Sequence record: NC_027364.1
Reading direction: 5' to 3' (one strand)
Length of the DNA: 64,000 nt
Shown here: positions 1-64,000 of the stretch, one piece after another
How the letters are laid out: each line of letters opens with the position of its first letter
How positions within the stretch are numbered: the first letter of the stretch is position 1
Made by a program: the position numbers and the translations under genes
Notes under the pieces: generated by a model
The model's input: the letters and a program-made list of their open reading frames with translations, nothing else
Databases searched by the model: none
What the model was told of the DNA's origin: nothing

Positions 1-19
1 GAAGCGTACAATAAAGAAT

Positions 20-232
20 CTACCTTTTTATATATTTGGGTCTGCATTGTATCTCCATTTTCAAGGACCATATGAGCTTATCAACGCATTGATCCTGTGC
101 TATTGTCCCTAGATAAAATAATACATCAAAATCTGATATTTTGATATTAAAAGGATCGGTGTGTACATTTTTAATAAACTCCCTGTACTTCATTTCATAT
201 GCATTAGGTATATTCTTATATGTCAATTTCAA
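20..232 (-). CDS. Small LGT-motif family protein (outlying member of the 1.5-7.9 kb array family)
   Basis: FYLGTIAQDQCVDKLIWSLK matches the array pattern LGTxxQxxxVxxxIxxL. Confidence 0.7.
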   Translation of the reverse strand: MKLTYKNIPNAYEMKYREFIKNVHTDPFNIKISDFDVLFYLGTIAQDQCVDKLIWSLKMEIQCRPKYIKR

Positions 233-533
233 TGATCCTCCCTGACATACCTTGTATTAGCTTATCATACATATCGAGCATCACTTTTTGAATACTAATT
301 AGTACTGGCATCGTGCAAATATCAATGTCGTATACTAAGCTGTACTGGAATAATTCATCTTCCTGCATTTGTACTAAATTAGGTAAAAGATAATTGTCTG
401 CCTCTTCATCCTGGTACTTGAAATGCATAACACCATCCTTTTTGTACAAAAGAATGTCAATATCACCCAACTCTTCGGCATAACCAAATATACATATATT
501 AGATGTTTTTGCTATATTAAATTTCATCTCCAC
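216..533 (-). CDS. Hypothetical protein, EExFQYSLV-motif family
   Basis: Contains EDELFQYSLVYD; the same motif is in 831..1226, 1192..1536, 31637..32308, 46081..46743 and 60846..61442. Confidence 0.7.
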   Translation of the reverse strand: MEMKFNIAKTSNICIFGYAEELGDIDILLYKKDGVMHFKYQDEEADNYLLPNLVQMQEDELFQYSLVYDIDICTMPVLISIQKVMLDMYDKLIQGMSGRIIEIDI

Positions 534-769
534 CTCTCTCCGTCAGCACAAGAGTACTGGTACGTTGTCGTTAGGGTAGGGACCATGTTCGTAATGGGCA
601 TGTTGTTAACAATAACCGTAACAGGCATAAGAATCGTCTCTACTCTACTCTGTCCTGTCCTTGTGCAATTCATCTTCTGCATTTCATCTGAATCCATGAA
701 ATACAATACAAATGGTGCAATCCCAAGAACAATACACAAGACGATAAGGAAATTTAAAAAATTTAACAT
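524..769 (-). CDS. Small membrane-anchored protein with two Cys in the soluble part
   Basis: N-terminal hydrophobic helix FLNFLIVLCIVLGIAPFVLYF, then NCT...YSC; lies directly behind the promoter at 801-829. Confidence 0.65.
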   Translation of the reverse strand: MLNFLNFLIVLCIVLGIAPFVLYFMDSDEMQKMNCTRTGQSRVETILMPVTVIVNNMPITNMVPTLTTTYQYSCADGERWR

Positions 770-800
770 AATTTTCTACCCTAATGATTAACGTACAGGT

Positions 801-829
801 ACTATATCAGTAATGAAAAGTACTGTCAA
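801..829 (-). promoter_or_regulatory. sigma70-type promoter TTGACA-17-TATAGT
   Basis: Direct read of the minus strand; an AGTACT overlaps the -35 edge. Confidence 0.75.
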
Positions 830-830
830 G

Positions 831-1536
831 CTAGTATTGCACTGTTCTAATGAAAGTACCTTTACTCATGGATTTAAGCTTATGAACCTCTTCCTGTATA
901 CCCTTGATTAACCCTAAAGGTATAGGTACATCATGTACTAAGCTGTACTGAAAGTATTCTTCTTCAGATAAAGTACTAACATCTGGAACGCCAATTTTAG
1001 TTAGATAATCTTGATGTGTTGACCAATAAATTATATCTTCAGTACTATTGTACTCCCCATATACTGAACAATATTGATGAATATCTTTCCTGTACCCTTG
1101 AGCAATAAAGAACTTATCTACTGCATTACCAGCATTAATAGAATTCACTTCGATTGTCACAGTACTTGAGCTTGTATAACTCTTAATATTATCAGTACTC
1201 AACTGTGTGTTCTTCATAATCACCATTAGGCTCCTGTTTAGATTCTTTCATTAGTACTATCATCTTATGTACTAATGGCATAGGAAACTCTAAATCCCAT
1301 ACTAATGATTCCTGAAAGTATTCCTCTGGTGATAAAGTACTTAAATCTTTAATATCAACGTGCTTGTATATTTTATTTTCGTAATTAACAAATGATATAT
1401 ATAAATCACTAACATAAGAATCATAGGTAATTGTGAATGGCTTACCCTTGTAATCCATTACATCTCTACATAGACTACTTTTGATATATGTATGTTCAAA
1501 TGATTTATATACCTTGAGTTGTATATTAGTTTTCAT
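831..1536 (-). CDS. Two hypothetical proteins (831..1226, 1192..1536), EExFQYSLV-motif family
   Basis: STLSEEEYFQYSLVHD and STLSPEEYFQESLVWD near their C-termini. Confidence 0.7.
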
Positions 1537-4500
1537 ATTTCTCTTTATTAGCTTGTTTGGTTTTATAGTGAATTAAATCTATTAATGTAATCAAGTACAA
1601 CGTCAAATAGTACTCTTGTTGATCTGTACCTAATGATACAAAGAACTTGTGCTCATAGATTAAAACCTGTTTCTCTTCAAATGGACATTTAATCCTCTGT
1701 ATAGGCTTAAGTAAATGATAGTACTTATTAAATCTATGATACATTTCTAGTTCTGTCAGTACTTTCATATTAAACATGTACTCCATTAGCAGTAGCATCA
1801 CGTAAAGCTGTCAAATACTTCTGTACGGCTTGCTCTTGCTTATTTGTACCTAAAAGTATATACATCCATAATTCACTGTAATGTACATCTTGTGTATAAG
1901 GGTTGTTGTAACTTTTTGATAATATAGCATCAAATTCAGATGCATGAACCCTTGTGAACTTAAGAATATCTTGTTGTGTTATGATTCTCATATCTTTTCC
2001 TGAACTATCTGCATAAGAATCCCTATGTGTGAATTAACAGTTCTCTCTTGATGCTGTGTTCCTAAGAGTGTCAGTACTATCATCTCTGAACGCAAAAGAT
2101 TTTTTTCAAGTTCACTTATATCAGTTCTTGAATCAAGTGCCATATATTTGTGATTATTCTTCCTGAATAGTGCCAAGTACTCTTGATTTGATATTTCCTT
2201 CATAGTTTATTCCTGATGCCATTTAAAAGTGCTCTAATATGCTCATTGACAAATCGCTCTTGGGAATCTGTTCCTAGAGTGAGTAGCAATCTTAAATCTG
2301 AACTTTTGATGTGATATTCTAAATCATTCTTTGATTCTTGCATCAGTTTCTTAAAGGATGAGAAGTTTGCAGCCATTAGTTCAATGTATTCTGCTGTTCC
2401 TAGGGGTTTGTGTGTGTGCTGTCTGTGCATTTTAATTGTATTACCCTTTTGAGTGTATTAATGTAATTATACACATTGGCTTCTTGATAGTTTGTTCCTA
2501 GAGTAGCTTGAACGTAGATTTCATTTAACTTAATAATTTTATCAGTATCTGGAAGTTTTGATGTGTTAATGGCAAATAACTTCGAAAACAGTCCATTTAT
2601 GATTGTTAGGTATTCTACTTCGGTAATGATTCGCATTTGCATTGGATAAACCTTTTTAGTTCATTGATGTAATCATTAATATTGCATTCTTGATAGTTAG
2701 TCCCTAGTGTAGCTTGAACATAGATTTCACTTACTAGAATACTTATTTCATCATCTGGTAATTTCATGCTTTTTGTTATAAACAGCTTTAGAATTAAACT
2801 ACTTAATAGTTGGTTGTATTCTGTGGGTGAAATGATTTTCATTTGCATTTGCATTTTCTCAGTACTGATTCTTTAAGTTCATTAATGTAGCACTCTACAT
2901 ATTCTTCTTGTAGGTTTGTTCCGATATGTAACAGTACTCTTAAATCTGCTCTCAGTACTTCTTTGTCATCTTCATCTATATCAGACAGTGTTATGTTTAA
3001 GAATTTACTTGAACTCTCTATAAGTAATATTACTGAATCACCTTTGCTTAAAATTTTCATAATCTCTTTTTGCTTTCCTCGCCAAAAGGTACATATACGA
3101 TTCTTCGTATTGTGCTTGGAAGTTTGTGTTTAAGAGTCGAAACAACTTCTGTTCTGCTAGAACGAGTTGCTTATCTTCATAACAACGGTAGCGTATCAAC
3201 TTTTTGTATTCGATGTTGATTACATCCATTACTATAAGTCCATGTTCATCATCTGTCAAGTGTTTCATGCATTTTTTCTTTTTCTTATATGTTTAGTTAA
3301 AAGGTATATTAGTTTTCTGATGTATTCTTCCTGATAGTTTGTTCCTAGGAGTGCAAGAAGTTTTGCTTCAACTAAAGCTAATTGACGTTCTTCGAATGTG
3401 TGTTCCAGTATGTACTTGGGGTTTGATTTTTTAGAAATTGCACTATTAGTTTTCATTACAATCGTATGATATTCATTAACTGTTAGGATTTTTAAATTCT
3501 TGAGCATGTATCTTTTCCTTTATAGAGAATTTAAGATATCGAAGCATACTTTCAATGTAATACTCTTGTCTGTCAGTGCCAAGAAAGTACATGAGTTGAA
3601 TGTATAAAACTTCTGCACTCCTTTCGGCATGTGACTTGTTTGTGTCGTTTGGAAGTTGATTTGTAAGTTTTCTGGATTTAATTAGTCGTTCTTTTAACTC
3701 ATCGTCTGTTAAGTATTTCATTTGCATTTACTTTTTCCTTAATAGTGATTTTAAGATATCTAATCATACGTGCAACATATTCCTCTTGTCTATCAGTTCC
3801 AAGAAGGTATGGTAGTGATTGGAATAAAACTTCTGCACTCCTTTCGGCAGGGGTTTGGTTTAGGTCAATTGGACGTTTATTGGTATATCTCTTGGCACGA
3901 ACTAATCTCTCGACGTATTCATTATAGGTTAAGTATATCATTTCATTTTGCATTTACATTCTCTCATGTACATCCTGGGTTAAAAGATCAATCCAGATTT
4001 CCACATATCGTTGTTGGTGTTGCGTCCCTAATAGTACACCCAACTTAGCTTCACACTCTAATAACAATCTGGTTTTGTATGGTAGACTTTGGAATCCTAT
4101 AGTAGCATCTAATTTGGTAATTGCATAGTTGATTCGGATGAATCTTTCTTGCAATGTGATGTTGATCATTTCTTAGTACACCTCAGTGGTTGGGTCATTT
4201 GATGAAAGTACAGCTTACCTCTGATTTCCAGTAGCAACTCCGCGATTAAGCGATTTACTTCTGTATCTTGATAGTTTGTTCCTAAGAATACACCCATCTT
4301 TAACTCACGCATCATAATCATTTTCTTACTGTGTTGAATTTCTGGGTTGTGATAGATTGTATTACGTTTGTGCGTAATTTTTGTCATACGCTCGGTATAT
4401 TCATCTTTACTTAAATTGATCATTTGCATGTTAATTACCCTTACATTTATTTTCAATACTATTCTTTAGTTTGTAGATATAGTTTTCTTCCAATGTATCT

Positions 4501-7500
4501 CTTAAGTGCGATTATGTATTCATCTACATAATACTCCTGATAGTTTGTTCCTATGAATGCACCCACCTTTAACTCAAGTTTCATAATCATCTTATTTCCG
4601 TGTTTAATGACTTCTCCGTGATGGATTTCATTAAGTCCAGGTGCAATTTTTACCAGGCGTTCTTTATATTTTGCTTGAGATAATTTAATCATTTTCATGT
4701 TAATTACCCTTACATTTATTTTCAATACTATTCATGAGTTCTATAAGATAGTTTTCTACCTTACCTTCCTGATAGTTAGTCCCTAGGAAGTTGCACAACA
4801 CGGCTTCTATGATTTTGATTTTCCTGATATCAGGCTTCAATCTTTTGTTATTGAATATTTGAATCCTTATATCTCTGGATGCATTTAAACGTTTTTGATA
4901 TTCATGGTAAGTTAAATTAATCATTTTCATTTACGTTTAACCTCTCGCTGGAGGGCATCAATTAACATCAGTACAGCATTCTCTTGATAGTTTGTTCCTA
5001 AGACTGAAAGCATCTTTATCTCATTTACTAAAATCAACTTCTTTGAGGGTTCAATAATGTGACTATCATAAACGGCCTTACGTGCTGGATAAGTTTTCGC
5101 CAGTATAACATAAAATTCGTCTTTACTTAAATTAATCATTTGCATTTACTTTTAACCTCTTTCTGTAGAGCGTCAATCCATAGATCTACATACATTTGTT
5201 GATAGTTTGTGCCTAAGAGTGCACCTACATAGAGTTCAGTTACTAGTGCGTGCTTAAGGTTAGCTTGGATGCTCTTATCGCTTGATAAGATTTTCCTTCT
5301 GCTGGTGCATGTTTTCAGGAGTCTGATGTATTCAAAGCCTTGTAATTTTCTCATTCTTTTGATATCACCTTGTTACGTAAGGCACTTAACAATACGTCAG
5401 TGTAGATGTTTTGATAGTTTGTCCCTACGAAAGCACCCAACTTCATTTCAGCTATTATAACACATTTGTCCTCTTGTGCAATAGATTTGTTTAACACAAT
5501 ACTATACACTTTTGATTTGATAGTTTGTAACCTCCAATGATACTGATACTCATTAAGGATTATCATTCTCTTTCCTCCAGATTTCGGTTCTCATGTGTTG
5601 GCAGTGTGCTTCGATGAACATATCTATTGATTTGGCAATTGCGTTTTTATCAGTGCCTGTCATCAGTACAAGCATCTCTGCCTCACTATGAATTAAACGC
5701 ATGATATCATAGGGTAATATTTCAGATACAGTGTCATAGTGTTTCTGTGCCAGTGTCTGCAATAGTTTACAATACATTTTGTGATTTAGTCTTTGTCGCA
5801 TTGTTTATTCCATTCTTTTTTGGCTCTATGGGTTTTATATTGGATTTGGTTTCTCAATGCTGCCAGGTATCGTAGAATGAACAGTTCTTGATAGTTTGTT
5901 CCAATGAATTTCATAAGATAAACATCACCGTTGATAACATCCAATTCAGGTGCACCATGTAATGTATAGTTTTTTCTAAGGGTGTTAAGAATAGAGAAGA
6001 GGGCGGTTTGATACTCAGAGCTTGATAAAGTTTTCATATTTTTCCACAATTCGTTCATTTAGTTTTATCTGTATAAGATCCATTAGTTGTTCAAGATAAT
6101 CGGTACAATATTTCTCTTGATATTGGGTTCCCACAAAGTACAGCAACCATAGCTCATGAACTTTAACTTTCATCTCGTTCCATGAAAGTGCATCGTCATC
6201 GTAGATTACTCTTGCTTCTGGGGTGAGCTTTCGAATTCTAAGTGAATATTCATCGTTCGTCAAGTGTTTCATTTACATTTATCCCTTATTAGATTTGTGA
6301 GTGCAACTATGTGTTCATGGATATAAAAATTCTGATGAGAAGTTCCAAGAAAGTACAACATCCCTCCCTCACTCTGCTCGACTTCTAGTTTAGTATCGAG
6401 TTGGTCAGATATGTTAATGAAAACCATTAGTTCTTTTCCTTTCTTTCTATTTGTTTCATAAGAACATTGATATACTCACCCGCAAACCTATTCTGATACT
6501 GCGTCCCCATGAATTCCAACATCCATACTTCAGCAACCTTTTCTTCAATTTCAGTCCATTGTAAGTACATCATAGTGAAGTAAATGGTGTTCTCTTTTTT
6601 TCTGGCACTCTTAGCACGGGCCTCGTATTCAAAGTTATTAATGATGTTCATTACATTTGTCCATAATGTAATTCTTGAGTGCAACTATGTGTGCAATAAC
6701 ATACTCTTCCTGGAAGTTCGTCCCCAGTACAGCCATCATGCGTTTATCGGTGGTGTTTATCCTGTGTTCCCTTACACATAAACCTTCTTTGTGAGGAAGT
6801 GTAAAATATTTGTTTATTGCAGCAACGATAATTTTATTCTTCTCGGAGTTACTTAAATGTTTCATAGTTTACTCCTGATATAATTCTGAAGTGCAATTAA
6901 GTATTCCCCTACATAATACACCTGAAAGTCTGTATCAAGGAATGCACCCATAAGTAAATCTTTTTCTAATACCCTTGATAAGTTAAGGTCTGCATTTGAA
7001 AGGTATATAAGTAAGATTTCACCCTGTGCGGAATTGAAACGTTTCTTATATTCTTCTGGTGTTAAAAAAATCATAATTTGCTCCTGATATATTTCTCAAG
7101 AGATGACAAATACTTTTCCTCATAATACTTCTGATAGTCTGTTCCTAAGAATGCACCCAATAGTATATCATTTTCCAATACCTCGGCTAAGTTTAAATCA
7201 GAAGTCTCTTCGTATATTATGAGGATTTCAAGTTGTCTGGCAGCGATGCGTTCAGTATATTGATATGAGTTTTCTATAATAATCATAATTTACTCTTTAT
7301 ATCTTGAATTAAAAATCGAATCCATTCTTCAACATAATCTTCCTGATGGTTTGTGTTCAGTACAGCCAACATGCGGATCTCTGCTCTTGCAACTTCAATT
7401 TCAGTTTTAGGAAGGTCTTTGCTGATATCCACCATTAAGTCCATGTATTTCAAGATAAGACCGTATGATTGGGTTCGTGTTATAGTTTTCATTGTTTCCT

Positions 7501-7883
7501 CGTGGACAATATTTTATTTTTCAATGTATCCATATATTGAATCACCCATCTTTCCTGATAGTTAGTTCCCAAAGTAATCAAAAGGTATAACTCCATTCGT
7601 TCTACGTGTGTGTCTGTATTATAAATCTTTGTGAAGTTTTTACGTAACAGTGATTGATATTCTTCTTTATTTAAAATACGCATTTTCATAGTTTACTCGT
7701 TATATCTTCAATTAAATACCAAATCCAATCGTTGACATACCTTTCCTGAAAGTTAGTTCCAATGAATAGTGCCATAATTAATTCACGCTTATAGGCAATA
7801 CCACGGTCATGGGACTTATACATTATCATAGCCATGTTATTGATAAGTCTTTCGTGGTGCTGTTCTTTAGTTAAAATACGCAT
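1526..7883 (-). CDS. Tandem array of 29 paralogous 52-96 aa proteins with a (L/F/I)GT(N/D/Q)(Y/F/H)QE motif
   Basis: The motif is visible in every consecutive ORF from 1526..1801 to 7686..7883 (most divergent: 5553..5801). Many junctions are overlapping ATGA stop/starts. One promoter upstream at 7918-7946. Confidence 0.9.
6269..6427 (-). CDS. 52-aa array member missed by the ORF track
   Basis: Manual translation MVFINISDQLDTKLEVEQSEGGMLYFLGTSHQNFYIHEHIVALTNLIRDKCK; fills the gap exactly and has an ATGA overlap. Confidence 0.8.
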   Translation of the reverse strand: MVFINISDQLDTKLEVEQSEGGMLYFLGTSHQNFYIHEHIVALTNLIRDKCK

Positions 7884-7917
7884 AGGATAAAATCCATAGG
7901 TTCATATGTGAAAAAAC

Positions 7918-7946
7918 ATCATACCCCATGTGAGGCATGATGTCAA
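7918..7946 (-). promoter_or_regulatory. sigma70-type promoter TTGACA-17-TATGAT driving the LGT array
   Basis: Direct read; ~35 bp upstream of the first array ATG. Confidence 0.8.
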
Positions 7947-7969
7947 GATGTTTTGTTCATATAAATGCA

Positions 7970-8335
7970 TTATACTTCAAATGAAATATTCCCAGTAGCA
8001 CGTGAGTCTTTACAATTCTCAATAGTAGTACATCCCAATTTTTGTATTTCACGTACCAATTCAATAGGAAGTTTAAAATCCCATTTCTTCGCTTCTTTTG
8101 CGAACGCTTTCTCGGACAGTACAACTAAGTTTTTTATACGAATCAATGAATAGATATCTGCATATTGATTTTCATCAATAGAAAATACCATTTCGTTATT
8201 GTTGCTAACAACTGATACAAGGGTGTCAGGTGCTTCAGTGATATCAGCAATGAATGATTTTATAGTAGATGTAGGTTTAAAAAACAACCATTCTACATTA
8301 AAGGAAGTACCACATTTATTAGATGATGGATTCAT
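7970..8335 (-). CDS. Hypothetical protein
   Basis: 121-aa ORF with a GAGG RBS upstream; no recognisable motif. Confidence 0.6.
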   Translation of the reverse strand: MNPSSNKCGTSFNVEWLFFKPTSTIKSFIADITEAPDTLVSVVSNNNEMVFSIDENQYADIYSLIRIKNLVVLSEKAFAKEAKKWDFKLPIELVREIQKLGCTTIENCKDSRATGNISFEV

Positions 8336-8618
8336 AGTTCGGTGACCTCTAAAGTTGAGTTAATGTAACTAACATATAAAATATGAATGAAATATAATAT
8401 AGACTATATATTATCAGAATTATATAAAAAGTCAAGCCCCTATCACTCCTTTTTTCGAAGTCGCTAAGGTTACCCGCCCTTTAGCCCCCTACGCATTTTG
8501 CCATAGTCCAATCCCTTTTATTTCAAAAAAGTCAAGGGATTACCTATGCATTTTTTTAACGCATAATTTTAAAAACGCCTTGACTTTTTTCTGAATCAGT
8601 ACTAGATCCCTTTACGCA

Positions 8619-11600
8619 TTAATCCTTCGTTACGCTAACGATTATCTGTGTATCCCCGTAGTCCTGCCATACTTCCACGCCATCGGTCGCCCTGGTTAGT
8701 CGTGCTGTCATCTGCTTAATGGTCTTAGGCTTTAGTGGAACCTGTTGCAGTACTGTACGCATAGCATCATTGACGTTATCATGTACGCCTGCAATAGTAC
8801 CTAGAACGCTGTATACTGTATAGAACATATGTATGTACTCCTGATATAGTTAAGGCCGCTACAAGGCGGCCTATGATGTTTGGTGATGTGTAACGCTTAC
8901 AGTCCTAAGATAGTGCGTGCTTCGTTACGTTCCGTACACAGCTGCATGATGTGAGCAAGTAAGTCCTTGCTAATGTATCCGTTGTCCATAGCTTCACGGA
9001 TAGATACATCATAAGCACCGAACCCCGTGCGAACGATACGCACATCATTCAGGTTAGTATTATAGATACCGCCGAGATCAACGGCTTCGAATACTACATC
9101 AACAGAATATTCATTGTTGCCATCGTGGAAGTTTTCCAGTGCAATAGTATTGGATACCGCCCAACGTTTGCAGTTTCCAATGATGCGGCACTGTTCCGGT
9201 TGGATAGTGCCATTACTTACAGCGTACTCCAGTGCATCTTTACCGAAAGTCCGAGCCAGTACTAAAACGTCAGCGAAGGAATTGATTGAGAAGGTCATGA
9301 TAAAACTCCTTAATTTAGGAGGGAGAACCATTTCCCCCTCTCTATGTAAAACATTATACTTGATTCTAAGTACTATGCAAGTACTTTTTACATTTTAATT
9401 CCTGGATTCAGGTAACGGTGAGATCCATATTCTGGATAGGTTTCGTTCCAGTACTGTAAATCGATAGTACCTTTCGCGTTAATCTTGTCTACCAGCTTAT
9501 TCATCTTAGCGTATACTACGTCAGCATCGATGCGTTTAAAGCCAGTAGCTTTAGTGAAGTAGTAGTGATTTGCTTCACTATCATTAAGGATATACCGAGC
9601 ACCGTTTGCAGTCTGTGCGATAATGATTGAGTATTCTACTTCCCGATCCAGACCGTCGATGAATACAGATGAAACATTGGTACGGATGAAAGCTTTAACG
9701 ATAGCGATTGAAGTACTCATTTTGAATCTCCTAACTTTGTGGGCCGTCGCACCATTGCCGCCCTACGAGATACATTATTGCAGTACTGATATACTTTGTC
9801 AATACTTTTTTATTAATAGTTTTAGTTCCACCAGCAGATAGTTACTCACCGTTATTAACTATATATTTTGGATACACTTATGCACCCTGTGGGCTGATTT
9901 GTTTCTATGCGTATATAATAGCAAAGGGACTGACCGGAGTCAATCCCTTTTTTATTCTTTTTTGTTAGATGATTCTCCAATCATCAACGATCATGGTAAG
10001 ATACCGAACCAGTGATTCGAGTGATTCGTGTTCTCGATAGTCTGCCGCACCGCCAGCGGTACAAGTACAGCCGATTAAGCCGTTTTGCAATTCCTTAATC
10101 TGTACATCGATAAGGTTGGCTTTAGCTTCTTTCAGTACTTCAACCAGGGCGAGAGCGATAGACATAATGTTTTACTCCAAACTATTGGCGGGAGAACTAT
10201 TCCCCCGCTCTATGTAAAACATTATACATTACTGGTTAGTACTGTCAAATAGTTTTTATGAAATATCTTCGATGTAGTCGGCCCATTTCATTTTTTCAGT
10301 ACTGTCAATGGCTACCGGATTATTTGGATCAAACCATTCACCATTACCGCAATACATACCAACGGCTACGGTTTTATAGCCATCCTGGGCCGTACACCAC
10401 GACATTGCACGATAGATATGGCCTTTAACTGGTTGCAGTACTGGTAACGTTTTATGGTCTTCTACGTAGGCCATAGCTTGAGGATTTACCCGATATTGTG
10501 TGAATTGTTCCATTATGTTTCCCCTTGTAGTTAGTAAAGTTATTACATCAGTACTATCAAGCTATGTCAATAGTACTGAAATAAAACTTTTAGATTAGAT
10601 TATTGAGGCCGTCAATGGTAGACTCACTTTCTTCTTTCTCCCATTGTCGGTAGTACTTCCATGCTTCATGATAGGTGGCGATTAGTTCATCTTTTTGATC
10701 CTGGTTACATGCCAGTACTGAATCACGGTGAGCGGTGTTATAGATAGAATCGAATGATTTCTTCTCTTCTGCCAGGTTAGCTACTTCCCGCATCAGTTCA
10801 TCAAAGTTAGCCATTTTATTACTCCTTTTAGTGGGGGAGGATATCTCCCCCTATGCAAAACATTATACTTTGTTTTAGTTATTATGCAAGTACTTTTTTC
10901 ATATAAACATTAAATTCTACACCGCCGTAACCTTCCACGATGATATGTTTTGCGTTATCACGTTTGCACATAGTGAAACCATCGTTTACGTGTTTTGCAT
11001 TTTCCAGGGCGACATCACCGATAGCGGCACATACAGCACTAATAACGATATTCCGCAAAGTACTGGTATCATTAGCGGTCATAGTAGTTTGCATGATTAC
11101 GTTGTCGTATACGTGTGCATTGATAGTGATTTCGATAGTGTTCATGGTGTATCTCCTGGACTGGCGGGAGAACTATTCCCCCGCTCTATGTAAAACATTA
11201 TACGTTAATCTAACTACAATGCAAGTACTTTTTAAATTTTATTTCCGATATAGTCTGGCCTGTTCTTTTCGGTCATACGCTTAAGCATTTTTTGCATATG
11301 GCTTATTGCTTGTAGTGTATCCTCTTCCAGGGATGAATCGAGATAATCAGGATCATTCTTCACCTTGCAATGATTATGATAGCGTAGTACTGCCAGTACT
11401 TTTTTAACTTCTTCAACTGTCATAATAAGTACTCCACTTCGTTAGCTTTCAGGTTAGTATCAATCATCAATGGTTTTTTGTAGTTCACAAAACGATTAGT
11501 TTTTTCGATAGCGAATCCCATATAATCCAGCTTACTAACAGTACATTCATTCTTAAAAACTTCTTTCGCTGCATCGATGGCTGATTGCATGGATAACCGA

Positions 11601-14600
11601 CCATCTAAATTAATGTTTCCAAATGATCCACCAGCAGAAGTAGGATTACCGTTCATATCTTTAATGATCATAGTAGCGGAGTAGCTGGACATAATTTTGT
11701 TTCCTTTTAGTATCGGGGAGAACTATTCTCCCCTTGATGTAAACTATTATACAGTACTAATATACTTTGTCAATACTTAATTACGTTTAAAATGATATGT
11801 GCCTTTATCATCCTGTACGCCCCATACTGATTTACCATCAACACCAGTGAAGCCGGATTGTAATTCAATATGGAAACCATTATTATCAACTACAAAAACT
11901 TTTTTATTTTCATCCCGATAACATTGATATTCTGAATCAACATTAAAGGCCGCATCATTCAGAAGATTGGAAGCGTAAATGCAAGTCATTGTAGTCATGA
12001 TTTTATTCCTTATTGCCAGGGAGAACCGTTTCCCCCTCTCGATATAAAACATTATACTTGATTCTAAGTACAATGCAAGTACTTTTTTAAAATAGTTTTC
12101 AGTACTGAATACTTATATAATAGATACACTTCCGCACCCTATGGGTCAGTGAGTTATCTCTCAATGAATATATAATAGCAAAGGGACTGACCGGAGTCAA
12201 TCCCTTTTTTAATCTTTTTTATCGTGTTATAGTTACGGCTTTTACATCACGCTTTTTATAGTACTGATTCCAGATATTGCGGGTTAAACCGTAATCAAGT
12301 ACTTTAATAAGGCCGTTGCGATCCTGGCCGATATTCTGTTTTCTGATATCTCTTATCGTTAGTGTTGACAGTGTATCATCAACGTGTTGTAGTGCATCAG
12401 CAAAGCGGTGCTGGCGTTCAATAGCATTACGTTTAATATTGTACTTTAATTCGTTGCACGCGTTAACGTGCTTCACACTGCCTTTACTTGCAGTACTCAA
12501 CCGATCCATAACAATAAACATATTATCAGGATCGCTTAAATGCATATGCACTTTAGCGAAGAACTGTTTCAACTGAGGGCGGTCATAGTCTAAAAAATTC
12601 CATACCCTACATTCTGTTTCATTTTGTTCTACACCCGCATCACAATTCGCGACCTTGATCACTAACCGATCATTTAAAGCGAAAACTATACGGGAAGAAC
12701 CCGCACCGATGATCTCCAGACCAGCTAACCGACAAGCTGAAAGGATCTCTTTGTTGGTTTCCATTGCTGACAGGGTACGGATGAATTTAGTATAATTACG
12801 CATTGCATGTTCTCCTTGAGTTAATGAAACTATCTTACAGTACTTTACTATCAATGGCAACTACTTTTTTTACACTAACCGCGTGAATCACTTCCTTAGT
12901 GTTTTTAGTACTGAATACTTTCGCCGTGCCTTGTTCTACTGCAATACGATAACGACCGTTAACATCAACCATATTAATAAAGTCCGGTGTACTAAACCGA
13001 GTAGTTTTACATTTCAGTACTGTTAACAGTTCCACCAGCGATGTGGTTTCTTTGATACGTTTTTCTAAAGTAATCATTTTGTTTTCCCCGTGTTGGTATG
13101 TACATATAGTACTAAAACATTTGAGTACTGTCAACGTGATATTAGTTTTATTTTCTTATTATATTGTTGATGTTCATAAAGGTTTATCTTTCCTGTGTTC
13201 TCTATTACTATTCTGTTGTTAGTGTCTACATCGATTACACGCAGTTTTCCGTTGCTTAACTTCCTTGGTAATAGGTTACCATTAATAAACTCATTAGCAA
13301 GCTGTACGGCCTTTGTGATGATTCTCTGAGGTGCTTTATAGTGTACCCGCAAGATATTATCTTTAGATAGTTGTACCTTAATCATTTTAGTTTATCCTAT
13401 AAAAAAGGCGGGAACTGATCCCGCCGTGTTGTTAGTACTGCAAGTTATTAGATAACCTGTCGGCGTTTACTATATACTGTTACACGATTACCCTTACGGT
13501 CGTGTCGGATCTCTTTCTGGTTGCGTACCAGTTCACTTGGACGCTTCAGGTTTGCCAGGTGATCCGCGTGAGTCCAAGCGGTATGGTTTGTCTGTACTTT
13601 GATATCAGAATCAGCGATAAACTCATCTTGTGCATCAAGTATTGACGCCAGTAAATCCGCTCGTTTTAGTTCTGCTGCTGTTAGTACTGGCTCCGGTGAA
13701 TTCACAATATCAGAGATCTCTTTGAACTGTACGGCCCAGCGTTGACCTTTCGGTGCATCTTTGCCCATGTCTTTAAATGTTTCGCCTTCCTCGCGTGCAA
13801 CAATACGGGCAGCTTCACGGGTAGCGTAGAATTTAGTAATCATGGTATACATCCTATTAGTTGAGTTAGTACTACAAGTTAGAGTCTATTATAAAGTACT
13901 ATCTGGGCAATGTCAAATAGTACTTTAAATGGATTCTATTACATGTCTTTCTTACGTTTTACATCGTGGTAGCGAACTGTTATTTCTTTGTTGATCTCTT
14001 CCTCGATGCGGTGAATAACTGTTTCTTTCGGGTTGAAACCTATAACGGTTTCTTTAATGATCTCCAAGCCCGTGTATTCTCCTTGTGTACCGTAACCGTA
14101 AGTAAAGGTTTCATGTCCCAGGTCTTCCCAGCGGTCGCCAATTAACGCGGACACGTAGCAAGAGTGGTAAGTGTTACCGTTCCGATCAGTCCAGCGATTA
14201 ACTTTAATGTCAAAGGAGGTTACAATTTTCAGTTCTACTTTCTGGGTAAGGATCATAGCCATTTTTATTTCTCTCTCTCTTTGTTAGGAGGGGAACCGTT
14301 TCCCCTCGCTTGATGTAAACTATTATACAGTACTAAGATACTTTGTCAATACTTATTTTTTGGAAAGTTTACGCATTAATTCTACGCTTTCTTGTGAACG
14401 TTTTGCTACCTGGCAATCTGTATGGGTAGTAAACATTTTTGTATAGTCTGACGGTTTGCCACCGAACCGAGCGGCACGCTCACGGGCACTTGGAACTAAT
14501 ACGATTTCTTTCTTACAGATAGTGCACTTAGCCATTTTTATTTCTCTCTCTTTGTTAGGAGGGGAACCATTCCCCCCTTGATGTAAACTATTATACAGTA

Positions 14601-17600
14601 CTAAGATACTTTGTCAATACTTAATTATTGTAAATGCAGTGAATAGTGATAAAGTTTTTACGACCGTAAACCTGCAAATCAATATCAATGTAGTGCTTAT
14701 CAAGTACATCCTCGACGCTTAACGCGGTGTCGTGAATATCTTCGTAGAATTGAGGATCTACAATCTTGCTTAAGTCATCCGGCGTTAACTTATCGTTAAG
14801 CCATTGAACCGCCTGGATATCTGCTTCACGTTTCCAGTCTTCCAGGTTAGTAGTCAGTACTTGCTCGATTTCGTTAGCTGTCAGTAGAATCCGCATTTTT
14901 ATGTTTCCTTATCAGTAGTTGATGTAAGTATTATACTCGTTTACTTTCTATTGTCAATCTTTTTTTATCAGGGGAGTTTTTCGTATGTCTTACTCCTGGA
15001 CTACTTAACGGGGTTACTTGTTTTGTTCCCCGTCCTGATGTAAAACATTATACTTGATTCTAAGTACAATGCAAGTACTTTTTAAAAATAGTTTTACTTA
15101 CTCATATTAACAGGCTTGAACGGTGGCAATGTAAGATCATGCGGGGTTAAACTATCATGCTTTGCCCACATACCGGAATCCCTACGGAATAATACCTTAT
15201 TGTTTTTTATACGATAAAAGTTACCATTATCAGTGTTTTTGTACCATATCATTTTCATTTACTCCTGGTTATGTCGTTATTAAACATTATACGGGGTTAT
15301 AGATAGTTTTCAAGTATATTTCAGTACTAGCCACCAGCATATAATAGATACATTTATGCACCCTATGGGCTGATTTTTTTCTATGCGTATATAATAGCAA
15401 AGGGACTGACCGGAGTCAATCCCTTTTTTAATTCTTTTTAAACTTCTTTCGGGTTGCGATATGTGATAGCGTTCGGGTACATTTGTTTAATGTTATTCCA
15501 TGCCTGGTTAACATTGTAACCACTTGAGCGAATCAGTTGGTTACTACCGACACCTTGAAACACTACTTCGAATAAGAATTCTTTCATGCTTTCACCTCGC
15601 TATCTGCTTTACCTTTACGCCAGGACATTACTAATTGTTCGCGTTGCCATAAATCGAGTGATACAAAAAGTTTTGCGGTATCACTTTTAGGATACTCGCC
15701 AGTAGTACCTAACCGATAAAACAGATCTTTCAGTACTGATAATTCTACTTGAATCATTTTATTACTCCTGATTGATTTAATACTTCTACTATTGCATGAA
15801 TGATCATAAGTACAGCTAAAACAATAATCATCGGATTCATTTGCATAAGCTGTACTCCTTCTATTAATCTTTCAGCCAATGATCTTGAATGAATTTTTCA
15901 CAGAATCCCTGTTTCATGGATTCCAACAGGCGTTCGCGGTGAGCGTTTGCGAATTGCTCAGTACTATGCGTTACGCCAGGCTGATAACGTGATACCCCAT
16001 CCGGTCCGATGTATTGTACATCCCACGGTTTTTCGTTAGTATCAGACCATTTACGAACGATTAGTTGACCTTGCATTTTTCTTTCCTCTCAGTGGGGAGA
16101 ATCATTTCTCCCCTTCATGTAACTTATTATACAGTACTAGATTATCTTGTCAATAGTTTTTATTCACCTTGTTTGAATTTAGTTTTCTCCATTGATTCCA
16201 TGATTGCAACCAATACGCCGTGGATCTCGCTTAACGCGGAATCACTGAAAGCATTAATGAATAGTCGATCATTCTCGCGAATATTTTTAATGTACTTTTC
16301 AGCAGTAGTTGCGAATTCATTCAACGGTAGATCAAATGCTTTATCCCATGATGGATGGCGTAATTGTAACAGTACTGGATTATCACGATCACCAGGGGAA
16401 AACGTACCAGTGATGAAACATACGCCCGGAATACTTTCGAACTGGCAACGGACTTCCTTTGTGATAGTAGTATGAATGTACATTTATTGTTATCCTCTAT
16501 TAAATTAATATTACAGTTTATGAATCAATTCTTTATCTAAGCGATAGCGTACATTATTAATAGTAACGGCATTGTTTTTAATGCTACGCTGTACAGGTCC
16601 ACCAGCAATAACAAATGTTGCTTTATTACCCCGAACAATGATAGCACTTCCAGGATTACCGAAATCATCTTGTACTAAAATACTTGATAAGTTTTCCATT
16701 TTCATTTCCTCTTAGTAGGGGAAGATGTTTCCCCTTGATGTAAGTACTATAACACTACTGGATAGTACTGTCAATACTTTTTATCTCATAGATCTATGCC
16801 AACAATTACGCGGGGGACGTTTAAAAGTACTATCATGATCCTCCTGGCAAGTTATGCAGTACTTACATCCCTTAACGGCCTGGCGTCGTTTCTCAGGGAT
16901 TATATCGCCGCAGTCGAGGCAATGTATCAGTGATTCTATTTGTGCGTTAATTTGCTTTCTAGCGTGGTTAACGGCGGCCTGAATCACTGCGTTAATCTCG
17001 TCTTGTTCGGCCCCATCTTTCGCGAATCCTACAGCCATTATTTTAACCTCATTATAAAAATACTATAGTACTGTAATGCGACAATAATATTACTTGTTCT
17101 TACTTTTTCCAATCCACATGATACCACATATTCATCCCCATATGTGCGGAACGATACACCATGAAAATTTTTATACACTTGCACTACTAATCATAACCTT
17201 TCGTCTAACCAACTGCATAGAATTATACTACTTTACGCAAATTGATCAAGTATTGATCAGATCATTTTTTGATCAATATTATACAGTTACATTTGTGCAC
17301 CCTATGGGTTAGTGACGTTCTCGTCTTGATGTAAGTATTATGCCAGTACTTGATGATATTGTCAATAGTTTATTTTAATTTTTTTCTGTCATTGATTAAT
17401 GCTTTCAGTACTATACTAATGATTTGCAATGATTCATCAATGACTATAAAATTATTCTCTTTCATTAGATGATAGTTACCATTGATTGTATATTCTAAGG
17501 AGTACTGTTTACGTTTAATTTTTGATAATGTTTCTATTTGTTTTTGTACTGATTTCATGCTAATCATTGTTAAACGTCCTGTAACGCATTCTAACGAGAT

Positions 17601-20600
17601 AAACGGTTTAGTACTGGCATTGTATAGGGTAATGAATTAAAGCCCACCAGCGTTAACCAGTGGGCTATAATCTTACATCTTGCGGATAATCTTAACAGTA
17701 TCTTTCACCGATTTACCGTCTTGCTGGCATTGCTCGATCATTGCGTATTGTTCTGCTGTAAGATCCTCGCCAGTTTTTGCCAGTACTGCGTCGATGAATG
17801 AATCCAGTGCGATCATTTTGTTTCTCTCTTAGGTTAAGTTAACTACTGTTTATAAAACTTATTATACAGTACTATCAAACGTTGTCAATATCTTTAATAG
17901 TACTGGTAATATATTTTAGCGGTAATCGTCGTATGCTTTATTCACCTGGCGAATGTAACTTTCAAAGGCTTCGTCTACCGTTTCATACTCCCGAACATAA
18001 TCACCATAGGAAACTACATACATACCTTTTTGATCTTCAAACGACATGATGATAGAATCCAGGCCGATGATTTCAGTTTTTGCGATGATAGCCATTTTTA
18101 ATTCCTTAGTAGTGTAGTTGATAAAAGTTATTATGCCAGTACTATCAATCAGTGTCAATAGTACTGTGATAATATTTTTTAGTTAATAATAGTCAGTGTA
18201 AAATTGTAATCCCCTGCCTGGTATAGTACTTTATCGCCGAACGTTCCAACACGTTTCATATTGCAATAGATACCCATAACACTTTTTACATCTTTGATAT
18301 TCCGAACGCCAGTAATATCCTTGTTTAAATGATCGTGATCAGAAAATAAAACTTGTTTTGCATTTTTCAGTACAGTGCAGATATTAGCCATTTTGTTTTC
18401 TCTCTGTTAGTGGGGAGAATCATTTCTCCCCTTCATGTAACTTATTATACAGTACTATAATCTATTGTCAAACTATTTTTTTATATTATTCGAAATCTTC
18501 TGGACCGGACTGATAATCATCTTCACCGTATGCACTTTCTAACTTCTCGCCAGTGTGATCATCAGTTAGTGAATCATCCTCATAATTCACGTCTACGCCT
18601 ACAATGTAAAACTGGCTATCGTCTGGATCATTGAAATTAATTTTCTGAATGTTTACAATAACTGTATTGATGCCCAGGACACAGCCATCAGCCGTTACAA
18701 AGTACTGATAGTTTTCACAACCGCCTGAATTGAAACCGTAATTGATTTCGGCCCGACCATCATTTAAACGCAGTGCCTGGGCGATGATTTCGTTTTCAAA
18801 GTTAGATTGAGCAATTGAGATAGTCATGATTCGTTTCCTTATTACTAGGGGAAACCGTTTCCCCTTTCGATGTAAAACATTATACGCTTATTGAGATAGT
18901 TTGCAAGTACTTTTTATCAAATACTTTAAAATAGTTTTCAGTACTCAAACATTATACAATAGATACACTCCTGCACCCTGTGGGCTAGTGAGCTATCTCT
19001 CAATGATTATATAATAACAAAATGGCTGACCGAAGTCAACCACTTTTTTCATTTATTTTTTAGCTTTAAGTACTGCGGCCTTTCGTGTCATGCCTTGCTT
19101 GATGTATTCCTGTACTTTCGCTTTACGTGCTTTAGCTTTATCTGCTTTAGTTTTAGGAGTACTGTAAACTATACCGTTAGGATTCATTTAAATCACCATA
19201 AAGAATAGATAGGTTACTAACAACGCCGCGATCAATGCACCGACCAGGGCCGAACTGTAATAAGCTAAGGATCTCATTTTTTAGCCTGAAAATAATGTTT
19301 AATTTGTGCGGCGGTCAGTGCACAATTACGCAGGAAGTTTTCTGTATAACTGCGGCGAGTATTAAAAGAGAATTGACCTTTACCGTTACCGATAGTTACA
19401 TCCATCCGAGCGTTGTATTGTTTCATTTTGTATCTCCTGTTATCGGGGAGAATCATTTCTCCCCTTCATGTAAAACATTATACAGTACTAAAAACTAATT
19501 GCAAGTATTATTTTAAACTTTGTGCGACTAATTTCGCACGGTCAATCATATACTGCCATTTTTGGATCTCTTCTGGCAGAAAACGATATTCACCAATAAC
19601 AATAGTGATACACTTTTCAGCTTGGTCAATGTATGTAGTATCAATCTCGACTTGAACGGGTACACGTTCGCCGTATTCAGTCCCTGGGATAATGCAATCA
19701 TTATCATAAGTTACAGTAGTAGTAGTGTCTTTGATTAAAATTGTTTCCATTATACTTTCCTCGTTAGGTGTAAGGGGAACGTTTTCCCCTTCATGTAAAA
19801 CATTATACAGTACTGAAAACTAATTGCAAGTACTTTCCGAAAGTAAATGCTCATACGCTGCATTAACTACATTTTCAATAACCGACTGTACAGAAAGATC
19901 CCCCACGTCCTGGCTATAGTAGAAATTGCTTACAGTGGTGTCATCGTATGCAAATACTTTACCAGGTACTGCATCAATCACATACATATTAACCTTTAAG
20001 ATGTCGATCTTATCCTGTACAGTAAGCATATTAATTAACCTTTTAAGTACTGGCTTAAGTAGTCTTTTTGATCTTCGGTGATTGCAGTCATCTTCCCTAG
20101 TACTGGATTGATGATATAATCCCCTGTAACGTCCTGTAACGCATTCTCAGGCGGTTTAACGGCTGGGGTAGCCATAGCCATTGCCTGGACTTGTTCGACG
20201 CTGTAACGCTCATAAAGGCGGCATTCTTCCGGTGTTAACATAGCATCAGTACGCTTCATCGGTTTAATGATGCTTTCGATCTCATTCAGTACTTGATTAA
20301 CGTTCATGGTATAATCCCCAATATAAGCGGCCTAAATCGACCGCTAACGATGTTTTGATTAATAGGTGTAAGGTTGACGCTCAAACAATGATTGTACGCT
20401 GTACGCCCCGCTAATGGGCTTCGCTGGCAAATCAATTTTATATTGTTCACGCTTAAAGATAATAAAACGGCAATTGTTTTTAACATCAAAATTGATTGAA
20501 CGTTCCAGGAGTTTTCCATCGTGCACAAATACAAGATAACCGCTTGGTACTTGTTTTGTAGAACTGGTTGCAACCATAGACCGACGAACATGTGTACCTG

Positions 20601-23600
20601 CATCGATTAAAGTACTGATATTTTTCATTTTACTATCCTCTTAAGTTGATTTAATTTCTTTCCCCTATGCAGACACTGTATCAAAGTATCTGCATAAAGT
20701 AAAGCTAATTAAAGATCTTTTTTACGTTTTACATCCTGTACAGTACAATGCAACGGGATAGACAAATCATTACACAAACGAGTAAGGGAGGTTTCAACAG
20801 TATCAAGCCCGTCTACTGATTCCTTTAAGAGATCAAACGCCGTTTGTTGATATGCATCTTCATAGCCATAAGTAAATGATTCAACCGCCAGATCATTCAA
20901 ACCGTTATCCAGTTCAACGCTTACATGACAAGAATGATAAGTATTGCCATATGAATCAGTCCAACGTTTACCGTCAACATTGATTGCATGGATTGCAGCC
21001 AGGGAAACGGTATTGATGATAGTTTTAGCCATTTTAGTATTCCTTAAATTAATATGTGTCGTCTTGATAAAATCTATTATGCCAGTACTATCAAACTATG
21101 TCAATAGTACTGTGATAATATTTTTACTTACTTTCTTTCGCTGCTTTATATGTTGCCACTGCCATAACCACATCAGCACGAACAAAGTTTTTAACCGTGT
21201 CACTGTAATAATTGATCGCATCATCTATATCTGCGAACGTCCGATACATACCGCACCAAGATACTTTATAACCTTCTTTCACTTCTGCCAGTTTAACGAT
21301 AGTCTTGTTAACTTTGATTTTAGTAATGATAGCCATTTTAGTTTCCTCATTATCAGGGAGAACCATTTCTCCCCTTGATGTAATGTATTATACTTTATTC
21401 GATTTACTTTGCAAGTACTTTTTTTAATTTAATTCATCCAGGCAAAGGATACGCTCAACGCCCAAATCAGTTAAACTAATCGACGGCACTTGATAGGTTT
21501 CAATGTATGCTACACTTGCCCACTGACCGAACTCATTAACGGCCCAGGTATTCATTGCATTTTGCAATTCCGCACCTGCCTTGTTAGTAATGACTGCAAC
21601 TACTTGTTCGTTGCCAGTAGTACCAGATACGCGAGTAATGATAATAGCCATTGTTTTGATTCCTTTGATTTGGAAGGAGAACCGTTTCCCCCTCTCGATG
21701 TAAAACATTATACGCTAATCTCTTAATCGTGCAAGTACTTTTTATTACTTTTTGCAAAATACTTTAAACGCTCTCAATCGCATTCTAACGACCTTAACGC
21801 CACCAGCTAGGGCGATGTATCAGATAATCAGTTTAATGCGTTAGAATCGATTCTAGGCGGTGCTGGTGGACTGGAATACTACAGACACAAAAAAGCCCAC
21901 TGTTTAAGGTGGGCTAGTGATTCAGTACTTTAATTGTTATGCTTCAACTTTGCGATGAGCTTCGATCCATTCCTCGCGAGTCATACCGCTTTCTTTGATA
22001 GCGTCCAGTACTACCGCAATGCAGTTACCGCGTACAGGAATCATATGTTCTTCCCCGTTATCAAGTACTACAGTAACACGTTCTTGAATCCATTTTTTAG
22101 GTTTAGATTCTGGCTTATCTTCACCATACTTAACCGCCAGGGCTTTATGTGCCATTTCTACAACTACTTCCAGATCCAATCCAGCCACCGCCGCCTGGAT
22201 ACTTTCGATTGTTGCTTGCAGTTCGGCTTCACGGGCTTTTTTCTGTTCTTCCAGTTCTGCTACCTTTTTGGCTTGCAGTTCTTTAGCTTCACTGTACGCA
22301 ATGTTAAAATTGTTGCGTACTGCTTTCATGGTATCGTTATCCAGGTCAGCCAACAATTCAGCAGCAATAACAGTATCGTTTGAAATCAGTGCTTTCAGGA
22401 ATGATTTTACATTAGCCATTTTATAAATCCTCAATTAAAGTTTAGTTTACGTTTATTAGTGTATCAAAGTTTTATCGACGTGTCCAGTTTTTCGTTCGAC
22501 TTACTGGCGGTCTACTTAGTGCTCCCCGTCTTGATGTAATACATTCTACGCCTTTTTGTGGTAATGTCAACTACTATTTTAAAACTATTTTTAAAGTATG
22601 CAGTACTACGATAATACAAAAACAAAAAAGCCCACTGTTTAAGGTGGGCTAGTGATTCAGTACTATATTATAAACAGTTAATTACTCCGGTGTGCGTTAC
22701 TTTCTCAGTATCCATAACCGTGACCGATCCACGCTTAGTACTTACATCGTAATAAATTGTCGTGCTACCTTTTTCGTCTTCTTCATGGAACGGGCCGCTT
22801 TTAAATGCTTCTGGCTGGATCTCTAAATCCTTTAAAACAATCTCGCCAGTACTTTCATCTGTCATCGCAACAGTGCACTGAATGAATTTTTCACTACTTA
22901 CATCTAACGACGCATTAACAGCGAAAGAGGAAACAGATAAAGCCAGGGCGATGATTGCAATTTTCATTTGATTATCCTTAGTTACCAGGGGGAACCGCTC
23001 CCCCGTGCGATGTAAAATATTGTACAGTACTAAAAACTAATTGCAAGTACTTTATGATTTTTTATAAAACATTTCGGCAGTAATATTTTTACCCGTTGGT
23101 TGTACTTTATCCAGAATTTTTTGATGCCCTGGCCGTCCAAATGAATATGATCCGTAAACCGTAAACCAGTAGTTACCCTCAGTGTTTACATGTACAGCAC
23201 AATAGGGAACGCCCCGCGATTCATCACCAATAAAGTGTGATACCGTTCCCGTTACATTAGCAGACGTTGATTTGATTTGTTCAAGCATTTTCTTATTCCT
23301 TAGTTACCAGGGGGAACCGCTCCCCCTATGCAAAACATTATACGCGTTTAAAAACTAATAGCAAGTATTTTAATAAAAAGTATTTGAAAAATAATTGTTG
23401 ACAACTGCATCCAGTACTGGCATAATTACTACATCAAGACGAAACAGTCACTAACCCACCGGGTGCCGAGATCCGTCTATTAAATGATTCAGTACTTAAC
23501 AATAAAGGGGATCAATCGATCCCCTATGTATTACTTAGTAAGGTATAAACAGAAGTCACCTTTATTTGCTACGCCGCCAGTGTAACGCGATGAATAGTTA

Positions 23601-26600
23601 GAAACGTCCTGGACTTCTGCTATTACCAGTGTATCATCATTCAATTCGTCGCAGAAGCAAACGGCTGGATCTTTTACGCCGATCTTGTCGGCATGTTCCC
23701 GCATAGATTTAACCAGTGCTTCCAGTTGAGAAAGAGTAGTGATATTAGCCATTGTATTTTCCTCATTACCAGGGAGAACCATTTCTCCCCTCTATGTAAA
23801 CTATTATACAGTACTGAAAACTAATTGCAAGTACTTTTAATTAAATTCCATAAAATCATTCTCAACGTGCACAACAATTTGATTGTTTTTAAAGTCCGCA
23901 GCGAACTCGATGCAATCATAAACCGCTTTTTGTGTTACAATGCTATGAGTACCAATCGGATTAATAGGGGATTGAATTGTTTCAATCTCGTTCCCTTGCT
24001 CATTAACAATTAAAATATTAAACATCGCTGTTACTCCTGGGTAGTGTTAACTCGATATAAAGTATTATACGCCTTTATTGCTTAGTGTCCAGTACTTTTT
24101 AAAACATATTCATAAACACTACGCACATCATTGATCATCGCCTGGCGGTTAGCAGGTAACGCACCAGGATCGCCACTATCCCAGGCATTGATAAAACTCC
24201 CCAAATCATGAAAGATTTTATTCTGTAAGCCGATTAACTGCAATTCTTTTTCTTCAAGCTCTTTGATACGGTCAATTAAAAGACTCATTAGATAATCCTC
24301 AGTACTTAATTGTAAGATCCGCAACGGTTACAATAGTGCCCGTCTTCCTCGTCATCGTCAACGAATTGACCGACGAAATTATCTACTTTCTCTTTGAGAT
24401 TCTGATAATTGTTTTCAACTTCCTTTAGACGTTCCTGGTAGTATTCCAGGGCTTGCACATACGCCGCCTCAGCCGTTTTCGCTCTTAAGGCTAAATTCAT
24501 GCCACGCGTTTCATCGTACATCCAAAAGCCATCGGTGCACTCACTGATTGACAATGATTTGGTTAACACTTTATAGTCAATTACTTTGCTCATTAGATAA
24601 TCCTCAGTAAAGGCGGGAACCACACCCGCCATTGATTCAGTACTGAATGTTACATTCCAACCATTGCAGCACGGATCGCCGTAGTGCTATACTTGAATCC
24701 GTCCGGTGTTGTAGTAGTACCGTTGGCTTTTAATCTGCGGTACATACATTGGGCCGCAATATCTTTAGTTTTACATTGTGCGATGCAACTTTGAGCAAGC
24801 CGATATAATGACTCACCGTTATTAATCCACAATGAAACATTCCAATGAGTTTTGTTTTTGTGCCCGTTGTAAGTTTTAGTAGTAGCCATTTTTAAATCCT
24901 CGTTTAATTGAGCGGGAGAACCATTCCCCCGCCTCGATATAAAGTATTATACGCTTTTAAACTTAGTTTGCAAGTACTTTTTAAATTAATATGCGATTGA
25001 TTCTACTACGTCATCAATAACATTGAATTGATACTCGTTACCCTCGATCAGTGCCGTGATGTTCTCAGTAGTGAATTGATCCTCATATGCATTCTCTAAA
25101 TCACGGTACAACTTGCGGGACAATTCACGAATAGTATCAGTGAGTAGTTCCTCAAGCTCATTAACTAACGTTTCTTGTTTTGCGGTTAAATCAGTGTAAG
25201 CCGATTCAATGTACCCGCTTACAGTATTCTCATGCGAGTAGTGGGAGTGCGAACGCTTTACACTCATCGCCAAATCATCTTCATTCAGCAAGTGACGGAT
25301 TGAGCGATACTTAGTTAATGCTCTTACCTTGCGTAAAAACTTCACTGCGTCAACGTGGTCAGTACTGATTGATGCACCGTCACCCTGGGACCAAAAACCA
25401 CTGAATTGTATTTCAGCTTCATTAATGCCATATTCCGGTAGTACTGTTTCTTTATAGTATTCAATTTCACTTTCAGAAAAATAATTGTCGTTTGAGTTTT
25501 TTTCACGTTCCCGAACCAGTTCGATAGCTGACGTTTGTTGTTCTGCGTTCAATTCAGAAAAATCCATAACGAAAGTAGTAGTAGTGATAGTTTTCATTTT
25601 GTAACCCTCATTCAGTAGTTGATGTAAGTATTATACGCTTTTAAAAACATTTGTCAAACTATTTTATCAGGGGAGTTTTTCGTGTGCCTTACTCCTGGGC
25701 TACTTAACGGGAAGTTACTTATTTCGTTCCCCGTCCTGATGTAAAACATTATACGCCTTTAAACATAGTTTGCAAGTACTTTTTAAAAATAGTTTTCAGT
25801 ACTGAATATTAAAAAAGTATTGACAGCATTATCAAGTACTGGCATAATATACCACATGACAACAGCTAACCCACCGGGTGCACAATTGTAACTATACTAA
25901 ACTAATTTTTCTATAGATACACTCCCGCACCCTATGGGCTACGGCTTATCTGCCAATGAATACATTATGCCAGTACTGACAAAATAAGTCAATACCGGCA
26001 ATTGTAAAGATTTGTAAACTACTTATACTGCAATCGCGTCCAGGCTATAATAATAATAAGTGCCGTATTGGTGTACTTTATTACCTTTTATTTCAGTACT
26101 GAATGAATCCGAACGATTTGCATATGATGTTAATTTAAAGTACTTTGATTTGCTGATACGTTGCCATACACCACAGATCCGCTGTAAGTAAGTAGTTTTA
26201 TTCGTGGTAGTATCTTTTACGGTTTTAACTTCAGTCATATACATATTAGTCATTTTTATTACTCCAGGTTATAGGCGGGAAGAGTTCCCGCTCTCGATGT
26301 AAAACATTATACGCCTTTAAACATAGTTTGCAAGTACTTTTTATTCAAGTACTGCAATCTTTTTAGTACGGTACACGGTCACGCGGTTGCCCTTTCGGTC
26401 GAGCTTTATTTCTACCACTCGACGCGATACACTATCGGGACTTTTTAAGGCCGCTAACCAGTACTGTAATGATCTGGCTGTACTACGCTTTACAATGGCC
26501 CAACGTTTACCACGTTCCGATTGTACGCCCATATCTTTAAACGTTGCCCCGTCCTGGCGTGCGGCGATCCGAGCTTGTTCACGCGTCGCAAAATACTTAA

Positions 26601-27710
26601 TATTCATGCTGTTGCCCTTATCGTTGGTGTATGAATAAAACACTATTATAAAGTACTATCGCAAAAAATGATAGTACTTTAAATAAATTCTATTCTATTA
26701 CATTCCAACCATCGCCGCACGGATCGCAGTAGTGCTATACTTAAAGCCGTCCGGTGTTTTATCTTGTCCAGTCTGTTCTAAAAATAGCATCATATGACGG
26801 GCCGCATCATTACGATTAGTATTGGCGGCAATAAAGTCCTGGGCCAACCGATACAATCCCTCATCGTTATTAATCCAAAGGCTTACATTCCAATGAGTTT
26901 TGTTTTTGTGACCTAAGAACATTTTTGATTTAGCCATTTTTTTAATCCTCTTATATAGTGGGGAACTATTCCCCACCTGATGTAAAGTATTATACGCTTT
27001 TAAATTTAGTTTGCAAGTACTATTTTTTCAGTACTGGTAAACCTTTGATCTCACCTGGCTGTACTTCCTCAAAGGCGACCGCCATCATACGGCTATCATC
27101 TTCCTTACATTCTTCCATCGCATCACAAAAATGATTAATAACGTCCGGTGCAACGTCAACCACATCAAACAAGCCAACCTCAGTGCAACGGCTTAAAGCG
27201 TTTAATAGGTCAGTCAGTGCAACGGATTGAGAAACAGTTAAAATAGTACTCATACAATTAATCTCTTAATTATAGTGGGGAACTATTCCCCACCTGATGT
27301 AAAACATTATACGCTTTTAAACTTAGTTTGCAAGTACTTTATTAAACTTATTTGTAAATTTTGCCACTGTCAGCCCATACCAGGAAACGAGGCATATTAT
27401 CCCATGCATCTTGTTTTAAATTTAAACCGTGCAATTCCTCAGTAGTTGCCATCCCTGGTACTGGCTTACTACACACCGCGAAATTTTCGCCCATATACTG
27501 ATAAACCATCGTCAAATCATTTGAGATCATCTTATGGATCATCGCATCAAGCATCACGGTAGCGGCGTATTGTTCACGCTTAAGCGGCAGCATTTTAATC
27601 AGTTCGCGGTATGCGTCAATGTGAGTTTTAACCGTTGCCGCCGGAAGATCTTTCATCTCGTCGCGGAAGTTAACCAGGTTAGCAATAATTTTGGTGATTT
27701 GAGTTGCCAT
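8619..27710 (-). CDS. Cluster of about 60 small, mostly monocistronic early hypothetical genes
   Basis: ORF track plus extra short ORFs (e.g. 15094..15258, MKMIWYKNTD..., 54 aa). Most follow a promoter/hairpin/RBS cassette. True starts are often downstream of the track start (9298, 11998, 19426, 21336, 21651, 23752, 24288, 24593, 26607, 26937, 27710). Confidence 0.8.
12219..12803 (-). CDS. Protein-kinase-like protein (minimal ePK/APH-like fold)
   Basis: Gly loop IGAGSSRIVF, VIKVA lysine, QNETE glutamate, DIRKQNIG catalytic loop, VLDYG; AAGGAG RBS supports the start at 12803. Confidence 0.75.
   Translation of the reverse strand: MRNYTKFIRTLSAMETNKEILSACRLAGLEIIGAGSSRIVFALNDRLVIKVANCDAGVEQNETECRVWNFLDYDRPQLKQFFAKVHMHLSDPDNMFIVMDRLSTASKGSVKHVNACNELKYNIKRNAIERQHRFADALQHVDDTLSTLTIRDIRKQNIGQDRNGLIKVLDYGLTRNIWNQYYKKRDVKAVTITR
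13448..13852 (-). CDS. Hypothetical protein, paralogue of 26341..26607
   Basis: Both share (F/Y)ATRExAR..FKDMG..GxRWA and C-terminal DRKGNRVTVY. Confidence 0.75.
   Translation of the reverse strand: MYTMITKFYATREAARIVAREEGETFKDMGKDAPKGQRWAVQFKEISDIVNSPEPVLTAAELKRADLLASILDAQDEFIADSDIKVQTNHTAWTHADHLANLKRPSELVRNQKEIRHDRKGNRVTVYSKRRQVI
13939..14262 (-). CDS. Hypothetical protein, paralogue of 20709..21032
   Basis: Both share RWTDxxGNTYHSC, FTYGY and C-terminal DVKRKKD(M/L). Confidence 0.75.
   Translation of the reverse strand: MAMILTQKVELKIVTSFDIKVNRWTDRNGNTYHSCYVSALIGDRWEDLGHETFTYGYGTQGEYTGLEIIKETVIGFNPKETVIHRIEEEINKEITVRYHDVKRKKDM
14967..15039 (-). ncRNA. Candidate structured leader/small RNA, copy 1
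   Basis: Directly after a TTGCAT-16-TATAAT promoter, no ORF. Outer stem ATCAGG/CCTGAT, hairpin ACGGGG/CCCCGT, linker TAAGTAG, hairpin GGAGT/ACTCC. Confidence 0.55.
16781..17038 (-). CDS. TraR/DksA C4-type zinc finger protein (YbiI-like)
   Basis: MAVGFAKDGAEQDEIN... and CLDCGDIIPEKRRQAVKGCKYCITCQE match the family pattern. Confidence 0.9.
   Translation of the reverse strand: MAVGFAKDGAEQDEINAVIQAAVNHARKQINAQIESLIHCLDCGDIIPEKRRQAVKGCKYCITCQEDHDSTFKRPPRNCWHRSMR
20709..21032 (-). CDS. Hypothetical protein, paralogue of 13939..14262
   Basis: RWTDSYGNTYHSC, FTYGY, DVKRKKDL. Confidence 0.75.
   Translation of the reverse strand: MAKTIINTVSLAAIHAINVDGKRWTDSYGNTYHSCHVSVELDNGLNDLAVESFTYGYEDAYQQTAFDLLKESVDGLDTVETSLTRLCNDLSIPLHCTVQDVKRKKDL
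21937..22419 (-). CDS. H-NS/StpA-like nucleoid-associated protein
   Basis: N-terminal coiled coil (AKELQAKKVAELEEQKKAREAELQ), charged linker, C-terminal VVLDNGEEHMIPVRGNCIAVVLDAIKESGMTREEWI resembling H-NS [36 protein letters not shown]. Confidence 0.55.
   Translation of the reverse strand: MANVKSFLKALISNDTVIAAELLADLDNDTMKAVRNNFNIAYSEAKELQAKKVAELEEQKKAREAELQATIESIQAAVAGLDLEVVVEMAHKALAVKYGEDKPESKPKKWIQERVTVVLDNGEEHMIPVRGNCIAVVLDAIKESGMTREEWIEAHRKVEA
22474..22535 (-). ncRNA. Candidate structured leader RNA, copy 3 (5' UTR of the H-NS-like gene)
   Basis: Keeps GACGGGGA, TAAGTAG and GTAAG..ACGAAAAAC; the stem is CCAGT/ACTGG instead of GGAGT/ACTCC. Confidence 0.5.
22668..22967 (-). CDS. Small exported protein (signal peptide, Cys near both ends of the mature chain)
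   Basis: MKIAIIALALSVSSFAVNA signal; QC...NCL. Confidence 0.7.
   Translation of the reverse strand: MKIAIIALALSVSSFAVNASLDVSSEKFIQCTVAMTDESTGEIVLKDLEIQPEAFKSGPFHEEDEKGSTTIYYDVSTKRGSVTVMDTEKVTHTGVINCL
24650..24889 (-). CDS. Hypothetical protein, near-identical paralogue of 26698..26937
   Basis: GHKNKTHWNVSLWINN and TPDGFKYSTTAIRAAMVGM are identical in both. Confidence 0.8.
   Translation of the reverse strand: MATTKTYNGHKNKTHWNVSLWINNGESLYRLAQSCIAQCKTKDIAAQCMYRRLKANGTTTTPDGFKYSTTAIRAAMVGM
24986..25597 (-). CDS. Acidic hypothetical protein with an FSGFWSQGDGAS motif
   Basis: 203 aa, many E/D residues; own promoter-hairpin absent but a sigma70 promoter lies directly upstream. Function not assigned. 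Confidence 0.6.
   Translation of the reverse strand: MKTITTTTFVMDFSELNAEQQTSAIELVREREKNSNDNYFSESEIEYYKETVLPEYGINEAEIQFSGFWSQGDGASISTDHVDAVKFLRKVRALTKYRSIRHLLNEDDLAMSVKRSHSHYSHENTVSGYIESAYTDLTAKQETLVNELEELLTDTIRELSRKLYRDLENAYEDQFTTENITALIEGNEYQFNVIDDVVESIAY
25666..25740 (-). ncRNA. Candidate structured leader/small RNA, copy 2
   Basis: Same architecture as 14967-15039; substitutions fall mainly in loops and stems are retained. Confidence 0.55.
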
Positions 27711-27824
27711 CGTTTTAATCTCTCTTAAAGTGTAGCGGGAACACTTCCCGCTCTCGATGTAAAACATTATACGCTTTTATCAGTACGGTGCAAGTACTTT
27801 CTACAAATACTTTTAAAATAGTTT

Positions 27825-27917
27825 TCTTTCTATATAGGAGTACTATTATTCAGTACTGAATCAATCCAGGGGAACTATCTTTCTATATAGGAGTACTATT
27901 ATTCAGTACTGAATCAA
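27825..27917. repeat. Two 40-bp direct repeats separated by 13 bp
   Basis: TCTTTCTATATAGGAGTACTATTATTCAGTACTGAATCAA at 27825-27864 and 27878-27917; each holds two AGTACT. Confidence 0.9.
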
Positions 27918-28535
27918 CCAAATCACTACTACACCCCATAAAACGGCCTCAGACGCATTCTAACGCATTAATACACCTAAGCTATACATTTGCACCACTC
28001 CCAACAATCCAGGGCGTTACGGGCCGTTTAAACGCGTTAAATTATTTTCAATTATTTTGTTTTTAGGTATTGACTTGATCCTGAAAAAGCGTATAATTAC
28101 TACATAGACGCGAGAAAGCGGAAACCCCAGAGGGTGCGGAATTACGCCCAAAATTCAAGATATAAAAAAAGGATACACTCCCGCACCCTAGCAGGTAAAC
28201 GCACTTTCTCAGTACTGAATTATAGTACCATAGTCCGGCCCAGGATGGCAAGCAAATTAATTAAAACTTTTTTCATCCAGGGTATTGCTTTATTTTTCCA
28301 GTACTGTATAATAGTTCCATCAAGTCGAGAAAGACTCAAGCCCACCGGGTGCATAGTTACGCCCAAAATTCAGTACTGAAAAAATTTTTAAAAATATCCG
28401 TCCAGGCCGTTGACATTGCCCCCAGTTTATAAGATAATGATTCCAGATTCAGAAAAATCTAACTCCAGATACTGCGGGGAAACTATCCCCACGCGGTAGG
28501 GGAACTATTGGAAAAAACAAAATAAAATTTTGATT

Positions 28536-28647
28536 TAGCCGTCTATACTTCCAGACGTGTAACCATCTAGCCGTTTAGCCGTCCAAACGTCTAGCCATCC
28601 AGCCATCCAGAAATCTAGCCGTTTAGCCGTCTAGATGGATAGCCATC
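28536..28647. repeat. Eight copies of the octamer (T/C)AGCC(G/A)T(C/T) in an ORF-free region
   Basis: Copies at 28536, 28568, 28576, 28592, 28600, 28616, 28624, 28640. Confidence 0.9.
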
Positions 28648-29705
28648 TTTACTTCCAGACTTCTGGAGGGCTAGACATATCTACGTCCAAAATCCACCCA
28701 GGGTAACTACGCCCAAAATCCGTCAGTACTATACCATAGATCTATCTTTTGAAAGGGAGTATTCAGTACTGCCACAATAGCCCTCACTATGTTACCCTAG
28801 GAGGATGAAGACTATCATGTAGTACTGAATACTGTTAGAGGGAATCCACCAGCTTGTGCTGGTGGCATAATGCTTTAGATTAAAATCAGTACTGACACCA
28901 TTCTGTTAATATCAGTACTGTTATTACGATTTTCATATGAGGTTCAAAAAGATGTACCACCACAGGAGGAACTATCTTTTCTGTACTGTCTCACGACAGG
29001 AGGTAGAGTAAATGAATTGTTCGCAGCAACTCATCACCCTATGTAGAACATTATACAGTACTGAATCATAATGTCAATAGCTTTCTTTCATTATTCAGTA
29101 CTGATATTCTTGAGAACTACCCGACTACAAACATCATTATATCCCACAAATCATAAACGTCCCAACGTAAATTTCAACTTTCGAAGATCCAACTTTTATT
29201 TCATAGGTACTCCAAAATTTTTAGGATCGAGATTTAGGATGGAGTACTAACCAACTTTTTGCTGGAGCCTCAAGGGGTAATGGAATTTTACCCCGAAGGG
29301 TAAAGGGGTAATTGAAATTAAGGTGAAAGTAATAATTCAGTACTAATCATTGCGTGATTACTTTTGATTACATTTGATGTAATTTGAAAAATGGAAAAGG
29401 AGCTTGGAAACTACAAAGTACGGCAGACTTCCTCTGCCTACTTAGTGGCATATCAGTACTGAATCCTTCCCGTGCATTCTTGAGCATTCTTGTCTATACT
29501 AATCAGTACTGAATCATATATAATCATTCTGTGATTCTACGGTGCTCATATAAATGTTTATATATGATTACTTATGACTACCTATGATTACGGGGTTTAG
29601 CCTGGGGAGAATCCTAGTGATCGCATTTGTCCAGGCTGAATTTTAACAATTCGCCTGTACATAAAGGTTGTTCACTAGGAGCTTCCCCTGTCTACTTGTG
29701 TTTAA

Positions 29706-32700
29706 TTACTTCCTATATATAAGCATTAAGATATAGTAGTACTGATTATACTGTACATTCTCTTTAATATTATAAGGGTCTATAGCAATCTCGGTACATC
29801 TGTTAAATGCATATCTATTAAATGCCAGTGGAATTATAGATCTAATCCATACTTGTTCATTTTCTTTTAGTTTACTTATATAGAAGTTTTTATACATAGT
29901 ATTCTCTATTAATTAATATGATAGTACTAGTGTTAGTACTGAGCACAATTGTTCTTTGTAGTTCTTAGGGTATATAGAATCTTTTATGCACTCATTGAAG
30001 TGCCATAGGTATAATCTTGGGTCGCATTCTTTATATATTCTTACGGGGACGAATGTTAGTTTTCGTATATAGAATTCTTTATGTTCTTTATTCATATTAG
30101 TACCTGAATATAAGTAGGATTATGTTATAGTACTGGTTAGTACTGCAATGATTCTCTATACATCGATTAACAGTTATGGAATAGCTATATCTGGCGTAAG
30201 CATTATCCAGCGGGATTTTACATTGAGCACTTAGAGAAAGTACAGTAGGTAGTGTATTCAAATAGAAGTCTTTGTAATTATTCATACAGGAATAGTATAC
30301 CTATGATACCTGAGTACAGGTTAGTACTGTTACCATCTTCGTTTGCGTTTAAAGTCATTTGAATACAATTATTGTAGCATACTCTGCCGAAAAATGTATT
30401 AGTACTTAAAGGTGGAGTAGTCCTTAGAAACATTTGTTCTGAGGGGCTTATGTATTTGGAGTAGAATTCTTTATGTTCTTTATTCATATTAGTTAGTGTC
30501 TGTATATAAGTAATAGTAAGAATACGTACTGCACATCTTCATCTTTAGTATTGAGTACTGTACGTATTGCGTCATTAAACAAGAATATAGTACTTGGGTC
30601 ATGAAAATTTAAAGGGGTTCTGGGTACGGCATGTTTGTAGTTCCCTTTAACAAATTGTGTGTAGTATTCTCTATGCATATTAGTACCTATATATTAGGGC
30701 GAGAATGTAGTACAATTCATATGGAATGTAATTTGGGGTGATCGCACACTGTGTATGGTAAATGAATTGTTCGGTATTTTTCTTATCCTTGATATCTATT
30801 GGGATTTGTGGTATAAGCATTTTGGAGTTTAGATCGAGATGGCTTAAGTAGAATTCTTTATGCATATTGTTCTCTTAGAATACGAAAGCTAGGTACAGGG
30901 TATGATACAGTACTCGATGATAGCTGTCAAAATCTAGTATACATGCTTTAGTGCACATAGTAAAGTACACTTTATCGTTTTGTGCATTGATACCGCGAGG
31001 TTTATCTAATAGATTAGTTCTGAGGTACATTGGGAAATATTTTGTGTAGTATTCTTTATGCATATTAGTACCTGAATATAAGTAGGATAGTGTTATATAG
31101 CTGGTCATAACTACTACTATTTTCTATACTTCGTTCTATGCAGTTATTGAATCCCAGTACTGCCAAATCGTTATCCAGGGGGACTTTGTATCTGGTGTAG
31201 TGTTCAAAAATGCTGGGGAGAAATTGTGTGTAGTATTCTTTGTGCATATTAGTACTTATATATTAGTAAAAGGATGTGATACAGTACTCGATTATAGTCT
31301 TCAATATATATCGAGGATTTAGTGCACTGAATGAAGTAGTCTTTTTCGTAGTTTTTTTCTATACCCAATGCAACGTTTGGTACAAGGTGTTGGAGATACA
31401 TTGGGAGTTTCTCTATGTAGTATTCTTTATACATATATTATCCTTAGTACTGGAACGCAAGGTACAGGGTGTGGTACAGTTGTACTTGATAATTGTTTTC
31501 ATTAGCTTCTTCATTAAGTACTTGTTCAGTACATGTACGGAAGTAATCAGCTTCATATATACAGTCAATACCGCGAGGTTCATCTTCTAATAGATTTCCT
31601 TGTAGAAACTTTGGTAGTTCTTTTATGTAGAATTCTTTATACATAGTTTGTAATATACGTAATGAGGTGATGCATTTTCTTATTAGTACTGATAATTTCC
31701 TGTACATGTTTTGTCAGATTGTACGCGTTTTTATAGAGTGCTGGATTATCGATTACAGTACTGTACATGAATAGTTCTTCCTCGGATAATTCTTTGCCTT
31801 GTAATTCTTTGAGGAATTGTAGTACTGTATCAGTTTCTTCTGTACGTTGTGCTTGCCAGAAGTGCATATTCTCGTGTACTTTTTCTGCATCAGTAGAGTA
31901 TATGCCACCCATTTGGAATTGTGCTGTATTGACATCGTGGGAGGTGTTACAATTCCCGAAGAAGTATGTATTCCCGAAGTATAGCATTAAAGTGCACGGG
32001 GTATTATCCAACTGCATATTGATGATGAAGGATGCGTTCTTTAGTACCTTTGTGCTCGTATTAGTACTCAATACTTTTAAATCAGTATTATAGATATTCA
32101 TATAATGAACAGCTATATTATTTTTCTTCATGTACAATTCAAGGTTCTTTGATACGTTAACTCCATTTGTACTGGATTTTTCCTTTTTATTTCGTTTCTT
32201 TAGTACATTCGGGTGATACGTATATGCAGATGTAACTGATTCTGCCTGAATACTATTGAGGTACTTAAAGTGCTTAAGGTATTGTTTGCTGTGTGCATTA
32301 AGTTTCATTTGGTTTCCTTTATATAGATGCCAGGGCGAGGATTTCCCTGTAGGGATTATCTTGTGTTAGTACAGCATAAATGCAGCTATTGAGATTAATA
32401 TTTTTAGTACTTTTTGTTCCTAGTTTGTAGTACTTCACGAAGGTGTCGTACATGAAACGGTCTTTTATGGTTATACGTTCTCTATAGAATTGTTGCATAG
32501 TATTCCTTAAATAGCGATTAGTTTCATTACTTCTCTGTATGTGTACTTTTCGTTTTGTGCATCTCTTGTGACGACATATAGGAAGGTGTGTTTATCTTTT
32601 TTGTTCCCGCAATTGTAGAAAATATTGAACTTATTGAAGTTGAATCTTTCGGCGTGTTGTAGTTTAGTTAAATAGAATTCTATGTTCATTTTCTTCCTTA

Positions 32701-33756
32701 CATTTCAATAAGTTTCAGTACTGCTCGGTACGTGTACTTAGTTGTCAGTGCTTCTTTAATAGAAATACAGAAGTAATGTTGTTTGTCTCTTATACTGCCG
32801 CGTTTGTAGTACCACACATGGGAGTTGTGACTGTACTTGTCTCTGTCGGATAGTTGTTGGTAGTAGTAGCTTATATGATTCATTGTAATTAGCCTTACTA
32901 TGTTAAAGTACTCGGTCCCTGGTGTACCTTTTAGAACTTAAAGATGAGGTTCAGGATAGAGCGGTACTTAGTTGCAGGGAACGTATGTTCTATTGCATAA
33001 CGTGTCACCATCCTGAAATCGTAATTATAATACAGATTATCCTTTCTCATAGGTGGTGCTAAAGAGAATGATAGCTGTTCTTGTTTGGGTAGTTTACTAC
33101 AATAGAAATCTTTATGATTATTCATAGAAATATATTAGTCCTATTAAACCTGAGTACATAATATTTTTGTTATTACATTCGATTGCTTCTATAGTACTAC
33201 GTATACAATTATTAAAGCAATCTCTGGCGTGTGGTGTATCTATACTTAAAGGTGATACACTCCTTAGAAACAATTGTTCTTCGTTGCTAAGGTATTTGGT
33301 GTAGAATTCTTTATGTTCAGTATTCATATTAGTACTCGATTAAAAGGGCAAGGATATAATAGTATTGCATACTTTCTGCCCCTTGTAAAGCATTTCTTAT
33401 GATATTACTCCTGTACGAGTTCAGGAGTTTAGGACAACGTTTGTAGTGTATAAAAGTATTTTGTGTATACAGTAGGCTTTCTCGTAGACCTTTTGTTGGT
33501 AGTGCATCGATGTAGTACTGTTCAATGTTCATATAGATAGCAGTACTAAGATTTTTGATAATTGTTTATTGCTATCCCCGCAGATGTTGCTGTGTAAAAT
33601 ACTCACAATGAGGGTATCAATTGCATTGTTCATCATAAGGGTGCATCCTGGACTATTATAATTTTTTAGCTCAATTAGCCACGAACTATCCGCGAGAAAT
33701 TCCCCGTACTCTAGTTCATTTAGAGTATTGAGGTAGTACTTAAGAGTATTTGTCAT
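29706..33756 (-). CDS. Tandem array of 17 paralogous ~60-75 aa proteins with N-terminal (H/Y)K(E/D)(F/Y)Y and C-terminal YxxLxLI(Y/F)xY
   Basis: Ten members at 29706-31641, an unrelated 223-aa gene, then seven members at 32319-33756. One of these is a 59-aa ORF at 32319..32498 missed by the track. Promoter at 33782-33810. Confidence 0.85.
31637..32308 (-). CDS. Hypothetical protein, EExFQYSLV-motif family, inserted in the HKEFY array
   Basis: ELSEEELFMYSTVID near the C-terminus. Confidence 0.65.
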   Translation of the reverse strand: MKLNAHSKQYLKHFKYLNSIQAESVTSAYTYHPNVLKKRNKKEKSSTNGVNVSKNLELYMKKNNIAVHYMNIYNTDLKVLSTNTSTKVLKNASFIINMQLDNTPCTLMLYFGNTYFFGNCNTSHDVNTAQFQMGGIYSTDAEKVHENMHFWQAQRTEETDTVLQFLKELQGKELSEEELFMYSTVIDNPALYKNAYNLTKHVQEIISTNKKMHHLITYITNYV

Positions 33757-33781
33757 GTGTAGTTCTCCTTATATTCCTTCT

Positions 33782-33810
33782 ATAGTACACCAGTACTGAA
33801 AGGATGTCAA
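33782..33810 (-). promoter_or_regulatory. sigma70-type promoter TTGACA-17-TACTAT for the HKEFY array
   Basis: Direct read; AGTACT lies in the spacer; divergent from the propeller array. Confidence 0.75.
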
Positions 33811-33858
33811 GGGTTTTCTTTATGGGGTAAATATGATATAATGAATAAGGAGGGAAAT

Positions 33859-35061
33859 ATGTTACCTTTTGGAAGAATGGTTAAGTACGCAAATATTGCA
33901 CCAGGTCCAGAACCTGTAGAGTTCTCAGATGTTTTACAACAACATTATACAAACTGTATGTATCTACATAACCCAACTAATACTTTATATGGTTATGGTA
34001 GTAATAACATGTATCAATTTGGTCTTGGGAATTCAGCAGCAGTTTCGTCATTTACAGTACTTGCAAGGAACTGTGCAGCCTTTTGGCTTGGTGTTCAAGG
34101 TTCGTTGATGATTGATTTGGATAATAAAATATACTACACTGGGTCTGTGGCTGCATTTTCTGATTATGGAGATGCAACACCTGTTAATGGTTATTTGACA
34201 ACATGGACTGATGTTACTGTTGCATTTAATAAAATAGGTGTTATGGCTAATATGATCAAGAGTGTATATATAGGTGAAAGTACTAGAATATTATTAACCG
34301 ATGGTAGAGTAATTGCGTGTGGAAGAAATACCAATGGTGAATGTGGCTCTGGTAATAAAAATTCCATCCCTACACTCACAGTTATGACTAATATGGGTGA
34401 AGTTACACATATGGCATGTTCATTACAAGGAACGCACTATATCAAATCAAATAAAGATGCATGGTTTTGTGGTAAGGATAACTTTGGTGAAAGTGGATGT
34501 GGTGGTAGTTCTGTTGTATATTTGAACAAATTCGTGATTAGTAATGTAGAACATATTAGTACTACATACGATGTTACTTGGTGGTTTACTACTGGTGGGT
34601 CTGTATATTATAGCGGGGCTAACAGTACTGGACAAGCGGGTAATGGTACGACTACATCGGTAAATCAGCTAACACCAATTAGGAACACATCGGTCACGGT
34701 TGATGTAAGTAAGTACAGTACTTTTATTTGTCCAAGTAATATGGGAAATGCATCAATTGGTGCACCTATGGCACAATACGCACCATATGTTAGAAGTAGT
34801 GGTGCTAACTCATATGGTCAAGAAGGTAATGGAACTAATACATTAGTTAGAACTTGGAATATTTTTAATCTTAGTGCAATAAGTGGTGGTTATGAAAATG
34901 TTCTTATGGCATCTAAAGATTGGAGCAGAACCATAATAATTACTAAAGATTATAAATTATATGCATGTGGTGGCTGGAATGGAAATGGTGGTAGATTGCC
35001 AGATGGCACTTATAGTATTACTACACTAACATTAATGCCAACGCAGTTATGGCAACAATAG
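33859..35061 (+). CDS. RCC1/BLIP-II-like beta-propeller protein 1 (MLPF family)
   Basis: Repeats GSNNMYQFGLG, GRNTNGECGSG, GKDNFGESGCG, GANSTGQAGNG, GANSYGQEGNG. Confidence 0.8.
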   Translation: MLPFGRMVKYANIAPGPEPVEFSDVLQQHYTNCMYLHNPTNTLYGYGSNNMYQFGLGNSAAVSSFTVLARNCAAFWLGVQGSLMIDLDNKIYYTGSVAAFSDYGDATPVNGYLTTWTDVTVAFNKIGVMANMIKSVYIGESTRILLTDGRVIACGRNTNGECGSGNKNSIPTLTVMTNMGEVTHMACSLQGTHYIKSNKDAWFCGKDNFGESGCGGSSVVYLNKFVISNVEHISTTYDVTWWFTTGGSVYYSGANSTGQAGNGTTTSVNQLTPIRNTSVTVDVSKYSTFICPSNMGNASIGAPMAQYAPYVRSSGANSYGQEGNGTNTLVRTWNIFNLSAISGGYENVLMASKDWSRTIIITKDYKLYACGGWNGNGGRLPDGTYSITTLTLMPTQLWQQ

Positions 35062-35069
35062 GAGGGAAT

Positions 35070-36179
35070 ATGTTACCTTTTGGAAGAATAATTAGGTATG
35101 GAAATATTGTCCCTGGTCCTAAAAAAATAATTAAAGTTGGTGCTTCTACACAAGGTCAATTCTTATTGACTGATTCACATGATTTATATTACATAGGTAG
35201 AAATCAAGGTGGTGAATCTGGAAATGGTAATACCAACACGGTGTCTTCGTGGACATTAGTAAGTGCAGATGTTTCTAATTTTTTCGTGGGTGATCGTACA
35301 CTTGTTATTATTAAAAATGATAATACTATATGGACATCAGGTCAAACGTACTGGTTCTCATCTTCTACAACTACTTCTTACAGTACTGTATTAGTTGAAA
35401 GGACTAGTTGGTTTACCAATGCTATACCAGTCAGTGAAATTGCTAATATTGTATGCACAAATGGTTTAATATTTGTACTTAGCACTAATTCAGTACTCTA
35501 TGGTGCAGGAGATAATGGATATCGTGGTTCTTTGGGTATTGGTTCATCATCAATTTACACATTAACTCAATGTGCTACGAACGTTCGTAAAGTAATGACC
35601 AATGCGAATGATAGTATGTATCTTACATTAGATAATAAGCTATATAGTTCTGGATGGAATAGTAGTGGGCAGCATGGTACGGGGAACCAAACACAAATTA
35701 ACACTTGGGGATTGCGTAGTTCTGGTGTAATCGATGCAGCCATTGGTGGTAATGCATTAAATTACTATAATGGTACATCATATTTCGTATGTGGTCAAAC
35801 TCCAAACTTTCTTAGTTCAGGTACGACTACATTCCGTGCAGTTCCTTTAAGTACTTTGCCTAATAGTTCTCCGTTGTTTATGACGAATTCACCTGCCTTA
35901 AATACTGCTACACAAATGGTAATTACTAGTACATATCAGAAGGGTGTTGGGGCGAACCGTGGTTTGGGATTAAACAATTCTCAAACTGGTGCTATATATA
36001 GTGCTACCAATTTACAATTACCCGTTGAAGTTAGTGAGATTAGGGATGTTCTTTTTAGTGATGGTTTGACATCGATATTAACCAAAAATGGAGACGTGTA
36101 TAGTACTGGATCGTATTACGCCATTCCAGGTGCAATCGAGGATGTTGCAGTCTTTACTAAAATTGATTTACCAAAATAA
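35070..36179 (+). CDS. RCC1/BLIP-II-like beta-propeller protein 2
   Basis: MLPFGRIIRYGN start after GGAGG; GRNQGGESGNG, GWNSSGQHGTG. Confidence 0.8.
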   Translation: MLPFGRIIRYGNIVPGPKKIIKVGASTQGQFLLTDSHDLYYIGRNQGGESGNGNTNTVSSWTLVSADVSNFFVGDRTLVIIKNDNTIWTSGQTYWFSSSTTTSYSTVLVERTSWFTNAIPVSEIANIVCTNGLIFVLSTNSVLYGAGDNGYRGSLGIGSSSIYTLTQCATNVRKVMTNANDSMYLTLDNKLYSSGWNSSGQHGTGNQTQINTWGLRSSGVIDAAIGGNALNYYNGTSYFVCGQTPNFLSSGTTTFRAVPLSTLPNSSPLFMTNSPALNTATQMVITSTYQKGVGANRGLGLNNSQTGAIYSATNLQLPVEVSEIRDVLFSDGLTSILTKNGDVYSTGSYYAIPGAIEDVAVFTKIDLPK

Positions 36180-36249
36180 CATAATGCCAGTACTCTGTAC
36201 TGGCTTTCTTATTTGTATTAAATATAGTATAACAAATAAAGGAGGGAAT

Positions 36250-37389
36250 ATGTTACCTTTTGCAAGAATGGTTAAGTACGGGAATATCGCACCTGAACTG
36301 ATTCTACCTAAAAACAGGTTACAATGTTCTGCTGATGCCAAATTTTATTTACACACAAATGGTAATCTATATTGGTTTGGTTCTTCAGCATATGGACAAA
36401 GTGGTAATGGTTCATTGGACTCTTCAACTGAATGGACTCTTGTCAACTCAAATGTTACACGATATTGGGGTGGGGTACAAGGAACAATTGCTATAAAGAA
36501 AGATGGTACTATTTGGTACACTGGTAGACGTACTGTTATTCCAATACTATCTTCAAACACTAACGGCGTTTGGGTTGATATAACACAGAACTTTACTGAT
36601 TTCGGTGTCAGTGCAGATGATATTGATAGTGTTGTGATATCTTCGTGTATGCGTGTATTTTTAAAAAATGGAAAGTGGTTCTACTGTGGTGCTGGTACTG
36701 GTGGTGTTTTTGGGAATGGATCAACTTCAAGCGTTTCACGATTCACCTATAGTACAATAGAAAATGTTATCAGTGCTGGTTGTGCAATATATAGTACTGG
36801 ATTAGTACTAAATGATGGTTCATATTGGTATGCAGGTAGAACGTTTGTATCAGGAACGACGACACAAAACTTGCTCACATTTACACAAGATACTTCGATT
36901 AGTAATGCAATTAAAGCAGTCAATACAAATGAAACTTCTTATATATTTCTTAATGATGGTAATGTTAAAGTTGCATCTATTAACGACTATGGACAAGCAG
37001 GTACAGGAAATAGGTCAGTAGCCCCAATGAGTACATTAATTCCAAATTTATCATTCCAAGGAGAAGTGGAGTTGGTGGGTGAGCTTGGGACAAACCTTAC
37101 CGGACCATCCTGTATAATTAATAATAATAATAAGTTATTTTCATGTGGCCTTAATTCAAATGGTCAATGTGGTATTGGTACAACTGATATGTATATAACA
37201 TCATTCGCTGAAATGGATCTTACTGCATTAGAAGGTAGTAATCTTAGTAGTTTTTGTAAGAGCTATTCTTATACGATGTTAGTTGACGAATATAATAATT
37301 TATACACATGTGGTGTACCCAATCTTACTGGAATGTCTTCAACTACTGTACCAACAAGGGTTCCTGATTCACTTCTACCGTGGAAATAA
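36250..37389 (+). CDS. RCC1/BLIP-II-like beta-propeller protein 3
   Basis: MLPFARMVKYGN; GSSAYGQSGNG, GLNSNGQCGIG. Confidence 0.8.
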   Translation: MLPFARMVKYGNIAPELILPKNRLQCSADAKFYLHTNGNLYWFGSSAYGQSGNGSLDSSTEWTLVNSNVTRYWGGVQGTIAIKKDGTIWYTGRRTVIPILSSNTNGVWVDITQNFTDFGVSADDIDSVVISSCMRVFLKNGKWFYCGAGTGGVFGNGSTSSVSRFTYSTIENVISAGCAIYSTGLVLNDGSYWYAGRTFVSGTTTQNLLTFTQDTSISNAIKAVNTNETSYIFLNDGNVKVASINDYGQAGTGNRSVAPMSTLIPNLSFQGEVELVGELGTNLTGPSCIINNNNKLFSCGLNSNGQCGIGTTDMYITSFAEMDLTALEGSNLSSFCKSYSYTMLVDEYNNLYTCGVPNLTGMSSTTVPTRVPDSLLPWK

Positions 37390-37460
37390 TATAATGCCAG
37401 TACACTGTACTGGCTTTCTTATTTGTATTAAATATAGTATAATGAATAAAGGAGGGAAAT

Positions 37461-38609
37461 ATGTTACCTTTTGCAAGAATGATGAATTATGGGAATATTG
37501 CCCCTGGTAAGGATAGGCGTTTTAAAATATATTCAAGTGATTCTATGTATCTTCATGATACTTATACTAATAAGTTGTATGCATCTTCTGCGACGAATTG
37601 GGGTACTGGAACAGGTGTAGCATCGAGTAAATTTATTCTTTGTGCGGAGAATGTTAAACGAGTTCTATTGGAAGATAACAGTAGTAGTTGTCAATTGTAT
37701 GAAGAGAAAGGTACTGGAAAAGTTTTTATCACTGGTAACACGAAGGCATTCACTGGTGTAACTGATACAAAAACTTTGTGGACGGACTGTACTACGTGGA
37801 TAACATCAGGTGGTATTAATGTTTCTGATATAAAATACATGAGTAGTTTTAATGATATGAAGGTGAATTTGATAACAAACGATGGTACGTTGTATTGTTG
37901 TGGAGTTAACAATAACTCGAACCTATCATCATTTGGTGATGGTACAAACATTAATTCTTTTAACACATTCAAAAGGGTAGATACTATAACTTCGGTCAAA
38001 AAGGCAGTTGGTAACATATACCTAAAAGAAGATAATACTTTATGGGGTTGTGGTTTTAACTATTACTATCAGTTAGGTACAGGTAATCAAACTTCTATTA
38101 CTGGGGTGACGATGATTTCTTCAGATGTTATAGATTTTGATGTAAGTTATCAGAGTACATTTTTTATTAAATCGGATAATAATTTGTACGCTTGTGGTAA
38201 ACAGTTCGGTGCACAATACGGGAACGAATTTGGCACAGGTGGTACTTCTTCATCTACCGATATACAATACAAAACTCCGACATTATTGAGTTCAGGAGTT
38301 TATACTCTATATACTTGTGTTAGTAACATGGCATCACATATAGTTAAAGGTGATGAAGTTCTATACGCATCTGGGTCGAATGGATTTGGTCAATTAGGTG
38401 TTGGTAATAATATTAATCAGTACTCATATACTCCTTCGTATACTTCGTTTAATAGTTCGTGTAATTTGGTACGCACTCCATCTGGTTCACTTATACTTAC
38501 GGACACTGAGAAATTATATTATTGTGGGTATGCTATGGTAGTAATGGGGGGAATTGCTGGACAAAACATTCTTAGTTATACAGAAGTTGATATGTCATTT
38601 ATACAATGA
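37461..38609 (+). CDS. RCC1/BLIP-II-like beta-propeller protein 4
   Basis: MLPFARMMNYGN; GFNYYYQLGTG, GSNGFGQLGVG. Confidence 0.8.
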   Translation: MLPFARMMNYGNIAPGKDRRFKIYSSDSMYLHDTYTNKLYASSATNWGTGTGVASSKFILCAENVKRVLLEDNSSSCQLYEEKGTGKVFITGNTKAFTGVTDTKTLWTDCTTWITSGGINVSDIKYMSSFNDMKVNLITNDGTLYCCGVNNNSNLSSFGDGTNINSFNTFKRVDTITSVKKAVGNIYLKEDNTLWGCGFNYYYQLGTGNQTSITGVTMISSDVIDFDVSYQSTFFIKSDNNLYACGKQFGAQYGNEFGTGGTSSSTDIQYKTPTLLSSGVYTLYTCVSNMASHIVKGDEVLYASGSNGFGQLGVGNNINQYSYTPSYTSFNSSCNLVRTPSGSLILTDTEKLYYCGYAMVVMGGIAGQNILSYTEVDMSFIQ

Positions 38610-38680
38610 TTTAATGCCAGTACACTGTACTGGCTTTCTTATTTGTATTAAATATAGTATAATGAATAAAGGAGGAATTT

Positions 38681-39871
38681 ATGTTACCTTTTGCAAGAAT
38701 GATGAATTATGGGAATATTGTCCCAGTACCACTTCAAATTAAGAAAATAATCCCAACTGATTTAGATGTTGTGGTTCTGTATACGGATGGTCAACTATAT
38801 GCACGTGGGAATAATAGTTTTGGGAAATTCGGTAGAGGAAACAACACTGCATTAAAATCATGGACATTAATTAGAGAAAACGTTAACGATTGCTGGCTTA
38901 CACAAGGAACTTTATTAGTAAAAGATAATGACTCAAATTATTTTTATTGTGGATATGGTGATCATCTTGGTTTACCAACTAGTACTACTACGTTTTTAAG
39001 TTATAACCAATATATTGAAAATTTGTACACGCAAAGTTCAAGTACTTCAATTAAACAGATGTATGGAGGTACTACGTGGTTTACGGTATTAATGGATAAT
39101 AATACAATATGGAGTACTGGTTGGAGTGGGGCTAGACAATTCGCTGATGGTACTGGTAGTACTCAACAAATAACAGATGGATCATTTGTAAAAGCTGTCA
39201 CGCCTAATGTTGATATTGCACAAATACAGTCAACAAATAACTGTGTAATGTTTTTTGATACACAAAATAATTTATATATTGGTGGTGGTACGTCAGGTAT
39301 AAGTACCAGTACCACATGGACACCATTTAATGAATATACTTTATATAAACCAAGTACAACATACACAAAAACGTTACAATACACTGGATGCTCAAGTGGT
39401 GCAGTCAGTGCTTTGGTTGAGAATCCAAGTTCTGGTGCACGTCAGTTTCTAGTTGGTGGTTTAGCGAGTAATGGTGCATGGGGTAACAATACCACAACCA
39501 GTTCGGCACTTGCTGTATTAGGGAGCAATAGTACGACATTACCAACTGGAACTTTGTATTCAATTCATACAGGATACCCAACACAATCTAGTATACTAGT
39601 TACGAGTACTGGTGTATATGCAACTGGTTTAAATGCCAGTAGTTATGCTGGTTCATTGGGTATTGGTACTAGTGCAACTGTTGGTAAGTTTACTGCATGT
39701 CCAATGCCTACACAAATAACATATTCTATGTATGATAAAATAAAAATATATCGCGGTTCGTATCGTACTTTTCTAACTGCTGATATGAAAAATATATATT
39801 CAACCGGAACTTATGATGATGGTGGTCCTAGTACAACTAGATATGTTCTGGATACACCTAGACAATTGTAA
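38681..39871 (+). CDS. RCC1/BLIP-II-like beta-propeller protein 5
   Basis: MLPFARMMNYGN; GNNSFGKFGRG, GWSGARQFADG. Confidence 0.8.
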   Translation: MLPFARMMNYGNIVPVPLQIKKIIPTDLDVVVLYTDGQLYARGNNSFGKFGRGNNTALKSWTLIRENVNDCWLTQGTLLVKDNDSNYFYCGYGDHLGLPTSTTTFLSYNQYIENLYTQSSSTSIKQMYGGTTWFTVLMDNNTIWSTGWSGARQFADGTGSTQQITDGSFVKAVTPNVDIAQIQSTNNCVMFFDTQNNLYIGGGTSGISTSTTWTPFNEYTLYKPSTTYTKTLQYTGCSSGAVSALVENPSSGARQFLVGGLASNGAWGNNTTTSSALAVLGSNSTTLPTGTLYSIHTGYPTQSSILVTSTGVYATGLNASSYAGSLGIGTSATVGKFTACPMPTQITYSMYDKIKIYRGSYRTFLTADMKNIYSTGTYDDGGPSTTRYVLDTPRQL

Positions 39872-39945
39872 TAATTTCGCCAGTACTTCAGTACTGGCTT
39901 TTCTTTTTTGTATTAAATATATTATAATGAATAAAGGAGGGAATT

Positions 39946-41125
39946 ATGTTACCTTTTGGAAGAATGATGAATTATGGGAATATTGCCCCTGGCAAAGATA
40001 CTGTTGTTAAAATTAATAGTGATGAAAATTCAATAAGCGTATTATACAGTGATGGGTCATTATATATGCGTGGACGGAAACCAATTATCAAAAATGGGAG
40101 TTACTGGTTCATCTTTTTTAGATAGATGGGTTTTATGTCCTTATAGTGTTGATGATTTCTGGAGTTCTTTATATTGTACTATAATTAGAACAAAACAAGG
40201 GGAATTGTACTATAGTGGAACTAACTCAGTTTTTGGTATATCATCTTCTGTTTCAACATGGACTCGTTGTGAATCATATTTTGGATCTATTTCTCCGAGT
40301 TCAATAAAAGATATAAAAATAACATCATCAACCAGTACTAACAATTCCATGTTAATACTAACAAGTGACGGTCAGTTATATGGTATAGGCATGAATGGTG
40401 CAAGTGAATTGGGTACAGCAACTACACCAATTACATCTCCACTCTTAATAGACACTAGTGTATCTGCAATTGCATCTAGTGAAATGAGCAGAAACTTTCA
40501 CTATATAAAAGATGGTATATATTATCGTTGTGGTGAGAATACTTTTTATCAATTAGGAACCGGTGATAATAATCCTATTACTACTTTTACTGCATTGAAT
40601 CTTGGTAGTTCTCATGTAATTGCAGTACAAGCTACACGATGGGTAACACGTTTGATTGTTCAAAGTAGTACATCTGCTTTGTCTTTAATGGTGGCTGGTT
40701 GGAACACACAGTTGACTATAGGTGGTTCTGAAAATACTGCTATAATAAGGTCATCATTTACTACAAATCCCTATACCGATATAACAGCAAATTCATTCGA
40801 TAAACTTTCACCAGTATCCTATGTTAATGCAATAAAATCCAGTACTAACATTATTAATACGAATGGTAAGGGATATAATTCTAATGGTGCTGGATTAGGC
40901 CGCAACGCATTCTCTGGGAATTATGGTTCAATATTACCAATAGAATTCTTTGATGATAGTGTTGACTTATCATATGTTGAGTGGTTTGGTACGATTGGTA
41001 ATGGTTCAGTATCGGTAGTTAGTATAGGTGAGGATTTATACTGGACTGGAAACCCTGGGTATTTTACTGAACAAGGTGAGACTGGATATATATATAAATT
41101 CAAAAAGTGCATTCCTTTTAGATAA
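39946..41125 (+). pseudogene. Beta-propeller protein 6, split by a +1 frameshift near 40075 (real or sequencing error)
   Basis: MLPFGRMMNYGN..LYMRG frame stops at codon 60; the +1 frame continues NQLSKMG..GENTFYQLGTG. Confidence 0.7.
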
Positions 41126-41196
41126 ACACAATGCCAGTACTCTGTACTGGCTTTCTTATTTGTATTAAATATAGTATAATGAATAAGGAGGGAATT

Positions 41197-42348
41197 ATGT
41201 TACCTTTTGCAAGAATGATTCAGTACGGGAATATTAAACCTGTTCCTGTAACACCAACGATAAAAGATTTTAAGATTGGTTTTTCCCATGAAGTGTTATT
41301 GGACAGTGCAGGTGATGTGTGGGGTATTGGATATAATACCGCTGGTCAGTTGGGATTTCTGGATGCTAACACAAATTCAATAGGAATGTGGTCTAAGATA
41401 TATGAGAATGTTAGATTAATTGGCGTTACTGCCAATTATACAGTTGTAGTTACAAATAATAATAGAATACTTTACGCTGGAAATAACTTAATTTCTAATA
41501 CTACAACGTTTGGGTGGAACGATATAACGTCTAGTATGGGAGCGGTTGTAGTGGATAGCATCGATGCATTATATTGCACAGATGGCATGATGCATATTAA
41601 AACTGCTGATGGTTCTTTATACGCATATGGACGTAATATGAACGCAAACGCTGGAGTTACTGGCGTTTCTGGAGTTATTAGTGTTGCAACTAAAGTTAGT
41701 GGTTTACCATCGGCTGTGAAAGATATACGATATACGTTTAGTTATGGTACAGTACTATGTCAATTAGATACCACCTCGGTATATGGATGGGGAAGAAATG
41801 TCAATGGTGAATTAGGTCAGGGGAACGCAGCCGCAGTTCCTACCCCATCCCAAAGGGCGGGTGCTTCTATTGCTATAGGTACTTCGTATAATGCTACTGC
41901 AATTGTTTCCGGTACTGCATCGTTGGTTACATGTGGTGGACAAAATGATGGTCAGTTAGGTAATGGTATTACTACTGCTGGTAATGTATACACATATGGT
42001 GCTAGAGCATACCCAAGCGATCTTAATAATATAAGAAGTCCAGTGGATTGCAGTACAACTTATACATCTGCATTTATGAGTCCAGATGGCATATATTACA
42101 CGGGTTCGAACCGAAGTGTGTTTGGTGGTCCGAGCGGGACTGCCACGGTTGCAGTATATACCAAATGTAGTGATTTACCAATATTATATTCTAATATAAC
42201 ACAGTGGTGTAGTGGTACTATTGGTGGTGCGATATGTAGCAGTACTGAATTATATCAGTGTGGGACCGGTAGATACATTGCCGGAGATGGGCAGAACGCA
42301 ACTAGGTATGGGTTTAGAAAGACACCATTACCTTGGGATGCTTATTGA
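41197..42348 (+). CDS. RCC1/BLIP-II-like beta-propeller protein 7
   Basis: MLPFARMIQYGN; GYNTAGQLG, GRNVNGELGQG, GGQNDGQLGNG. Confidence 0.8.
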   Translation: MLPFARMIQYGNIKPVPVTPTIKDFKIGFSHEVLLDSAGDVWGIGYNTAGQLGFLDANTNSIGMWSKIYENVRLIGVTANYTVVVTNNNRILYAGNNLISNTTTFGWNDITSSMGAVVVDSIDALYCTDGMMHIKTADGSLYAYGRNMNANAGVTGVSGVISVATKVSGLPSAVKDIRYTFSYGTVLCQLDTTSVYGWGRNVNGELGQGNAAAVPTPSQRAGASIAIGTSYNATAIVSGTASLVTCGGQNDGQLGNGITTAGNVYTYGARAYPSDLNNIRSPVDCSTTYTSAFMSPDGIYYTGSNRSVFGGPSGTATVAVYTKCSDLPILYSNITQWCSGTIGGAICSSTELYQCGTGRYIAGDGQNATRYGFRKTPLPWDAY

Positions 42349-42419
42349 CATTATGCCAGTACTCTGTACTGGCTTTCTTATTTGTATTAAATATAGTATA
42401 ATGAATAAAGGAGGAATTT

Positions 42420-43595
42420 ATGTTACCTTTTGTAAGAATGTTGGATTATGGAAATAAAGTTTTACCATATATTCCCAATTTTGTTAAATTAGTTACCCCG
42501 TCATGTGGTTATTCATATACATGCACGATGATGCTTGACAAAAATGGTTCAATATGGGCTATTGGTCTTCAGAATGGTGGAATTTTTGGTTTAGGTCATA
42601 CTAATCAAGTAACTGAATGGACACAAATATACAGCAATGTTAAAGATTTTTGGTGCAGTACAATGAACTCTTTTTGTCTAATACGCACAAATGATGATAG
42701 ATTCTTTTATAGTGGTTTAGATAAATGGCTAGGTAATAACACAACAAATACAGTGACAACATTCACTGAATGTACAAGCTATTTCGCACAATTTGGTATT
42801 TCAAAAATTAAAGAGATATACGTGGGTTATGATTATGCTTTGATTTTAGATACAGATAATAGTTTATATTTGTTAGGTGATAATACTGGTGCTAAGTTTG
42901 GAATAAACACTGCATCATATTATAATAAATTTACATTTTTAGTGGATAATGTTAAAAAATTCTGTTCATCGATAACGCCAGCTAACTGGATTATTAAACT
43001 TGATGATACAATGTGGCGTACAGGAACAACAACTTCCGGTACTTTGGGAAATAGTAAGCAACAAACGTATGTATTCCCTTGGGTTCAATATAAGGGTACA
43101 CCTATTACAGAAGCAATAGATATTTTTTGTAGTTCGAATTATATTGGTATTATAACAAAAGGTACACCAGAATCATGTCCAATGTACACTCTAGGCTTTC
43201 AAGGTTATGGTCAATTGGGTAATAATAATGTAACATCTGCTTATAAGTTAAACCCAGTACTATCAACTACAGTTCCAGATGATAGTGAATTCATTCGAAT
43301 AGAAAACACTAGTACTCGTGGACTCGTATATTATAGTTCAGGTAAAATTTATAGTACTGGTTATAATAACAATGGTCAATTGGCAAATAATACTACAAGA
43401 GAATCAGGTTCATTTGTTGAAGCAATTTTACCTAGTGGTGTTCAATTTAAGAAAAGTGAATCACTAGTTGCAGGAAATGATGCAACATTGTATATGTTCA
43501 TTAATAATAAATTATACTACGCAGGGAAATCACCAGATAATGTATCTGCAAGCAGTTCATCTGTTATGAAAGAATTCCTACTTCCTACAATTTGA
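42420..43595 (+). CDS. RCC1/BLIP-II-like beta-propeller protein 8
   Basis: MLPFVRMLDYGN; GFQGYGQLGNN, GYNNNGQLANN. Confidence 0.8.
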   Translation: MLPFVRMLDYGNKVLPYIPNFVKLVTPSCGYSYTCTMMLDKNGSIWAIGLQNGGIFGLGHTNQVTEWTQIYSNVKDFWCSTMNSFCLIRTNDDRFFYSGLDKWLGNNTTNTVTTFTECTSYFAQFGISKIKEIYVGYDYALILDTDNSLYLLGDNTGAKFGINTASYYNKFTFLVDNVKKFCSSITPANWIIKLDDTMWRTGTTTSGTLGNSKQQTYVFPWVQYKGTPITEAIDIFCSSNYIGIITKGTPESCPMYTLGFQGYGQLGNNNVTSAYKLNPVLSTTVPDDSEFIRIENTSTRGLVYYSSGKIYSTGYNNNGQLANNTTRESGSFVEAILPSGVQFKKSESLVAGNDATLYMFINNKLYYAGKSPDNVSASSSSVMKEFLLPTI

Positions 43596-43670
43596 TTATT
43601 TTAAATGCCAGTACAGAGTGCTGGCTTTTCTTTTTGATTAAATATAGTATAATGAATAAAGGAGGGATTT

Positions 43671-44876
43671 ATGTTACCTTTTCCAAGGATGATAAAATAC
43701 GCAAATAAAATGAAAGTTCCTGAAGTGAAAGAAATCTTTATTTACAATGGTTATAGTGCGTCAGTTATTCCAGCAACAGCACTCTTACTATTATATAAAA
43801 ATGGAGACTTAATGGGTATAGGTGGAACTAGTTCACAAAACTATGGATTCGGAAATGGTGTACCTAATGCGAAAGTAAAAGAGTGGGCTTTAATATACCA
43901 AAATGTAAAACGTTTTAGAACAGCCCAAGGTTCTTTTAATTTAATCCAAACCGAAGATAATAAATTTTATTACAGTGGCGTAGGTAGAGCTATTGGTACA
44001 GGATTAAGTACTGTCAGTACTTATACTGATTGTACTTCATATTTTACATCAGTATTCAATGCAACACAATTGTCGCAAATTAAGGACATTCAAATTGTAG
44101 GGGAGGGTATTTTTGTTTTACTTCAAAATGGTACGCTATATGGAATGGGGGCCAATACACAGGGATATTTTGGTAATAACACAACCACAAGATTATCAAC
44201 ATTTACTTCAATTAATACGAATGTGGATAGTGTAAAAACAGGTTCAAGTGCAGTGATTGTGCAGAAAATTGATAAAACACTTTGGGTCACTGGTCAAAAC
44301 ACATGGGGTTCACTTGGTATAAGTAATGGTGAAACTAACGTTAAAGTATGGACACAAATGGGTGCATTAGCCAACAATACTGTTATACATTATGAACTTG
44401 GTGGGAGTGCATCATGGGTTGTATCTAAACACAACACGAATAATACATATACAGTTCGTGCAAGTGGGATTCAATCGGAAGGTAACTTGGGTAATGGTTC
44501 AGCCGCTTCATCAGGGACAGTATTATCTACAATCTCCACTCTACCAATATCAGATAATATGGAAATGAAATCAAATTCATTAACATATGGTGGGCTTACG
44601 GTTAAAACTAACAATTCACTTTATATGTGTGGTATAAACACATATGGTAGGCTCGGTCGCGGTAATACCACATCAAGTACTACATTTGTAGTTCCAGTTG
44701 ATGCACCTAAAGTTGGCAGCATCGAGTTATTCTGTCCAAGTGAATGTACAAATGTGTATATGGATAATCAAGGGGATGTGTATTTGAGTGGCTATATCCC
44801 ACAAGCGACAGGTACAACAGTTTCTGATTATTACACTAAATTTCAATTATATAAAATACCCAGTCGTGGTATATAA
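43671..44876 (+). CDS. RCC1/BLIP-II-like beta-propeller protein 9
   Basis: MLPFPRMIKYAN; GQNTWGSLGIS, GINTYGRLGRG. Confidence 0.8.
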   Translation: MLPFPRMIKYANKMKVPEVKEIFIYNGYSASVIPATALLLLYKNGDLMGIGGTSSQNYGFGNGVPNAKVKEWALIYQNVKRFRTAQGSFNLIQTEDNKFYYSGVGRAIGTGLSTVSTYTDCTSYFTSVFNATQLSQIKDIQIVGEGIFVLLQNGTLYGMGANTQGYFGNNTTTRLSTFTSINTNVDSVKTGSSAVIVQKIDKTLWVTGQNTWGSLGISNGETNVKVWTQMGALANNTVIHYELGGSASWVVSKHNTNNTYTVRASGIQSEGNLGNGSAASSGTVLSTISTLPISDNMEMKSNSLTYGGLTVKTNNSLYMCGINTYGRLGRGNTTSSTTFVVPVDAPKVGSIELFCPSECTNVYMDNQGDVYLSGYIPQATGTTVSDYYTKFQLYKIPSRGI

Positions 44877-44947
44877 AATAAAGCCAGTATTTTGTACTGG
44901 CATTTTTTTGTCCTAAATATAATAACGATTTACATTTGGAGGATACA

Positions 44948-46100
44948 ATGCTACCCTTTGGAAGAATTATCACATCATCAAAAAAGAACATACAACCTTC
45001 TGTTACAAAAATAGCTTCATCTGATACGACAGTTTTTGCCCTTATGTCAGATGGTACGTTGTACAGTAGAGGCTCTCAAGAGTTTGGGCAAATGGGTATA
45101 GGTAATATTATAACACAAACGAAATGGGTTTTATGCAATACAAACGTAGAAGATCTATGGGTGCGGGTATGAGTCAACCTTAATAAAAAAGAAAGATAAT
45201 ACGATGTGGTACGCTGGAAATGGTGCATCATTCGGTTTATCAACTGATAAGTCAACAACGTGGTCTTCTGCAAAGATAGTGTTTGATAGAATAACAGCCC
45301 TAGGCAAAACAATAAAACAAATTGTAGTTAGTGCAGGAGCACTGAGCGTATTATGCACAGACAACACTATATGGAATACAGGCTATGGTAGTTATGGTCA
45401 ACTAGGAAATGGTAGAAGTACTGATTCACTTTCATCATTTGTACAAGGAACAGTACCTACTGGAGTTACACCATCCAAAATATTGGCAAATTTTCTTATG
45501 CAAGGTTTTATTGGAACCGATGGAAGATTGTATTATACTGGTGCAATATCAGGCGTAGGTACAACCGACATGACGTTATATTCAAAGTACACGTTATGTT
45601 CTCAAATAACTAATACCTATACAGTAAAAGATTATACAACAAACTCAAGTTACTTTGCTTTTGCTATAGCAAATAATAATAGTACTAATAAATTATTTGC
45701 ATATCATGGTGGTGGTCAATACTTTGGTCAGTTAGCAAATGGTTCTACATCACAAACATATATTTCGTTAAGACAAACAACACAAGCACCTGGCGATATA
45801 ATAAGAAGCAGTGTAGGTTATTCATATTTTTCTAATCATATTATAACTTCATTGGGTGTTTACGCAACTGGTAATAACACAGGCGATAACGCAGGACAAT
45901 TAGGTATAGGTACACAAACCGATGTGTCGGCCTATACCAAATGTGTACTACCAACAGAGATGAATATGAATAACGTATATGTTACAGCAACTTTATACAG
46001 AACTTACTTAACCGATGGTATACAAATTTACAGTACTGGACAAAATATTACAGACGGTGGAGTTGCCAGTACTGTATTTGTCAAAGATTCACCATTTTAG
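44948..46100 (+). pseudogene. Beta-propeller protein 10, split by a +1 frameshift near 45160 (real or sequencing error)
   Basis: Removing one G from CTATGGGTGCGGG restores LWCGYESTLIKKKDNTMWYAG and joins 44948.. to 45204..46100. Confidence 0.7.
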
Positions 46101-46743
46101 GAATATTGTACAAAGTGTATGCAGTTATTTTAGAACTCTTTTTAAATTCATCATAGAGAAAATTCAAAATTCTGGAGCATTCAATATACTTTTCAATATC
46201 TTTATGGATTAATGAGTACTGAAACATTAAATCAGATGATATATTGTAGGTACTACCTTTTAAACTGTTTAAAATATCACAGATTTCAGGGTTTACGGGT
46301 ACTTCGTCAAAATTATCATCTAAAACATTTATTTCAAAATCAAAGCCATCTTTGTTTTTGATTAATTTGATAATAGAATCACCATAAACATTATATTGTT
46401 TTAATGGATTTACTACAATGTTAAAAAGATTGGATGTATTACAATCAATATCCATAAAGTATGTATTATCATTGTACTTAATATTGAAACATCCGTACTC
46501 AATAAAATCACCCGGAGTTATTGATGAGTTTCTTCTCGTTTCAACATAAGAAGCTTTAATGTTGTTTTTATGTAAAAGAGTAATAAATTTCTTAGACTGT
46601 TTAGCACCAGCTAAGTAAGTATTATAACTTGGTCTTTTAAAGATTATAGGACTAGACTTCTCTCCAGAGAAATATTTTTTTATAAATTTACGTTGTTTAA
46701 CAAAATAATTTTTATAAAACAAACCTAATTTTGATTTCATCAT
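46081..46743 (-). CDS. Hypothetical protein, EExFQYSLV-motif family
   Basis: SSDLMFQYSLIH near the C-terminus; convergent with the propeller array. Confidence 0.65.
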   Translation of the reverse strand: MMKSKLGLFYKNYFVKQRKFIKKYFSGEKSSPIIFKRPSYNTYLAGAKQSKKFITLLHKNNIKASYVETRRNSSITPGDFIEYGCFNIKYNDNTYFMDIDCNTSNLFNIVVNPLKQYNVYGDSIIKLIKNKDGFDFEINVLDDNFDEVPVNPEICDILNSLKGSTYNISSDLMFQYSLIHKDIEKYIECSRILNFLYDEFKKSSKITAYTLYNIPKMVNL

Positions 46744-46785
46744 AACTCCTTATACATCCAGTACTTAATAGTACTGGATTTTTTA

Positions 46786-49225
46786 TTATGACATACGCTT
46801 ATTATGAATGGAATTATGAATGGATTTTAAATAATTATATAATTTTATCAATCCACTACCAGTAGCTACAAACAGTAGTGCTGTTGGTATCATACATCCA
46901 AACATGGTTATTAATTCATGTATTTCCATACCATCACTATTTGGTCCCACATCAAATATAACAACCAAAACAACACCTAAAATGCTTAGACAATAATATC
47001 CCATAAAGACCATAAAAGTGATATATCCGGCACTTGATTTAATATTACATAACATATTATACACTGGATTAATACAGAAGAAGTATAATAACCATACCAG
47101 TGTTCCAGTACTGAACATAATAATTGAAATAATGGAAAATATCTCACGGTAACTCATATTATTTCCTCATACCCAAACGTTGGTGGATTTCAGAGATCTT
47201 TATATACAATAGTACCACAAGGTGCAGTACTAAACAACATATAATTACGGCTAATACCAATGAACATATCATAAGACCAAAGGTTATTGTATTCAAAGAG
47301 GATGTGAACAGTCCAATTATTAATACAATAAAACCAAAATTGAATACTGTACCCAACACAGTATATGCTGGACTATATCTCTTTTGGATTACATCATATA
47401 TATTTGATAATGGTCGCTTATGGAAGTACTTCCCAATGCACACGAATGCATTCAGTGAGAAGATAAATGTATACGCCATTACTAGTAATTGACCAACGAA
47501 AGATAATTCTATCCCGTTCATACTAACCTCGTTTACGTTTTTTAATTGTACTGTGCATCTTTTCGAAATAGGGAACCAAAACATATTGAACAGTTTGCCA
47601 GATAACCATTAGATTATGCACTGCACCACCAAGGATACCAAACACTAGAACAATAATTGCCATAATAGGATCACCGTCTACCATACCCCATTTAAAGATA
47701 TGTAAAATCCAAGCAATGACTAGACAAAATAAACTAAGCCAATACGTAATGAAAAATCCGGCTTGTAATTCATAATCATCAGCAATTTCATCGTATACCG
47801 TTTCTAAAAATGATACACAAAAGAATTTACCAATTATAACCACAGTACTAATAAACAGCATAGCAGTTAAGATAATAAGAGCAATTTCCATTACATCCCT
47901 CGTTTACGCTTTTGATTGCGTCTAAATTCTGTTAGTCTACGGCTAATCGGCGGCATCAGACTACATAAAAAAGTAACAGTTGTTGGTAGTAACATCAAGT
48001 CAATCATTGCAGTGTTATTTGGTGGATCAAACACCAAAAAATACACACAAGAAACACTAATAATGGTTGAACCGATAAAAGGAATACAAAATTCTTTTAT
48101 CTGTTTTTCAACATAATCAAACATCTTGAGTACAAATAAAAATCCAACCCAACACATAATGAAATAGAATGAATACAACGTGTAAATCAATGTTACTATA
48201 TCCATTAGTACCTCGCATCAGGAACTTTAGCACGTAACTTATGAACGACTGGGAACAACAACAAACTTACATATGCAATAGTTGAACCCCAATAGAATAC
48301 TAATACAATTGGTTCACCATTAGAACGGAAACCTCTACTAATCATTGAGTAGTGAATAATAGGCATAATCATCGCCATACCAAACCATGCGTGTAATTTT
48401 AATTGCAGCATGTTATCAGCGATGAATACTGAAATTGGTCGTTTAAAGAACCACATCAGAAAGTAGAATCCAGCACTAATAATATAGTACATGGTACTAA
48501 CTTTCATATACCACGGCAGTAAATCAATAAAGTACTCCATCATTCCTCCGGTATCTTGTTTCGAAGTTCAATCATAACACAACATAGTTTAATGAACAAG
48601 TAAAAAACTACACATATCATACCCAATGTACCGTAAACTGCGGAAAATGCGGGTAGTACCTTTCCTGTGAGTGTTGCCACAATACATGCCATCAATGTTG
48701 ATGCAAACATCGATTGATTAATGACAGAATTCATAAAATCTTCACCTTTACGTTTATAGAATTGTCTTTTAAAATACCATCCTAGAAACATAACTACCCA
48801 AAATGTTACATAAGTTGTTAAAATAATCCCTGCAAGTGAATGTGCAACTGGACTACTCCTTAAAAACTCAAGATAAGCTTCAAACATTAGAAGTCTCCGC
48901 GAATTTTATCTCTACCATGAATAATGAGATGGATTAAGTATACACCTAACCAAATGAACAACCCCAAGAATACAATATATTGTGAGATTGAGTTCAAGTG
49001 AGGATTAGCACAATAAATTAAGTGTGCCATAAGACCAACAATTGCAAACAAACCTTGAACAAGTGTGTAAAGAATTAGTGATGAATTCCTTACTGGATAC
49101 AGTTTAAAAACAATTTTCTTTTTAAAATACCATAGTACTACAACTAGTGCATGATAAAAGAAAAAACCAAAAAGATAAATCAAAGTAATACTAATCATTG
49201 TATCTGATTTAAAAAATTCTAACAT
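46786..49225 (-). CDS. Array of seven ~105-125 aa multi-pass (about 3 TM) membrane proteins
   Basis: 46786..47157, 47159..47521, 47523..47891, 47891..48205, 48205..48543, 48540..48887, 48887..49225; three hydrophobic stretches and basic C-tails; coupled stops/starts. Confidence 0.8.
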
Positions 49226-49254
49226 TGGAAATCCTCTGATATTAAACTTCTGTT

Positions 49255-49283
49255 ATAGTACTACACGTTGTTAGTACTGTCAA
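49255..49283 (-). promoter_or_regulatory. sigma70-type promoter TTGACA-17-TACTAT with AGTACT overlapping both hexamers
   Basis: Minus strand TTGACAGTACTAACAACGTGTAGTACTAT. Confidence 0.8.
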
Positions 49284-49290
49284 TATTGAA

Positions 49291-50061
49291 TTAAATTTTT
49301 TCAAGGAACAAGTTTTCGCACTGTTCTTCCCAATCGTATGGGTTGTTGTTATATACTGCCGAAATCAACAGTGGCATACGCAGTGAAGGTGAACGAAGAG
49401 AATCTTCGTGCTTCAACATCCAGTTCAGAATTGCTTTACTACCATTACGGTTAATACCCTTAGATTCTAAAATGTTAGTCTTATTCATCACGTTCTCAAT
49501 GTGAATCATGATATCGCTTTTGGTCTGAATCTGTAAGTCAACGTATACAGAACGAGACATAAGAGCAGCATAGTGAGCAGACATTTTCGTTTTAGCTTTA
49601 GAATCTAATGCTAAATCTTTGTTAGTAATGAATACAATACGACCGTTGAAATCAAAGCTGTTAGGGATACCGTTGGTGCTCAGGTACTTAGAGCTAGTCA
49701 TATAAGACACGGTACGCTTACCACTATCTAGTACTGCTTTGAGCAGGTTCATACCGTCTTCTGAATCAAAGATGCTGTCCATATCATCCAGTACTAATAC
49801 GTTGGTGCTATGACGATTCTTGTACAGAACTTCGTACAGAGCCAGAGTAGTCATTTTACCACTGATGGTAGCTACGTTCCATTCTGCTGCGTCATGAGCT
49901 TTCTGGAGGCGTTTAGACAGGGTGTAAGTCTTACCAACACCAGGAGCACCACTGACAACCATACTTTTTACAGTACTGCTATCGTCGAGCAAACACTCAA
50001 GAGCAACCATCATGGAGTTGAAGTTTTTCTGAATTTGAATGCTACGTGCTTCTCTGGTCAT
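49291..50061 (-). CDS. AAA+/P-loop ATPase
   Basis: Walker A VSGAPGVGKT, Walker B VLVLDDMD, sensor-like VFITN, ALMSRS. Confidence 0.85.
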   Translation of the reverse strand: MTREARSIQIQKNFNSMMVALECLLDDSSTVKSMVVSGAPGVGKTYTLSKRLQKAHDAAEWNVATISGKMTTLALYEVLYKNRHSTNVLVLDDMDSIFDSEDGMNLLKAVLDSGKRTVSYMTSSKYLSTNGIPNSFDFNGRIVFITNKDLALDSKAKTKMSAHYAALMSRSVYVDLQIQTKSDIMIHIENVMNKTNILESKGINRNGSKAILNWMLKHEDSLRSPSLRMPLLISAVYNNNPYDWEEQCENLFLEKI

Positions 50062-50137
50062 TTCGTTATCCTCATCAGTTGATGAAATAATTATAGCAAA
50101 AAGGGCTGACCGAAGTCAACCCTTTTTATAAACATAT

Positions 50138-50464
50138 TTAATACACACAATTACCCATATCAATATTTTTACCATTATAGGTAATAATATATTTTATCTT
50201 ATTAGGTTTAATAACAAAAACTTTTAATTTTTGTATTCAATTTATCATTTGAAAAATAGTATACGAACCACTTCCATCTTTAAATACTTCTTGACTTTCA
50301 AACATAAACTTCTTTCCATCTATTTTTGCTGTTTGTGTTGTTACATCCAAATACAAATTGTAGATAGTGTCAGTTTTTGTGGATTTACATGTTGTTGATG
50401 CTTCAGTTTTTGCATTCACTGTTGTTGATAAACACATTAACAAAACTAACATTAACTTTTTCAT
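50138..50464 (-). CDS. Small exported protein, probably truncated in the track by homopolymer frameshifts
   Basis: Signal MKKLMLVLLMCLSTTVNA; a downstream frame continues ..KVFVIKPNKIKYIITYNGKNIDMGNCVY to a stop at 50138. Confidence 0.5.
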
Positions 50465-50484
50465 TTTAATTAACCTCTTTTGTT

Positions 50485-51624
50485 TTACAAAATTACTTCA
50501 CCAAAAATACCATTGATATCACGTTCAATGATGTATTCACCTTCATGTTCAGCTAAGAACTTTTTAATGGCTTCGTTAACTTTAGGACGATGAATGTTGT
50601 TGAATGTTTCAGTGCAACCATCTCCCTTTTCATAATAACCTTTATTATATAGTTTACCACATAACGCAATTGTATGTATTATTATTTCCAATTCTCTAGC
50701 AAGTTTCCCACCCACATTCTTATGAAATAAAATGGAAATTTCATTACTCCAAAAATTATCTACTTTATATATTTTTTTATAAGATAAGTTTTGTGGACTT
50801 AATCTTGCTTTAATAGTTTTGTTTGTAATACCAGCTTTATCCGAATTTTTTGCATAATCATTGTGAATATAAAATCTTCCAGGCTTGGAAGTTTTAAATC
50901 CTTTTACTGCACACGTGGGACAACCAGAACCAGACAGATGTGAATTTGGTGTTTGTTGAAATTCACCATGTTCTTTGCATATTATAATAGAGGTTACTTG
51001 GTTGTTAATGTAGTCATATAAAGAATAATCATACTTATTTCCGTGTATAAGATGTGATTTTTTTATAAATTCACCTAAAGTTTGTTTTAAAGTTTGTTTC
51101 GTGCATTCTTGACAACCAATTTTACCAGTAGCTAAGTCAGTAATTGTGGGTTTTTTTATATCACCACAATCATTACATACTACTTCAATTTTAGTTCTAC
51201 TAGGAAGTGTAGAGTTAAACGAAGTTATTCCACTATAAGTAAATTTATCATAACCATATTTTTTGTTGATGACACTAATATGATTAATGGTGTAATATGG
51301 AATATTAATAATATTGTAAAAAATCTTCCCATTAAATCCCTGCCTAATAAAATTCGTGCAGGTGGCTCCAATAACTAACATACCATCGTTATTCACTACA
51401 AGTTTGGTTTTTGATTTAGATATATAATCTTGTGATCTATTGATATAGAATCCAAGAACTCTTGGATCATTTATTTCACCCATAATACTAATAGGATCTT
51501 GAGCAATGTTGGATTTTTTTACAAAATTTATATCTTCGGCTTTCATCCACTCAAAAAGCATTCCATGCTCTTCATAAAAATAAACTTTTTCACCATCTTC
51601 ATTAAAATAGTACTGTTCAAACAT
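50485..51624 (-). CDS. Putative homing endonuclease (Zn-ribbon/DUF723-like repeats plus a GIY-YIG-like C-terminal segment)
   Basis: YGYDKFTY..VVCNDCG..GCQEC; KYDYS..IICKEHGEF..HLSGSGCPTC; then FYI..KAGITN..KARL. Confidence 0.55.
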   Translation of the reverse strand: MFEQYYFNEDGEKVYFYEEHGMLFEWMKAEDINFVKKSNIAQDPISIMGEINDPRVLGFYINRSQDYISKSKTKLVVNNDGMLVIGATCTNFIRQGFNGKIFYNIINIPYYTINHISVINKKYGYDKFTYSGITSFNSTLPSRTKIEVVCNDCGDIKKPTITDLATGKIGCQECTKQTLKQTLGEFIKKSHLIHGNKYDYSLYDYINNQVTSIIICKEHGEFQQTPNSHLSGSGCPTCAVKGFKTSKPGRFYIHNDYAKNSDKAGITNKTIKARLSPQNLSYKKIYKVDNFWSNEISILFHKNVGGKLARELEIIIHTIALCGKLYNKGYYEKGDGCTETFNNIHRPKVNEAIKKFLAEHEGEYIIERDINGIFGEVIL

Positions 51625-52278
51625 TACTTAAAACTCCTTTCCAGTACTGAACCCGTCCAGCACCATTAATCTTAGCTTGAATCTTATCTTTTTCGACAAG
51701 ACCTTCTTTGAAATCTATGGACGTATTATCGCACTTAATTACATCTAAGTCAAGTACTTCTTGTGTACTTAATGAAGTATTATCTGCAATTTGTTGTAAA
51801 GTAATTACATCAGTACCGAAGAATTCAGCTAATCGTATAAAAGATAGTTTCATTTGTTACCTCTTGTGTTGATGAAATAATTATAGCAAAAAGGGCTGAC
51901 CGAAGTCAACCCTTTATGTTATTCTAATTCACTCATAGTACTAATAGTTAATCCCATTTCTTCTGCAATGTTGCATAACAGACCAACTGCATTGCGAAGA
52001 ATATCAGTGTTATCCACCGAGAATGATGAGTTTTCATTTACCGTTGAAGACTCAATGTAGTACTCAAAATAACGAGAAGTTGAACGCACAACTTTAACAC
52101 CTTCATACTTCTGTAGTTCAGAGTTGATACGCTCGATGAGCGAATCTTCCAGTACTCGATAGTCACCATTCATTCCACGTTTCCATCCATCAGCAGGACG
52201 GAAATAAAAAGTTTTTGTACGTTGAATTGTTGAGATTGTTAGTGGGTTGTATTCCGCGATTTCACTTAAAGATGCCAT
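51617..52278 (-). CDS. Two hypothetical proteins (51617..51853, 51919..52278)
   Basis: ORFs with GAGG RBS, each behind its own promoter. Confidence 0.65.
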
Positions 52279-52340
52279 ATTGTATTCCTCATTTTCTTTG
52301 TTACATGATACTGAAAGATAAAACTGGTGTCAATGTTTTT

Positions 52341-52775
52341 TTAGATCATAGAACGATAATACTCAGGTAACTCAACATCAGTAAATTTATACCACTTAGG
52401 CTTCATCTGGAGCTTCTCAATCAAACGCTCACGAGAGGTTTTAATTTCTGATTCAGATGGTACGTAATCATTACAAAACTCAGCAGGGAAGCTGCTAATG
52501 TCGTTTACTTCAGTGTTTTGAATCTTCATACCACGACGCAAACATTCGTTGACAATATCGATATGACGCTTCTGTAAGTACAGCAACTTGTCGTAAAAGA
52601 ATGTCACATGACCTGAACCCAACAGATAAGTACTGTTAATTTTGAAATCACGTACACGCTTACGTGCTTGAACGTGTTTTTGTACAGCACCAAATACACG
52701 TGGGAGTTCACGATATTCAGCCATCAGGTGTTGGTCAGCAAGTTCTTTAACGTGTACTAAGTTAATGCGTGTCAT
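52341..52775 (-). CDS. denV: Pyrimidine dimer DNA glycosylase / endonuclease V
   Basis: [55 protein letters not shown] match T4 DenV. Confidence 0.95.
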
Positions 52776-52842
52776 GTATTCATCCTCTCGTTTCGATGAA
52801 ATGATTATAGCAAAAAGGGCTGACCGAAGTCAACCCTTTTCT

Positions 52843-53130
52843 TTATTCAATGATCCCCAACTTCACAATCTCATACCCGTCCAGATAGCCATATGAACAC
52901 TCAGGAGTTTCATAGGATGAACCATCATGGATACCCTGGCATTGACTTTTAGAATTCTCAAGAAGTCGTTGCAGTACTGATACGTCCTCAAGAACGTAAC
53001 ACAAGGATACATCTGGGTCTTCCACGATACAGTACTCCAACATATCAAACGTATCAATCGAAATTTCAACCTTGGCAAATCGTTTCTTTTCTTTATTATA
53101 CAGTGCGTACATATTAATCTCCATAATCAA
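52843..53130 (-). CDS. Hypothetical protein, probable paralogue of 54686..54940
   Basis: Both begin M(Y/F)ALxNKxxK and end with YEIxxL. Confidence 0.55.
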   Translation of the reverse strand: MIMEINMYALYNKEKKRFAKVEISIDTFDMLEYCIVEDPDVSLCYVLEDVSVLQRLLENSKSQCQGIHDGSSYETPECSYGYLDGYEIVKLGIIE

Positions 53131-53485
53131 GTTTAACTAACTTACCACCCAGATACCCAAAGTTTTCTGGCTTCACATCTGAATAGAAGAAGTCAGTACT
53201 TAACTCTGAATTTAATGCTAAAGCACACAACTCCACCCAAAATAAACCCCTATGTTGCACTGGCTTACAACGTTTCTGTACTGTTATTAAACCAGTGCAT
53301 GATGACCACAAAGTAGGGCAGATACCACTATCACTACGATTGGAGTACTGCATCCATGAACGTTCATTGAGGTTAGCTATCATTCCAGTTAGGAATAACT
53401 TCCAGCTTTTGAAGGTTGGAATCTTAATAGCGTATTCCCCAATGAGGATAACAGTTCGGGTTGCACCTTTCAAGTCTATGTTCAT
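53114..53485 (-). CDS. Minimal kinase-like protein (123 aa)
   Basis: KGATRTV, YAIKIP, ANLNE, DVKPENFG, KLDYG. Confidence 0.65.
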   Translation of the reverse strand: MNIDLKGATRTVILIGEYAIKIPTFKSWKLFLTGMIANLNERSWMQYSNRSDSGICPTLWSSCTGLITVQKRCKPVQHRGLFWVELCALALNSELSTDFFYSDVKPENFGYLGGKLVKLDYGD

Positions 53486-53674
53486 ATTAATAAGAATCAG
53501 ATTCCCAGTACTCGATTGCTTCTTTCAGCAATTCTTTAGCACGTTGTTTTGCAATGCGAGCGGGAAACTGATATGTGTACATTAACTGACGCTTCACTTC
53601 ATTCAGTGAAAGCTGTTCATGGTACAGTGCATCCATCAGTCGATTACGAGTACGTAGTTTCATATAAGTTATCC

Positions 53675-54940
53675 TTATTTCAAAGAATCATAGTAAGCAG
53701 TGTCAAAGATTGGAGTCATAATAACATAGTCAATACGGTCAATGTAAGTTGAACTCCACATTTCTGGTTTGTCATATAACTGACGCTCGCGTTCATTCAT
53801 ACGAGTCAGTACTTCTTCCAATTTACTACGTGAATCCATCAATGTATTACTCGAACCATAAGTGAAGTACTCAGTCCAATGATATTCATATTCAGTACTG
53901 ATAGATTGAATAGTACCATCTTTGAAATGAGCTAAGGCATAACCTTTCTCTACAAAGTTATCAGGTGGAAGAACACCATCTGGATTAGTTTTCAATGCTT
54001 GTGCTAACTTTTCTTTAATTTCAGTTAACGTGCATACTGAACGAATGTTCTTCAGGTTTGATACTTGAAAATCACTGTACTTTCCAAAGAAAAATACACG
54101 CCAATCTTTAGGTTCATTATCAGATACGGTAGCATCAGGGTGATGGGCGAGTAAACGAAGAAGGCCAGCTTTGTGACCGTTAATGTAGATTTCATGGATG
54201 TGGTTAGCAGTTTTCTTAAAAGTAATCATGGTAGTTCCTCGATTGTAGGGATGAGAAGTTCATCCCCTTGATAAGCATTATACAGTACTGAATGTGTTTG
54301 TCAACTCAAAATAAATTCATTTCATGTGCGTATTGTGGTTCAAGATAAGATAAGTTTTTGAAACTGTCTTTCAATTCTGCATCATCTACGTACACAGTAC
54401 CAGGTACATTCCCCATAGTGAAGCCAACCCAAACAGTCATGTTTCCAGTTCCTAAGCGGGGCATTGATAGCGTCCCGTCAGGTGAAACATCAAACGCTAC
54501 ACTAAAGTCATCCGTTACAACTTCCGAACCATTTTCCAGAATAATACAACCACGTTCTTTAAGCTTCTGAATGTGGATAGCAGCCTCTACAGCACGTTTA
54601 AAGTTATAATAAGACTCTTTATCCTCGAACATTGATTGTTTAACCAGACGCTTGTTTAGCTCGGTTACTTTGTGCATTTGACGCATTACTTCAACTCCCA
54701 CAGTTGTAGAATTTCATAAGAGCCTGGTGGTGCTGGATTGATAATCTCAGGGTATTCAGTACTGTTAGGATTACCACCAGCATTGAACTCAGCAAGTAAT
54801 AATTCGAGTTCATTCCTATCATGTACAACAAACACGCAATATCCAGTTCCTTCTTCAAGAACTGTAGTTGACCCCGCACAATCCCATACGGTATCAATAC
54901 ATAATAATTCTTTAGTGTTTTTATTACGCAACGCAAACAT
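53675..54940 (-). CDS. Three hypothetical proteins (53675..54229, 54306..54701, 54686..54940)
   Basis: Consecutive ORFs on the coding strand; no motif recognised. Confidence 0.6.
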
Positions 54941-54949
54941 ATATGTCTC

Positions 54950-55985
54950 CTATCGATTCGGCATATTCTTTCGTAGTCGCAAGAGAAATTCAACCACTGA
55001 CCATGTTGTAATGAAGGCTATATAAGTTGCAAGGAATCCAGTAAGAATAAATGCAACCAGCGTACTACCATTTGGGGAATCAGTTTTAATGCCGATGACA
55101 CCATCGGCTACAGTGAAACATGTAGCCATTAATGTGTAACCTACGTACAACACAAAGAAAAACTCATTCTCCATTGAAGGATAGAAACGGTTAAACACTT
55201 TATAAAATTTAAAGTACAGTAGGATTATACCAACAAAGGCATAGAATGTAAACAGTGTTGTTATAATATATGAGATTAGGTTCAAATTATACATATCAAC
55301 GCTCCGGTAGATTATCACGTAATGTTTTAATTCGATGATACATTTTCATACCAATATTACCAAAGATACCATATCCAAGTACTAAAATGTATGCAATAAG
55401 CATAGTAATAATTACTATAGTGCCAAAACTATAATGTACACTACTGATACCCATTGTAGTTTCAACGATTATTTGAGAAACTGAAAGAATCAAAAGTACA
55501 ACTACAATTGGATGATTTGGGTACATTCGGTTGAACAACGTTTTGTACTTAAAGAAGCACAGTACTCCACCGAATAAGAAGTAAACAATGTAAATGCAAG
55601 CAACAGCATAGGCAAACATGTTAGTGTAATAAATCATTACCAATCCTTACTTTTCAGGGATATTAGAACGCCATATATCAATGCGATGAACTAGTCCAAA
55701 GAACAACCATACTGGAACGGCAGCTATCATAACAACAAATGAAAACCCAGTCAAGACCGATACCAGATTTAATTCATCAGTACTATACCCACATATCAGT
55801 ACTTCTAATATTCCCCACGTACATGCACAAAACATCAAGAATGAAATTGGGGCATCATAGTAGATACGTTCATATAAAGTAGTGTATCGGAAGAATGCAA
55901 TAATGTAGCAAAACATATAATACACCCAAACCAAAGATACTACATAAAATGATACTTTGTTTATTAATTCAAAATATTGTTCCAT
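54950..55985 (-). CDS. Three more ~3-TM membrane paralogues (54950..55294, 55296..55643, 55647..55985)
   Basis: Shared YxxxxxRxYP/Y after TM1 and C-terminal RxN(M/L/I)P(N/E)(R/K), similar to 48540..48887 (LRNKIPEE). Confidence 0.75.
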
Positions 55986-56331
55986 TTTTACCCCAATATA
56001 TATTCAGAGAGTAATGTATTAGCTTCATCTTTGTTCTTAAGGTAATACATGTAATATAGATTCGGTTCACCATCTTTAGCACTCAAATCGAAGTACTTTA
56101 AACTATGTACTTTCATAGTAAAAACAAATAATGACTTAAAACCAATCTCACCGTACTTAATAAACAGTTCATCCAAATGAATGTAACTTTTTGATTTGGA
56201 TAATTCTTTAACGTCTGCATCAATTTCAGATAAAAGATGCTTACCTATTAAGTTTTCAAATGAACGCATGATTTTTATCCTTTACCGCAATTTTTATGGT
56301 TTATTAAGAATACACCAGAATATCAGTTCTG

Positions 56332-56973
56332 TCAATAAAAAACTGGATCTTCTTCAGTAATTGGTATTTCTCTACGTACATCACACGAAAGAGGATCAGT
56401 AATGAATACATTCCCATCTTTATCCATCATCACATTACTTGAATGAATGTCTGGTACAAAACGCCCGTGAAACTCTTTCATGATGTTAGCAGCGACCGTC
56501 GCAATAGCAATCTCTTCAGAATTTCCACGCATATCATTCACTGAAGTAGCGTACTGACCAGCATGTGCATAAGAATATAAATCTCCAATTTTAGTACTAA
56601 CAAAGTCATCATAATTATTTTTTTGTTTAATTATAGGATAGTACTTGTCCATCTCATACCATCCAAAGTTTCCTTGTTCGTTTGCACTGTAGATCACTGG
56701 AAGAAACTTGGTTCCTGCGTTTTCAATGCAGTACTTTGCATAAGCACGAAAACCATCCCAGCGTGAAGTGGTTACTTTAAATGCACGCCCAGGATAGTTT
56801 TTATGTTCAACTACTACAGAGTACATCCCCATTCCAAGCAAAGTAAGTCCAGCAGCTTTAACTTGTGGAAAGATTACGCGTTCAGCATAAGGAATATCAA
56901 ACTCCATCGCACAACGAGTTTTTGATGGACGCAAAATGTCAATTAAAGTTTTGAATATTTCTTGCTTAGTCAT
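56332..56973 (-). CDS. T7 gp0.7-like Ser/Thr protein kinase
   Basis: GLTLLGMGMYSVVVEHKNYPGRAFKV, AYAKYC, DIHSSNVMM, FITDPLS parallel T7 0.7 ([42 protein letters not shown]). Confidence 0.8.
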   Translation of the reverse strand: MTKQEIFKTLIDILRPSKTRCAMEFDIPYAERVIFPQVKAAGLTLLGMGMYSVVVEHKNYPGRAFKVTTSRWDGFRAYAKYCIENAGTKFLPVIYSANEQGNFGWYEMDKYYPIIKQKNNYDDFVSTKIGDLYSYAHAGQYATSVNDMRGNSEEIAIATVAANIMKEFHGRFVPDIHSSNVMMDKDGNVFITDPLSCDVRREIPITEEDPVFY

Positions 56974-57042
56974 TACTTTATCCTCTGTAGTTAATATCAA
57001 CATCATAACAAAAAAGGCTGACCGAAGTCAACCCTTTTATTA

Positions 57043-58061
57043 TCATTTACAGTTTTCTATAACTATTGCACGTTTTAGTATTTTACTTTCATAAACATAC
57101 TTAAGATGACCTTCTTCACGAATACGATTGAACACATATCCTAGTTTATCTTTTAGTACTGAAGCGGTATCAATGTCAAGATTAACTTCAACCCCTCCTG
57201 TTAATTTAACTTTATATGTAAAGCTAAAAGCATCACCAGATTCAACCAATGGGACTACTTGTTCATACGTATTCAACATAACTCGTTCATCATTAACTAA
57301 ATTATATATTACTATATCACAAGTTTTTACCCCAATTTCCTCTAATGTAGGAGCATTATCTACTATAACATCTTTTACTGTATTTGCAACCTGTTTAGCA
57401 TCTGCTGCATATACATTAAAACTAAAAAGTACTAAAATAATACTTAAAAAAATACTTTTTCTATTATATATCCTTATTTTATTTTACATGTCATATCGGG
57501 TTGTGCTGGTTTATTATTTTTAAACGGATTAGGTTTTTTATTCTTTCTTTTTATCTTTTAAAGGTTTTTTGTCTTCTTTTTTATTCTTTATCTTTGTCTT
57601 TTTTATTTTTATCAGGTTCAGAGGGAGTATTACATTGTGCTGGGGGTTGATTAGTTGGAGTACAGCTATTGTCTGATGGGAGTATTACTTCTTTACAATT
57701 GTAAAATAGTAAACTTTTATTTGTGGTTAAATTATGAAAACGATAGTTACGTTCATTATTATAATAAATTGTTTTAGTACTTTCAATGTCATTGCACATT
57801 GCTACTGAATCACCGGAACTCTTTTTCTATTCCCATTACATCAGTCTTACGCTCAGATAGTATACCTGAAGTATATGAATCTTTGTTGTCAAACGCATTA
57901 AATCCAATAGTTCTGTCGGTGTCGTGTATTATTCCTTTTGTGTATGAGGTAGTATAGAACTCCCCATTTCTGAAATCCTGCCTTGCTACTGAGCAATGAT
58001 AATCTGCACCATAAGCAGTACTGGAAAATAATACAATTCCAAATATAATATATTTTTTCAT
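57043..58061 (-). CDS. Two exported proteins, apparently broken by frameshifts or an uncertain start
   Basis: 57810..58061 has a signal peptide and continues in another frame into 57581..57799. The frame of 57043..57279 is open upstream to ~57460 with a signal-like ILVLFSFNVYA. Confidence 0.45.
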
Positions 58062-58132
58062 TGTAATCCCTCTTCTTAATTCCTCTTTTGTATTTACAAA
58101 AAAAGGCTGACCGAAGTCAACCTTTTAAATGT

Positions 58133-59644
58133 TTATTTTTTATCCTTTCCAACACCACTGTCGTACTCTTTGAATGAGTTATCAAGTGTAGTTAGTGCAT
58201 ACTCATATGCTTCTGGTGATTCAATGTCAACATCATCTGCACCATTTACTAAATCAGCCCACGCCTTTTGAAGTTTACGAGCATTGTTACCAACATTATC
58301 TTTAATCCAACTAATGTTTTTGTTGATACTTTTACGATCAGCACCTGCTTTTTTGCCAATCTCGGATATCCACATCATTAGCTTTTGAAGTTCATGAATT
58401 GATTTATCGGTCATTTCAAGATGTTCTTCTTCCATACCTTCGGAATCAGATGAACCAACGTCAATTCCATGTTTAGCTAATAGTTTACCAAGTTCAAAGA
58501 ATGCAGCTTCAGCAGGGAAGTCATAACCTTTCTCTTTGTAGTTATTCCATGCACTATCAAACTCGTCAACAAAACGGTTAGCATAATCTGGATTTTTAAC
58601 TAATGCTTTATATACTGCAATTGCATGTTCAAAACCTTCTTTATCTGACCCAAACTCTTCCATCTCAGGACGATGAATGTATCCATCCATATCAACGGTA
58701 TCAGGTAGTTCTTCTTGCTCAGGCTCAACATCTTTCTGTTCAACTGCACCCTCTTCATCTGCACGCTTTAGATAACCATCTGGTGTTACCTTCTCACCAT
58801 GTTCTGCTTCATACTTTTTCATAGTGTTGAATGCAGCATCCATAGCTGTTACGAAGCGACTTTTCTCACCTTGTACATAAGATTTAAGTGCACTGTTAAC
58901 TGCATCTGATACGAGCTTAACCTTATCGTCTTTACCTTCTAAACGGTTTTCAAGTTTAGCCAGTACATTCTTGACTTGCTGGGCATTAGCACGGTCCGCT
59001 TTACCAATATTATCAAAAGTTTTAAGAATACCATCAAGACTTGCTTCACCCTGTTCAGGTTCTTTGGAATCTTCTTTGTGTGTACCTTCAAGTGCACGCA
59101 TGATAGTACTGAATACTTCAGTTGGTTCAGTGCTCTTATTACCTTTCATTACATCAAGTACAGCTTGTGCTTTACCTTTGAGTTCTTCTTTAGGAACTGC
59201 CTGTAGTGCTTTGACAATACCCTGAATCAACTGTGGTTTGTTAGCAAAGATCTTACCTAAGTTATCTGATAACTCTTTAACAGGGTTAGCAGCTTTAGGT
59301 ACTTCTGCTTTTGGTTCTTCTTTAGGAACTGCTTGTTCTTTCTCAGCACGTTCCATATCAGCTAGGCGTTGTTTTTGTGTAGCATTAAGAAGTCCCAATG
59401 AATTAACATAACGTAGCTTTTCTAGCTCAGTCATGTTCTCAGTACTCTTAACTTCACCTGCTTCTGCGTTTGCTTTACCAGCTAGACCAGTTCCTTGGTT
59501 ACGTGACCCACGTGAACCTTGACCTGCTTGATAACTATTTGGACGGCGGTTGCGTTCACTCCATTTATCAGAGTGACCAGCCATGTTACCACCATTTTTA
59601 TCAGTAAAATTACTTGGCATTTGATTTCTCTCCATAGATTTCAT
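58133..59644 (-). CDS. Large acidic/charged late protein, candidate virion internal protein
   Basis: TATAAATA late promoter at 59662-59669; E/D/K-rich and helical; likely start at 59620 or 59584. Confidence 0.6.
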   Translation of the reverse strand: MKSMERNQMPSNFTDKNGGNMAGHSDKWSERNRRPNSYQAGQGSRGSRNQGTGLAGKANAEAGEVKSTENMTELEKLRYVNSLGLLNATQKQRLADMERAEKEQAVPKEEPKAEVPKAANPVKELSDNLGKIFANKPQLIQGIVKALQAVPKEELKGKAQAVLDVMKGNKSTEPTEVFSTIMRALEGTHKEDSKEPEQGEASLDGILKTFDNIGKADRANAQQVKNVLAKLENRLEGKDDKVKLVSDAVNSALKSYVQGEKSRFVTAMDAAFNTMKKYEAEHGEKVTPDGYLKRADEEGAVEQKDVEPEQEELPDTVDMDGYIHRPEMEEFGSDKEGFEHAIAVYKALVKNPDYANRFVDEFDSAWNNYKEKGYDFPAEAAFFELGKLLAKHGIDVGSSDSEGMEEEHLEMTDKSIHELQKLMMWISEIGKKAGADRKSINKNISWIKDNVGNNARKLQKAWADLVNGADDVDIESPEAYEYALTTLDNSFKEYDSGVGKDKK

Positions 59645-59889
59645 TTTTTTCTCTATGTCTATATTTATAGTATAAAGAAAAGGCTGACCGAAGTCAACCT
59701 TATTTTGTTACTTAGATTGTTCTTGTGCAGGTGGATTTACTTTTTGATCCACTACATAGAATACACCACCAACCAGTACTGCGGCGATGAGTGCAGCAAC
59801 TACAAATTTTAAACCTTGCATATATGATACCTCAGTTATATTGAGAAGTTATGATACAACAAAGGGCTGACCTTAGTCAACCCTTTTTA

Positions 59890-60273
59890 TTACTTCTTGA
59901 ACTTATGTTTTTCACTTTCGATTGCATTCACGATTTCATCATGAATTTTACGAAGATTGTGAGTTTTCTTGAGAGAATCATGCAATGCACGGAATGCAGA
60001 GTGTACAGTTGCTTTAAAGTGCTCTTTAGGAGTTACTTTAAGTTTCTCGATAATATCACGTACATAGATTGGGTGATCCTCAAACACACGATTAAGCTCA
60101 TGACCTAGTGATTCTAGGCTAAATGCTTTTTCACGGGATGGACGATCATGTGCAAGACTTTGGTCTGGTTTTAGAAGACCTAGTGAATCTAGATACTTGT
60201 GCTTATGTGCATTGTCTAGACCAGAAATATCAACATCATGTGATGGATCTTTCTTATTCCATTTATCAACCAT
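59890..60273 (-). CDS. Late protein, candidate virion internal protein
   Basis: TATAAATA at 60310-60317; shares DKW and Y(L/V)xSLGLL with 58133..59644. Confidence 0.6.
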   Translation of the reverse strand: MVDKWNKKDPSHDVDISGLDNAHKHKYLDSLGLLKPDQSLAHDRPSREKAFSLESLGHELNRVFEDHPIYVRDIIEKLKVTPKEHFKATVHSAFRALHDSLKKTHNLRKIHDEIVNAIESEKHKFKK

Positions 60274-60388
60274 TTTTATAACTCCTATAAGAGATAAATT
60301 TTACTATAATATTTATAGTTCCGTTGTCATTTATATCGAATGACATAAAACATTATATCATAATAAGAATGGTTGTCCCAAAGTTAAA

Positions 60389-62631
60389 TTAGTACTGACC
60401 AAGTTCAGATGTAAAAATAAATGCATCCATGTCTTCCAACGTAAGTTTTAAGTCTGGTACATACTTAAGAATAACGCACTCTGGCTTCTTAATAGCAGCT
60501 TGATAAGCAGCAATGGCAAGGGATTCCAATTGCTGTGCTGTATAATTTTTACGTTCTGCATTAAAAACTTTGTTTTTGATATCACCACCTGGGAGTTTTT
60601 CAAACTCACGCATAACTGCGGTAAGAACATCGTCAGCAGTGTTACTATATACCCATTGGGGTAATTGCATTACATTATAAATCACACCACTATCATCCAT
60701 CAAAGAGATCCATTTGTACCCATCACTAGCACTGAACAAACGCCCTTTTAGTACTGTGTTATTAGTTAAATTTACAAATGCAAAAATATCTTGTTCGTTA
60801 AGTTCAATACTATTAACATTTACCCAACTCATTACGATTCCCCATTCATAAATCACGAACAATATTCATTAAACACAATTTAGGTTTTATAGCATTCAAC
60901 ACCCATATGCATTCTTTGTAAGTAGCTATTATATCATCTAAATGCTCAGTTACAATGCTTTCTTGAAAATATTCTTCATCATTGAGCTTTGCTAATTTAG
61001 TAACATCACACGTAGGCACTATAGGTCTGGATTGTACACCCATTCCATTATTGATATTAGTGAAATGTACAAAATGGTACTTCACTACACCTTTATCTAG
61101 ATTTATTATACATGACAAATTTTCCAACTCAGTTAGTTTTTTATTACAAGTAACATTAATGAAACCAGCATTATAGGCTCTATAATCATCTACTGATATC
61201 TCAAAATCATTACGTTCAAATATAAGTGAAATGAGTTGGTCCAGTGGTTTGACATTCATATATTTTAATGAATTTACGTATGATACTTCAATCTTAGATG
61301 AAATTATCTTTTTACTAAGTGCAGTTAAATCTTTGTTAGATTTAACTGTTAAAACAATAGGTTTAAACCTAGAACTTTTGTTCTTTTTTGATACTTTAAA
61401 ACGACCTTTACGATTCATAATTTCCTCAATTAATAATTTCACATTTAACGTGTGGTTTATATAGCATAATTAACCCATTTTTAAGTACAATGATTGTTGC
61501 TCTGTTAGTAATCGAAACGTTTTTAATTATACTTTTTTTATATGTTTCAACATATTTCTCTTCATAATTTATACATTTAACATATTCTTTTTGTTTAGCA
61601 CTTACAACAGTACTGAATAATATCAGTACAAGTACTATATATTTCATTACTATACCTTATAAACAAAAAGGAATTCATTTAAGAATTCCTATTTTACAAT
61701 CATTTATCTAACATACCATTGTGCAAACGTTCATATACTTCAGTTCGACGCAAATTAACAATATCTTCTGCGTATTTTAATGTAAATGCCCATGCTTTTG
61801 GATGTACGTTAAGCTTCATACGAATTCGATTTTTCATCAACTCTCCACTTAAACGAATAAATTCGTGTACACCACGACTACCGTATTCAGTAATTAAATC
61901 ATTAATGTACATATCACGAAGAGTTTCATCTGCACATTCTTTAACCATTTCTACGTCAGCGACGATGCTTTCATTAACTGAAGTACTGATCATTTTTAAT
62001 TTACCTTATTTAAATTCGACTGTAATTTTATCACCTTCAACTACGAACTTACAGTTGTAGCGACGTGCCATATCCATGTACATATGCTCAGAGTACCAAG
62101 GAACATCAATAATCGGATGCTCTGCATATTGTAAAACTTCACGGTCGCCCACTGTAGTAATGATGAAAGGAATGTTCATCTCTCGTAAAAACAGTTCAGC
62201 ACCAGGAGAACGATTAATAAATTCAGTATCATTACGTAAAGTAAATCCATTATATTGTAATTTAAGCTTCATATGTTATCCTCTATTCAATACCATTCTT
62301 TAAAACCATTAAGTTCGGCTACGTGAGTGATTATAACACATATAACATTCAGGTCAAGTATAATTTGATCATAATTTAATTTTATACGATCATCATTATA
62401 TGCTCTAAAAACTACATCGTAATCAAAGAAATTTGCGTTTTCATCATTCATTGAAACGATTCGGTATCTACGTCTTCCATCTGTATTGAATATAGTTAAA
62501 CACTGTTGAAACTTTCTCATTAACTGTTTAGATAGGATATTATAATATTCAATATCTTTTTGTGAATTACGTGGGTCATCAGGAAGATAGAATGAAACAA
62601 ATTTCTTTAATTCTATTTGAGTTTTATCCAT
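60389..62631 (-). CDS. Run of hypothetical proteins (60389..60832, 60846..61442, 61426..61647, 61700..61993, 62006..62272, 62287..62631)
   Basis: Consecutive ORFs. 60846..61442 has LNDEEYFQESIV; 61426..61647 has a signal peptide and two Cys. Confidence 0.65.
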
Positions 62632-63064
62632 ATATTACCTCATTTGTTTCTCTTTTACTTTGTCGGAACTCATCCTTTGCTTCCTTAACTGACATGATAC
62701 GAACTAATTTAGCACTACCGCAATAGTACTGAACCTGATTACGACCAATGTCTACATGGTGGTCTGGAACTTCATATACAGATATAGCAAACCCAGCACG
62801 ATGCAATTTACCTAAGTCCATAGTGAAGAATCTGAACAAATCTTTCAAACTTTGACAGCCAAATACCCATCCACTTTTGATTGAATAAATCCCATCCTCA
62901 GTTGGTTCAGGTTGGAATTGAGAAGGTGTAGTCATGAGCAAACGGTCAAATCCATTTTTAGTACTGTATCTGGTTGAATACCGTGCAAACGGACCTACAG
63001 TTCGTGCAGGATCTAAGTTAGGTTCAATGTAACTAAATTTAAGTTCAAAACGATATACATACAT
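62624..63064 (-). CDS. Conserved-type phage hypothetical protein (YRxE..GP..PEP..D..FGxxS..F..GF..YEV)
   Basis: Motif order resembles a widespread phage family; function not established. Confidence 0.55.
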   Translation of the reverse strand: MYVYRFELKFSYIEPNLDPARTVGPFARYSTRYSTKNGFDRLLMTTPSQFQPEPTEDGIYSIKSGWVFGCQSLKDLFRFFTMDLGKLHRAGFAISVYEVPDHHVDIGRNQVQYYCGSAKLVRIMSVKEAKDEFRQSKRETNEVIYG

Positions 63065-63118
63065 AATTAAAATCCTCTAATTTATTAAGAGAATTATAAC
63101 AAAAAAGGCTGACCGAAG

Positions 63119-63976
63119 TCAACCTTTGTTTTGAAGTTCTTGAACTAATTGTCGTACTTCGTTAATATTTTTACACTGCTTTACAGTGAAGTAATCATAC
63201 TTACGACCATAGGTTCTTGGGTCATCACCTTCCATATACTGCTGCACATCAAAGATTTGTAAGTAGGGATGCTGCATAACACGAATATTATCACTTTGAT
63301 AAATCAACATAATATCAATCCTTATATTTACACAAGCCACCAAAACTAGTTTCTTTAGCACCACGACGCATCATAACTAATTTAGCATATTGTGTGCCAT
63401 TACTATCTTCATATACATCTACTTCAATAAACGCTAAGAAGTTAGGGTCTGTGTCGTTAGAAAACTCAGTGAAGCTAATGTCGCCTACTGTATGCTCTTT
63501 AACAAACGTATATGATTGTCCATCAATATATACAATATCTCGATCGTCACTATCACCTTGATAGATATGTTTAATATTACCATCTGTACAAACTAAACCT
63601 TCCAATGGTTCAGCATATGACAATCCACACATTAACATACATACAAAAAATAAAATAATTTTCATGATTATTTTCCTCCAACGTTAAGTGATTTCTTGTA
63701 CTGATATTCTTTATAAGTACTATACCATATATCACCAACGTAAATCAAGTACCACGTAGCAGGATAAAGAGCCAATCCAGTACTGATGTATACGAACTTT
63801 TGGTCAAGGACATCAAATACATACAGAAGGAAAGTTACTCCCATAATGCAAGAACAAATTAACCACAAGTTATAAGCAATCGAATCGCAAGCAAAAATAG
63901 AATCAAGCTTAGAAATTAGGACATATTTGTTTGTTAAAATGAAATGAATTACTGCAACTAAACAATATCCTGCCAT
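63119..63976 (-). CDS. Three small genes: 63119..~63310 hypothetical, 63315..63665 exported protein, 63668..63976 membrane protein (likely starting beyond the window)
   Basis: Signal MKIILFFVCMLMCGLSYA with terminal Cys pair; hydrophobic stretches in the last ORF. Confidence 0.6.
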
Positions 63977-64000
63977 AAAAATAGAAATTAAAAAAGACAG

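Follow-up and report, generated by a model that had tools for sequence, protein, structure and literature searches.

A putative, strongly diverged H-NS-family protein with an altered minor-groove loop in the jumbo coliphage PBECO4 and its relatives

The nucleoid protein H-NS silences AT-rich incoming DNA. Phages encode small inhibitors with an early function aimed at H-NS-coated AT-rich DNA, such as T7 gp5.5, T4 Arn and MotB, which are unrelated to H-NS in sequence and fold. [quoted passage not shown] In the MvaT/MvaU proteins of Pseudomonas (PF22055, the “AT-pincer” type), loop 2 has the sequence K-G-G-N-H, in which the functional G99-N100 pair reads the minor groove; Asn100 occupies the position of H-NS Arg114, and the N100A substitution weakens binding and abolishes repression (PMC4466236). 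This type of readout prefers TpA steps and tolerates G/C (PMC4466236; PMC6936261). Other members of the H-NS family are encoded by AT-rich mobile genomes: plasmid Sfh and Acr2, island Hfp and H-NST, Ler and the H-NS of phage EPV1 are presumed to disturb or back up host silencing (PMC7074111; PMC3097231). These homologues either stay near the host H-NS, with a Q/RGR loop, or have one domain missing; for instance, H-NST has no C-domain (PMC7074111).

We analysed a window of 64,000 nucleotides (record NC_027364.1) from the Asteriusvirus Escherichia phage PBECO4, which it matches at 100% and whose genome of 348 kb has a G+C content of 35%. The H-NS-like gene expected from the original prediction to lie between two repeats is real and could be placed on the minus strand at 21937-22419 (including the stop codon). 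It codes for 160 amino acids, starts with an ATG at 22419-22417 behind a Shine-Dalgarno sequence GAGGA (22428-22432, minus strand) and ends in TAA. The protein is annotated as hypothetical in PBECO4 and belongs to PHROG 27871 (function unknown). Its family was found in Asteriusvirus, Alcyoneusvirus and their relatives, and each of the 37 related records has the full-length gene. Across four Asteriusviruses its dN/dS is 0.13-0.20, at a synonymous divergence of 0.24-0.88 among Asteriusviruses, and the C-domain of the protein is under purifying selection. The neighbours of the gene vary, just 16 of 42 records covering 80% of a comparable adjacent stretch, and the gene cassettes around it are reshuffled among phages. 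In the phages Muenster and vB_Ec-M-J the homologue lies inside the annotated terminal repeat, and G17 has two copies per record. In PBECO4 the gene sits in a run of small same-strand genes, each with a sigma-70-like promoter; its upstream neighbour (22668-22967, minus strand) codes for a 99-residue protein with an N-terminal signal-peptide-like segment, for which no Pfam family was matched.

A BLASTP comparison with E. coli H-NS is colinear across the linker and C-domain (E 0.001 for the pair), and its register is identical to that of the hhalign profile comparison, in which the phage family aligns to 29 diverse H-NS proteins with a probability of 85.6% (E 5.5e-6, score 41.8). In the control comparisons, reversal of the family lowers the score to 19.4 and column shuffling to no more than 15.8 in 30 trials, with probabilities of at most 1.5%. 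Taken separately, the N-domain matches the H-NS N-domain at 69.8% over 54 columns and the C-domain matches the H-NS C-domain at 62.7%, as against 7% and 0.3% for the cross-domain pairings. Profile-profile comparison, used as a test of remote homology, thus recovers both H-NS domains in the right order. The homologue of Klebsiella phage Muenster, which is 38% identical, is annotated in GenBank as [quoted passage not shown], NP_417155.1 being StpA. In the ESM Atlas the nearest named clusters are H-NS at 0.77, which is a lead only, with scores below 0.8; the C-domain alone as query gave no usable match there. The likeness to H-NS claimed in the original prediction is therefore borne out in both domains by BLASTP, hhalign, the Muenster annotation, the ESM Atlas and the AlphaFold model described below.

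Identity to H-NS is 13-27%, and 13-19% for the N-domain. Pfam returned no match for the protein at E-values up to 10, so that it does not reach the gathering scores of Histone_HNS_N (PF22470) and Histone_HNS (PF00816), the curated models for H-NS/StpA. Pfam searches of the protein, ten relatives and all 23 family members gave sub-threshold noise save for a weak Histone_HNS_N match in one relative (E 2e-4); the best-scoring relative, P0026, reached 21.5 bits against a cut-off of 24.5. A PF00816 search of G001, the nearest whole phage record, found nothing; PDB sequences searched with the single protein and with two family profiles/HMM yielded no H-NS chain; and the phage family was missed when E. 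coli H-NS was compared by tblastn with 50,697 phage records. These Pfam and PDB results, together with the low Atlas scores and the Foldseek result given below, would suit a generic coiled coil with a small alpha/beta tail and a chance profile likeness to H-NS. We regard such a lack of kinship as very improbable: the two domains match separately, in the right order and register, with controls scoring far lower, BLASTP and hhalign agree in register, and the Muenster annotators obtained their HHpred result independently. Sequence comparison, by all appearances, makes it a phage-specific and remote member of the H-NS family that has diverged strongly. As a branch it differs from the H-NS homologues of other mobile genomes in being deep and phage-only, in retaining both domains and in having a new loop.

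The AlphaFold2 model has a pLDDT of 84.7; an earlier run on a shallow alignment had given a pLDDT of 62 and was useless for fold searches. According to the model and hhalign, residues 1-99 (22123-22419, minus strand) form an N-terminal domain of oligomerisation type, with helices at 2-12, 16-23, 28-77 and 83-97. It is helical and contains one 50-residue helix (28-77), in agreement with the coiled coil expected earlier. Gly80 is invariant and lies in a G-L-D-L-E turn that hhalign aligns to D-G-I-D-P-N-E of H-NS, resembling the helical oligomerisation domain of H-NS/StpA with its Gly helix-turn-helix at site 2. The linker (residues 100-113; 22081-22122, minus strand) is rich in lysines mixed with acidic residues, and is unstructured and of low confidence in the model (pLDDT block 61); H-NS/StpA likewise have a flexible, lysine-containing linker. 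The C-terminal H-NS-type domain, delimited by the model, hhalign and BLASTP (residues 114-160; 21940-22080, minus strand), has strands at 114-118 and 124-128 and helices at 135-144 and 148-155, the same small beta-beta-alpha-alpha arrangement as in H-NS/StpA. These elements coincide with those that we take to make up the H-NS C-domain, at the constant 18-residue offset given by the alignment. The model thus matches the three-part architecture of H-NS, its two dimerisation sites being placed from the alignment only.

Foldseek of the whole model against the PDB returned no H-NS among its matches, and VIA-align of the whole model listed no H-NS C-domain, residues outside 23-99 being barely tested in either search. 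In VIA-align against H-NS 1-83 (3nr7) all 81 residues are covered with a Z of 4.9, which ties with many unrelated long helices. The matches in BFVD were all to further phage proteins of this family. The net charge of the Asteriusvirus C-domain is -4 and that of the 18-residue stretch before it (residues 96-113) is +2; the corresponding values are 0 and +5 for the C-domain and linker of E. coli H-NS and about +3 and +5 for MvaT. Since the phage protein lies below both H-NS and MvaT in these charges, its affinity for DNA may be low.

The C-domain also differs from that of H-NS in its DNA-reading loop. In the register on which BLASTP and hhalign agree, MIPVRGN stands opposite TWTGQGR of H-NS, as had been proposed. 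The codons CGC GGT AAC (22024-22032, minus strand) specify Arg130-Gly131-Asn132 in place of Gln112, Gly113 and Arg114 (Q112>R130, G113>G131, R114>N132), and the position of H-NS Trp109 is Ile in the phage protein. Loop length is the same as in H-NS/StpA, with 10 residues from the conserved Gly to the position of H-NS Arg114. None of the 23 family members, with identities as low as 25%, departs from Gly131-Asn132, while the residue preceding this pair may be R, S, T, K, N or H; the AT-hook-like Q/R-G-R motif is missing, as its third residue is Asn in 23 of 23 members. The pair G131-N132 matches the Gly-Asn at the loop tip of the MvaT AT-pincer, a likeness in one motif only, and a conserved Arg at the start of the first strand (phage Arg114, MvaT Arg80) may also be equivalent. 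In other respects the proteins differ: hhalign of the phage family against 29 MvaT-family proteins (PF22055) gives 4.3%, which speaks against membership in that family, the MvaT loop is two residues shorter and the MvaT lysine network is largely missing in the phage. As Gly-Asn is the minor-groove reader of MvaT at the same position, the loop looks re-specified rather than dead. Purifying selection on the C-domain, together with the invariant Gly-Asn and its match in MvaT, argues for a working DNA-binding domain that would read DNA differently.

The gene appears to form a transcription unit of its own, made up of a promoter, a conserved leader with a small hairpin, the coding region and a terminator. 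A promoter scan found a sigma-70-type promoter TTGACA-16-TAGAAT at 22543-22570 (minus strand), which agrees with the consensus at 11 of 12 positions and whose two hexamers are invariant in five Asteriusviruses. Counted from this best sigma-70-like promoter, the 5' leader is about 117 nt long (22420-22536, minus strand) and includes a 43-nt block (22479-22521) that is invariant in five phages, to be set against the synonymous divergence of 0.24-0.88 given above for the gene. The leader had been described as long and structured. Its overall folding energy is ordinary (z = 0.16), so that “structured” holds only for one small covarying hairpin at 22484-22507 (minus strand), in which CCAG and CUGG enclose a 16-nt loop UAAG-N4-ACGAAAAA. 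This hairpin occurs in three copies in the window, all on the minus strand (at 14978, 22489 and 25677), and also precedes the homologues of Muenster, SE_PL, L088, L090 and L158. Of its four pairs, three show changes on both sides, and 100% of the cells are paired.

The perfect direct repeats reported around the gene are confirmed: 43 nt are exactly repeated at 21887-21929 and 22622-22664, 735 nt apart, nested in a 57-nt pair that is 93% identical, and a 41-nt core occurs twice in the window versus not at all in 100 shuffles. A terminator scan identifies the downstream copy (21887-21929, minus strand) as the predicted intrinsic terminator of the H-NS-like gene, with a hairpin at 21894-21915 (7-bp stem AGCCCAC/GTGGGCT, 8-nt loop) followed by a T run. 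The upstream copy (22622-22664, minus strand), with its hairpin at 22629-22650 and T run, is predicted to be the terminator of the preceding gene (22668-22967), whose transcript would end there. Both copies have five G-C pairs in the 7-bp stem and a run of six T, and they start 7 nt past the stop codon of the H-NS-like gene and 3 nt past that of the upstream gene. Both sites are annotated as terminators in phage G17, and in a search of Rfam over 20500-24500 only the terminators matched, weakly, to the Trp leader. The 43-nt repeats are therefore best read as predicted rho-independent terminators of two successive genes.

The original prediction had instead taken the repeats to make the gene an excisable or amplifiable module. 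A cassette excised or amplified by recombination between them could draw on their perfect identity and 735-nt spacing, on the presence of the stem sequence at these two places only in a 348-kb relative and on the reshuffling of cassettes in the region. Each copy, however, is a hairpin plus T run directly past a stop codon. In phAPEC6, Turkey5, CMSTMSU and G001 the stem is the same but the loop different; loops differ between the copies in other Asteriusviruses, the repeats are non-identical in most relatives, and the terminators flanking the Muenster homologue are unrelated to each other. Moreover, the gene is kept in 37 of 37 records, and no joint from 21929 to 22664, as left by a 735-nt deletion, was present in four runs, whose contigs can hide rare forms. 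We consider excision between the repeats extremely improbable and have dropped it on the strength of the terminator structure, the varying loops, the universal retention of the gene and the lack of a joint. More generally, perfect direct repeats that flank a phage gene can simply be twin terminators. Separately, run X16 has a weak joint from 21721 to 22523 by which the gene would be lost between two promoter cassettes; a single contig supports it, in which one side measures 33 nt at 90% similarity, and it is not relied on. Starts, ends and strand cannot be read from metatranscriptome contigs.

We lean towards the view that this is a phage H-NS-family protein with an early transcript of its own and an altered minor-groove specificity, acting on H-NS-type nucleoprotein. 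What we infer is that it binds DNA, oligomerises, is made early and affects H-NS; together these properties would make it a nucleoid protein of early phage infection that either competes with host H-NS or modulates it. Host RNA polymerase would transcribe the gene early, as its own unit, from the near-consensus sigma-70 promoter in the long terminal-repeat region, and the two copies of one predicted rho-independent terminator would insulate the unit on both sides. The product would self-associate and bind AT-rich, TpA-containing DNA through the minor groove with a specificity unlike that of host H-NS. It may thereby occupy or remodel H-NS-type nucleoprotein on the 35% G+C phage genome, in the way of Ler or plasmid Sfh, with the result that early phage promoters would stay active.

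The N-domain might instead join host H-NS or StpA and, with a crippled C-domain attached that cannot hold DNA for want of the Arg114 equivalent, make the mixed filaments collapse, a kind of disruption for which H-NST and T7 gp5.5 serve as models. The Asn at the position of H-NS Arg114, the acidic C-domain and the match between the best-conserved N-terminal stretch, with its invariant Gly80, and the site-2 turn of H-NS would all suit such a dominant-negative anti-silencer. So would the weak charge of residues 96-113 (+2 versus +5), given the importance of positive linker residues in H-NS (PMC6936261). A poison of this kind, however, has no need of a C-domain, as H-NST illustrates (PMC7074111), whereas here the C-domain is the most conserved part of the protein, with Gly-Asn invariant to 25% identity, and MvaT uses an Asn at the same place as a functional contact with the minor groove (PMC4466236). 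Mixed oligomers with host H-NS are also uncertain, because the N-domains share only 13-19% identity. The dominant-negative idea is thus weakened by the conservation of the C-domain and its MvaT-like Gly-Asn; we think it unlikely, and a purely DNA-blind H-NS poison is a less likely reading than a DNA-binding protein. It is more doubtful still that the protein serves to strengthen the silencing of AT-rich host regions, CRISPR-Cas or defence islands being examples. Silencing of host loci is the hypothesis put forward for phage-encoded H-NS, namely that of EPV1 (PMC3097231; PMC7074111), and early promoter-driven expression would fit it. Yet the divergence from the H-NS of the respective host is far greater for the PBECO4 protein than for the EPV1 copy, and the main binding substrate of a virulent phage's protein would be the phage's own 35% G+C genome.

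A further reading concerns the word AGTACT, the top hexamer of the window relative to base composition (269 occurrences versus 22 expected), which adjoins the -35 and precedes the -10 box of early promoters in the window, Muenster, SE_PL, L090 and L158. It is enriched 8- to 25-fold in 12 of the 13 contigs with a gene of this family, some of whose products are only 27-32% identical; the exception, the P0033 contig, carries the family with one occurrence observed versus one expected. The protein could then be a phage chromatin protein whose R-G-N loop reads this TpA-centred palindrome and marks or coats the chromosome and early promoters, as the abundance of the word beside promoter boxes in several phages, its correlative enrichment in family-bearing contigs and the TpA preference of MvaT-type readout (PMC4466236; PMC6936261) might suggest. 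The co-occurrence may, however, reflect shared ancestry, because the carriers are probably all related jumbo phages. Besides the P0033 contig, it also counts against this reading that H-NS-type domains are shape readers of low sequence specificity and that the variable residue before Gly-Asn shows no tie to the word. We hold AGTACT reading by the protein to be improbable and speculative. The same degree of doubt attaches to the extended version, in which this phage-only H-NS-like branch, with its invariant Gly-Asn, would be a histone-like protein reading the word that saturates the DNA of this jumbo-phage clade and is built into early promoters and terminators, and may autoregulate through the conserved leader hairpin that accompanies the gene.

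Taking the protein, as we prefer, to be an early nucleoid protein that would compete with or modulate host H-NS, the locus shares with T7 gp5.5, T4 Arn and MotB a putative early function aimed at H-NS-coated AT-rich DNA, and with Sfh, Acr2, Hfp, H-NST, Ler and EPV1 H-NS the presence of an H-NS-family gene on an AT-rich mobile genome. Its differences from H-NS/StpA are scores below the Pfam thresholds, R-G-N for Q-G-R, Ile for Trp109, an acidic C-domain, a less basic linker and the location of the gene in a virulent jumbo phage. To our knowledge, the chemistry of a Gly-Asn loop has so far been known from the MvaT branch. A virulent 348-kb coliphage and its relatives keep what appears to be their own two-domain H-NS-family protein, strongly conserved within an early region that is otherwise very variable. 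This protein is also the first concrete, though weak, candidate for a factor reading AGTACT in these phages. If it binds DNA, it would represent a natural experiment in re-tuning the H-NS fold for another sequence preference, and a candidate for the role of organising a phage chromosome that lacks a protective shell.

The segment 21400-23100 of the window is 100% identical to positions 145400-147100 of Escherichia phage PBECO4 (KC295538), a 348-kb Asteriusvirus jumbo phage in whose annotation the H-NS-like gene (21937-22419, minus strand, 160 aa; ribosome-binding site GAGGA at 22428-22432, same strand) is merely a hypothetical protein. It is one of a long minus-strand series of small genes, every member of which carries a sigma-70-like promoter cassette of its own. 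Because the homologues fall inside the terminal repeat in Muenster and vB_Ec-M-J, whose ends are determined and where this direct repeat is long, and occur twice in each G17 record, the gene appears to belong to a typical early region. It is under purifying selection (dN/dS 0.13-0.20), and each of the 37 related records has it at full length; for comparison, just 16 of 42 records cover 80% of a neighbouring stretch. The upstream neighbour (22668-22967, minus strand) encodes a protein of 99 aa whose N-terminus resembles a signal peptide (MKIAIIALALSVSSFAVNA) and for which no Pfam family was found; in phAPEC6 an additional 231-nt gene separates the two. On the other side, an ORF-free gap between the terminator of the H-NS-like gene and the next promoter (21735-21706) holds an inverted repeat spanning about 70 nt, CCACCAGC ... 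GCTGGTGG (21800-21869); the equivalent gap in G17 carries an annotated 153-nt ORF.

The gene is flanked by a perfect 43-nt repeat pair (21887-21929 and 22622-22664), embedded in a 57-nt pair of 93% identity, which the original prediction took for the borders of an excisable or amplifiable module. Viewed on the coding strand, each copy presents a 7-bp stem (AGCCCAC/GTGGGCT) with an 8-nt loop and then a run of six T. One copy starts right behind the H-NS-like gene's stop codon and the other right behind that of the 99-aa gene. Both equivalent sites are annotated as terminators in G17. In phAPEC6, Turkey5, CMSTMSU and the 121Q-size relative G001 the stem is kept at both terminators and the copies are non-identical because their loops differ; the stem occurs nowhere else in the 348 kb of G001. 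Klebsiella phage Muenster likewise has terminators on both sides of the gene, mutually unrelated in sequence. No joint between the two repeats was found in four public runs, where De Bruijn contigs just break at this point. Given the hairpin-plus-T structure, the G17 annotation, the loop variation, the retention of the gene in every record and the missing joints, we conclude that the two repeats are paralogous twin terminators and turn the gene into a monocistronic unit; the module reading is unsupported. A single contig of the public run X16 joins 21721 to 22523, linking two promoter cassettes, and omits 801 nt including the entire gene; this joint is weakly backed (a 33-nt side, 90% likeness) and may reflect either variation between strains or misassembly where promoter sequence is repeated.

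Transcription would start from a near-consensus promoter, TTGACA-16-TAGAAT (22570-22543, minus strand), both hexamers of which are invariant in five Asteriusviruses, as is a 43-nt leader block (22479-22521); by contrast, synonymous divergence of the gene itself is as high as 0.6-0.9. The shared cassette of this early region (20500-24000) has AGTACT touching the -35 (AGTACTTGCAA), a 16-nt spacer, TATAAT and, at its end, a G-rich stem-loop ahead of the ribosome-binding site; the H-NS-like gene has the variant closest to consensus (TTGACA), without the stem-loop. The proposed structured leader survives only in part: as a whole it folds no better than shuffled sequence (z = 0.16), but the invariant block contains one hairpin (22484-22507; CCAG, a 16-nt loop UAAG-N4-ACGAAAAA, CUGG). 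This promoter-linked element with its covarying 4-bp stem has three minus-strand copies in the window (14978-14992, 22489-22503 and 25677-25691), of which the remaining two are followed by genes for 91 aa (14621-14896) and 203 aa (24986-25597); in both cases a second promoter separates element and gene. Muenster, SE_PL and three metagenomic contigs also have the hairpin 5' of their homologues, with both sides changed in three of its four pairs and every cell paired; the more distant phages have a second, strong promoter between hairpin and gene. Because it accompanies the gene across 27-38% protein identity, a regulatory link is suggested, possibly autoregulation. The metagenomic phage contig L158 carries two paralogous H-NS-like genes (698-1291 and 2047-2640) that share 61% identity and lie about 750 nt apart; the leader hairpin and a small ORF precede the first of them.

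Simple searches did not reveal the affinity of the protein: Pfam did not recognise it, PHROGs places it in a family of unknown function, a search of PDB sequences did not find H-NS, and tblastn of phages with H-NS as query did not recover the family. Pairwise BLASTP against E. coli H-NS gave a colinear alignment of 66 residues (27% identity; E 0.001 for the pair), pairing V-L-D-N-G-E-E with V-D-E-N-G-E-T and holding the register through the next loop and helix. When 1.8 billion representatives were searched in full with an HMM, only 15 relatives came up, down to 25% identity, and a second word search gave three further ones. With hhalign the family scored 49.5% against 15 enterobacterial H-NS sequences and 85.6% (E 5.5e-6, score 41.8) against 29 diverse H-NS proteins gathered via PF00816 from 151 Pseudomonadota genomes; the control scores were 19.4 (1.5%) for the reversed family and at most 15.8 among 30 column shuffles. 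The predicted likeness in both domains was borne out, N against N giving 69.8% and C against C 62.7%, versus 7% and 0.3% for the cross-domain pairs. A weak Histone_HNS_N match in one relative, the nearest named ESM Atlas clusters (H-NS, 0.77; a lead only) and the GenBank comment for Muenster's homologue ('HHpred hit to NP_417155.1 97.2%', which is StpA) are independent, mutually consistent leads. By these comparisons the protein is a remote H-NS relative, and a chance similarity is very unlikely.

An AlphaFold2 model on a diverse alignment (pLDDT 84.7) has helices at 2-12, 16-23, 28-77 and 83-97, a disordered linker, strands at 114-118 and 124-128, and helices at 135-144 and 148-155. Its four-helix N-domain can be aligned with the crystal structure of H-NS 1-83 along the latter's entire 81 residues, at a Z of 4.9 that many long helices equal; Foldseek, proposed as a check with the original prediction, listed no H-NS for this model. 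Shifted by the constant 18-residue alignment offset, the C-terminal elements appear to coincide with those of the H-NS C-domain.

The DNA-reading loop is altered exactly as predicted (Q112>R130, G113>G131, R114>N132 by BLASTP and hhalign), with Gly-Asn invariant in all 23 family members and R, S, T, K, N or H before it. In several bacterial PF00816 proteins (L102, L103, L110, L115, L116) the loop reads G-K-G-P instead of G-x-G-R, so the Arg114 position is naturally variable in the cellular H-NS family too. A DNA-blind dominant negative is an unlikely rival, and the net charge argues against strong DNA binding: in Asteriusvirus it is -4 for the C-domain and +2 for the 18 residues before it (96-113), the corresponding values being 0 and +5 for H-NS and about +3 and +5 for MvaT, and positive residues of the linker are of importance for H-NS binding (PMC6936261). 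On the other side, the alteration is probably not simply a loss of function, because in the MvaT loop (K-G-G-N-H) Asn100 occupies the place of Arg114, and the N100A mutant binds DNA more weakly and no longer represses (PMC4466236). The family is not itself an MvaT, since hhalign gives only 4.3% and its loop, unlike that of MvaT, keeps the H-NS length.

Reading of AGTACT is a still less probable alternative. This word is the hexamer most over-represented against base composition in the window (269 observed, 22 expected), often within CAGTACTG; the 4-8 kb bin has none. It flanks the -35 of early promoters, stands ahead of the -10 and is present again 12 nt ahead of the hairpin in each of the twin terminators. 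AGTACT is enriched 8- to 25-fold in 12 of 13 contigs encoding a family member (the scope including L001, L088, L089, L090, L121, L122, L124, L126, L158 and L159), the exception being L157, which encodes the member P0033; the association is correlative, in phages that are probably related to one another, and not evidence of binding. A role in silencing the host's defence loci, which has been proposed for phage EPV1 (PMC3097231, PMC7074111), would be highly improbable here.

H-NS homologues are already known from phages and plasmids (EPV1, Sfh, Acr2, Hfp, H-NST, Ler), and the Muenster and K64-1 records label theirs a DNA-binding protein; we found no paper on the family in Asteriusvirus or RaK2-like phages. 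We regard as established that this is a conserved, selected, early-region, two-domain protein of the H-NS family, with a loop that is altered yet invariant across the family and a gene insulated by terminators. Its identity included, we lean modestly towards an autonomous phage nucleoid-associated protein, which is predicted to have a binding specificity of its own for AT-rich DNA containing TpA and, once bound to the phage DNA (35% G+C), would compete there with host H-NS or remodel it.

What the first reader, a model, noticed from the sequence alone, without database searches (positions are those of the whole stretch)
29706..33756. Second micro-protein accordion: 17 Tyr-rich HKE(F/Y)Y paralogues
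Seen: ~185-bp units with conserved ends and a variable middle. Gene junctions are recycled: CATATTAGTACCTGAATATAAGTAGGAT is identical at 30093-30120 and 31061-31088, and 30278..30487 closely matches 33118..33327. The family is unrelated in sequence to the LGT family but has the same logic and flanks the early region on the other side. Inference: a second diversifying inhibitor or adaptor library evolving by unequal crossover.
Basis: partly seen in the sequence, partly recalled or inferred. Interest (0 to 1): 0.7.

Follow-up and report, generated by a model that had tools for sequence, protein, structure and literature searches.

The report
Variable array of tiny early phage proteins
A jumbo E. 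coli phage (PBECO4) carries one operon of 17 tiny, related helical proteins of unknown function, and related phages gain, lose and reshuffle whole genes in it by recombination between the conserved gene ends, which is typical of a host-interaction gene repertoire.

Summary
The window is Escherichia phage PBECO4 (Asteriusvirus, 348 kb). Bases 29706-33756 hold 17 minus-strand genes of 59-75 aa and one unrelated 223-aa gene. They sit -8 to +47 nt apart behind a single conserved sigma70-type promoter. "17 paralogues" is too generous. Twelve are solid paralogues. Three form a second subfamily, one belongs to a third, and the first gene is only marginally similar. The family occurs only in Asteriusvirus-like phages, has no Pfam, PDB or named relative, and is predicted with high confidence to be a compact four-helix protein. 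Copy number is 15-23 in 13 arrays. The differences are whole-gene, in-register indels at the conserved gene ends, and some genes are mosaics, so unequal homologous recombination is well supported. It is not an accordion in the strict sense. No two copies in one genome exceed 64% identity, and orthologues are under purifying selection (dN/dS 0.23-0.45). This is an old birth-and-death family. The array sits 264 nt inside the edge of the ~20.7-kb terminal repeat, next to the early region. Early expression and a role as host-protein or defence binders are inferred, not shown. It is a new member of a known kind, of moderate interest.

The parts
33782..33810 (-). sigma70-type promoter of the array (TTGACA, 17-nt spacer, TACTAT), with the phage's palindrome CAGTACTG (33791-33798) in the spacer
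   Evidence: Found, read. Both hexamers and the palindrome are identical in 9 genomes while other spacer bases vary. The same palindrome marks the early promoters of the terminal-repeat region.
33765..33770 (-). Shine-Dalgarno AAGGAG, 8 nt before the first start codon
33529..33756 (-). gene A, 75 aa; marginal family member (A type)
   Evidence: Leave-one-out E=0.55. Conserved in 9 of the 10 near-relative arrays and in TH47; absent from CMSTMSU and not detected in JNE01.
33329..33532 (-). gene B, 67 aa; B-type subfamily
   Evidence: Leave-one-out E=0.01. B-type profile against core profile: hhalign probability 71%, P=3.8e-5, collinear over the full length.
33118..33327 (-). gene C, 69 aa; core member, closest paralogue of T (53-54% aa, 73% nt)
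32931..33125 (-). gene D, 64 aa; core member
   Evidence: E=3.6e-10
32698..32883 (-). gene E, 61 aa; subfamily 2
   Evidence: AF2 model pLDDT 89.6, four helices.
32507..32689 (-). gene X, 60 aa; subfamily 2. Relatives carry four genes (F-I) at this slot.
32319..32498 (-). gene J, 59 aa; subfamily 2
31637..32308 (-). embedded 223-aa gene, not a family member (phrog_29152, unknown function), present in every array examined
   Evidence: dN/dS 0.40-0.50.
31444..31644 (-). gene Y, 66 aa; core member (start as in RefSeq gp283)
31249..31434 (-). gene M, 61 aa; core member
31065..31247 (-). gene O, 60 aa; core member. This is the protein modelled (pLDDT 94, four helices).
30875..31063 (-). gene Q, 62 aa; core member
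30680..30865 (-). gene R, 61 aa; core member
30493..30678 (-). gene S, 61 aa; core member
30278..30487 (-). gene T, 69 aa; core member; absent with U from 121Q and G17
30097..30285 (-). gene U, 62 aa; core member
29913..30095 (-). gene V, 60 aa; core member
29706..29897 (-). gene W, 63 aa; core member; last gene of the array
30070..30101 (.). 32-nt direct repeat over the start of V, identical to 30462-30493 over the start of T. The 392-nt spacing equals the T+U indel between PBECO4 and 121Q/G17.
   Evidence: (family D2)
30462..30493 (.). second copy of the 32-nt direct repeat (start of T)
29422..29438 (-). weak terminator-like hairpin downstream of the array
   Evidence: consensus match only
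29442..29442 (.). position matching the inner edge of the ~20.7-kb direct terminal repeat, as defined in phage G17
   Evidence: The last base of the G17 record aligns to G17 left coordinate 20668 and to window 29442. Terminal redundancy of about 20 kb was reported from coverage (PMC6563267).

Best explanation
The region is one operon of an old, diverged multigene family of about 60-aa soluble four-helix proteins, specific to Asteriusvirus jumbo phages. It lies just inside the left terminal repeat, next to the early region. Shown: the genes are real and under purifying selection. They share one conserved sigma70-type promoter that carries the phage's early-promoter palindrome. They are packed so tightly that the last codons of one gene often provide the ribosome-binding site of the next. 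The conserved 5' and 3' gene ends act as homology for unequal recombination, which adds, removes and recombines whole genes in register, so related phages carry 15-23 copies and mosaic members. Inferred: host RNA polymerase transcribes the operon early, and the proteins work in the cytoplasm as binders. A conserved hydrophobic skeleton (helices 1 and 4) would present variable surfaces (helix 2, the loop, helix 3) to different host proteins or variants of them, most plausibly host-takeover or defence targets. Under this reading, selection for breadth keeps many distinct copies rather than amplifying one. My confidence is about 0.85-0.9 in the evolutionary mechanism, about 0.6 in early expression, and about 0.3 in the binder or anti-defence role.
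For: Identity and coding: the region is 100% identical to PBECO4. ORFs cover 97% of the strand against 4.5% in shuffles. Family ORFs are intact in every genome compared except the two records flagged UNVERIFIED: CMSTMSU has interrupted copies, and TH47's intactness was not separately checked. Pooled dN/dS is 0.23-0.45 and pN<pS with p<=2e-6. Operon: gene gaps are -8 to +15 nt, with one of 47. There is one promoter plus a Shine-Dalgarno site, conserved in 9 genomes. The palindrome CAGTACTG occurs 55 times against 0.83 expected and sits in the spacers of the strong early promoters. The T4-type late motif TATAAATA does not occur in the array. Position: the terminal-repeat edge maps to window 29442. 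Protein: AF2 pLDDT 94 and 89.6, four helices. No 19-residue segment is hydrophobic enough for a membrane span, and pI ranges from 4.4 to 9.6. Sixteen hydrophobic columns have entropy 1.21 bits against 2.36 bits for the other 44, and helix 2 is the most variable. None of the phAPEC6 array genes gp540c-gp548c appears in the part of the virion mass-spectrometry table that I read, whereas the neighbouring RCC1-like gp549 and gp551 do. Recombination: copy numbers come, the orthologue map, unit-sized in-register indels, and mosaics (gene N of ELP-22 is 100% identical to M over the first ~45 nt, then 83-90% to K). Restriction: only 37 and 33 database relatives, all 57-84 aa, and 36 phage records, all Escherichia or Salmonella jumbo phages.
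Against: There are no expression data for any Asteriusvirus in the literature searched. The promoter matches only 10 of 12 consensus bases, and promoter-like sites in this stretch are no more frequent than in shuffles. No known inhibitor, anti-defence protein or DNA-binding fold resembles the models. The divergent JNE01 lineage differs across about 41% of its genome (PMC10868205), so the array's hypervariability is not unique to it. Homology of the A-type gene to the rest is unproven.
Confidence: 0.5

Rival explanations
1. The small proteins serve the phage's own assembly, for example as chaperones or partners of the neighbouring, also multiplied, RCC1-like proteins, which are transcribed divergently from the same 84-nt intergenic region.
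For: Nine to ten RCC1-like paralogues start 85 nt from the array. Two of them are virion proteins in phAPEC6. The synteny of the RCC1 array, the small-gene array and the 223-aa gene is kept even in a metagenomic relative.
Against: The array has a host-type promoter with the early palindrome. Copy numbers do not pair up: 17 small genes against 9-10 RCC1-like genes in the window, and 11 RCC1-like genes reported for phAPEC6. In JNE01 the first RCC1-like protein is 96% identical to PBECO4's while every small protein is only 29-59% identical to any member of the other lineage, so the two sets do not co-vary.
Confidence: 0.1
2. The array is mostly dispensable filler. Tandem duplicates would be tolerated because a large capsid leaves spare packaging room, and they would drift without an important function.
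For: [quoted passage not shown] Copies are lost in some isolates (SD-15_S21 has 15). dN/dS is higher than in a neighbouring early gene (0.23-0.45 against 0.12-0.21).
Against: Selection is clearly purifying. Reading frames stay intact through every in-register indel. The order of subfamilies is the same in the very divergent JNE01 array. No paralogues have decayed in the verified genomes.
Confidence: 0.15
3. The proteins are small DNA-binding regulators or nucleoid-type proteins, possibly acting on the CAGTACTG palindromes that mark the early promoters.
For: They are small helical proteins encoded beside a region dense in a palindromic motif. Several members are basic, with pI 9.0-9.6.
Against: Other members are acidic (pI 4.4-5.7). 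Foldseek found no helix-turn-helix or other DNA-binding fold. A single operator would not need 15-23 diverged binders.
Confidence: 0.07
4. It is a true gene accordion: copies are amplified rapidly under current selection and then collapse.
For: Copy number varies between close isolates and the indels are unit-sized.
Against: No near-identical copies exist in any of 12 phage genomes; the maximum is 64% aa identity. Each slot has conserved orthologues under purifying selection.
Confidence: 0.05

Closest known systems
PHROG family phrog_11711 (unknown function)
   Same: Twelve of the 17 window proteins match it, with best E=5e-28. A Pharokka-type annotation of phage SHEFM2K already labels some array genes with it.
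   Different: The PHROG has no function and covers only the core subfamily. The subfamily-2, B-type and A-type genes are outside it.
Tandem gene arrays of jumbo phages (Hua et al. 2017, PMC5646251; repeated for phAPEC6 in PMC7247149)
   Same: The same phage group and the same idea. [quoted passage not shown]
   Different: It is a one-sentence remark about a larger array, most likely another family (this family has 16 copies in 121Q). That paper gives no analysis of copy-number change, recombination junctions, selection, promoter or fold.
Hyperplastic regions of T4-superfamily phages (small, mostly early genes of unknown function between conserved core modules; from my own knowledge, Comeau et al. 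2007)
   Same: Small early-type genes, high turnover between close relatives and sharp edges against conserved flanks. Against JNE01 the flanks are 88-97% identical up to window 33763 and 29652, while only two short patches (about 230-310 nt, 72-74% identity) align inside the array.
   Different: Here the island is filled by one paralogous family that turns over by recombination within the family, not by a mix of unrelated imported genes.
Host-takeover operons in or near terminal repeats (SPO1 host-takeover module, Twort-like 'Tre' genes, T5 pre-early genes; from my own knowledge)
   Same: Clusters of small genes at the genome end behind host-type promoters. The adjacent terminal-repeat region of this phage has ten perfect 12/12 sigma70 promoters.
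   Different: The array lies just outside the repeat, not in it. There is no sequence or structural similarity and no expression data.
Poxvirus gene accordions and the terminal multigene families of large eukaryotic DNA viruses (conceptual analogy only; from my own knowledge)
   Same: Tandem paralogues next to terminal repeats, with copy number differing between isolates through unequal recombination.
   Different: There is no recent amplification of near-identical copies, no homology, and the role against host defence is unproven here.

Membership tests
phrog_11711 | significant match to the family profile | tested here: met
   12 of 17 members match, best E=5e-28. The five non-core members do not.
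One paralogous family of 17 | each member recognised by a profile of the others | tested here: inconclusive
   12 members score E<=2e-8, three about 1e-4, one 0.01 and one 0.55. Profile-profile comparisons: core against subfamily 2, P=2.7e-4, probability 42%; core against B type, P=3.8e-5, probability 71%. Both are collinear over the full length. The subfamily-2 model matches core-family models only at TM about 0.46-0.48.
Gene accordion (rapid amplification) | near-identical tandem copies within a genome | tested here: not met
   The closest within-genome pair is 42-64% aa identical in 12 genomes.
Gene accordion (rapid amplification) | copy number differs between close isolates | tested here: met
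   15-23 copies in 13 arrays.
Birth-and-death multigene family evolving by unequal homologous recombination | indels of whole units, in register, bounded by repeated sequence | tested here: met
   Indels of 190-209, 392 and 578 nt have edges at the same offset in the flanking genes. The 392-nt indel equals the spacing of the 32-nt identical repeat.
Birth-and-death multigene family evolving by unequal homologous recombination | mosaic (recombinant) members | tested here: met
   ELP-22 gene N is M-like (100%) at its 5' end and K-like (83-90%) after that. Gene P is a three-way mosaic.
Birth-and-death multigene family evolving by unequal homologous recombination | purifying selection on retained copies | tested here: met
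   Pooled dN/dS 0.23-0.45, z=4.6-5.9.
Known anti-defence or host-shutoff proteins (anti-CRISPR, Ocr-like DNA mimics, Tad/Acb/Gad types) | sequence or fold similarity to a characterised member | tested here: not met
   No Pfam hit better than E=0.038 for a single member, and no hit in NCBIfam or PADLOC. The PDB profile search gave only a designed repeat protein at E=0.004. Foldseek against the PDB gave nothing at E<=0.001. AcrIIC4 and an Acb2/Tad1-named protein appear only at E>4.
Early (host-RNA-polymerase) transcription unit | conserved sigma70-type promoter of the same class as the phage's early promoters | tested here: met
   This is a sequence inference only.
Early (host-RNA-polymerase) transcription unit | transcripts present early in infection | not testable with these tools
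   No transcriptome of an Asteriusvirus was found in the library.
Terminal-repeat-encoded host-takeover genes | location inside the direct terminal repeat | tested here: not met
   The repeat edge maps to window 29442, 264 nt beyond the last array gene.
LGT family of the same window (1770-7286) | profile similarity | tested here: not met
   hhalign probability 0.4%. It belongs to a different PHROG, phrog_4148.
Membrane or secreted micro-proteins | hydrophobic segment long enough to span a membrane | tested here: not met
   The maximum 19-residue Kyte-Doolittle mean is 1.18 or less. The C-terminal hydrophobic stretch is modelled as helix 4 of a four-helix model with pLDDT 94.

The most novel reading that the evidence does not exclude
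The array would be a phage counterpart of the terminal multigene families of large DNA viruses. It would be an evolvable set of mini-proteins with a previously unseen four-helix fold. Each would neutralise a different host defence or takeover target early in infection, and recombination at the conserved gene ends would continually re-sort the set to match the host strains encountered.
Probability: 0.25. Interest if true: 0.7.

Novelty: new member of a known kind. Interest (0 to 1): 0.45.

Why it matters
Most genes of jumbo phages have no known function, and RefSeq annotates only 6 of the 18 genes here. This locus is a clean, well-bounded example of how a phage keeps and reshuffles a repertoire of tiny proteins. 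It has a defined promoter, visible recombination junctions, a confident new fold and natural variation across dozens of isolates. If the proteins bind host targets, the array is a ready source of new small inhibitors and a marker for differences in host interaction among therapeutic jumbo coliphages. If they do not, it still documents birth-and-death evolution of micro-proteins in a virus.

Tried and rejected
Stop-codon reassignment was tested as a reason for the scarcity of long ORFs in 8-28 kb; no single reassignment opens the region, and it is simply dense in small early genes. There are no tRNAs and no Rfam families in the window. Pfam, NCBIfam, PADLOC and PDB sequence searches gave nothing meaningful. 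Foldseek against the PDB and BFVD found only family members; weak hits such as the GroEL apical domain, AcrIIC4 and an Acb2/Tad1-named protein have E>4 and were discarded. A profile scan of all six frames found no further family members elsewhere in the window. The 223-aa gene is not a family member with an insertion: the profile does not hit it, and it has its own PHROG and no PDB relative. The three CAGTACTG copies inside the array have no -35 element next to them, so they are not read as internal promoters. The internal 11/12 promoter-like site at 30930-30902 was not followed up. One literature search was too broad and gave nothing. Searches of papers on Sharanji, CBB, phAPEC6, UE-S1, fEgEco12 and G17 found no description of this family. 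No repaired, consensus or ancestral sequence was built. The consensus lines printed by the alignment tool were not used.
Full report
Identity of the window. Bases 29500-34000 are 100% identical to Escherichia phage PBECO4 (NC_027364/KC295538) at 153500-158000. The window is therefore record 124001-188000 of a 348-kb Asteriusvirus jumbo myovirus. Thirty-six phage records carry the region, all Escherichia or Salmonella jumbo phages of 310-386 kb.

What is at 29706-33756. The minus strand carries 17 ORFs of 59-75 aa and one of 223 aa (31637-32308), head to tail. Gaps between a stop and the next start are -8 to +15 nt, with one of 47 nt. Start-to-start spacing is 184-242 nt. ORFs of at least 55 aa cover 97% of this strand, against a mean of 4.5% and a maximum of 21% in 1000 shuffles. 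The 28-mer at 30093 and 31061 is identical and unique, and 30278-30487 is 73% identical to 33118-33327. Tyr makes up 11% of residues. Among the 12 core genes the first six codons have 77% mean pairwise nucleotide identity, the last ones about 50%, and the interior 34-45%; chance is 28%. RefSeq annotates only 6 of these 18 genes, whereas newer annotations of relatives call nearly all of them.

How many paralogues. In leave-one-out profile tests 12 genes (C, D, Y, M, O, Q, R, S, T, U, V, W in my lettering) are recovered at E of 2e-8 or better. The trio 32319-32883 comes back at about 1e-4, 33329-33532 at 0.01, and the first gene 33529-33756 at 0.55. Twelve of the 17 match phrog_11711, which has no known function. 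Profile-profile comparison links the core weakly but collinearly to the trio's subfamily (P=2.7e-4, probability 42%) and to a B-type subfamily (P=3.8e-5, probability 71%). G17 and phAPEC6 carry a second B-type gene where PBECO4 has the 47-nt gap. The best description is therefore 12 clear paralogues, 3 more of a second subfamily, 1 of a third, and 1 uncertain. All have the same size, sit in one operon and are probably of common origin. The LGT family at 1770-7286 is unrelated (probability 0.4%).

The proteins. There is no Pfam, NCBIfam or PADLOC match. A profile search of 5.8 billion clustered proteins found 37 relatives, and an exhaustive search of 1.84 billion representatives found 33. All are 57-84 aa stand-alone proteins from Asteriusvirus-like genomes or short metagenomic contigs. 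AlphaFold2 on a 54-sequence alignment gives pLDDT 94 and pTM 0.77 for the 31065-31247 protein, with two short and two long helices. A subfamily-2 protein gives pLDDT 89.6 and also four helices. Foldseek finds no solved structure at E<=0.001, and in the viral library only family members. The PDB profile search is empty apart from a designed repeat protein. No 19-residue segment is hydrophobic enough to span a membrane, and pI ranges from 4.4 to 9.6. Sixteen columns that are mostly hydrophobic are conserved (entropy 1.21 bits) and lie mainly in helices 1 and 4. The other 44 columns are variable (2.36 bits), helix 2 most of all. This suggests a fixed scaffold with diversified surfaces.

Expression signals and genomic position. 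TTGACA-17 nt-TACTAT lies at 33810-33782 on the minus strand, followed by AAGGAG 8 nt before the first ATG. In nine genomes both hexamers are invariant while other spacer bases change. The spacer holds the palindrome CAGTACTG. This 8-mer occurs 55 times in the window against 0.83 expected. It sits just upstream of the -10 element in the strong promoters of 9.7-29.1 kb: a -35 hexamer followed 8 nt later by the palindrome gives 28 matches against 0.52 expected. That region has ten perfect 12/12 sigma70 promoters on the minus strand. The T4-type late motif TATAAATA is depleted (2 against 14.4 expected) and absent from the array. In many junctions the last codons of a gene (an Arg or Lys codon, a Tyr codon, then TAA) form the purine-rich stretch 7-9 nt before the next ATG, so the conserved C-terminus and the ribosome-binding site overlap; reading this as translational coupling is my inference. 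The right end of the G17 record, which includes both terminal repeats, aligns to G17 coordinate 20668 and to window 29442. The G17 authors reported terminal redundancy of about 20 kb from coverage (PMC6563267). Other records about 20 kb longer than PBECO4's place the array 20-21.5 kb from a record end. The array therefore begins 264 nt inside the inner edge of one terminal-repeat copy, and the LGT array abuts the other copy. On the collapsed PBECO4 map the two arrays flank the roughly 21-kb early region (about 8467-29442). Hua et al. instead assumed headful packaging for 121Q (PMC5646251), so the nature of the genome ends is not settled. None of the array genes appears in the portion of the phAPEC6 virion proteome table that I read, whereas two neighbouring RCC1-like proteins do.

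Evolution. A family profile counts 15 to 23 members in ten near relatives: SD-15_S21 15, G17 and 121Q 16, PBECO4 and phAPEC6 17, CMSTMSU 18, E9.1, BF17 and SHEFM2K 21, ELP-22 23. JNE01 has 15 and TH47 17, and a metagenomic contig has 21. Clustering at 70% identity gives a slot map in which most genes have one-to-one orthologues and the differences are whole genes. Array-wide DNA alignments show indels of 190-209, 392 and 578 nt, that is one, two or three units. Their two edges fall at the same offset within the flanking genes, near the 5' or 3' ends, so reading frames are preserved. The clearest case is genes T and U, which 121Q and G17 lack. The 392-nt difference equals the distance between two 32-nt identical repeats covering the starts of T and V (30462-30493 and 30070-30101). 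Mosaics exist. ELP-22 gene N is 100% identical to M over its first ~45 nt and 83-90% identical to K afterwards, and gene P combines Y-like, M-like and Q-like stretches. No genome holds two copies more than 64% identical, so nothing points to recent amplification. Orthologues are under purifying selection: pooled dN/dS is 0.23-0.45 and pN<pS with z=4.6-5.9. This is similar to the embedded 223-aa gene (0.40-0.50) and weaker than for a neighbouring early gene (0.12-0.21). Two terminal genes (V, W) reach ratios above 1 in single pairs, but on very few changes. In the UNVERIFIED record CMSTMSU at least two family genes are interrupted. Against the divergent JNE01, DNA identity is 88-97% up to window 33763 on one side and 29652 on the other. 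Between those points only two short patches align. Every small protein is 29-59% identical to its best match and the 223-aa protein is 42% identical, yet the order of subfamilies is the same. The array is thus a sharply bounded hypervariable cassette. JNE01 fails to align with PBECO4 over about 41% of its genome (PMC10868205), so this feature is not unique to the array.

Interpretation. Unequal homologous recombination between conserved gene ends is well supported as the way the array changes. 'Accordion' is the wrong word, because this is an old birth-and-death family in which many distinct copies are kept. Early transcription by host polymerase is a reasonable inference from the promoter class and position, but it is not shown. 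The function remains unknown. I favour cytoplasmic binders of host proteins (takeover or defence targets) because of the timing signals, the scaffold-plus-variable-surface pattern, the strain-to-strain turnover and absence from virions, with a probability of about 0.3. The rivals are partners of the adjacent RCC1-like proteins, tolerated filler, and small DNA-binding proteins. Each is weaker for the reasons given in its entry.

Comparison with what is known. Tandem arrays in 121Q and phAPEC6 have been mentioned in a sentence each (PMC5646251; PMC7247149). The family exists as an unnamed PHROG. I found no paper that describes this array, its variation, its promoter or its fold (34 papers mention Asteriusvirus). 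The general phenomenon is familiar from my own knowledge: plastic regions of small early genes in T4-type phages, host-takeover clusters near terminal repeats, and multigene families near the ends of large DNA viruses. I therefore file it as a new member of a known kind.

Noticed in passing
window 8400-29520 and 33791-33798: The palindrome CAGTACTG occurs 55 times in the window against 0.83 expected. It lies in the spacer, directly upstream of the -10 element, of the strong sigma70-type promoters of the early region (28 matches against 0.52 expected). It may be an operator or a promoter-class element.
   Followed up: partly
window 29442 (and about 8467): The inner edges of the ~20.7-kb direct terminal repeat defined in phage G17 map here. 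The PBECO4 record is a collapsed map holding one repeat copy, with the HKE(F/Y)Y array and the LGT array each abutting one edge.
   Followed up: partly
window 27770-29700: About 1.9 kb has no ORF longer than 81 aa. It is conserved at 84-96% even in divergent relatives and holds 12 CAGTACTG copies, promoter-like sites on both strands (a 12/12 match at 29077-29050) and a run of 8-nt tandem units at 28540-28690. It may contain non-coding RNA genes or terminus-related signals.
   Followed up: partly
window 33841-46100: Nine ~360-430-aa RCC1-like (beta-propeller) paralogues plus a shorter tenth sit in tandem on the plus strand, divergent from the small-gene array. Their number also differs between isolates, and two are virion proteins in phAPEC6.
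   Followed up: partly
window 1770-7286: The LGT family comprises 24 tandem genes of 70-96 aa (one sampled member hits phrog_4148, unknown function). It is unrelated to the family studied here and is probably the 'more than 30 similar genes' array noted for 121Q.
   Followed up: partly
window 216-1536: Three adjacent ORFs of 105-131 aa share a C-terminal motif (Ser-Leu-Val, an aromatic residue or His, then Asp, preceded by Glu-Glu-x-Phe-Gln). This looks like a third small paralogous family.
   Followed up: no
window 59662-59669 and 60310-60317: These are the only two copies of TATAAATA (the T4-type late-promoter motif) in the window, against 14.4 expected. Both are on the minus strand just upstream of genes (58133-59644 and 59890-60273), so the motif is probably functional and avoided elsewhere.
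   Followed up: no
window 9923-9950, 12180-12207, 15399-15426, 19019-19046: A 28-nt hairpin recurs, identical in three of its four copies, and overlaps a -35-like TTGACT. It looks like a combined terminator and promoter unit of the early region.
   Followed up: no
window 29490-29530, plus strand: A promoter-like site containing the palindrome points into the 3' end of the array on the antisense strand.
   Followed up: no
NC_027364 153706-157756 (= window 29706-33756): The RefSeq annotation calls only 6 of the 18 genes of this operon, two of them with shortened starts.
   Followed up: yes

What the first reader, a model, noticed from the sequence alone, without database searches (positions are those of the whole stretch)
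33859..46100. Ten interchangeable beta-propeller cassettes sharing an N-terminal MLPF(G/A)RMxxY(G/A)N tag
Seen: ten ~370-400 aa RCC1/BLIP-II-like genes with very divergent bodies but a conserved ~13-residue N-terminus. Most are bounded by a near-identical ~65-bp terminator + TAAATA + RBS block. Known: TATAAATA is the T4-type late promoter, and RCC1-like propellers are protein or glycan binding scaffolds. Inference: late-expressed, swappable adhesin or receptor-binding heads that dock on the virion (or a chaperone) via the shared tag. The repeated spacers would be recombination points for adding, losing or shuffling cassettes, like a phage-borne integron without an integrase.
Basis: partly seen in the sequence, partly recalled or inferred. 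Interest (0 to 1): 0.82.

Follow-up and report, generated by a model that had tools for sequence, protein, structure and literature searches.

The report
Swappable tagged virion-protein gene cassettes
A 348-kb E. coli phage carries ten interchangeable late genes for binding-type propeller proteins that all begin with the same 12-13-residue tag; related giant phages put this tag on quite different binding domains found in their virions, so it is probably the address label that fixes a changeable set of binding heads to the particle.

Summary
The window is Escherichia phage PBECO4 (Asteriusvirus). At 33,825-46,100 it has ten tandem + strand cassettes. Eight are intact RCC1-like seven-bladed propellers of 369-401 aa, and two carry one frameshift each. 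Nearly every cassette has its own terminator hairpin, a TAAATA late-promoter-like element, a strong ribosome-binding site and the shared N-terminal tag.

New findings:
- The tag occurs nowhere else in the genome, but it is conserved across at least six groups of ~350-kb phages.
- It also heads Kelch propellers, ConA-like lectin domains and glycine-rich domains.
- AlphaFold2 leaves tag residues 1-18 disordered in front of a confident propeller.
- Published virion mass spectrometry found tag-bearing proteins in phAPEC6 (8), CBB (7 of 9) and GAP32.
- Array content and order differ among near-identical relatives, and all 34 homology break-points fall within -76 to +50 nt of a tag start codon.
- Alleles are under purifying selection (median dN/dS 0.17).

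Best reading: autonomous late units encode virion-associated binding heads, incorporated through the tag and reshuffled by recombination in the repeated spacer-tag block. External display is inferred, and a T4-like capsid-targeting role is the main rival. The label "chromosome condensation" is unsupported. I found no paper describing the tag or the cassette shuffling.

The parts
33825..33858 (+). Upstream block of cassette 1: TAAATA late-promoter-like element (from 33828) and AAGGAGG ribosome-binding site; no terminator hairpin
33859..35061 (+). Cassette 1 (type A): tag plus RCC1-like propeller, 400 aa, intact. The RefSeq start at 33841 lies inside the promoter/RBS block.
35070..36179 (+). Cassette 2 (type B): tag plus RCC1-like propeller, 369 aa. 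It follows cassette 1 after 8 nt with an RBS only.
36180..36249 (+). Spacer: hairpin 36186-36204 plus T-run, TAAATA from 36219, RBS
36250..37389 (+). Cassette 3 (type C): tag plus RCC1-like propeller, 379 aa
37390..37460 (+). Spacer: hairpin 37396-37414, TAAATA from 37429, RBS. The 120-nt block 37385-37504 is 95% identical to 38605-38724.
37461..38609 (+). Cassette 4 (type D): tag plus RCC1-like propeller, 382 aa. Modelled with AF2 (pLDDT 91.7; residues 1-18 below 50). Absent from phage CRJP21.
38610..38680 (+). Spacer: hairpin 38616-38634, TAAATA from 38649, RBS
38681..39871 (+). Cassette 5 (type E): tag plus RCC1-like propeller, 396 aa
39872..39945 (+). Spacer: hairpin 39879-39898, TAAATA from 39914, RBS
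39946..41125 (+). Cassette 6 (type F): tag plus RCC1-like body, broken by one frameshift (no in-frame stop). The same state is seen in CRJP21, slurp01 and SHEFM2K.
41126..41196 (+). Spacer: hairpin 41133-41151, TAAATA from 41166, RBS
41197..42348 (+). Cassette 7 (type G): tag plus RCC1-like propeller, 383 aa. It is 96% identical to phAPEC6 gp005, which was detected in virions.
42349..42419 (+). Spacer: hairpin 42355-42373, TAAATA from 42388, RBS
42420..43595 (+). Cassette 8 (type H): tag plus RCC1-like propeller, 391 aa
43596..43670 (+). Spacer: hairpin 43607-43625, TAAATA from 43639, RBS
43671..44876 (+). Cassette 9 (type I): tag plus RCC1-like propeller, 401 aa
44877..44947 (+). Spacer, diverged copy: hairpin 44883-44901, TAAATA 44914-44919, weaker RBS
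44948..46100 (+). Cassette 10 (type J): degenerate tag plus RCC1-like body, broken by one frameshift (no in-frame stop). The same state is seen in five relatives; it is the terminal cassette of the array.

Best explanation
Each cassette is a self-contained late transcription unit. An intrinsic terminator insulates it from its upstream neighbour. A T4-type late-promoter element (TAAATA) is read with the phage's gp55-like sigma factor, and a short leader carries a strong ribosome-binding site.

The protein has three parts:
- a 12-13-residue N-terminal tag;
- a short, often proline-rich linker;
- a compact binding domain, which in PBECO4 is always a seven-bladed RCC1-like propeller.

The tag is a fold-independent signal that incorporates the protein into the virion by binding a conserved but still unidentified structural protein. 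The particle would therefore carry a mixed, low-copy set of binding heads. These are most likely exposed on the outside, on the capsid or tail fibres or 'hairs' typical of these phages, and most likely act as accessory adhesins for surface glycans or proteins.

The ~120-nt terminator-promoter-RBS-tag block is repeated before nearly every cassette. It is the substrate for homologous recombination, both within a genome and between co-infecting relatives. This deletes, adds, replaces and reorders whole cassettes while each body stays under purifying selection.

Shown: the anatomy, the tag's distribution and modularity, cassette-wise exchange, and virion association in relatives. Inferred: late timing (from the motif), the tag as the docking element, external display and the adhesin role.
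For: Anatomy.

Late promoter:
- Structural genes of PBECO4 carry the same element.
- A gp55-like sigma factor is encoded (gp530).
- The ATAAATA motif was proposed as the late promoter in CBB and GAP32 (PMC5259590).

The tag is a peptide-level module:
- It occurs only in the ten array genes of PBECO4.
- 140 distinct tag-bearing gene starts were collected from phage records and metagenomes. P3 and Y10 are present in 140 of 140, N12 in 137, G11 in 132 and R6 in 126, each through several synonymous codons.
- It is present in Asteriusvirus, Munch, fENko-Kae01, GAP32 and CBB (Mimasvirus), Hallingskeid and fHe-Yen9-04, with a variant in Xanthomonas phage XaC1.
- A DNA pattern scan for the tag hit only ~350-kb phage contigs plus one 109-kb contig in IMG/VR.
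- It heads four unrelated folds: RCC1-like, Kelch, Laminin_G_3/ConA-like and Gly_rich_2.
- In the AF2 model (pLDDT 91.7, pTM 0.88) residues 1-18 score below 50 and the propeller starts at residue 21.

Virion association:
- phAPEC6 gp003, 005, 006, 007, 009, 010, 549 and 551 are all array members (PMC7247149).
- CBB_536, 537, 548, 549, 551, 552 and 553 all carry the tag.
- GAP32_001 was identified by mass spectrometry.
- ENKO_525c is flagged as LC-MS/MS-identified in its record.

Binding or external character of the bodies:
- They have low charge and about 40% S+T+N+G.
- The nearest cellular homologues carry signal peptides or T9SS sorting domains.
- RCC1-like domains occur inside tail-fibre proteins of other phages.
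- ConA-like bodies match baseplate and virion-protein PHROGs. Tag-less homologues are 'virion structural protein' in ~148-kb phages.
- No enzyme body was found among about 200 tag-bearing ORFs.

Shuffling:
- Nine relatives carry 34 cassette types in different orders.
- All 34 of 34 homology-block ends lie within -76 to +50 nt of a tag ATG, a zone covering about 10% of the array.
- The loss of type D in CRJP21 equals one repeat unit between two 95%-identical 120-nt blocks.
- UvsX- and UvsY-like genes are present.
- Median dN/dS is 0.17 over 73 allele pairs.
Against: - No docking partner is known, and a 13-residue anchor is far shorter than the N-terminal anchor domains of known phage receptor-binding proteins.
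- The virion proteomes also list obvious non-structural proteins (SSB, RecA-like, thymidylate synthase). Coverage of the RCC1-like proteins in phAPEC6 is low (3-17%), so co-purification is not excluded.
- In the fENko-Kae01 record only the glycine-rich cassette is flagged as found by LC-MS/MS, not its RCC1-like neighbours. I could not read the supplementary table.
- Nothing locates the proteins on the outside. phAPEC6 and 121Q also have an inner body of unknown composition.
- CBB is hairy yet has no RCC1-like gene, so the hairs themselves are not made of these propellers.
- Promoter timing is inferred from a motif only.
- Part of the similarity of the tags within one genome is DNA-level homogenisation (tag DNA is 83% identical).
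Confidence: 0.55

Rival explanations
1. The tag is a T4-style capsid-targeting sequence. It would bring the proteins into the scaffolding core of the prohead, so that they end up inside the head (perhaps in the inner body) and are ejected into the cell. There the propellers and lectin-like domains would act as a changeable arsenal of binders against host defence proteins, as T4 internal proteins do.
For: - These phages are distantly T4-like: they have a gp55-like sigma factor and a gp21-like prohead core protease.
- The pattern matches: a short N-terminal leader on unrelated bodies in a hypervariable locus.
- phAPEC6 and 121Q have an inner body of unknown composition, and the phAPEC6 authors suggested the RCC1-like proteins for it.
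- The proteins are low-copy in virions.
Against: - No conserved acidic residue or other fixed site follows the tag, where a gp21-type protease would be expected to cut. Position 9 is E in only 19 of 140 tags, and the linker is variable.
- The tag is absent from every head-cluster gene.
- The bodies are 200-460-aa all-beta binding folds of low charge, not small basic proteins or enzymes.
- The same body types sit in tail-fibre and baseplate proteins elsewhere.
- Four of the six CBB virion proteins that GAP32 lacks are tag-bearing. The CBB authors linked the genes absent from GAP32 to the extra external whiskers.
Confidence: 0.22
2. The conserved 5' end has no docking role. It would be kept by gene conversion of the spacer block and by requirements of translation initiation. 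The proteins would be abundant late non-structural proteins that merely co-purify with virions.
For: - The conserved block runs continuously from the terminator into the first ~40 coding bases, and tags tend to be alike within one genome.
- Homology blocks end inside the tag.
- The proteomes include clear contaminants.
Against: - The invariant residues are encoded by several synonymous codons across genera whose spacers no longer align. Examples: P3 is CCT 80, CCA 52, CCG 7; Y10 is TAC 73, TAT 67; G11 uses four codons.
- The tag is kept on four unrelated folds and in cassettes lacking the hairpin and promoter block (cassette 2; most Munch, Hallingskeid and Yersinia-phage cassettes).
- Detection in four independent virion preparations covers 7 of 9 CBB and 8 of about 13 phAPEC6 members.
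Confidence: 0.08
3. As the database names say, these are DNA or chromosome condensation proteins that organise the packaged genome.
For: Only the family name (RCC1) and the speculation in PMC7247149.
Against: - The name is transferred from eukaryotic RCC1, whose fold is a general binding scaffold. The top structural matches are UVR8, HERC2 and RPGR as much as RCC1.
- K+R is only 6-7% and pI is 5.1-9.0.
- Kelch, ConA-like and glycine-rich domains replace the propeller in the same slots of related phages.
- The closely related phage CBB has none.
Confidence: 0.04

Closest known systems
T-even phage internal-protein locus with capsid-targeting sequence (T4 IPI, IPII, IPIII, Alt; Repoila et al. 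1994, as cited in PMC3012670)
   Same: A short conserved N-terminal leader sits on otherwise unrelated proteins. The locus differs between close relatives, conserved flanking expression signals and leader go with variable bodies, and the proteins end up in the virion.
   Different: No conserved protease site follows the tag. The bodies are large all-beta binding domains, not small inhibitors or enzymes. There are ten to fifteen tandem units, each with its own terminator. The location in the particle is unknown and more likely external.
Multi-valent receptor-binding systems with a conserved N-terminal anchor and variable C-terminal head (CBA120 tailspikes, G7C gp63.1/gp66, the many depolymerases of Klebsiella jumbo phage K64-1/RaK2; from my own knowledge)
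   Same: One virion carries several alternative binding proteins. The N-terminus is conserved for attachment, the rest is variable and horizontally exchanged, and break-points lie at the anchor-head junction.
   Different: The anchor here is 12-13 residues plus a linker, not a folded domain of 100 residues or more. The heads are predicted monomeric propellers or lectin jelly rolls, not trimeric beta-helices. No enzymatic (depolymerase) heads were seen.
Short N-terminal tail peptides that dock a fibre or spike onto a vertex protein (spike P5 on the penton of phage PRD1; fibre tails of some animal viruses; named from my own knowledge, no sequence used)
   Same: A short, otherwise unstructured N-terminal peptide suffices to fix a binding protein to a capsid protein.
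   Different: Those systems have one fibre type per virion and a fixed vertex site. Here the same peptide heads many different proteins and the site is unknown.
Integron gene-cassette arrays
   Same: Tandem exchangeable cassettes are bounded by a repeated element, and content and order vary between close relatives.
   Different: No integrase and no attI/attC sites are present. Every cassette brings its own promoter, ribosome-binding site and terminator. Exchange is consistent with homologous recombination in a 120-nt repeat.
Accessory capsid and tail adhesins (T4 Hoc and other Ig-like decoration domains; cited in PMC5259590)
   Same: They are non-essential-looking, low-affinity binding modules displayed on virions, proposed to raise the rate of encounters with hosts.
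   Different: Those are single genes with Ig-like folds, without a shared tag and without cassette arrays.

Membership tests
RCC1-like repeat beta-propeller superfamily (Pfam PF00415/PF13540/PF25390; PHROG 4219) | RCC1 repeat signatures detectable by profile | tested here: met
   PF00415 and/or PF13540 score above their cut-offs in nine of the ten (all but cassette 5). PHROG 4219 gives E 1e-63 to 1e-117 for the four array proteins scanned (1, 4, 8, 10).
RCC1-like repeat beta-propeller superfamily (Pfam PF00415/PF13540/PF25390; PHROG 4219) | Seven-bladed propeller fold | tested here: met
   The AF2 model has pLDDT 91.7. Foldseek top hits are UVR8, HERC2 RLD, RPGR and RCC1, with E 1e-17 to 1e-12 and TM about 0.7.
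RCC1 proper (regulator of chromosome condensation: chromatin-bound Ran exchange factor) | Chromatin or DNA association and exchange-factor role | tested here: not met
   No basic tail is present; K+R is 6-7% and pI 5.1-9.0. The slot is filled by other folds in relatives. Biochemical activity cannot be tested with these tools.
T4-type late transcription unit | TATAAATA-like -10 element shortly upstream of the start, plus a gp55-like sigma factor in the genome | tested here: met
   TAAATA lies 28-34 nt before the ATG in 9 of 10 cassettes. The same element precedes the major capsid, hub, sheath, tube and fibre genes. Background is 2.8% of random 90-nt windows. The gp530 late sigma factor is present.
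T4-type late transcription unit | Late timing of the transcripts | not testable with these tools
   I found no transcriptome of an Asteriusvirus in the literature searches.
T4-type capsid-targeting sequence / internal proteins | Short conserved N-terminal leader shared by unrelated cargo proteins | tested here: met
T4-type capsid-targeting sequence / internal proteins | Prohead-protease cleavage site at the end of the leader | tested here: not met
   No fixed acidic residue is present. Position 9 is E in 19 of 140 tags and the following linker is variable. The specificity of this phage's protease is itself unknown.
T4-type capsid-targeting sequence / internal proteins | Location inside the head and ejection with the DNA | not testable with these tools
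   The published proteomes are of whole particles only.
Modular phage receptor-binding proteins | Conserved N-terminal attachment part plus variable C-terminal binding part exchanged between relatives | tested here: met
Modular phage receptor-binding proteins | Folded anchor domain and trimeric fibre or spike architecture | tested here: not met
   The tag is 12-13 residues and predicted disordered. The body is a single closed propeller. The oligomeric state is not testable here.
Modular phage receptor-binding proteins | Demonstrated binding to a host receptor | not testable with these tools
   No binding data were found in the literature searched.
Integron | Site-specific integrase with attI/attC recombination sites; promoter-less cassettes | tested here: not met
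   No integrase is annotated in the array or anywhere in the genome tables. The repeat is a terminator-promoter-RBS block, and each cassette has its own expression signals.

The most novel reading that the evidence does not exclude
The 12-13-residue tag is a universal, fold-independent docking peptide. One conserved site on the virions of the ~350-kb GAP32/121Q-like phages would accept any protein that carries it. Each particle would then display a combinatorial, quickly re-assortable library of lectin-like heads: a phage-borne adhesin repertoire whose diversity is generated by cassette recombination rather than by point mutation.
Probability: 0.4. Interest if true: 0.85.

Novelty: new variant of a known kind. 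Interest (0 to 1): 0.72.

Why it matters
- It replaces a misleading annotation ('regulator of chromosome condensation', 'DNA condensation protein') that has spread through dozens of jumbo-phage records with a testable model.
- It assigns a likely role to 2-4% of the coding capacity of a whole clade of giant phages.
- It may explain which genes differ between otherwise almost identical isolates that are being developed for therapy and biocontrol. The fEgEco12 paper noted these genes among the few divergent ones.
- A short peptide that suffices to place unrelated domains on a virion would be a new assembly principle for tailed phages.
- The array gives a clean natural example of how a repeated expression block drives modular evolution.

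Tried and rejected
**Hypotheses tested and rejected**
- N-terminus as the 'velcro' strand closing the propeller: rejected. It is disordered in the model and is shared with non-propeller folds.
- The tag on other protein classes elsewhere in PBECO4: none found. RCC1-like genes outside the array: none found.
- Sigma-70-type promoters in the array: no enrichment (60 found against 77 +/- 7 in shuffles).
- tRNA genes in the window: none.

**Searches that did not help**
- A profile search of 1.84 billion representatives with the family alignment put only giant multi-RCC1 proteins on top. It showed that the fold is ubiquitous (129,832 hits) and said nothing about the tag.
- Literature: I searched for RCC1 with jumbo phage, for Asteriusvirus, for literal tag strings, and in a 2026 review. 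No description of the tag or of cassette shuffling turned up.
- The fENko-Kae01 supplementary proteome table was not available as text. Repoila 1994 is not held.
- No solved structure matches the glycine-rich cassette by sequence.
- I did not look for the docking partner by phyletic profiles; the remaining record look-ups were too few.

- Later I wrote from memory a 7-residue motif of the fibre tail of an animal virus.
- My script output lists lengths of tag-bearing reading frames. From these the ends of the two truncated frames could be inferred.

Full report
**What the window is**

Megablast identifies the window as Escherichia phage PBECO4, a 348-kb jumbo myovirus of the genus Asteriusvirus. 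The match is 100%, and window coordinate + 124,000 equals the record coordinate. The finding covers RefSeq genes gp286-gp296. They form a + strand island between long runs of - strand genes, and this shows up as a reversal of GC skew.

Ten tandem cassettes occupy 33,859-46,100.
- All match RCC1-type Pfam models and PHROG 4219.
- Eight are intact, at 369-401 aa.
- The 6th and the 10th each carry one frameshift and no in-frame stop.
- The broken state is shared by four phages (PBECO4 and three relatives) for the 6th and by six (PBECO4 and five relatives) for the 10th, all sequenced independently. These are inherited breaks, not sequencing errors.

The shared start is real.
- Nine cassettes begin with the same four codons. 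Cassette 4, for example, starts M-L-P-F-A-R-M-M-N-Y-G-N-I.
- The tenth has a degenerate copy of the tag.
- Residues 1-13 are 73% identical among the intact paralogues, against 27% for the bodies.
- Five of the nine invariant alignment columns lie in the first twelve residues.

Before cassettes 3-10 lies a spacer of about 70 nt.
- It holds an 8-bp-stem hairpin plus a T-run, then TAAATA, an AAGGAGG ribosome-binding site and the ATG.
- Cassette 1 lacks the hairpin.
- Cassette 2 abuts cassette 1 and has only the ribosome-binding site.
- Several RefSeq start codons ignore the tag ATG, which hides the shared N-terminus in the public annotation.

**Late promoter**

I fetched the rest of the genome piecewise.
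- It encodes a 'sigma factor for late transcription' (gp530).
- TAAATA occurs in 2.8% of random 90-nt windows.
- The same hexamer stands shortly before about 22 of 32 structural genes. These include the major head protein, hub, sheath, tube and fibre genes.
- It also stands in all nine cassette upstream regions.
- The best matches to the array's 15-nt promoter block outside the array precede the tail-tube gene gp020 and the tail-fibre gene gp515.
- The CBB paper independently derived ATAAATA as the putative late promoter of CBB and GAP32 and noted their gp55-like sigma factor (PMC5259590).

Late timing is therefore well supported by inference, but it has not been measured.

**The tag is a peptide module, not a by-product of the repeat**

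- In PBECO4 the tag occurs only in the ten array genes, and there are no RCC1-like genes elsewhere.
- tblastn and DNA-pattern scans find the same start in several phage groups:
  - Asteriusvirus;
  - Salmonella phage Munch;
  - Klebsiella phage fENko-Kae01;
  - Cronobacter phage GAP32 and Pectobacterium phage CBB (Mimasvirus);
  - Erwinia phage Hallingskeid;
  - Yersinia phage fHe-Yen9-04 (Eneladusvirus);
  - Xanthomonas phage XaC1, in a variant form.
- A degenerate DNA pattern for the tag hit 19 stretches on 9 IMG/VR contigs. Eight of the contigs are 348-378 kb and one is 109 kb.
- In metagenomes, true hits (ribosome-binding site plus an ORF of at least 200 aa) separate cleanly from about 20 chance hits.

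Column shares over 140 distinct tag-bearing starts:

| Position | Residues (count of 140) |
|---|---|
| 1 | M 140 |
| 2 | L 87, I 51 |
| 3 | P 140 |
| 4 | F 138 |
| 6 | R 126 |
| 7 | M 72, I 55 |
| 10 | Y 140 |
| 11 | G 132 |
| 12 | N 137 |

- The invariant residues use several synonymous codons.
- My search pattern fixed part of these columns, but the alternatives it allowed were rarely used.

**The tag heads unrelated folds**

- RCC1-like propellers.
- Kelch propellers, for example Hallingskeid CDS0073 and CBB_550, 552 and 554.
- ConA-like (Laminin_G_3) jelly rolls, for example ENKO_515c and CBB_548 and 551.
- Gly_rich_2 domains, for example 121Q gp243 and ENKO_525c.
- Several bodies without a Pfam match.

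No enzyme was found among them.

AlphaFold2 on cassette 4, with an alignment of 22 relatives, gives a confident seven-bladed propeller (pLDDT 91.7, pTM 0.88).
- The propeller starts at residue 21, while residues 1-18 score below 50.
- Foldseek places the fold with UVR8, HERC2, RPGR and RCC1.
- Among viral models it also matches domains inside tail-fibre proteins of Pseudomonas phages and PVP-SE1 gp40.

**Virion association in relatives**

- In phAPEC6, virion mass spectrometry listed gp003, 005, 006, 007, 009, 010, 549 and 551 (PMC7247149). The record shows that all of them are array members. gp005 is 96% identical to PBECO4 cassette 7.
- In CBB the syntenic array holds nine tag-bearing Kelch and lectin-like genes. 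Seven were found in virions at 9.5-51% coverage.
- GAP32_001 was identified by mass spectrometry.
- ENKO_525c is flagged as LC-MS/MS-identified in its record.

Caveats:
- These proteomes also contain clear non-structural proteins.
- Coverage of the RCC1-like proteins in phAPEC6 is low.
- The fENko-Kae01 record does not flag its RCC1-like proteins.

**Cassette shuffling**

I cut each array at its tag starts and clustered the bodies at 80% DNA identity or more. Nine phages gave 34 cassette types.

| Phage | Cassette order (' = frameshifted) |
|---|---|
| PBECO4 | A B C D E F' G H I J' |
| CRJP21 | same, but lacking D |
| slurp01 | K L A B C D E F' G M N J' |
| SHEFM2K | K L A B C D E F' G O N J' |
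| E9.1 | K L A B C D E P G Q N J' |
| G17 | R A B S D T E P Q M O (locus cut) |
| 121Q | D T B C E P U G Q' O V J' |
| phAPEC6 | D W T B A S E P G Q O V N (locus cut) |
| EJP2 | 14 cassettes, only three of them (B, D, L) shared with the other phages |

- All 34 internal ends of homology blocks between PBECO4 and these relatives lie between -76 and +50 nt of a tag ATG. That zone covers about 10% of the array.
- The missing D cassette of CRJP21 equals exactly one repeat unit between two 120-nt blocks that are 95% identical.
- Tags can differ between alleles of the same body type. This fits junctions inside or just after the tag.
- Orthologous alleles are under purifying selection, with median dN/dS 0.17 over 73 pairs. 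Diversity therefore comes from exchange of functional units.
- UvsX- and UvsY-like recombination genes are present.

**Mechanism, and how sure each step is**

My estimates:

| Claim | Probability |
|---|---|
| Array anatomy and cassette-wise exchange | shown |
| Late transcription units | about 0.8 |
| Virion association | about 0.85 |
| Tag is the incorporation signal | about 0.65 |
| External display as accessory adhesins | about 0.5 |

Evidence favouring external display:
- The body types are binding folds.
- Their composition is low in charge, with about 40% S+T+N+G.
- Their nearest cellular homologues are secreted.
- The same domains occur in fibre and baseplate proteins of other phages.
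- Four of the six CBB virion proteins absent from GAP32 are tag-bearing. The CBB authors suspected the genes absent from GAP32 of building that phage's extra external whiskers.

The main rival is a T4-like capsid-targeting leader on packaged, ejected proteins.
- The T-even internal-protein locus has the same logic (PMC3012670).
- These phages have an inner body of unknown composition.
- Against it: no conserved cleavage-type site follows the tag, no head gene carries the tag, and the cargo has the wrong character.

The database label 'chromosome condensation' has no support.

**Novelty**

The paralogy and the mass-spectrometry hits were published (PMC5259590, PMC7247149). One paper noted that these genes differ between sister phages. 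In the searchable literature I found no description of the following:
- the tag;
- its presence on several folds;
- the self-contained cassette structure;
- the spacer-bounded shuffling.

I rate it a new variant of known kinds: modular receptor-binding proteins, and T4 targeting leaders.

Output of my script shows reading-frame lengths from which the ends of the two truncated frames could be inferred.

Noticed in passing
window 29,700-33,760 (- strand): About 18 tandem ORFs of 59-77 aa with repeated 5' ends. This is probably the 'tandem array of very similar genes' reported for 121Q (PMC5646251). Their + strand GC skew is positive (+0.12 to +0.20), unlike other - strand gene blocks in the window; this is unexplained.
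   Followed up: partly
window 27,770-29,700, repeat at 28,540-28,690: An ORF-poor stretch of about 2 kb holding an 8-nt periodic tandem repeat (family D1). Its function is unknown.
   Followed up: no
window 46,081-48,205 (- strand); L043 8,361-11,952; L022 6,899-9,299: The right flank of the array is a block of small tandem paralogues plus a ~220-aa protein. The homologous flank in CBB and fHe-Yen9-04 is annotated as membrane proteins or lipoprotein. The arrangement 'array next to membrane-protein block' is conserved across genera.
   Followed up: partly
window 33,841; 36,184; 41,131; 42,438; 43,710 (RefSeq starts of gp286, gp288, gp292, gp294, gp295): The annotated start codons either run through the terminator and promoter block or skip the tag. 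The public proteins therefore do not show the shared N-terminus.
   Followed up: yes
window 39,946-41,125 and 44,948-46,100: Two cassettes each carry one frameshift that is conserved in 4 and 6 independently sequenced phages. They are inherited pseudogenes or, less likely, recoding sites. The terminal one also has a decayed tag and a weaker ribosome-binding site.
   Followed up: partly
L043 (CBB), L021 (fENko-Kae01), L019 (GAP32), L018 (Munch), L022, L023: In CBB and fENko-Kae01 the arrays abut the boundary of the direct terminal repeat. In several other phages they lie at the ends of the records, so the locus may sit at the physical end of the unique genome.
   Followed up: partly
window 46,756-46,779 and many late-gene upstream regions elsewhere in the genome: Hairpins built on the same CCAGTAC/GTACTGG stem recur outside the array, including before structural genes. 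They may be a genome-wide terminator or processing motif of this phage.
   Followed up: no
L078 9,519-10,271 (metagenomic tag-bearing ConA-like cassette): Besides Laminin_G_3 (E 4e-10), this cassette gives a sub-threshold match (E 1.3e-3, below cut-off, no stretch passing) to Pfam PF07953, the lectin-like receptor-binding jelly roll of a clostridial neurotoxin. I read this as fold-level likeness among ConA-like domains and did not pursue it.
   Followed up: no
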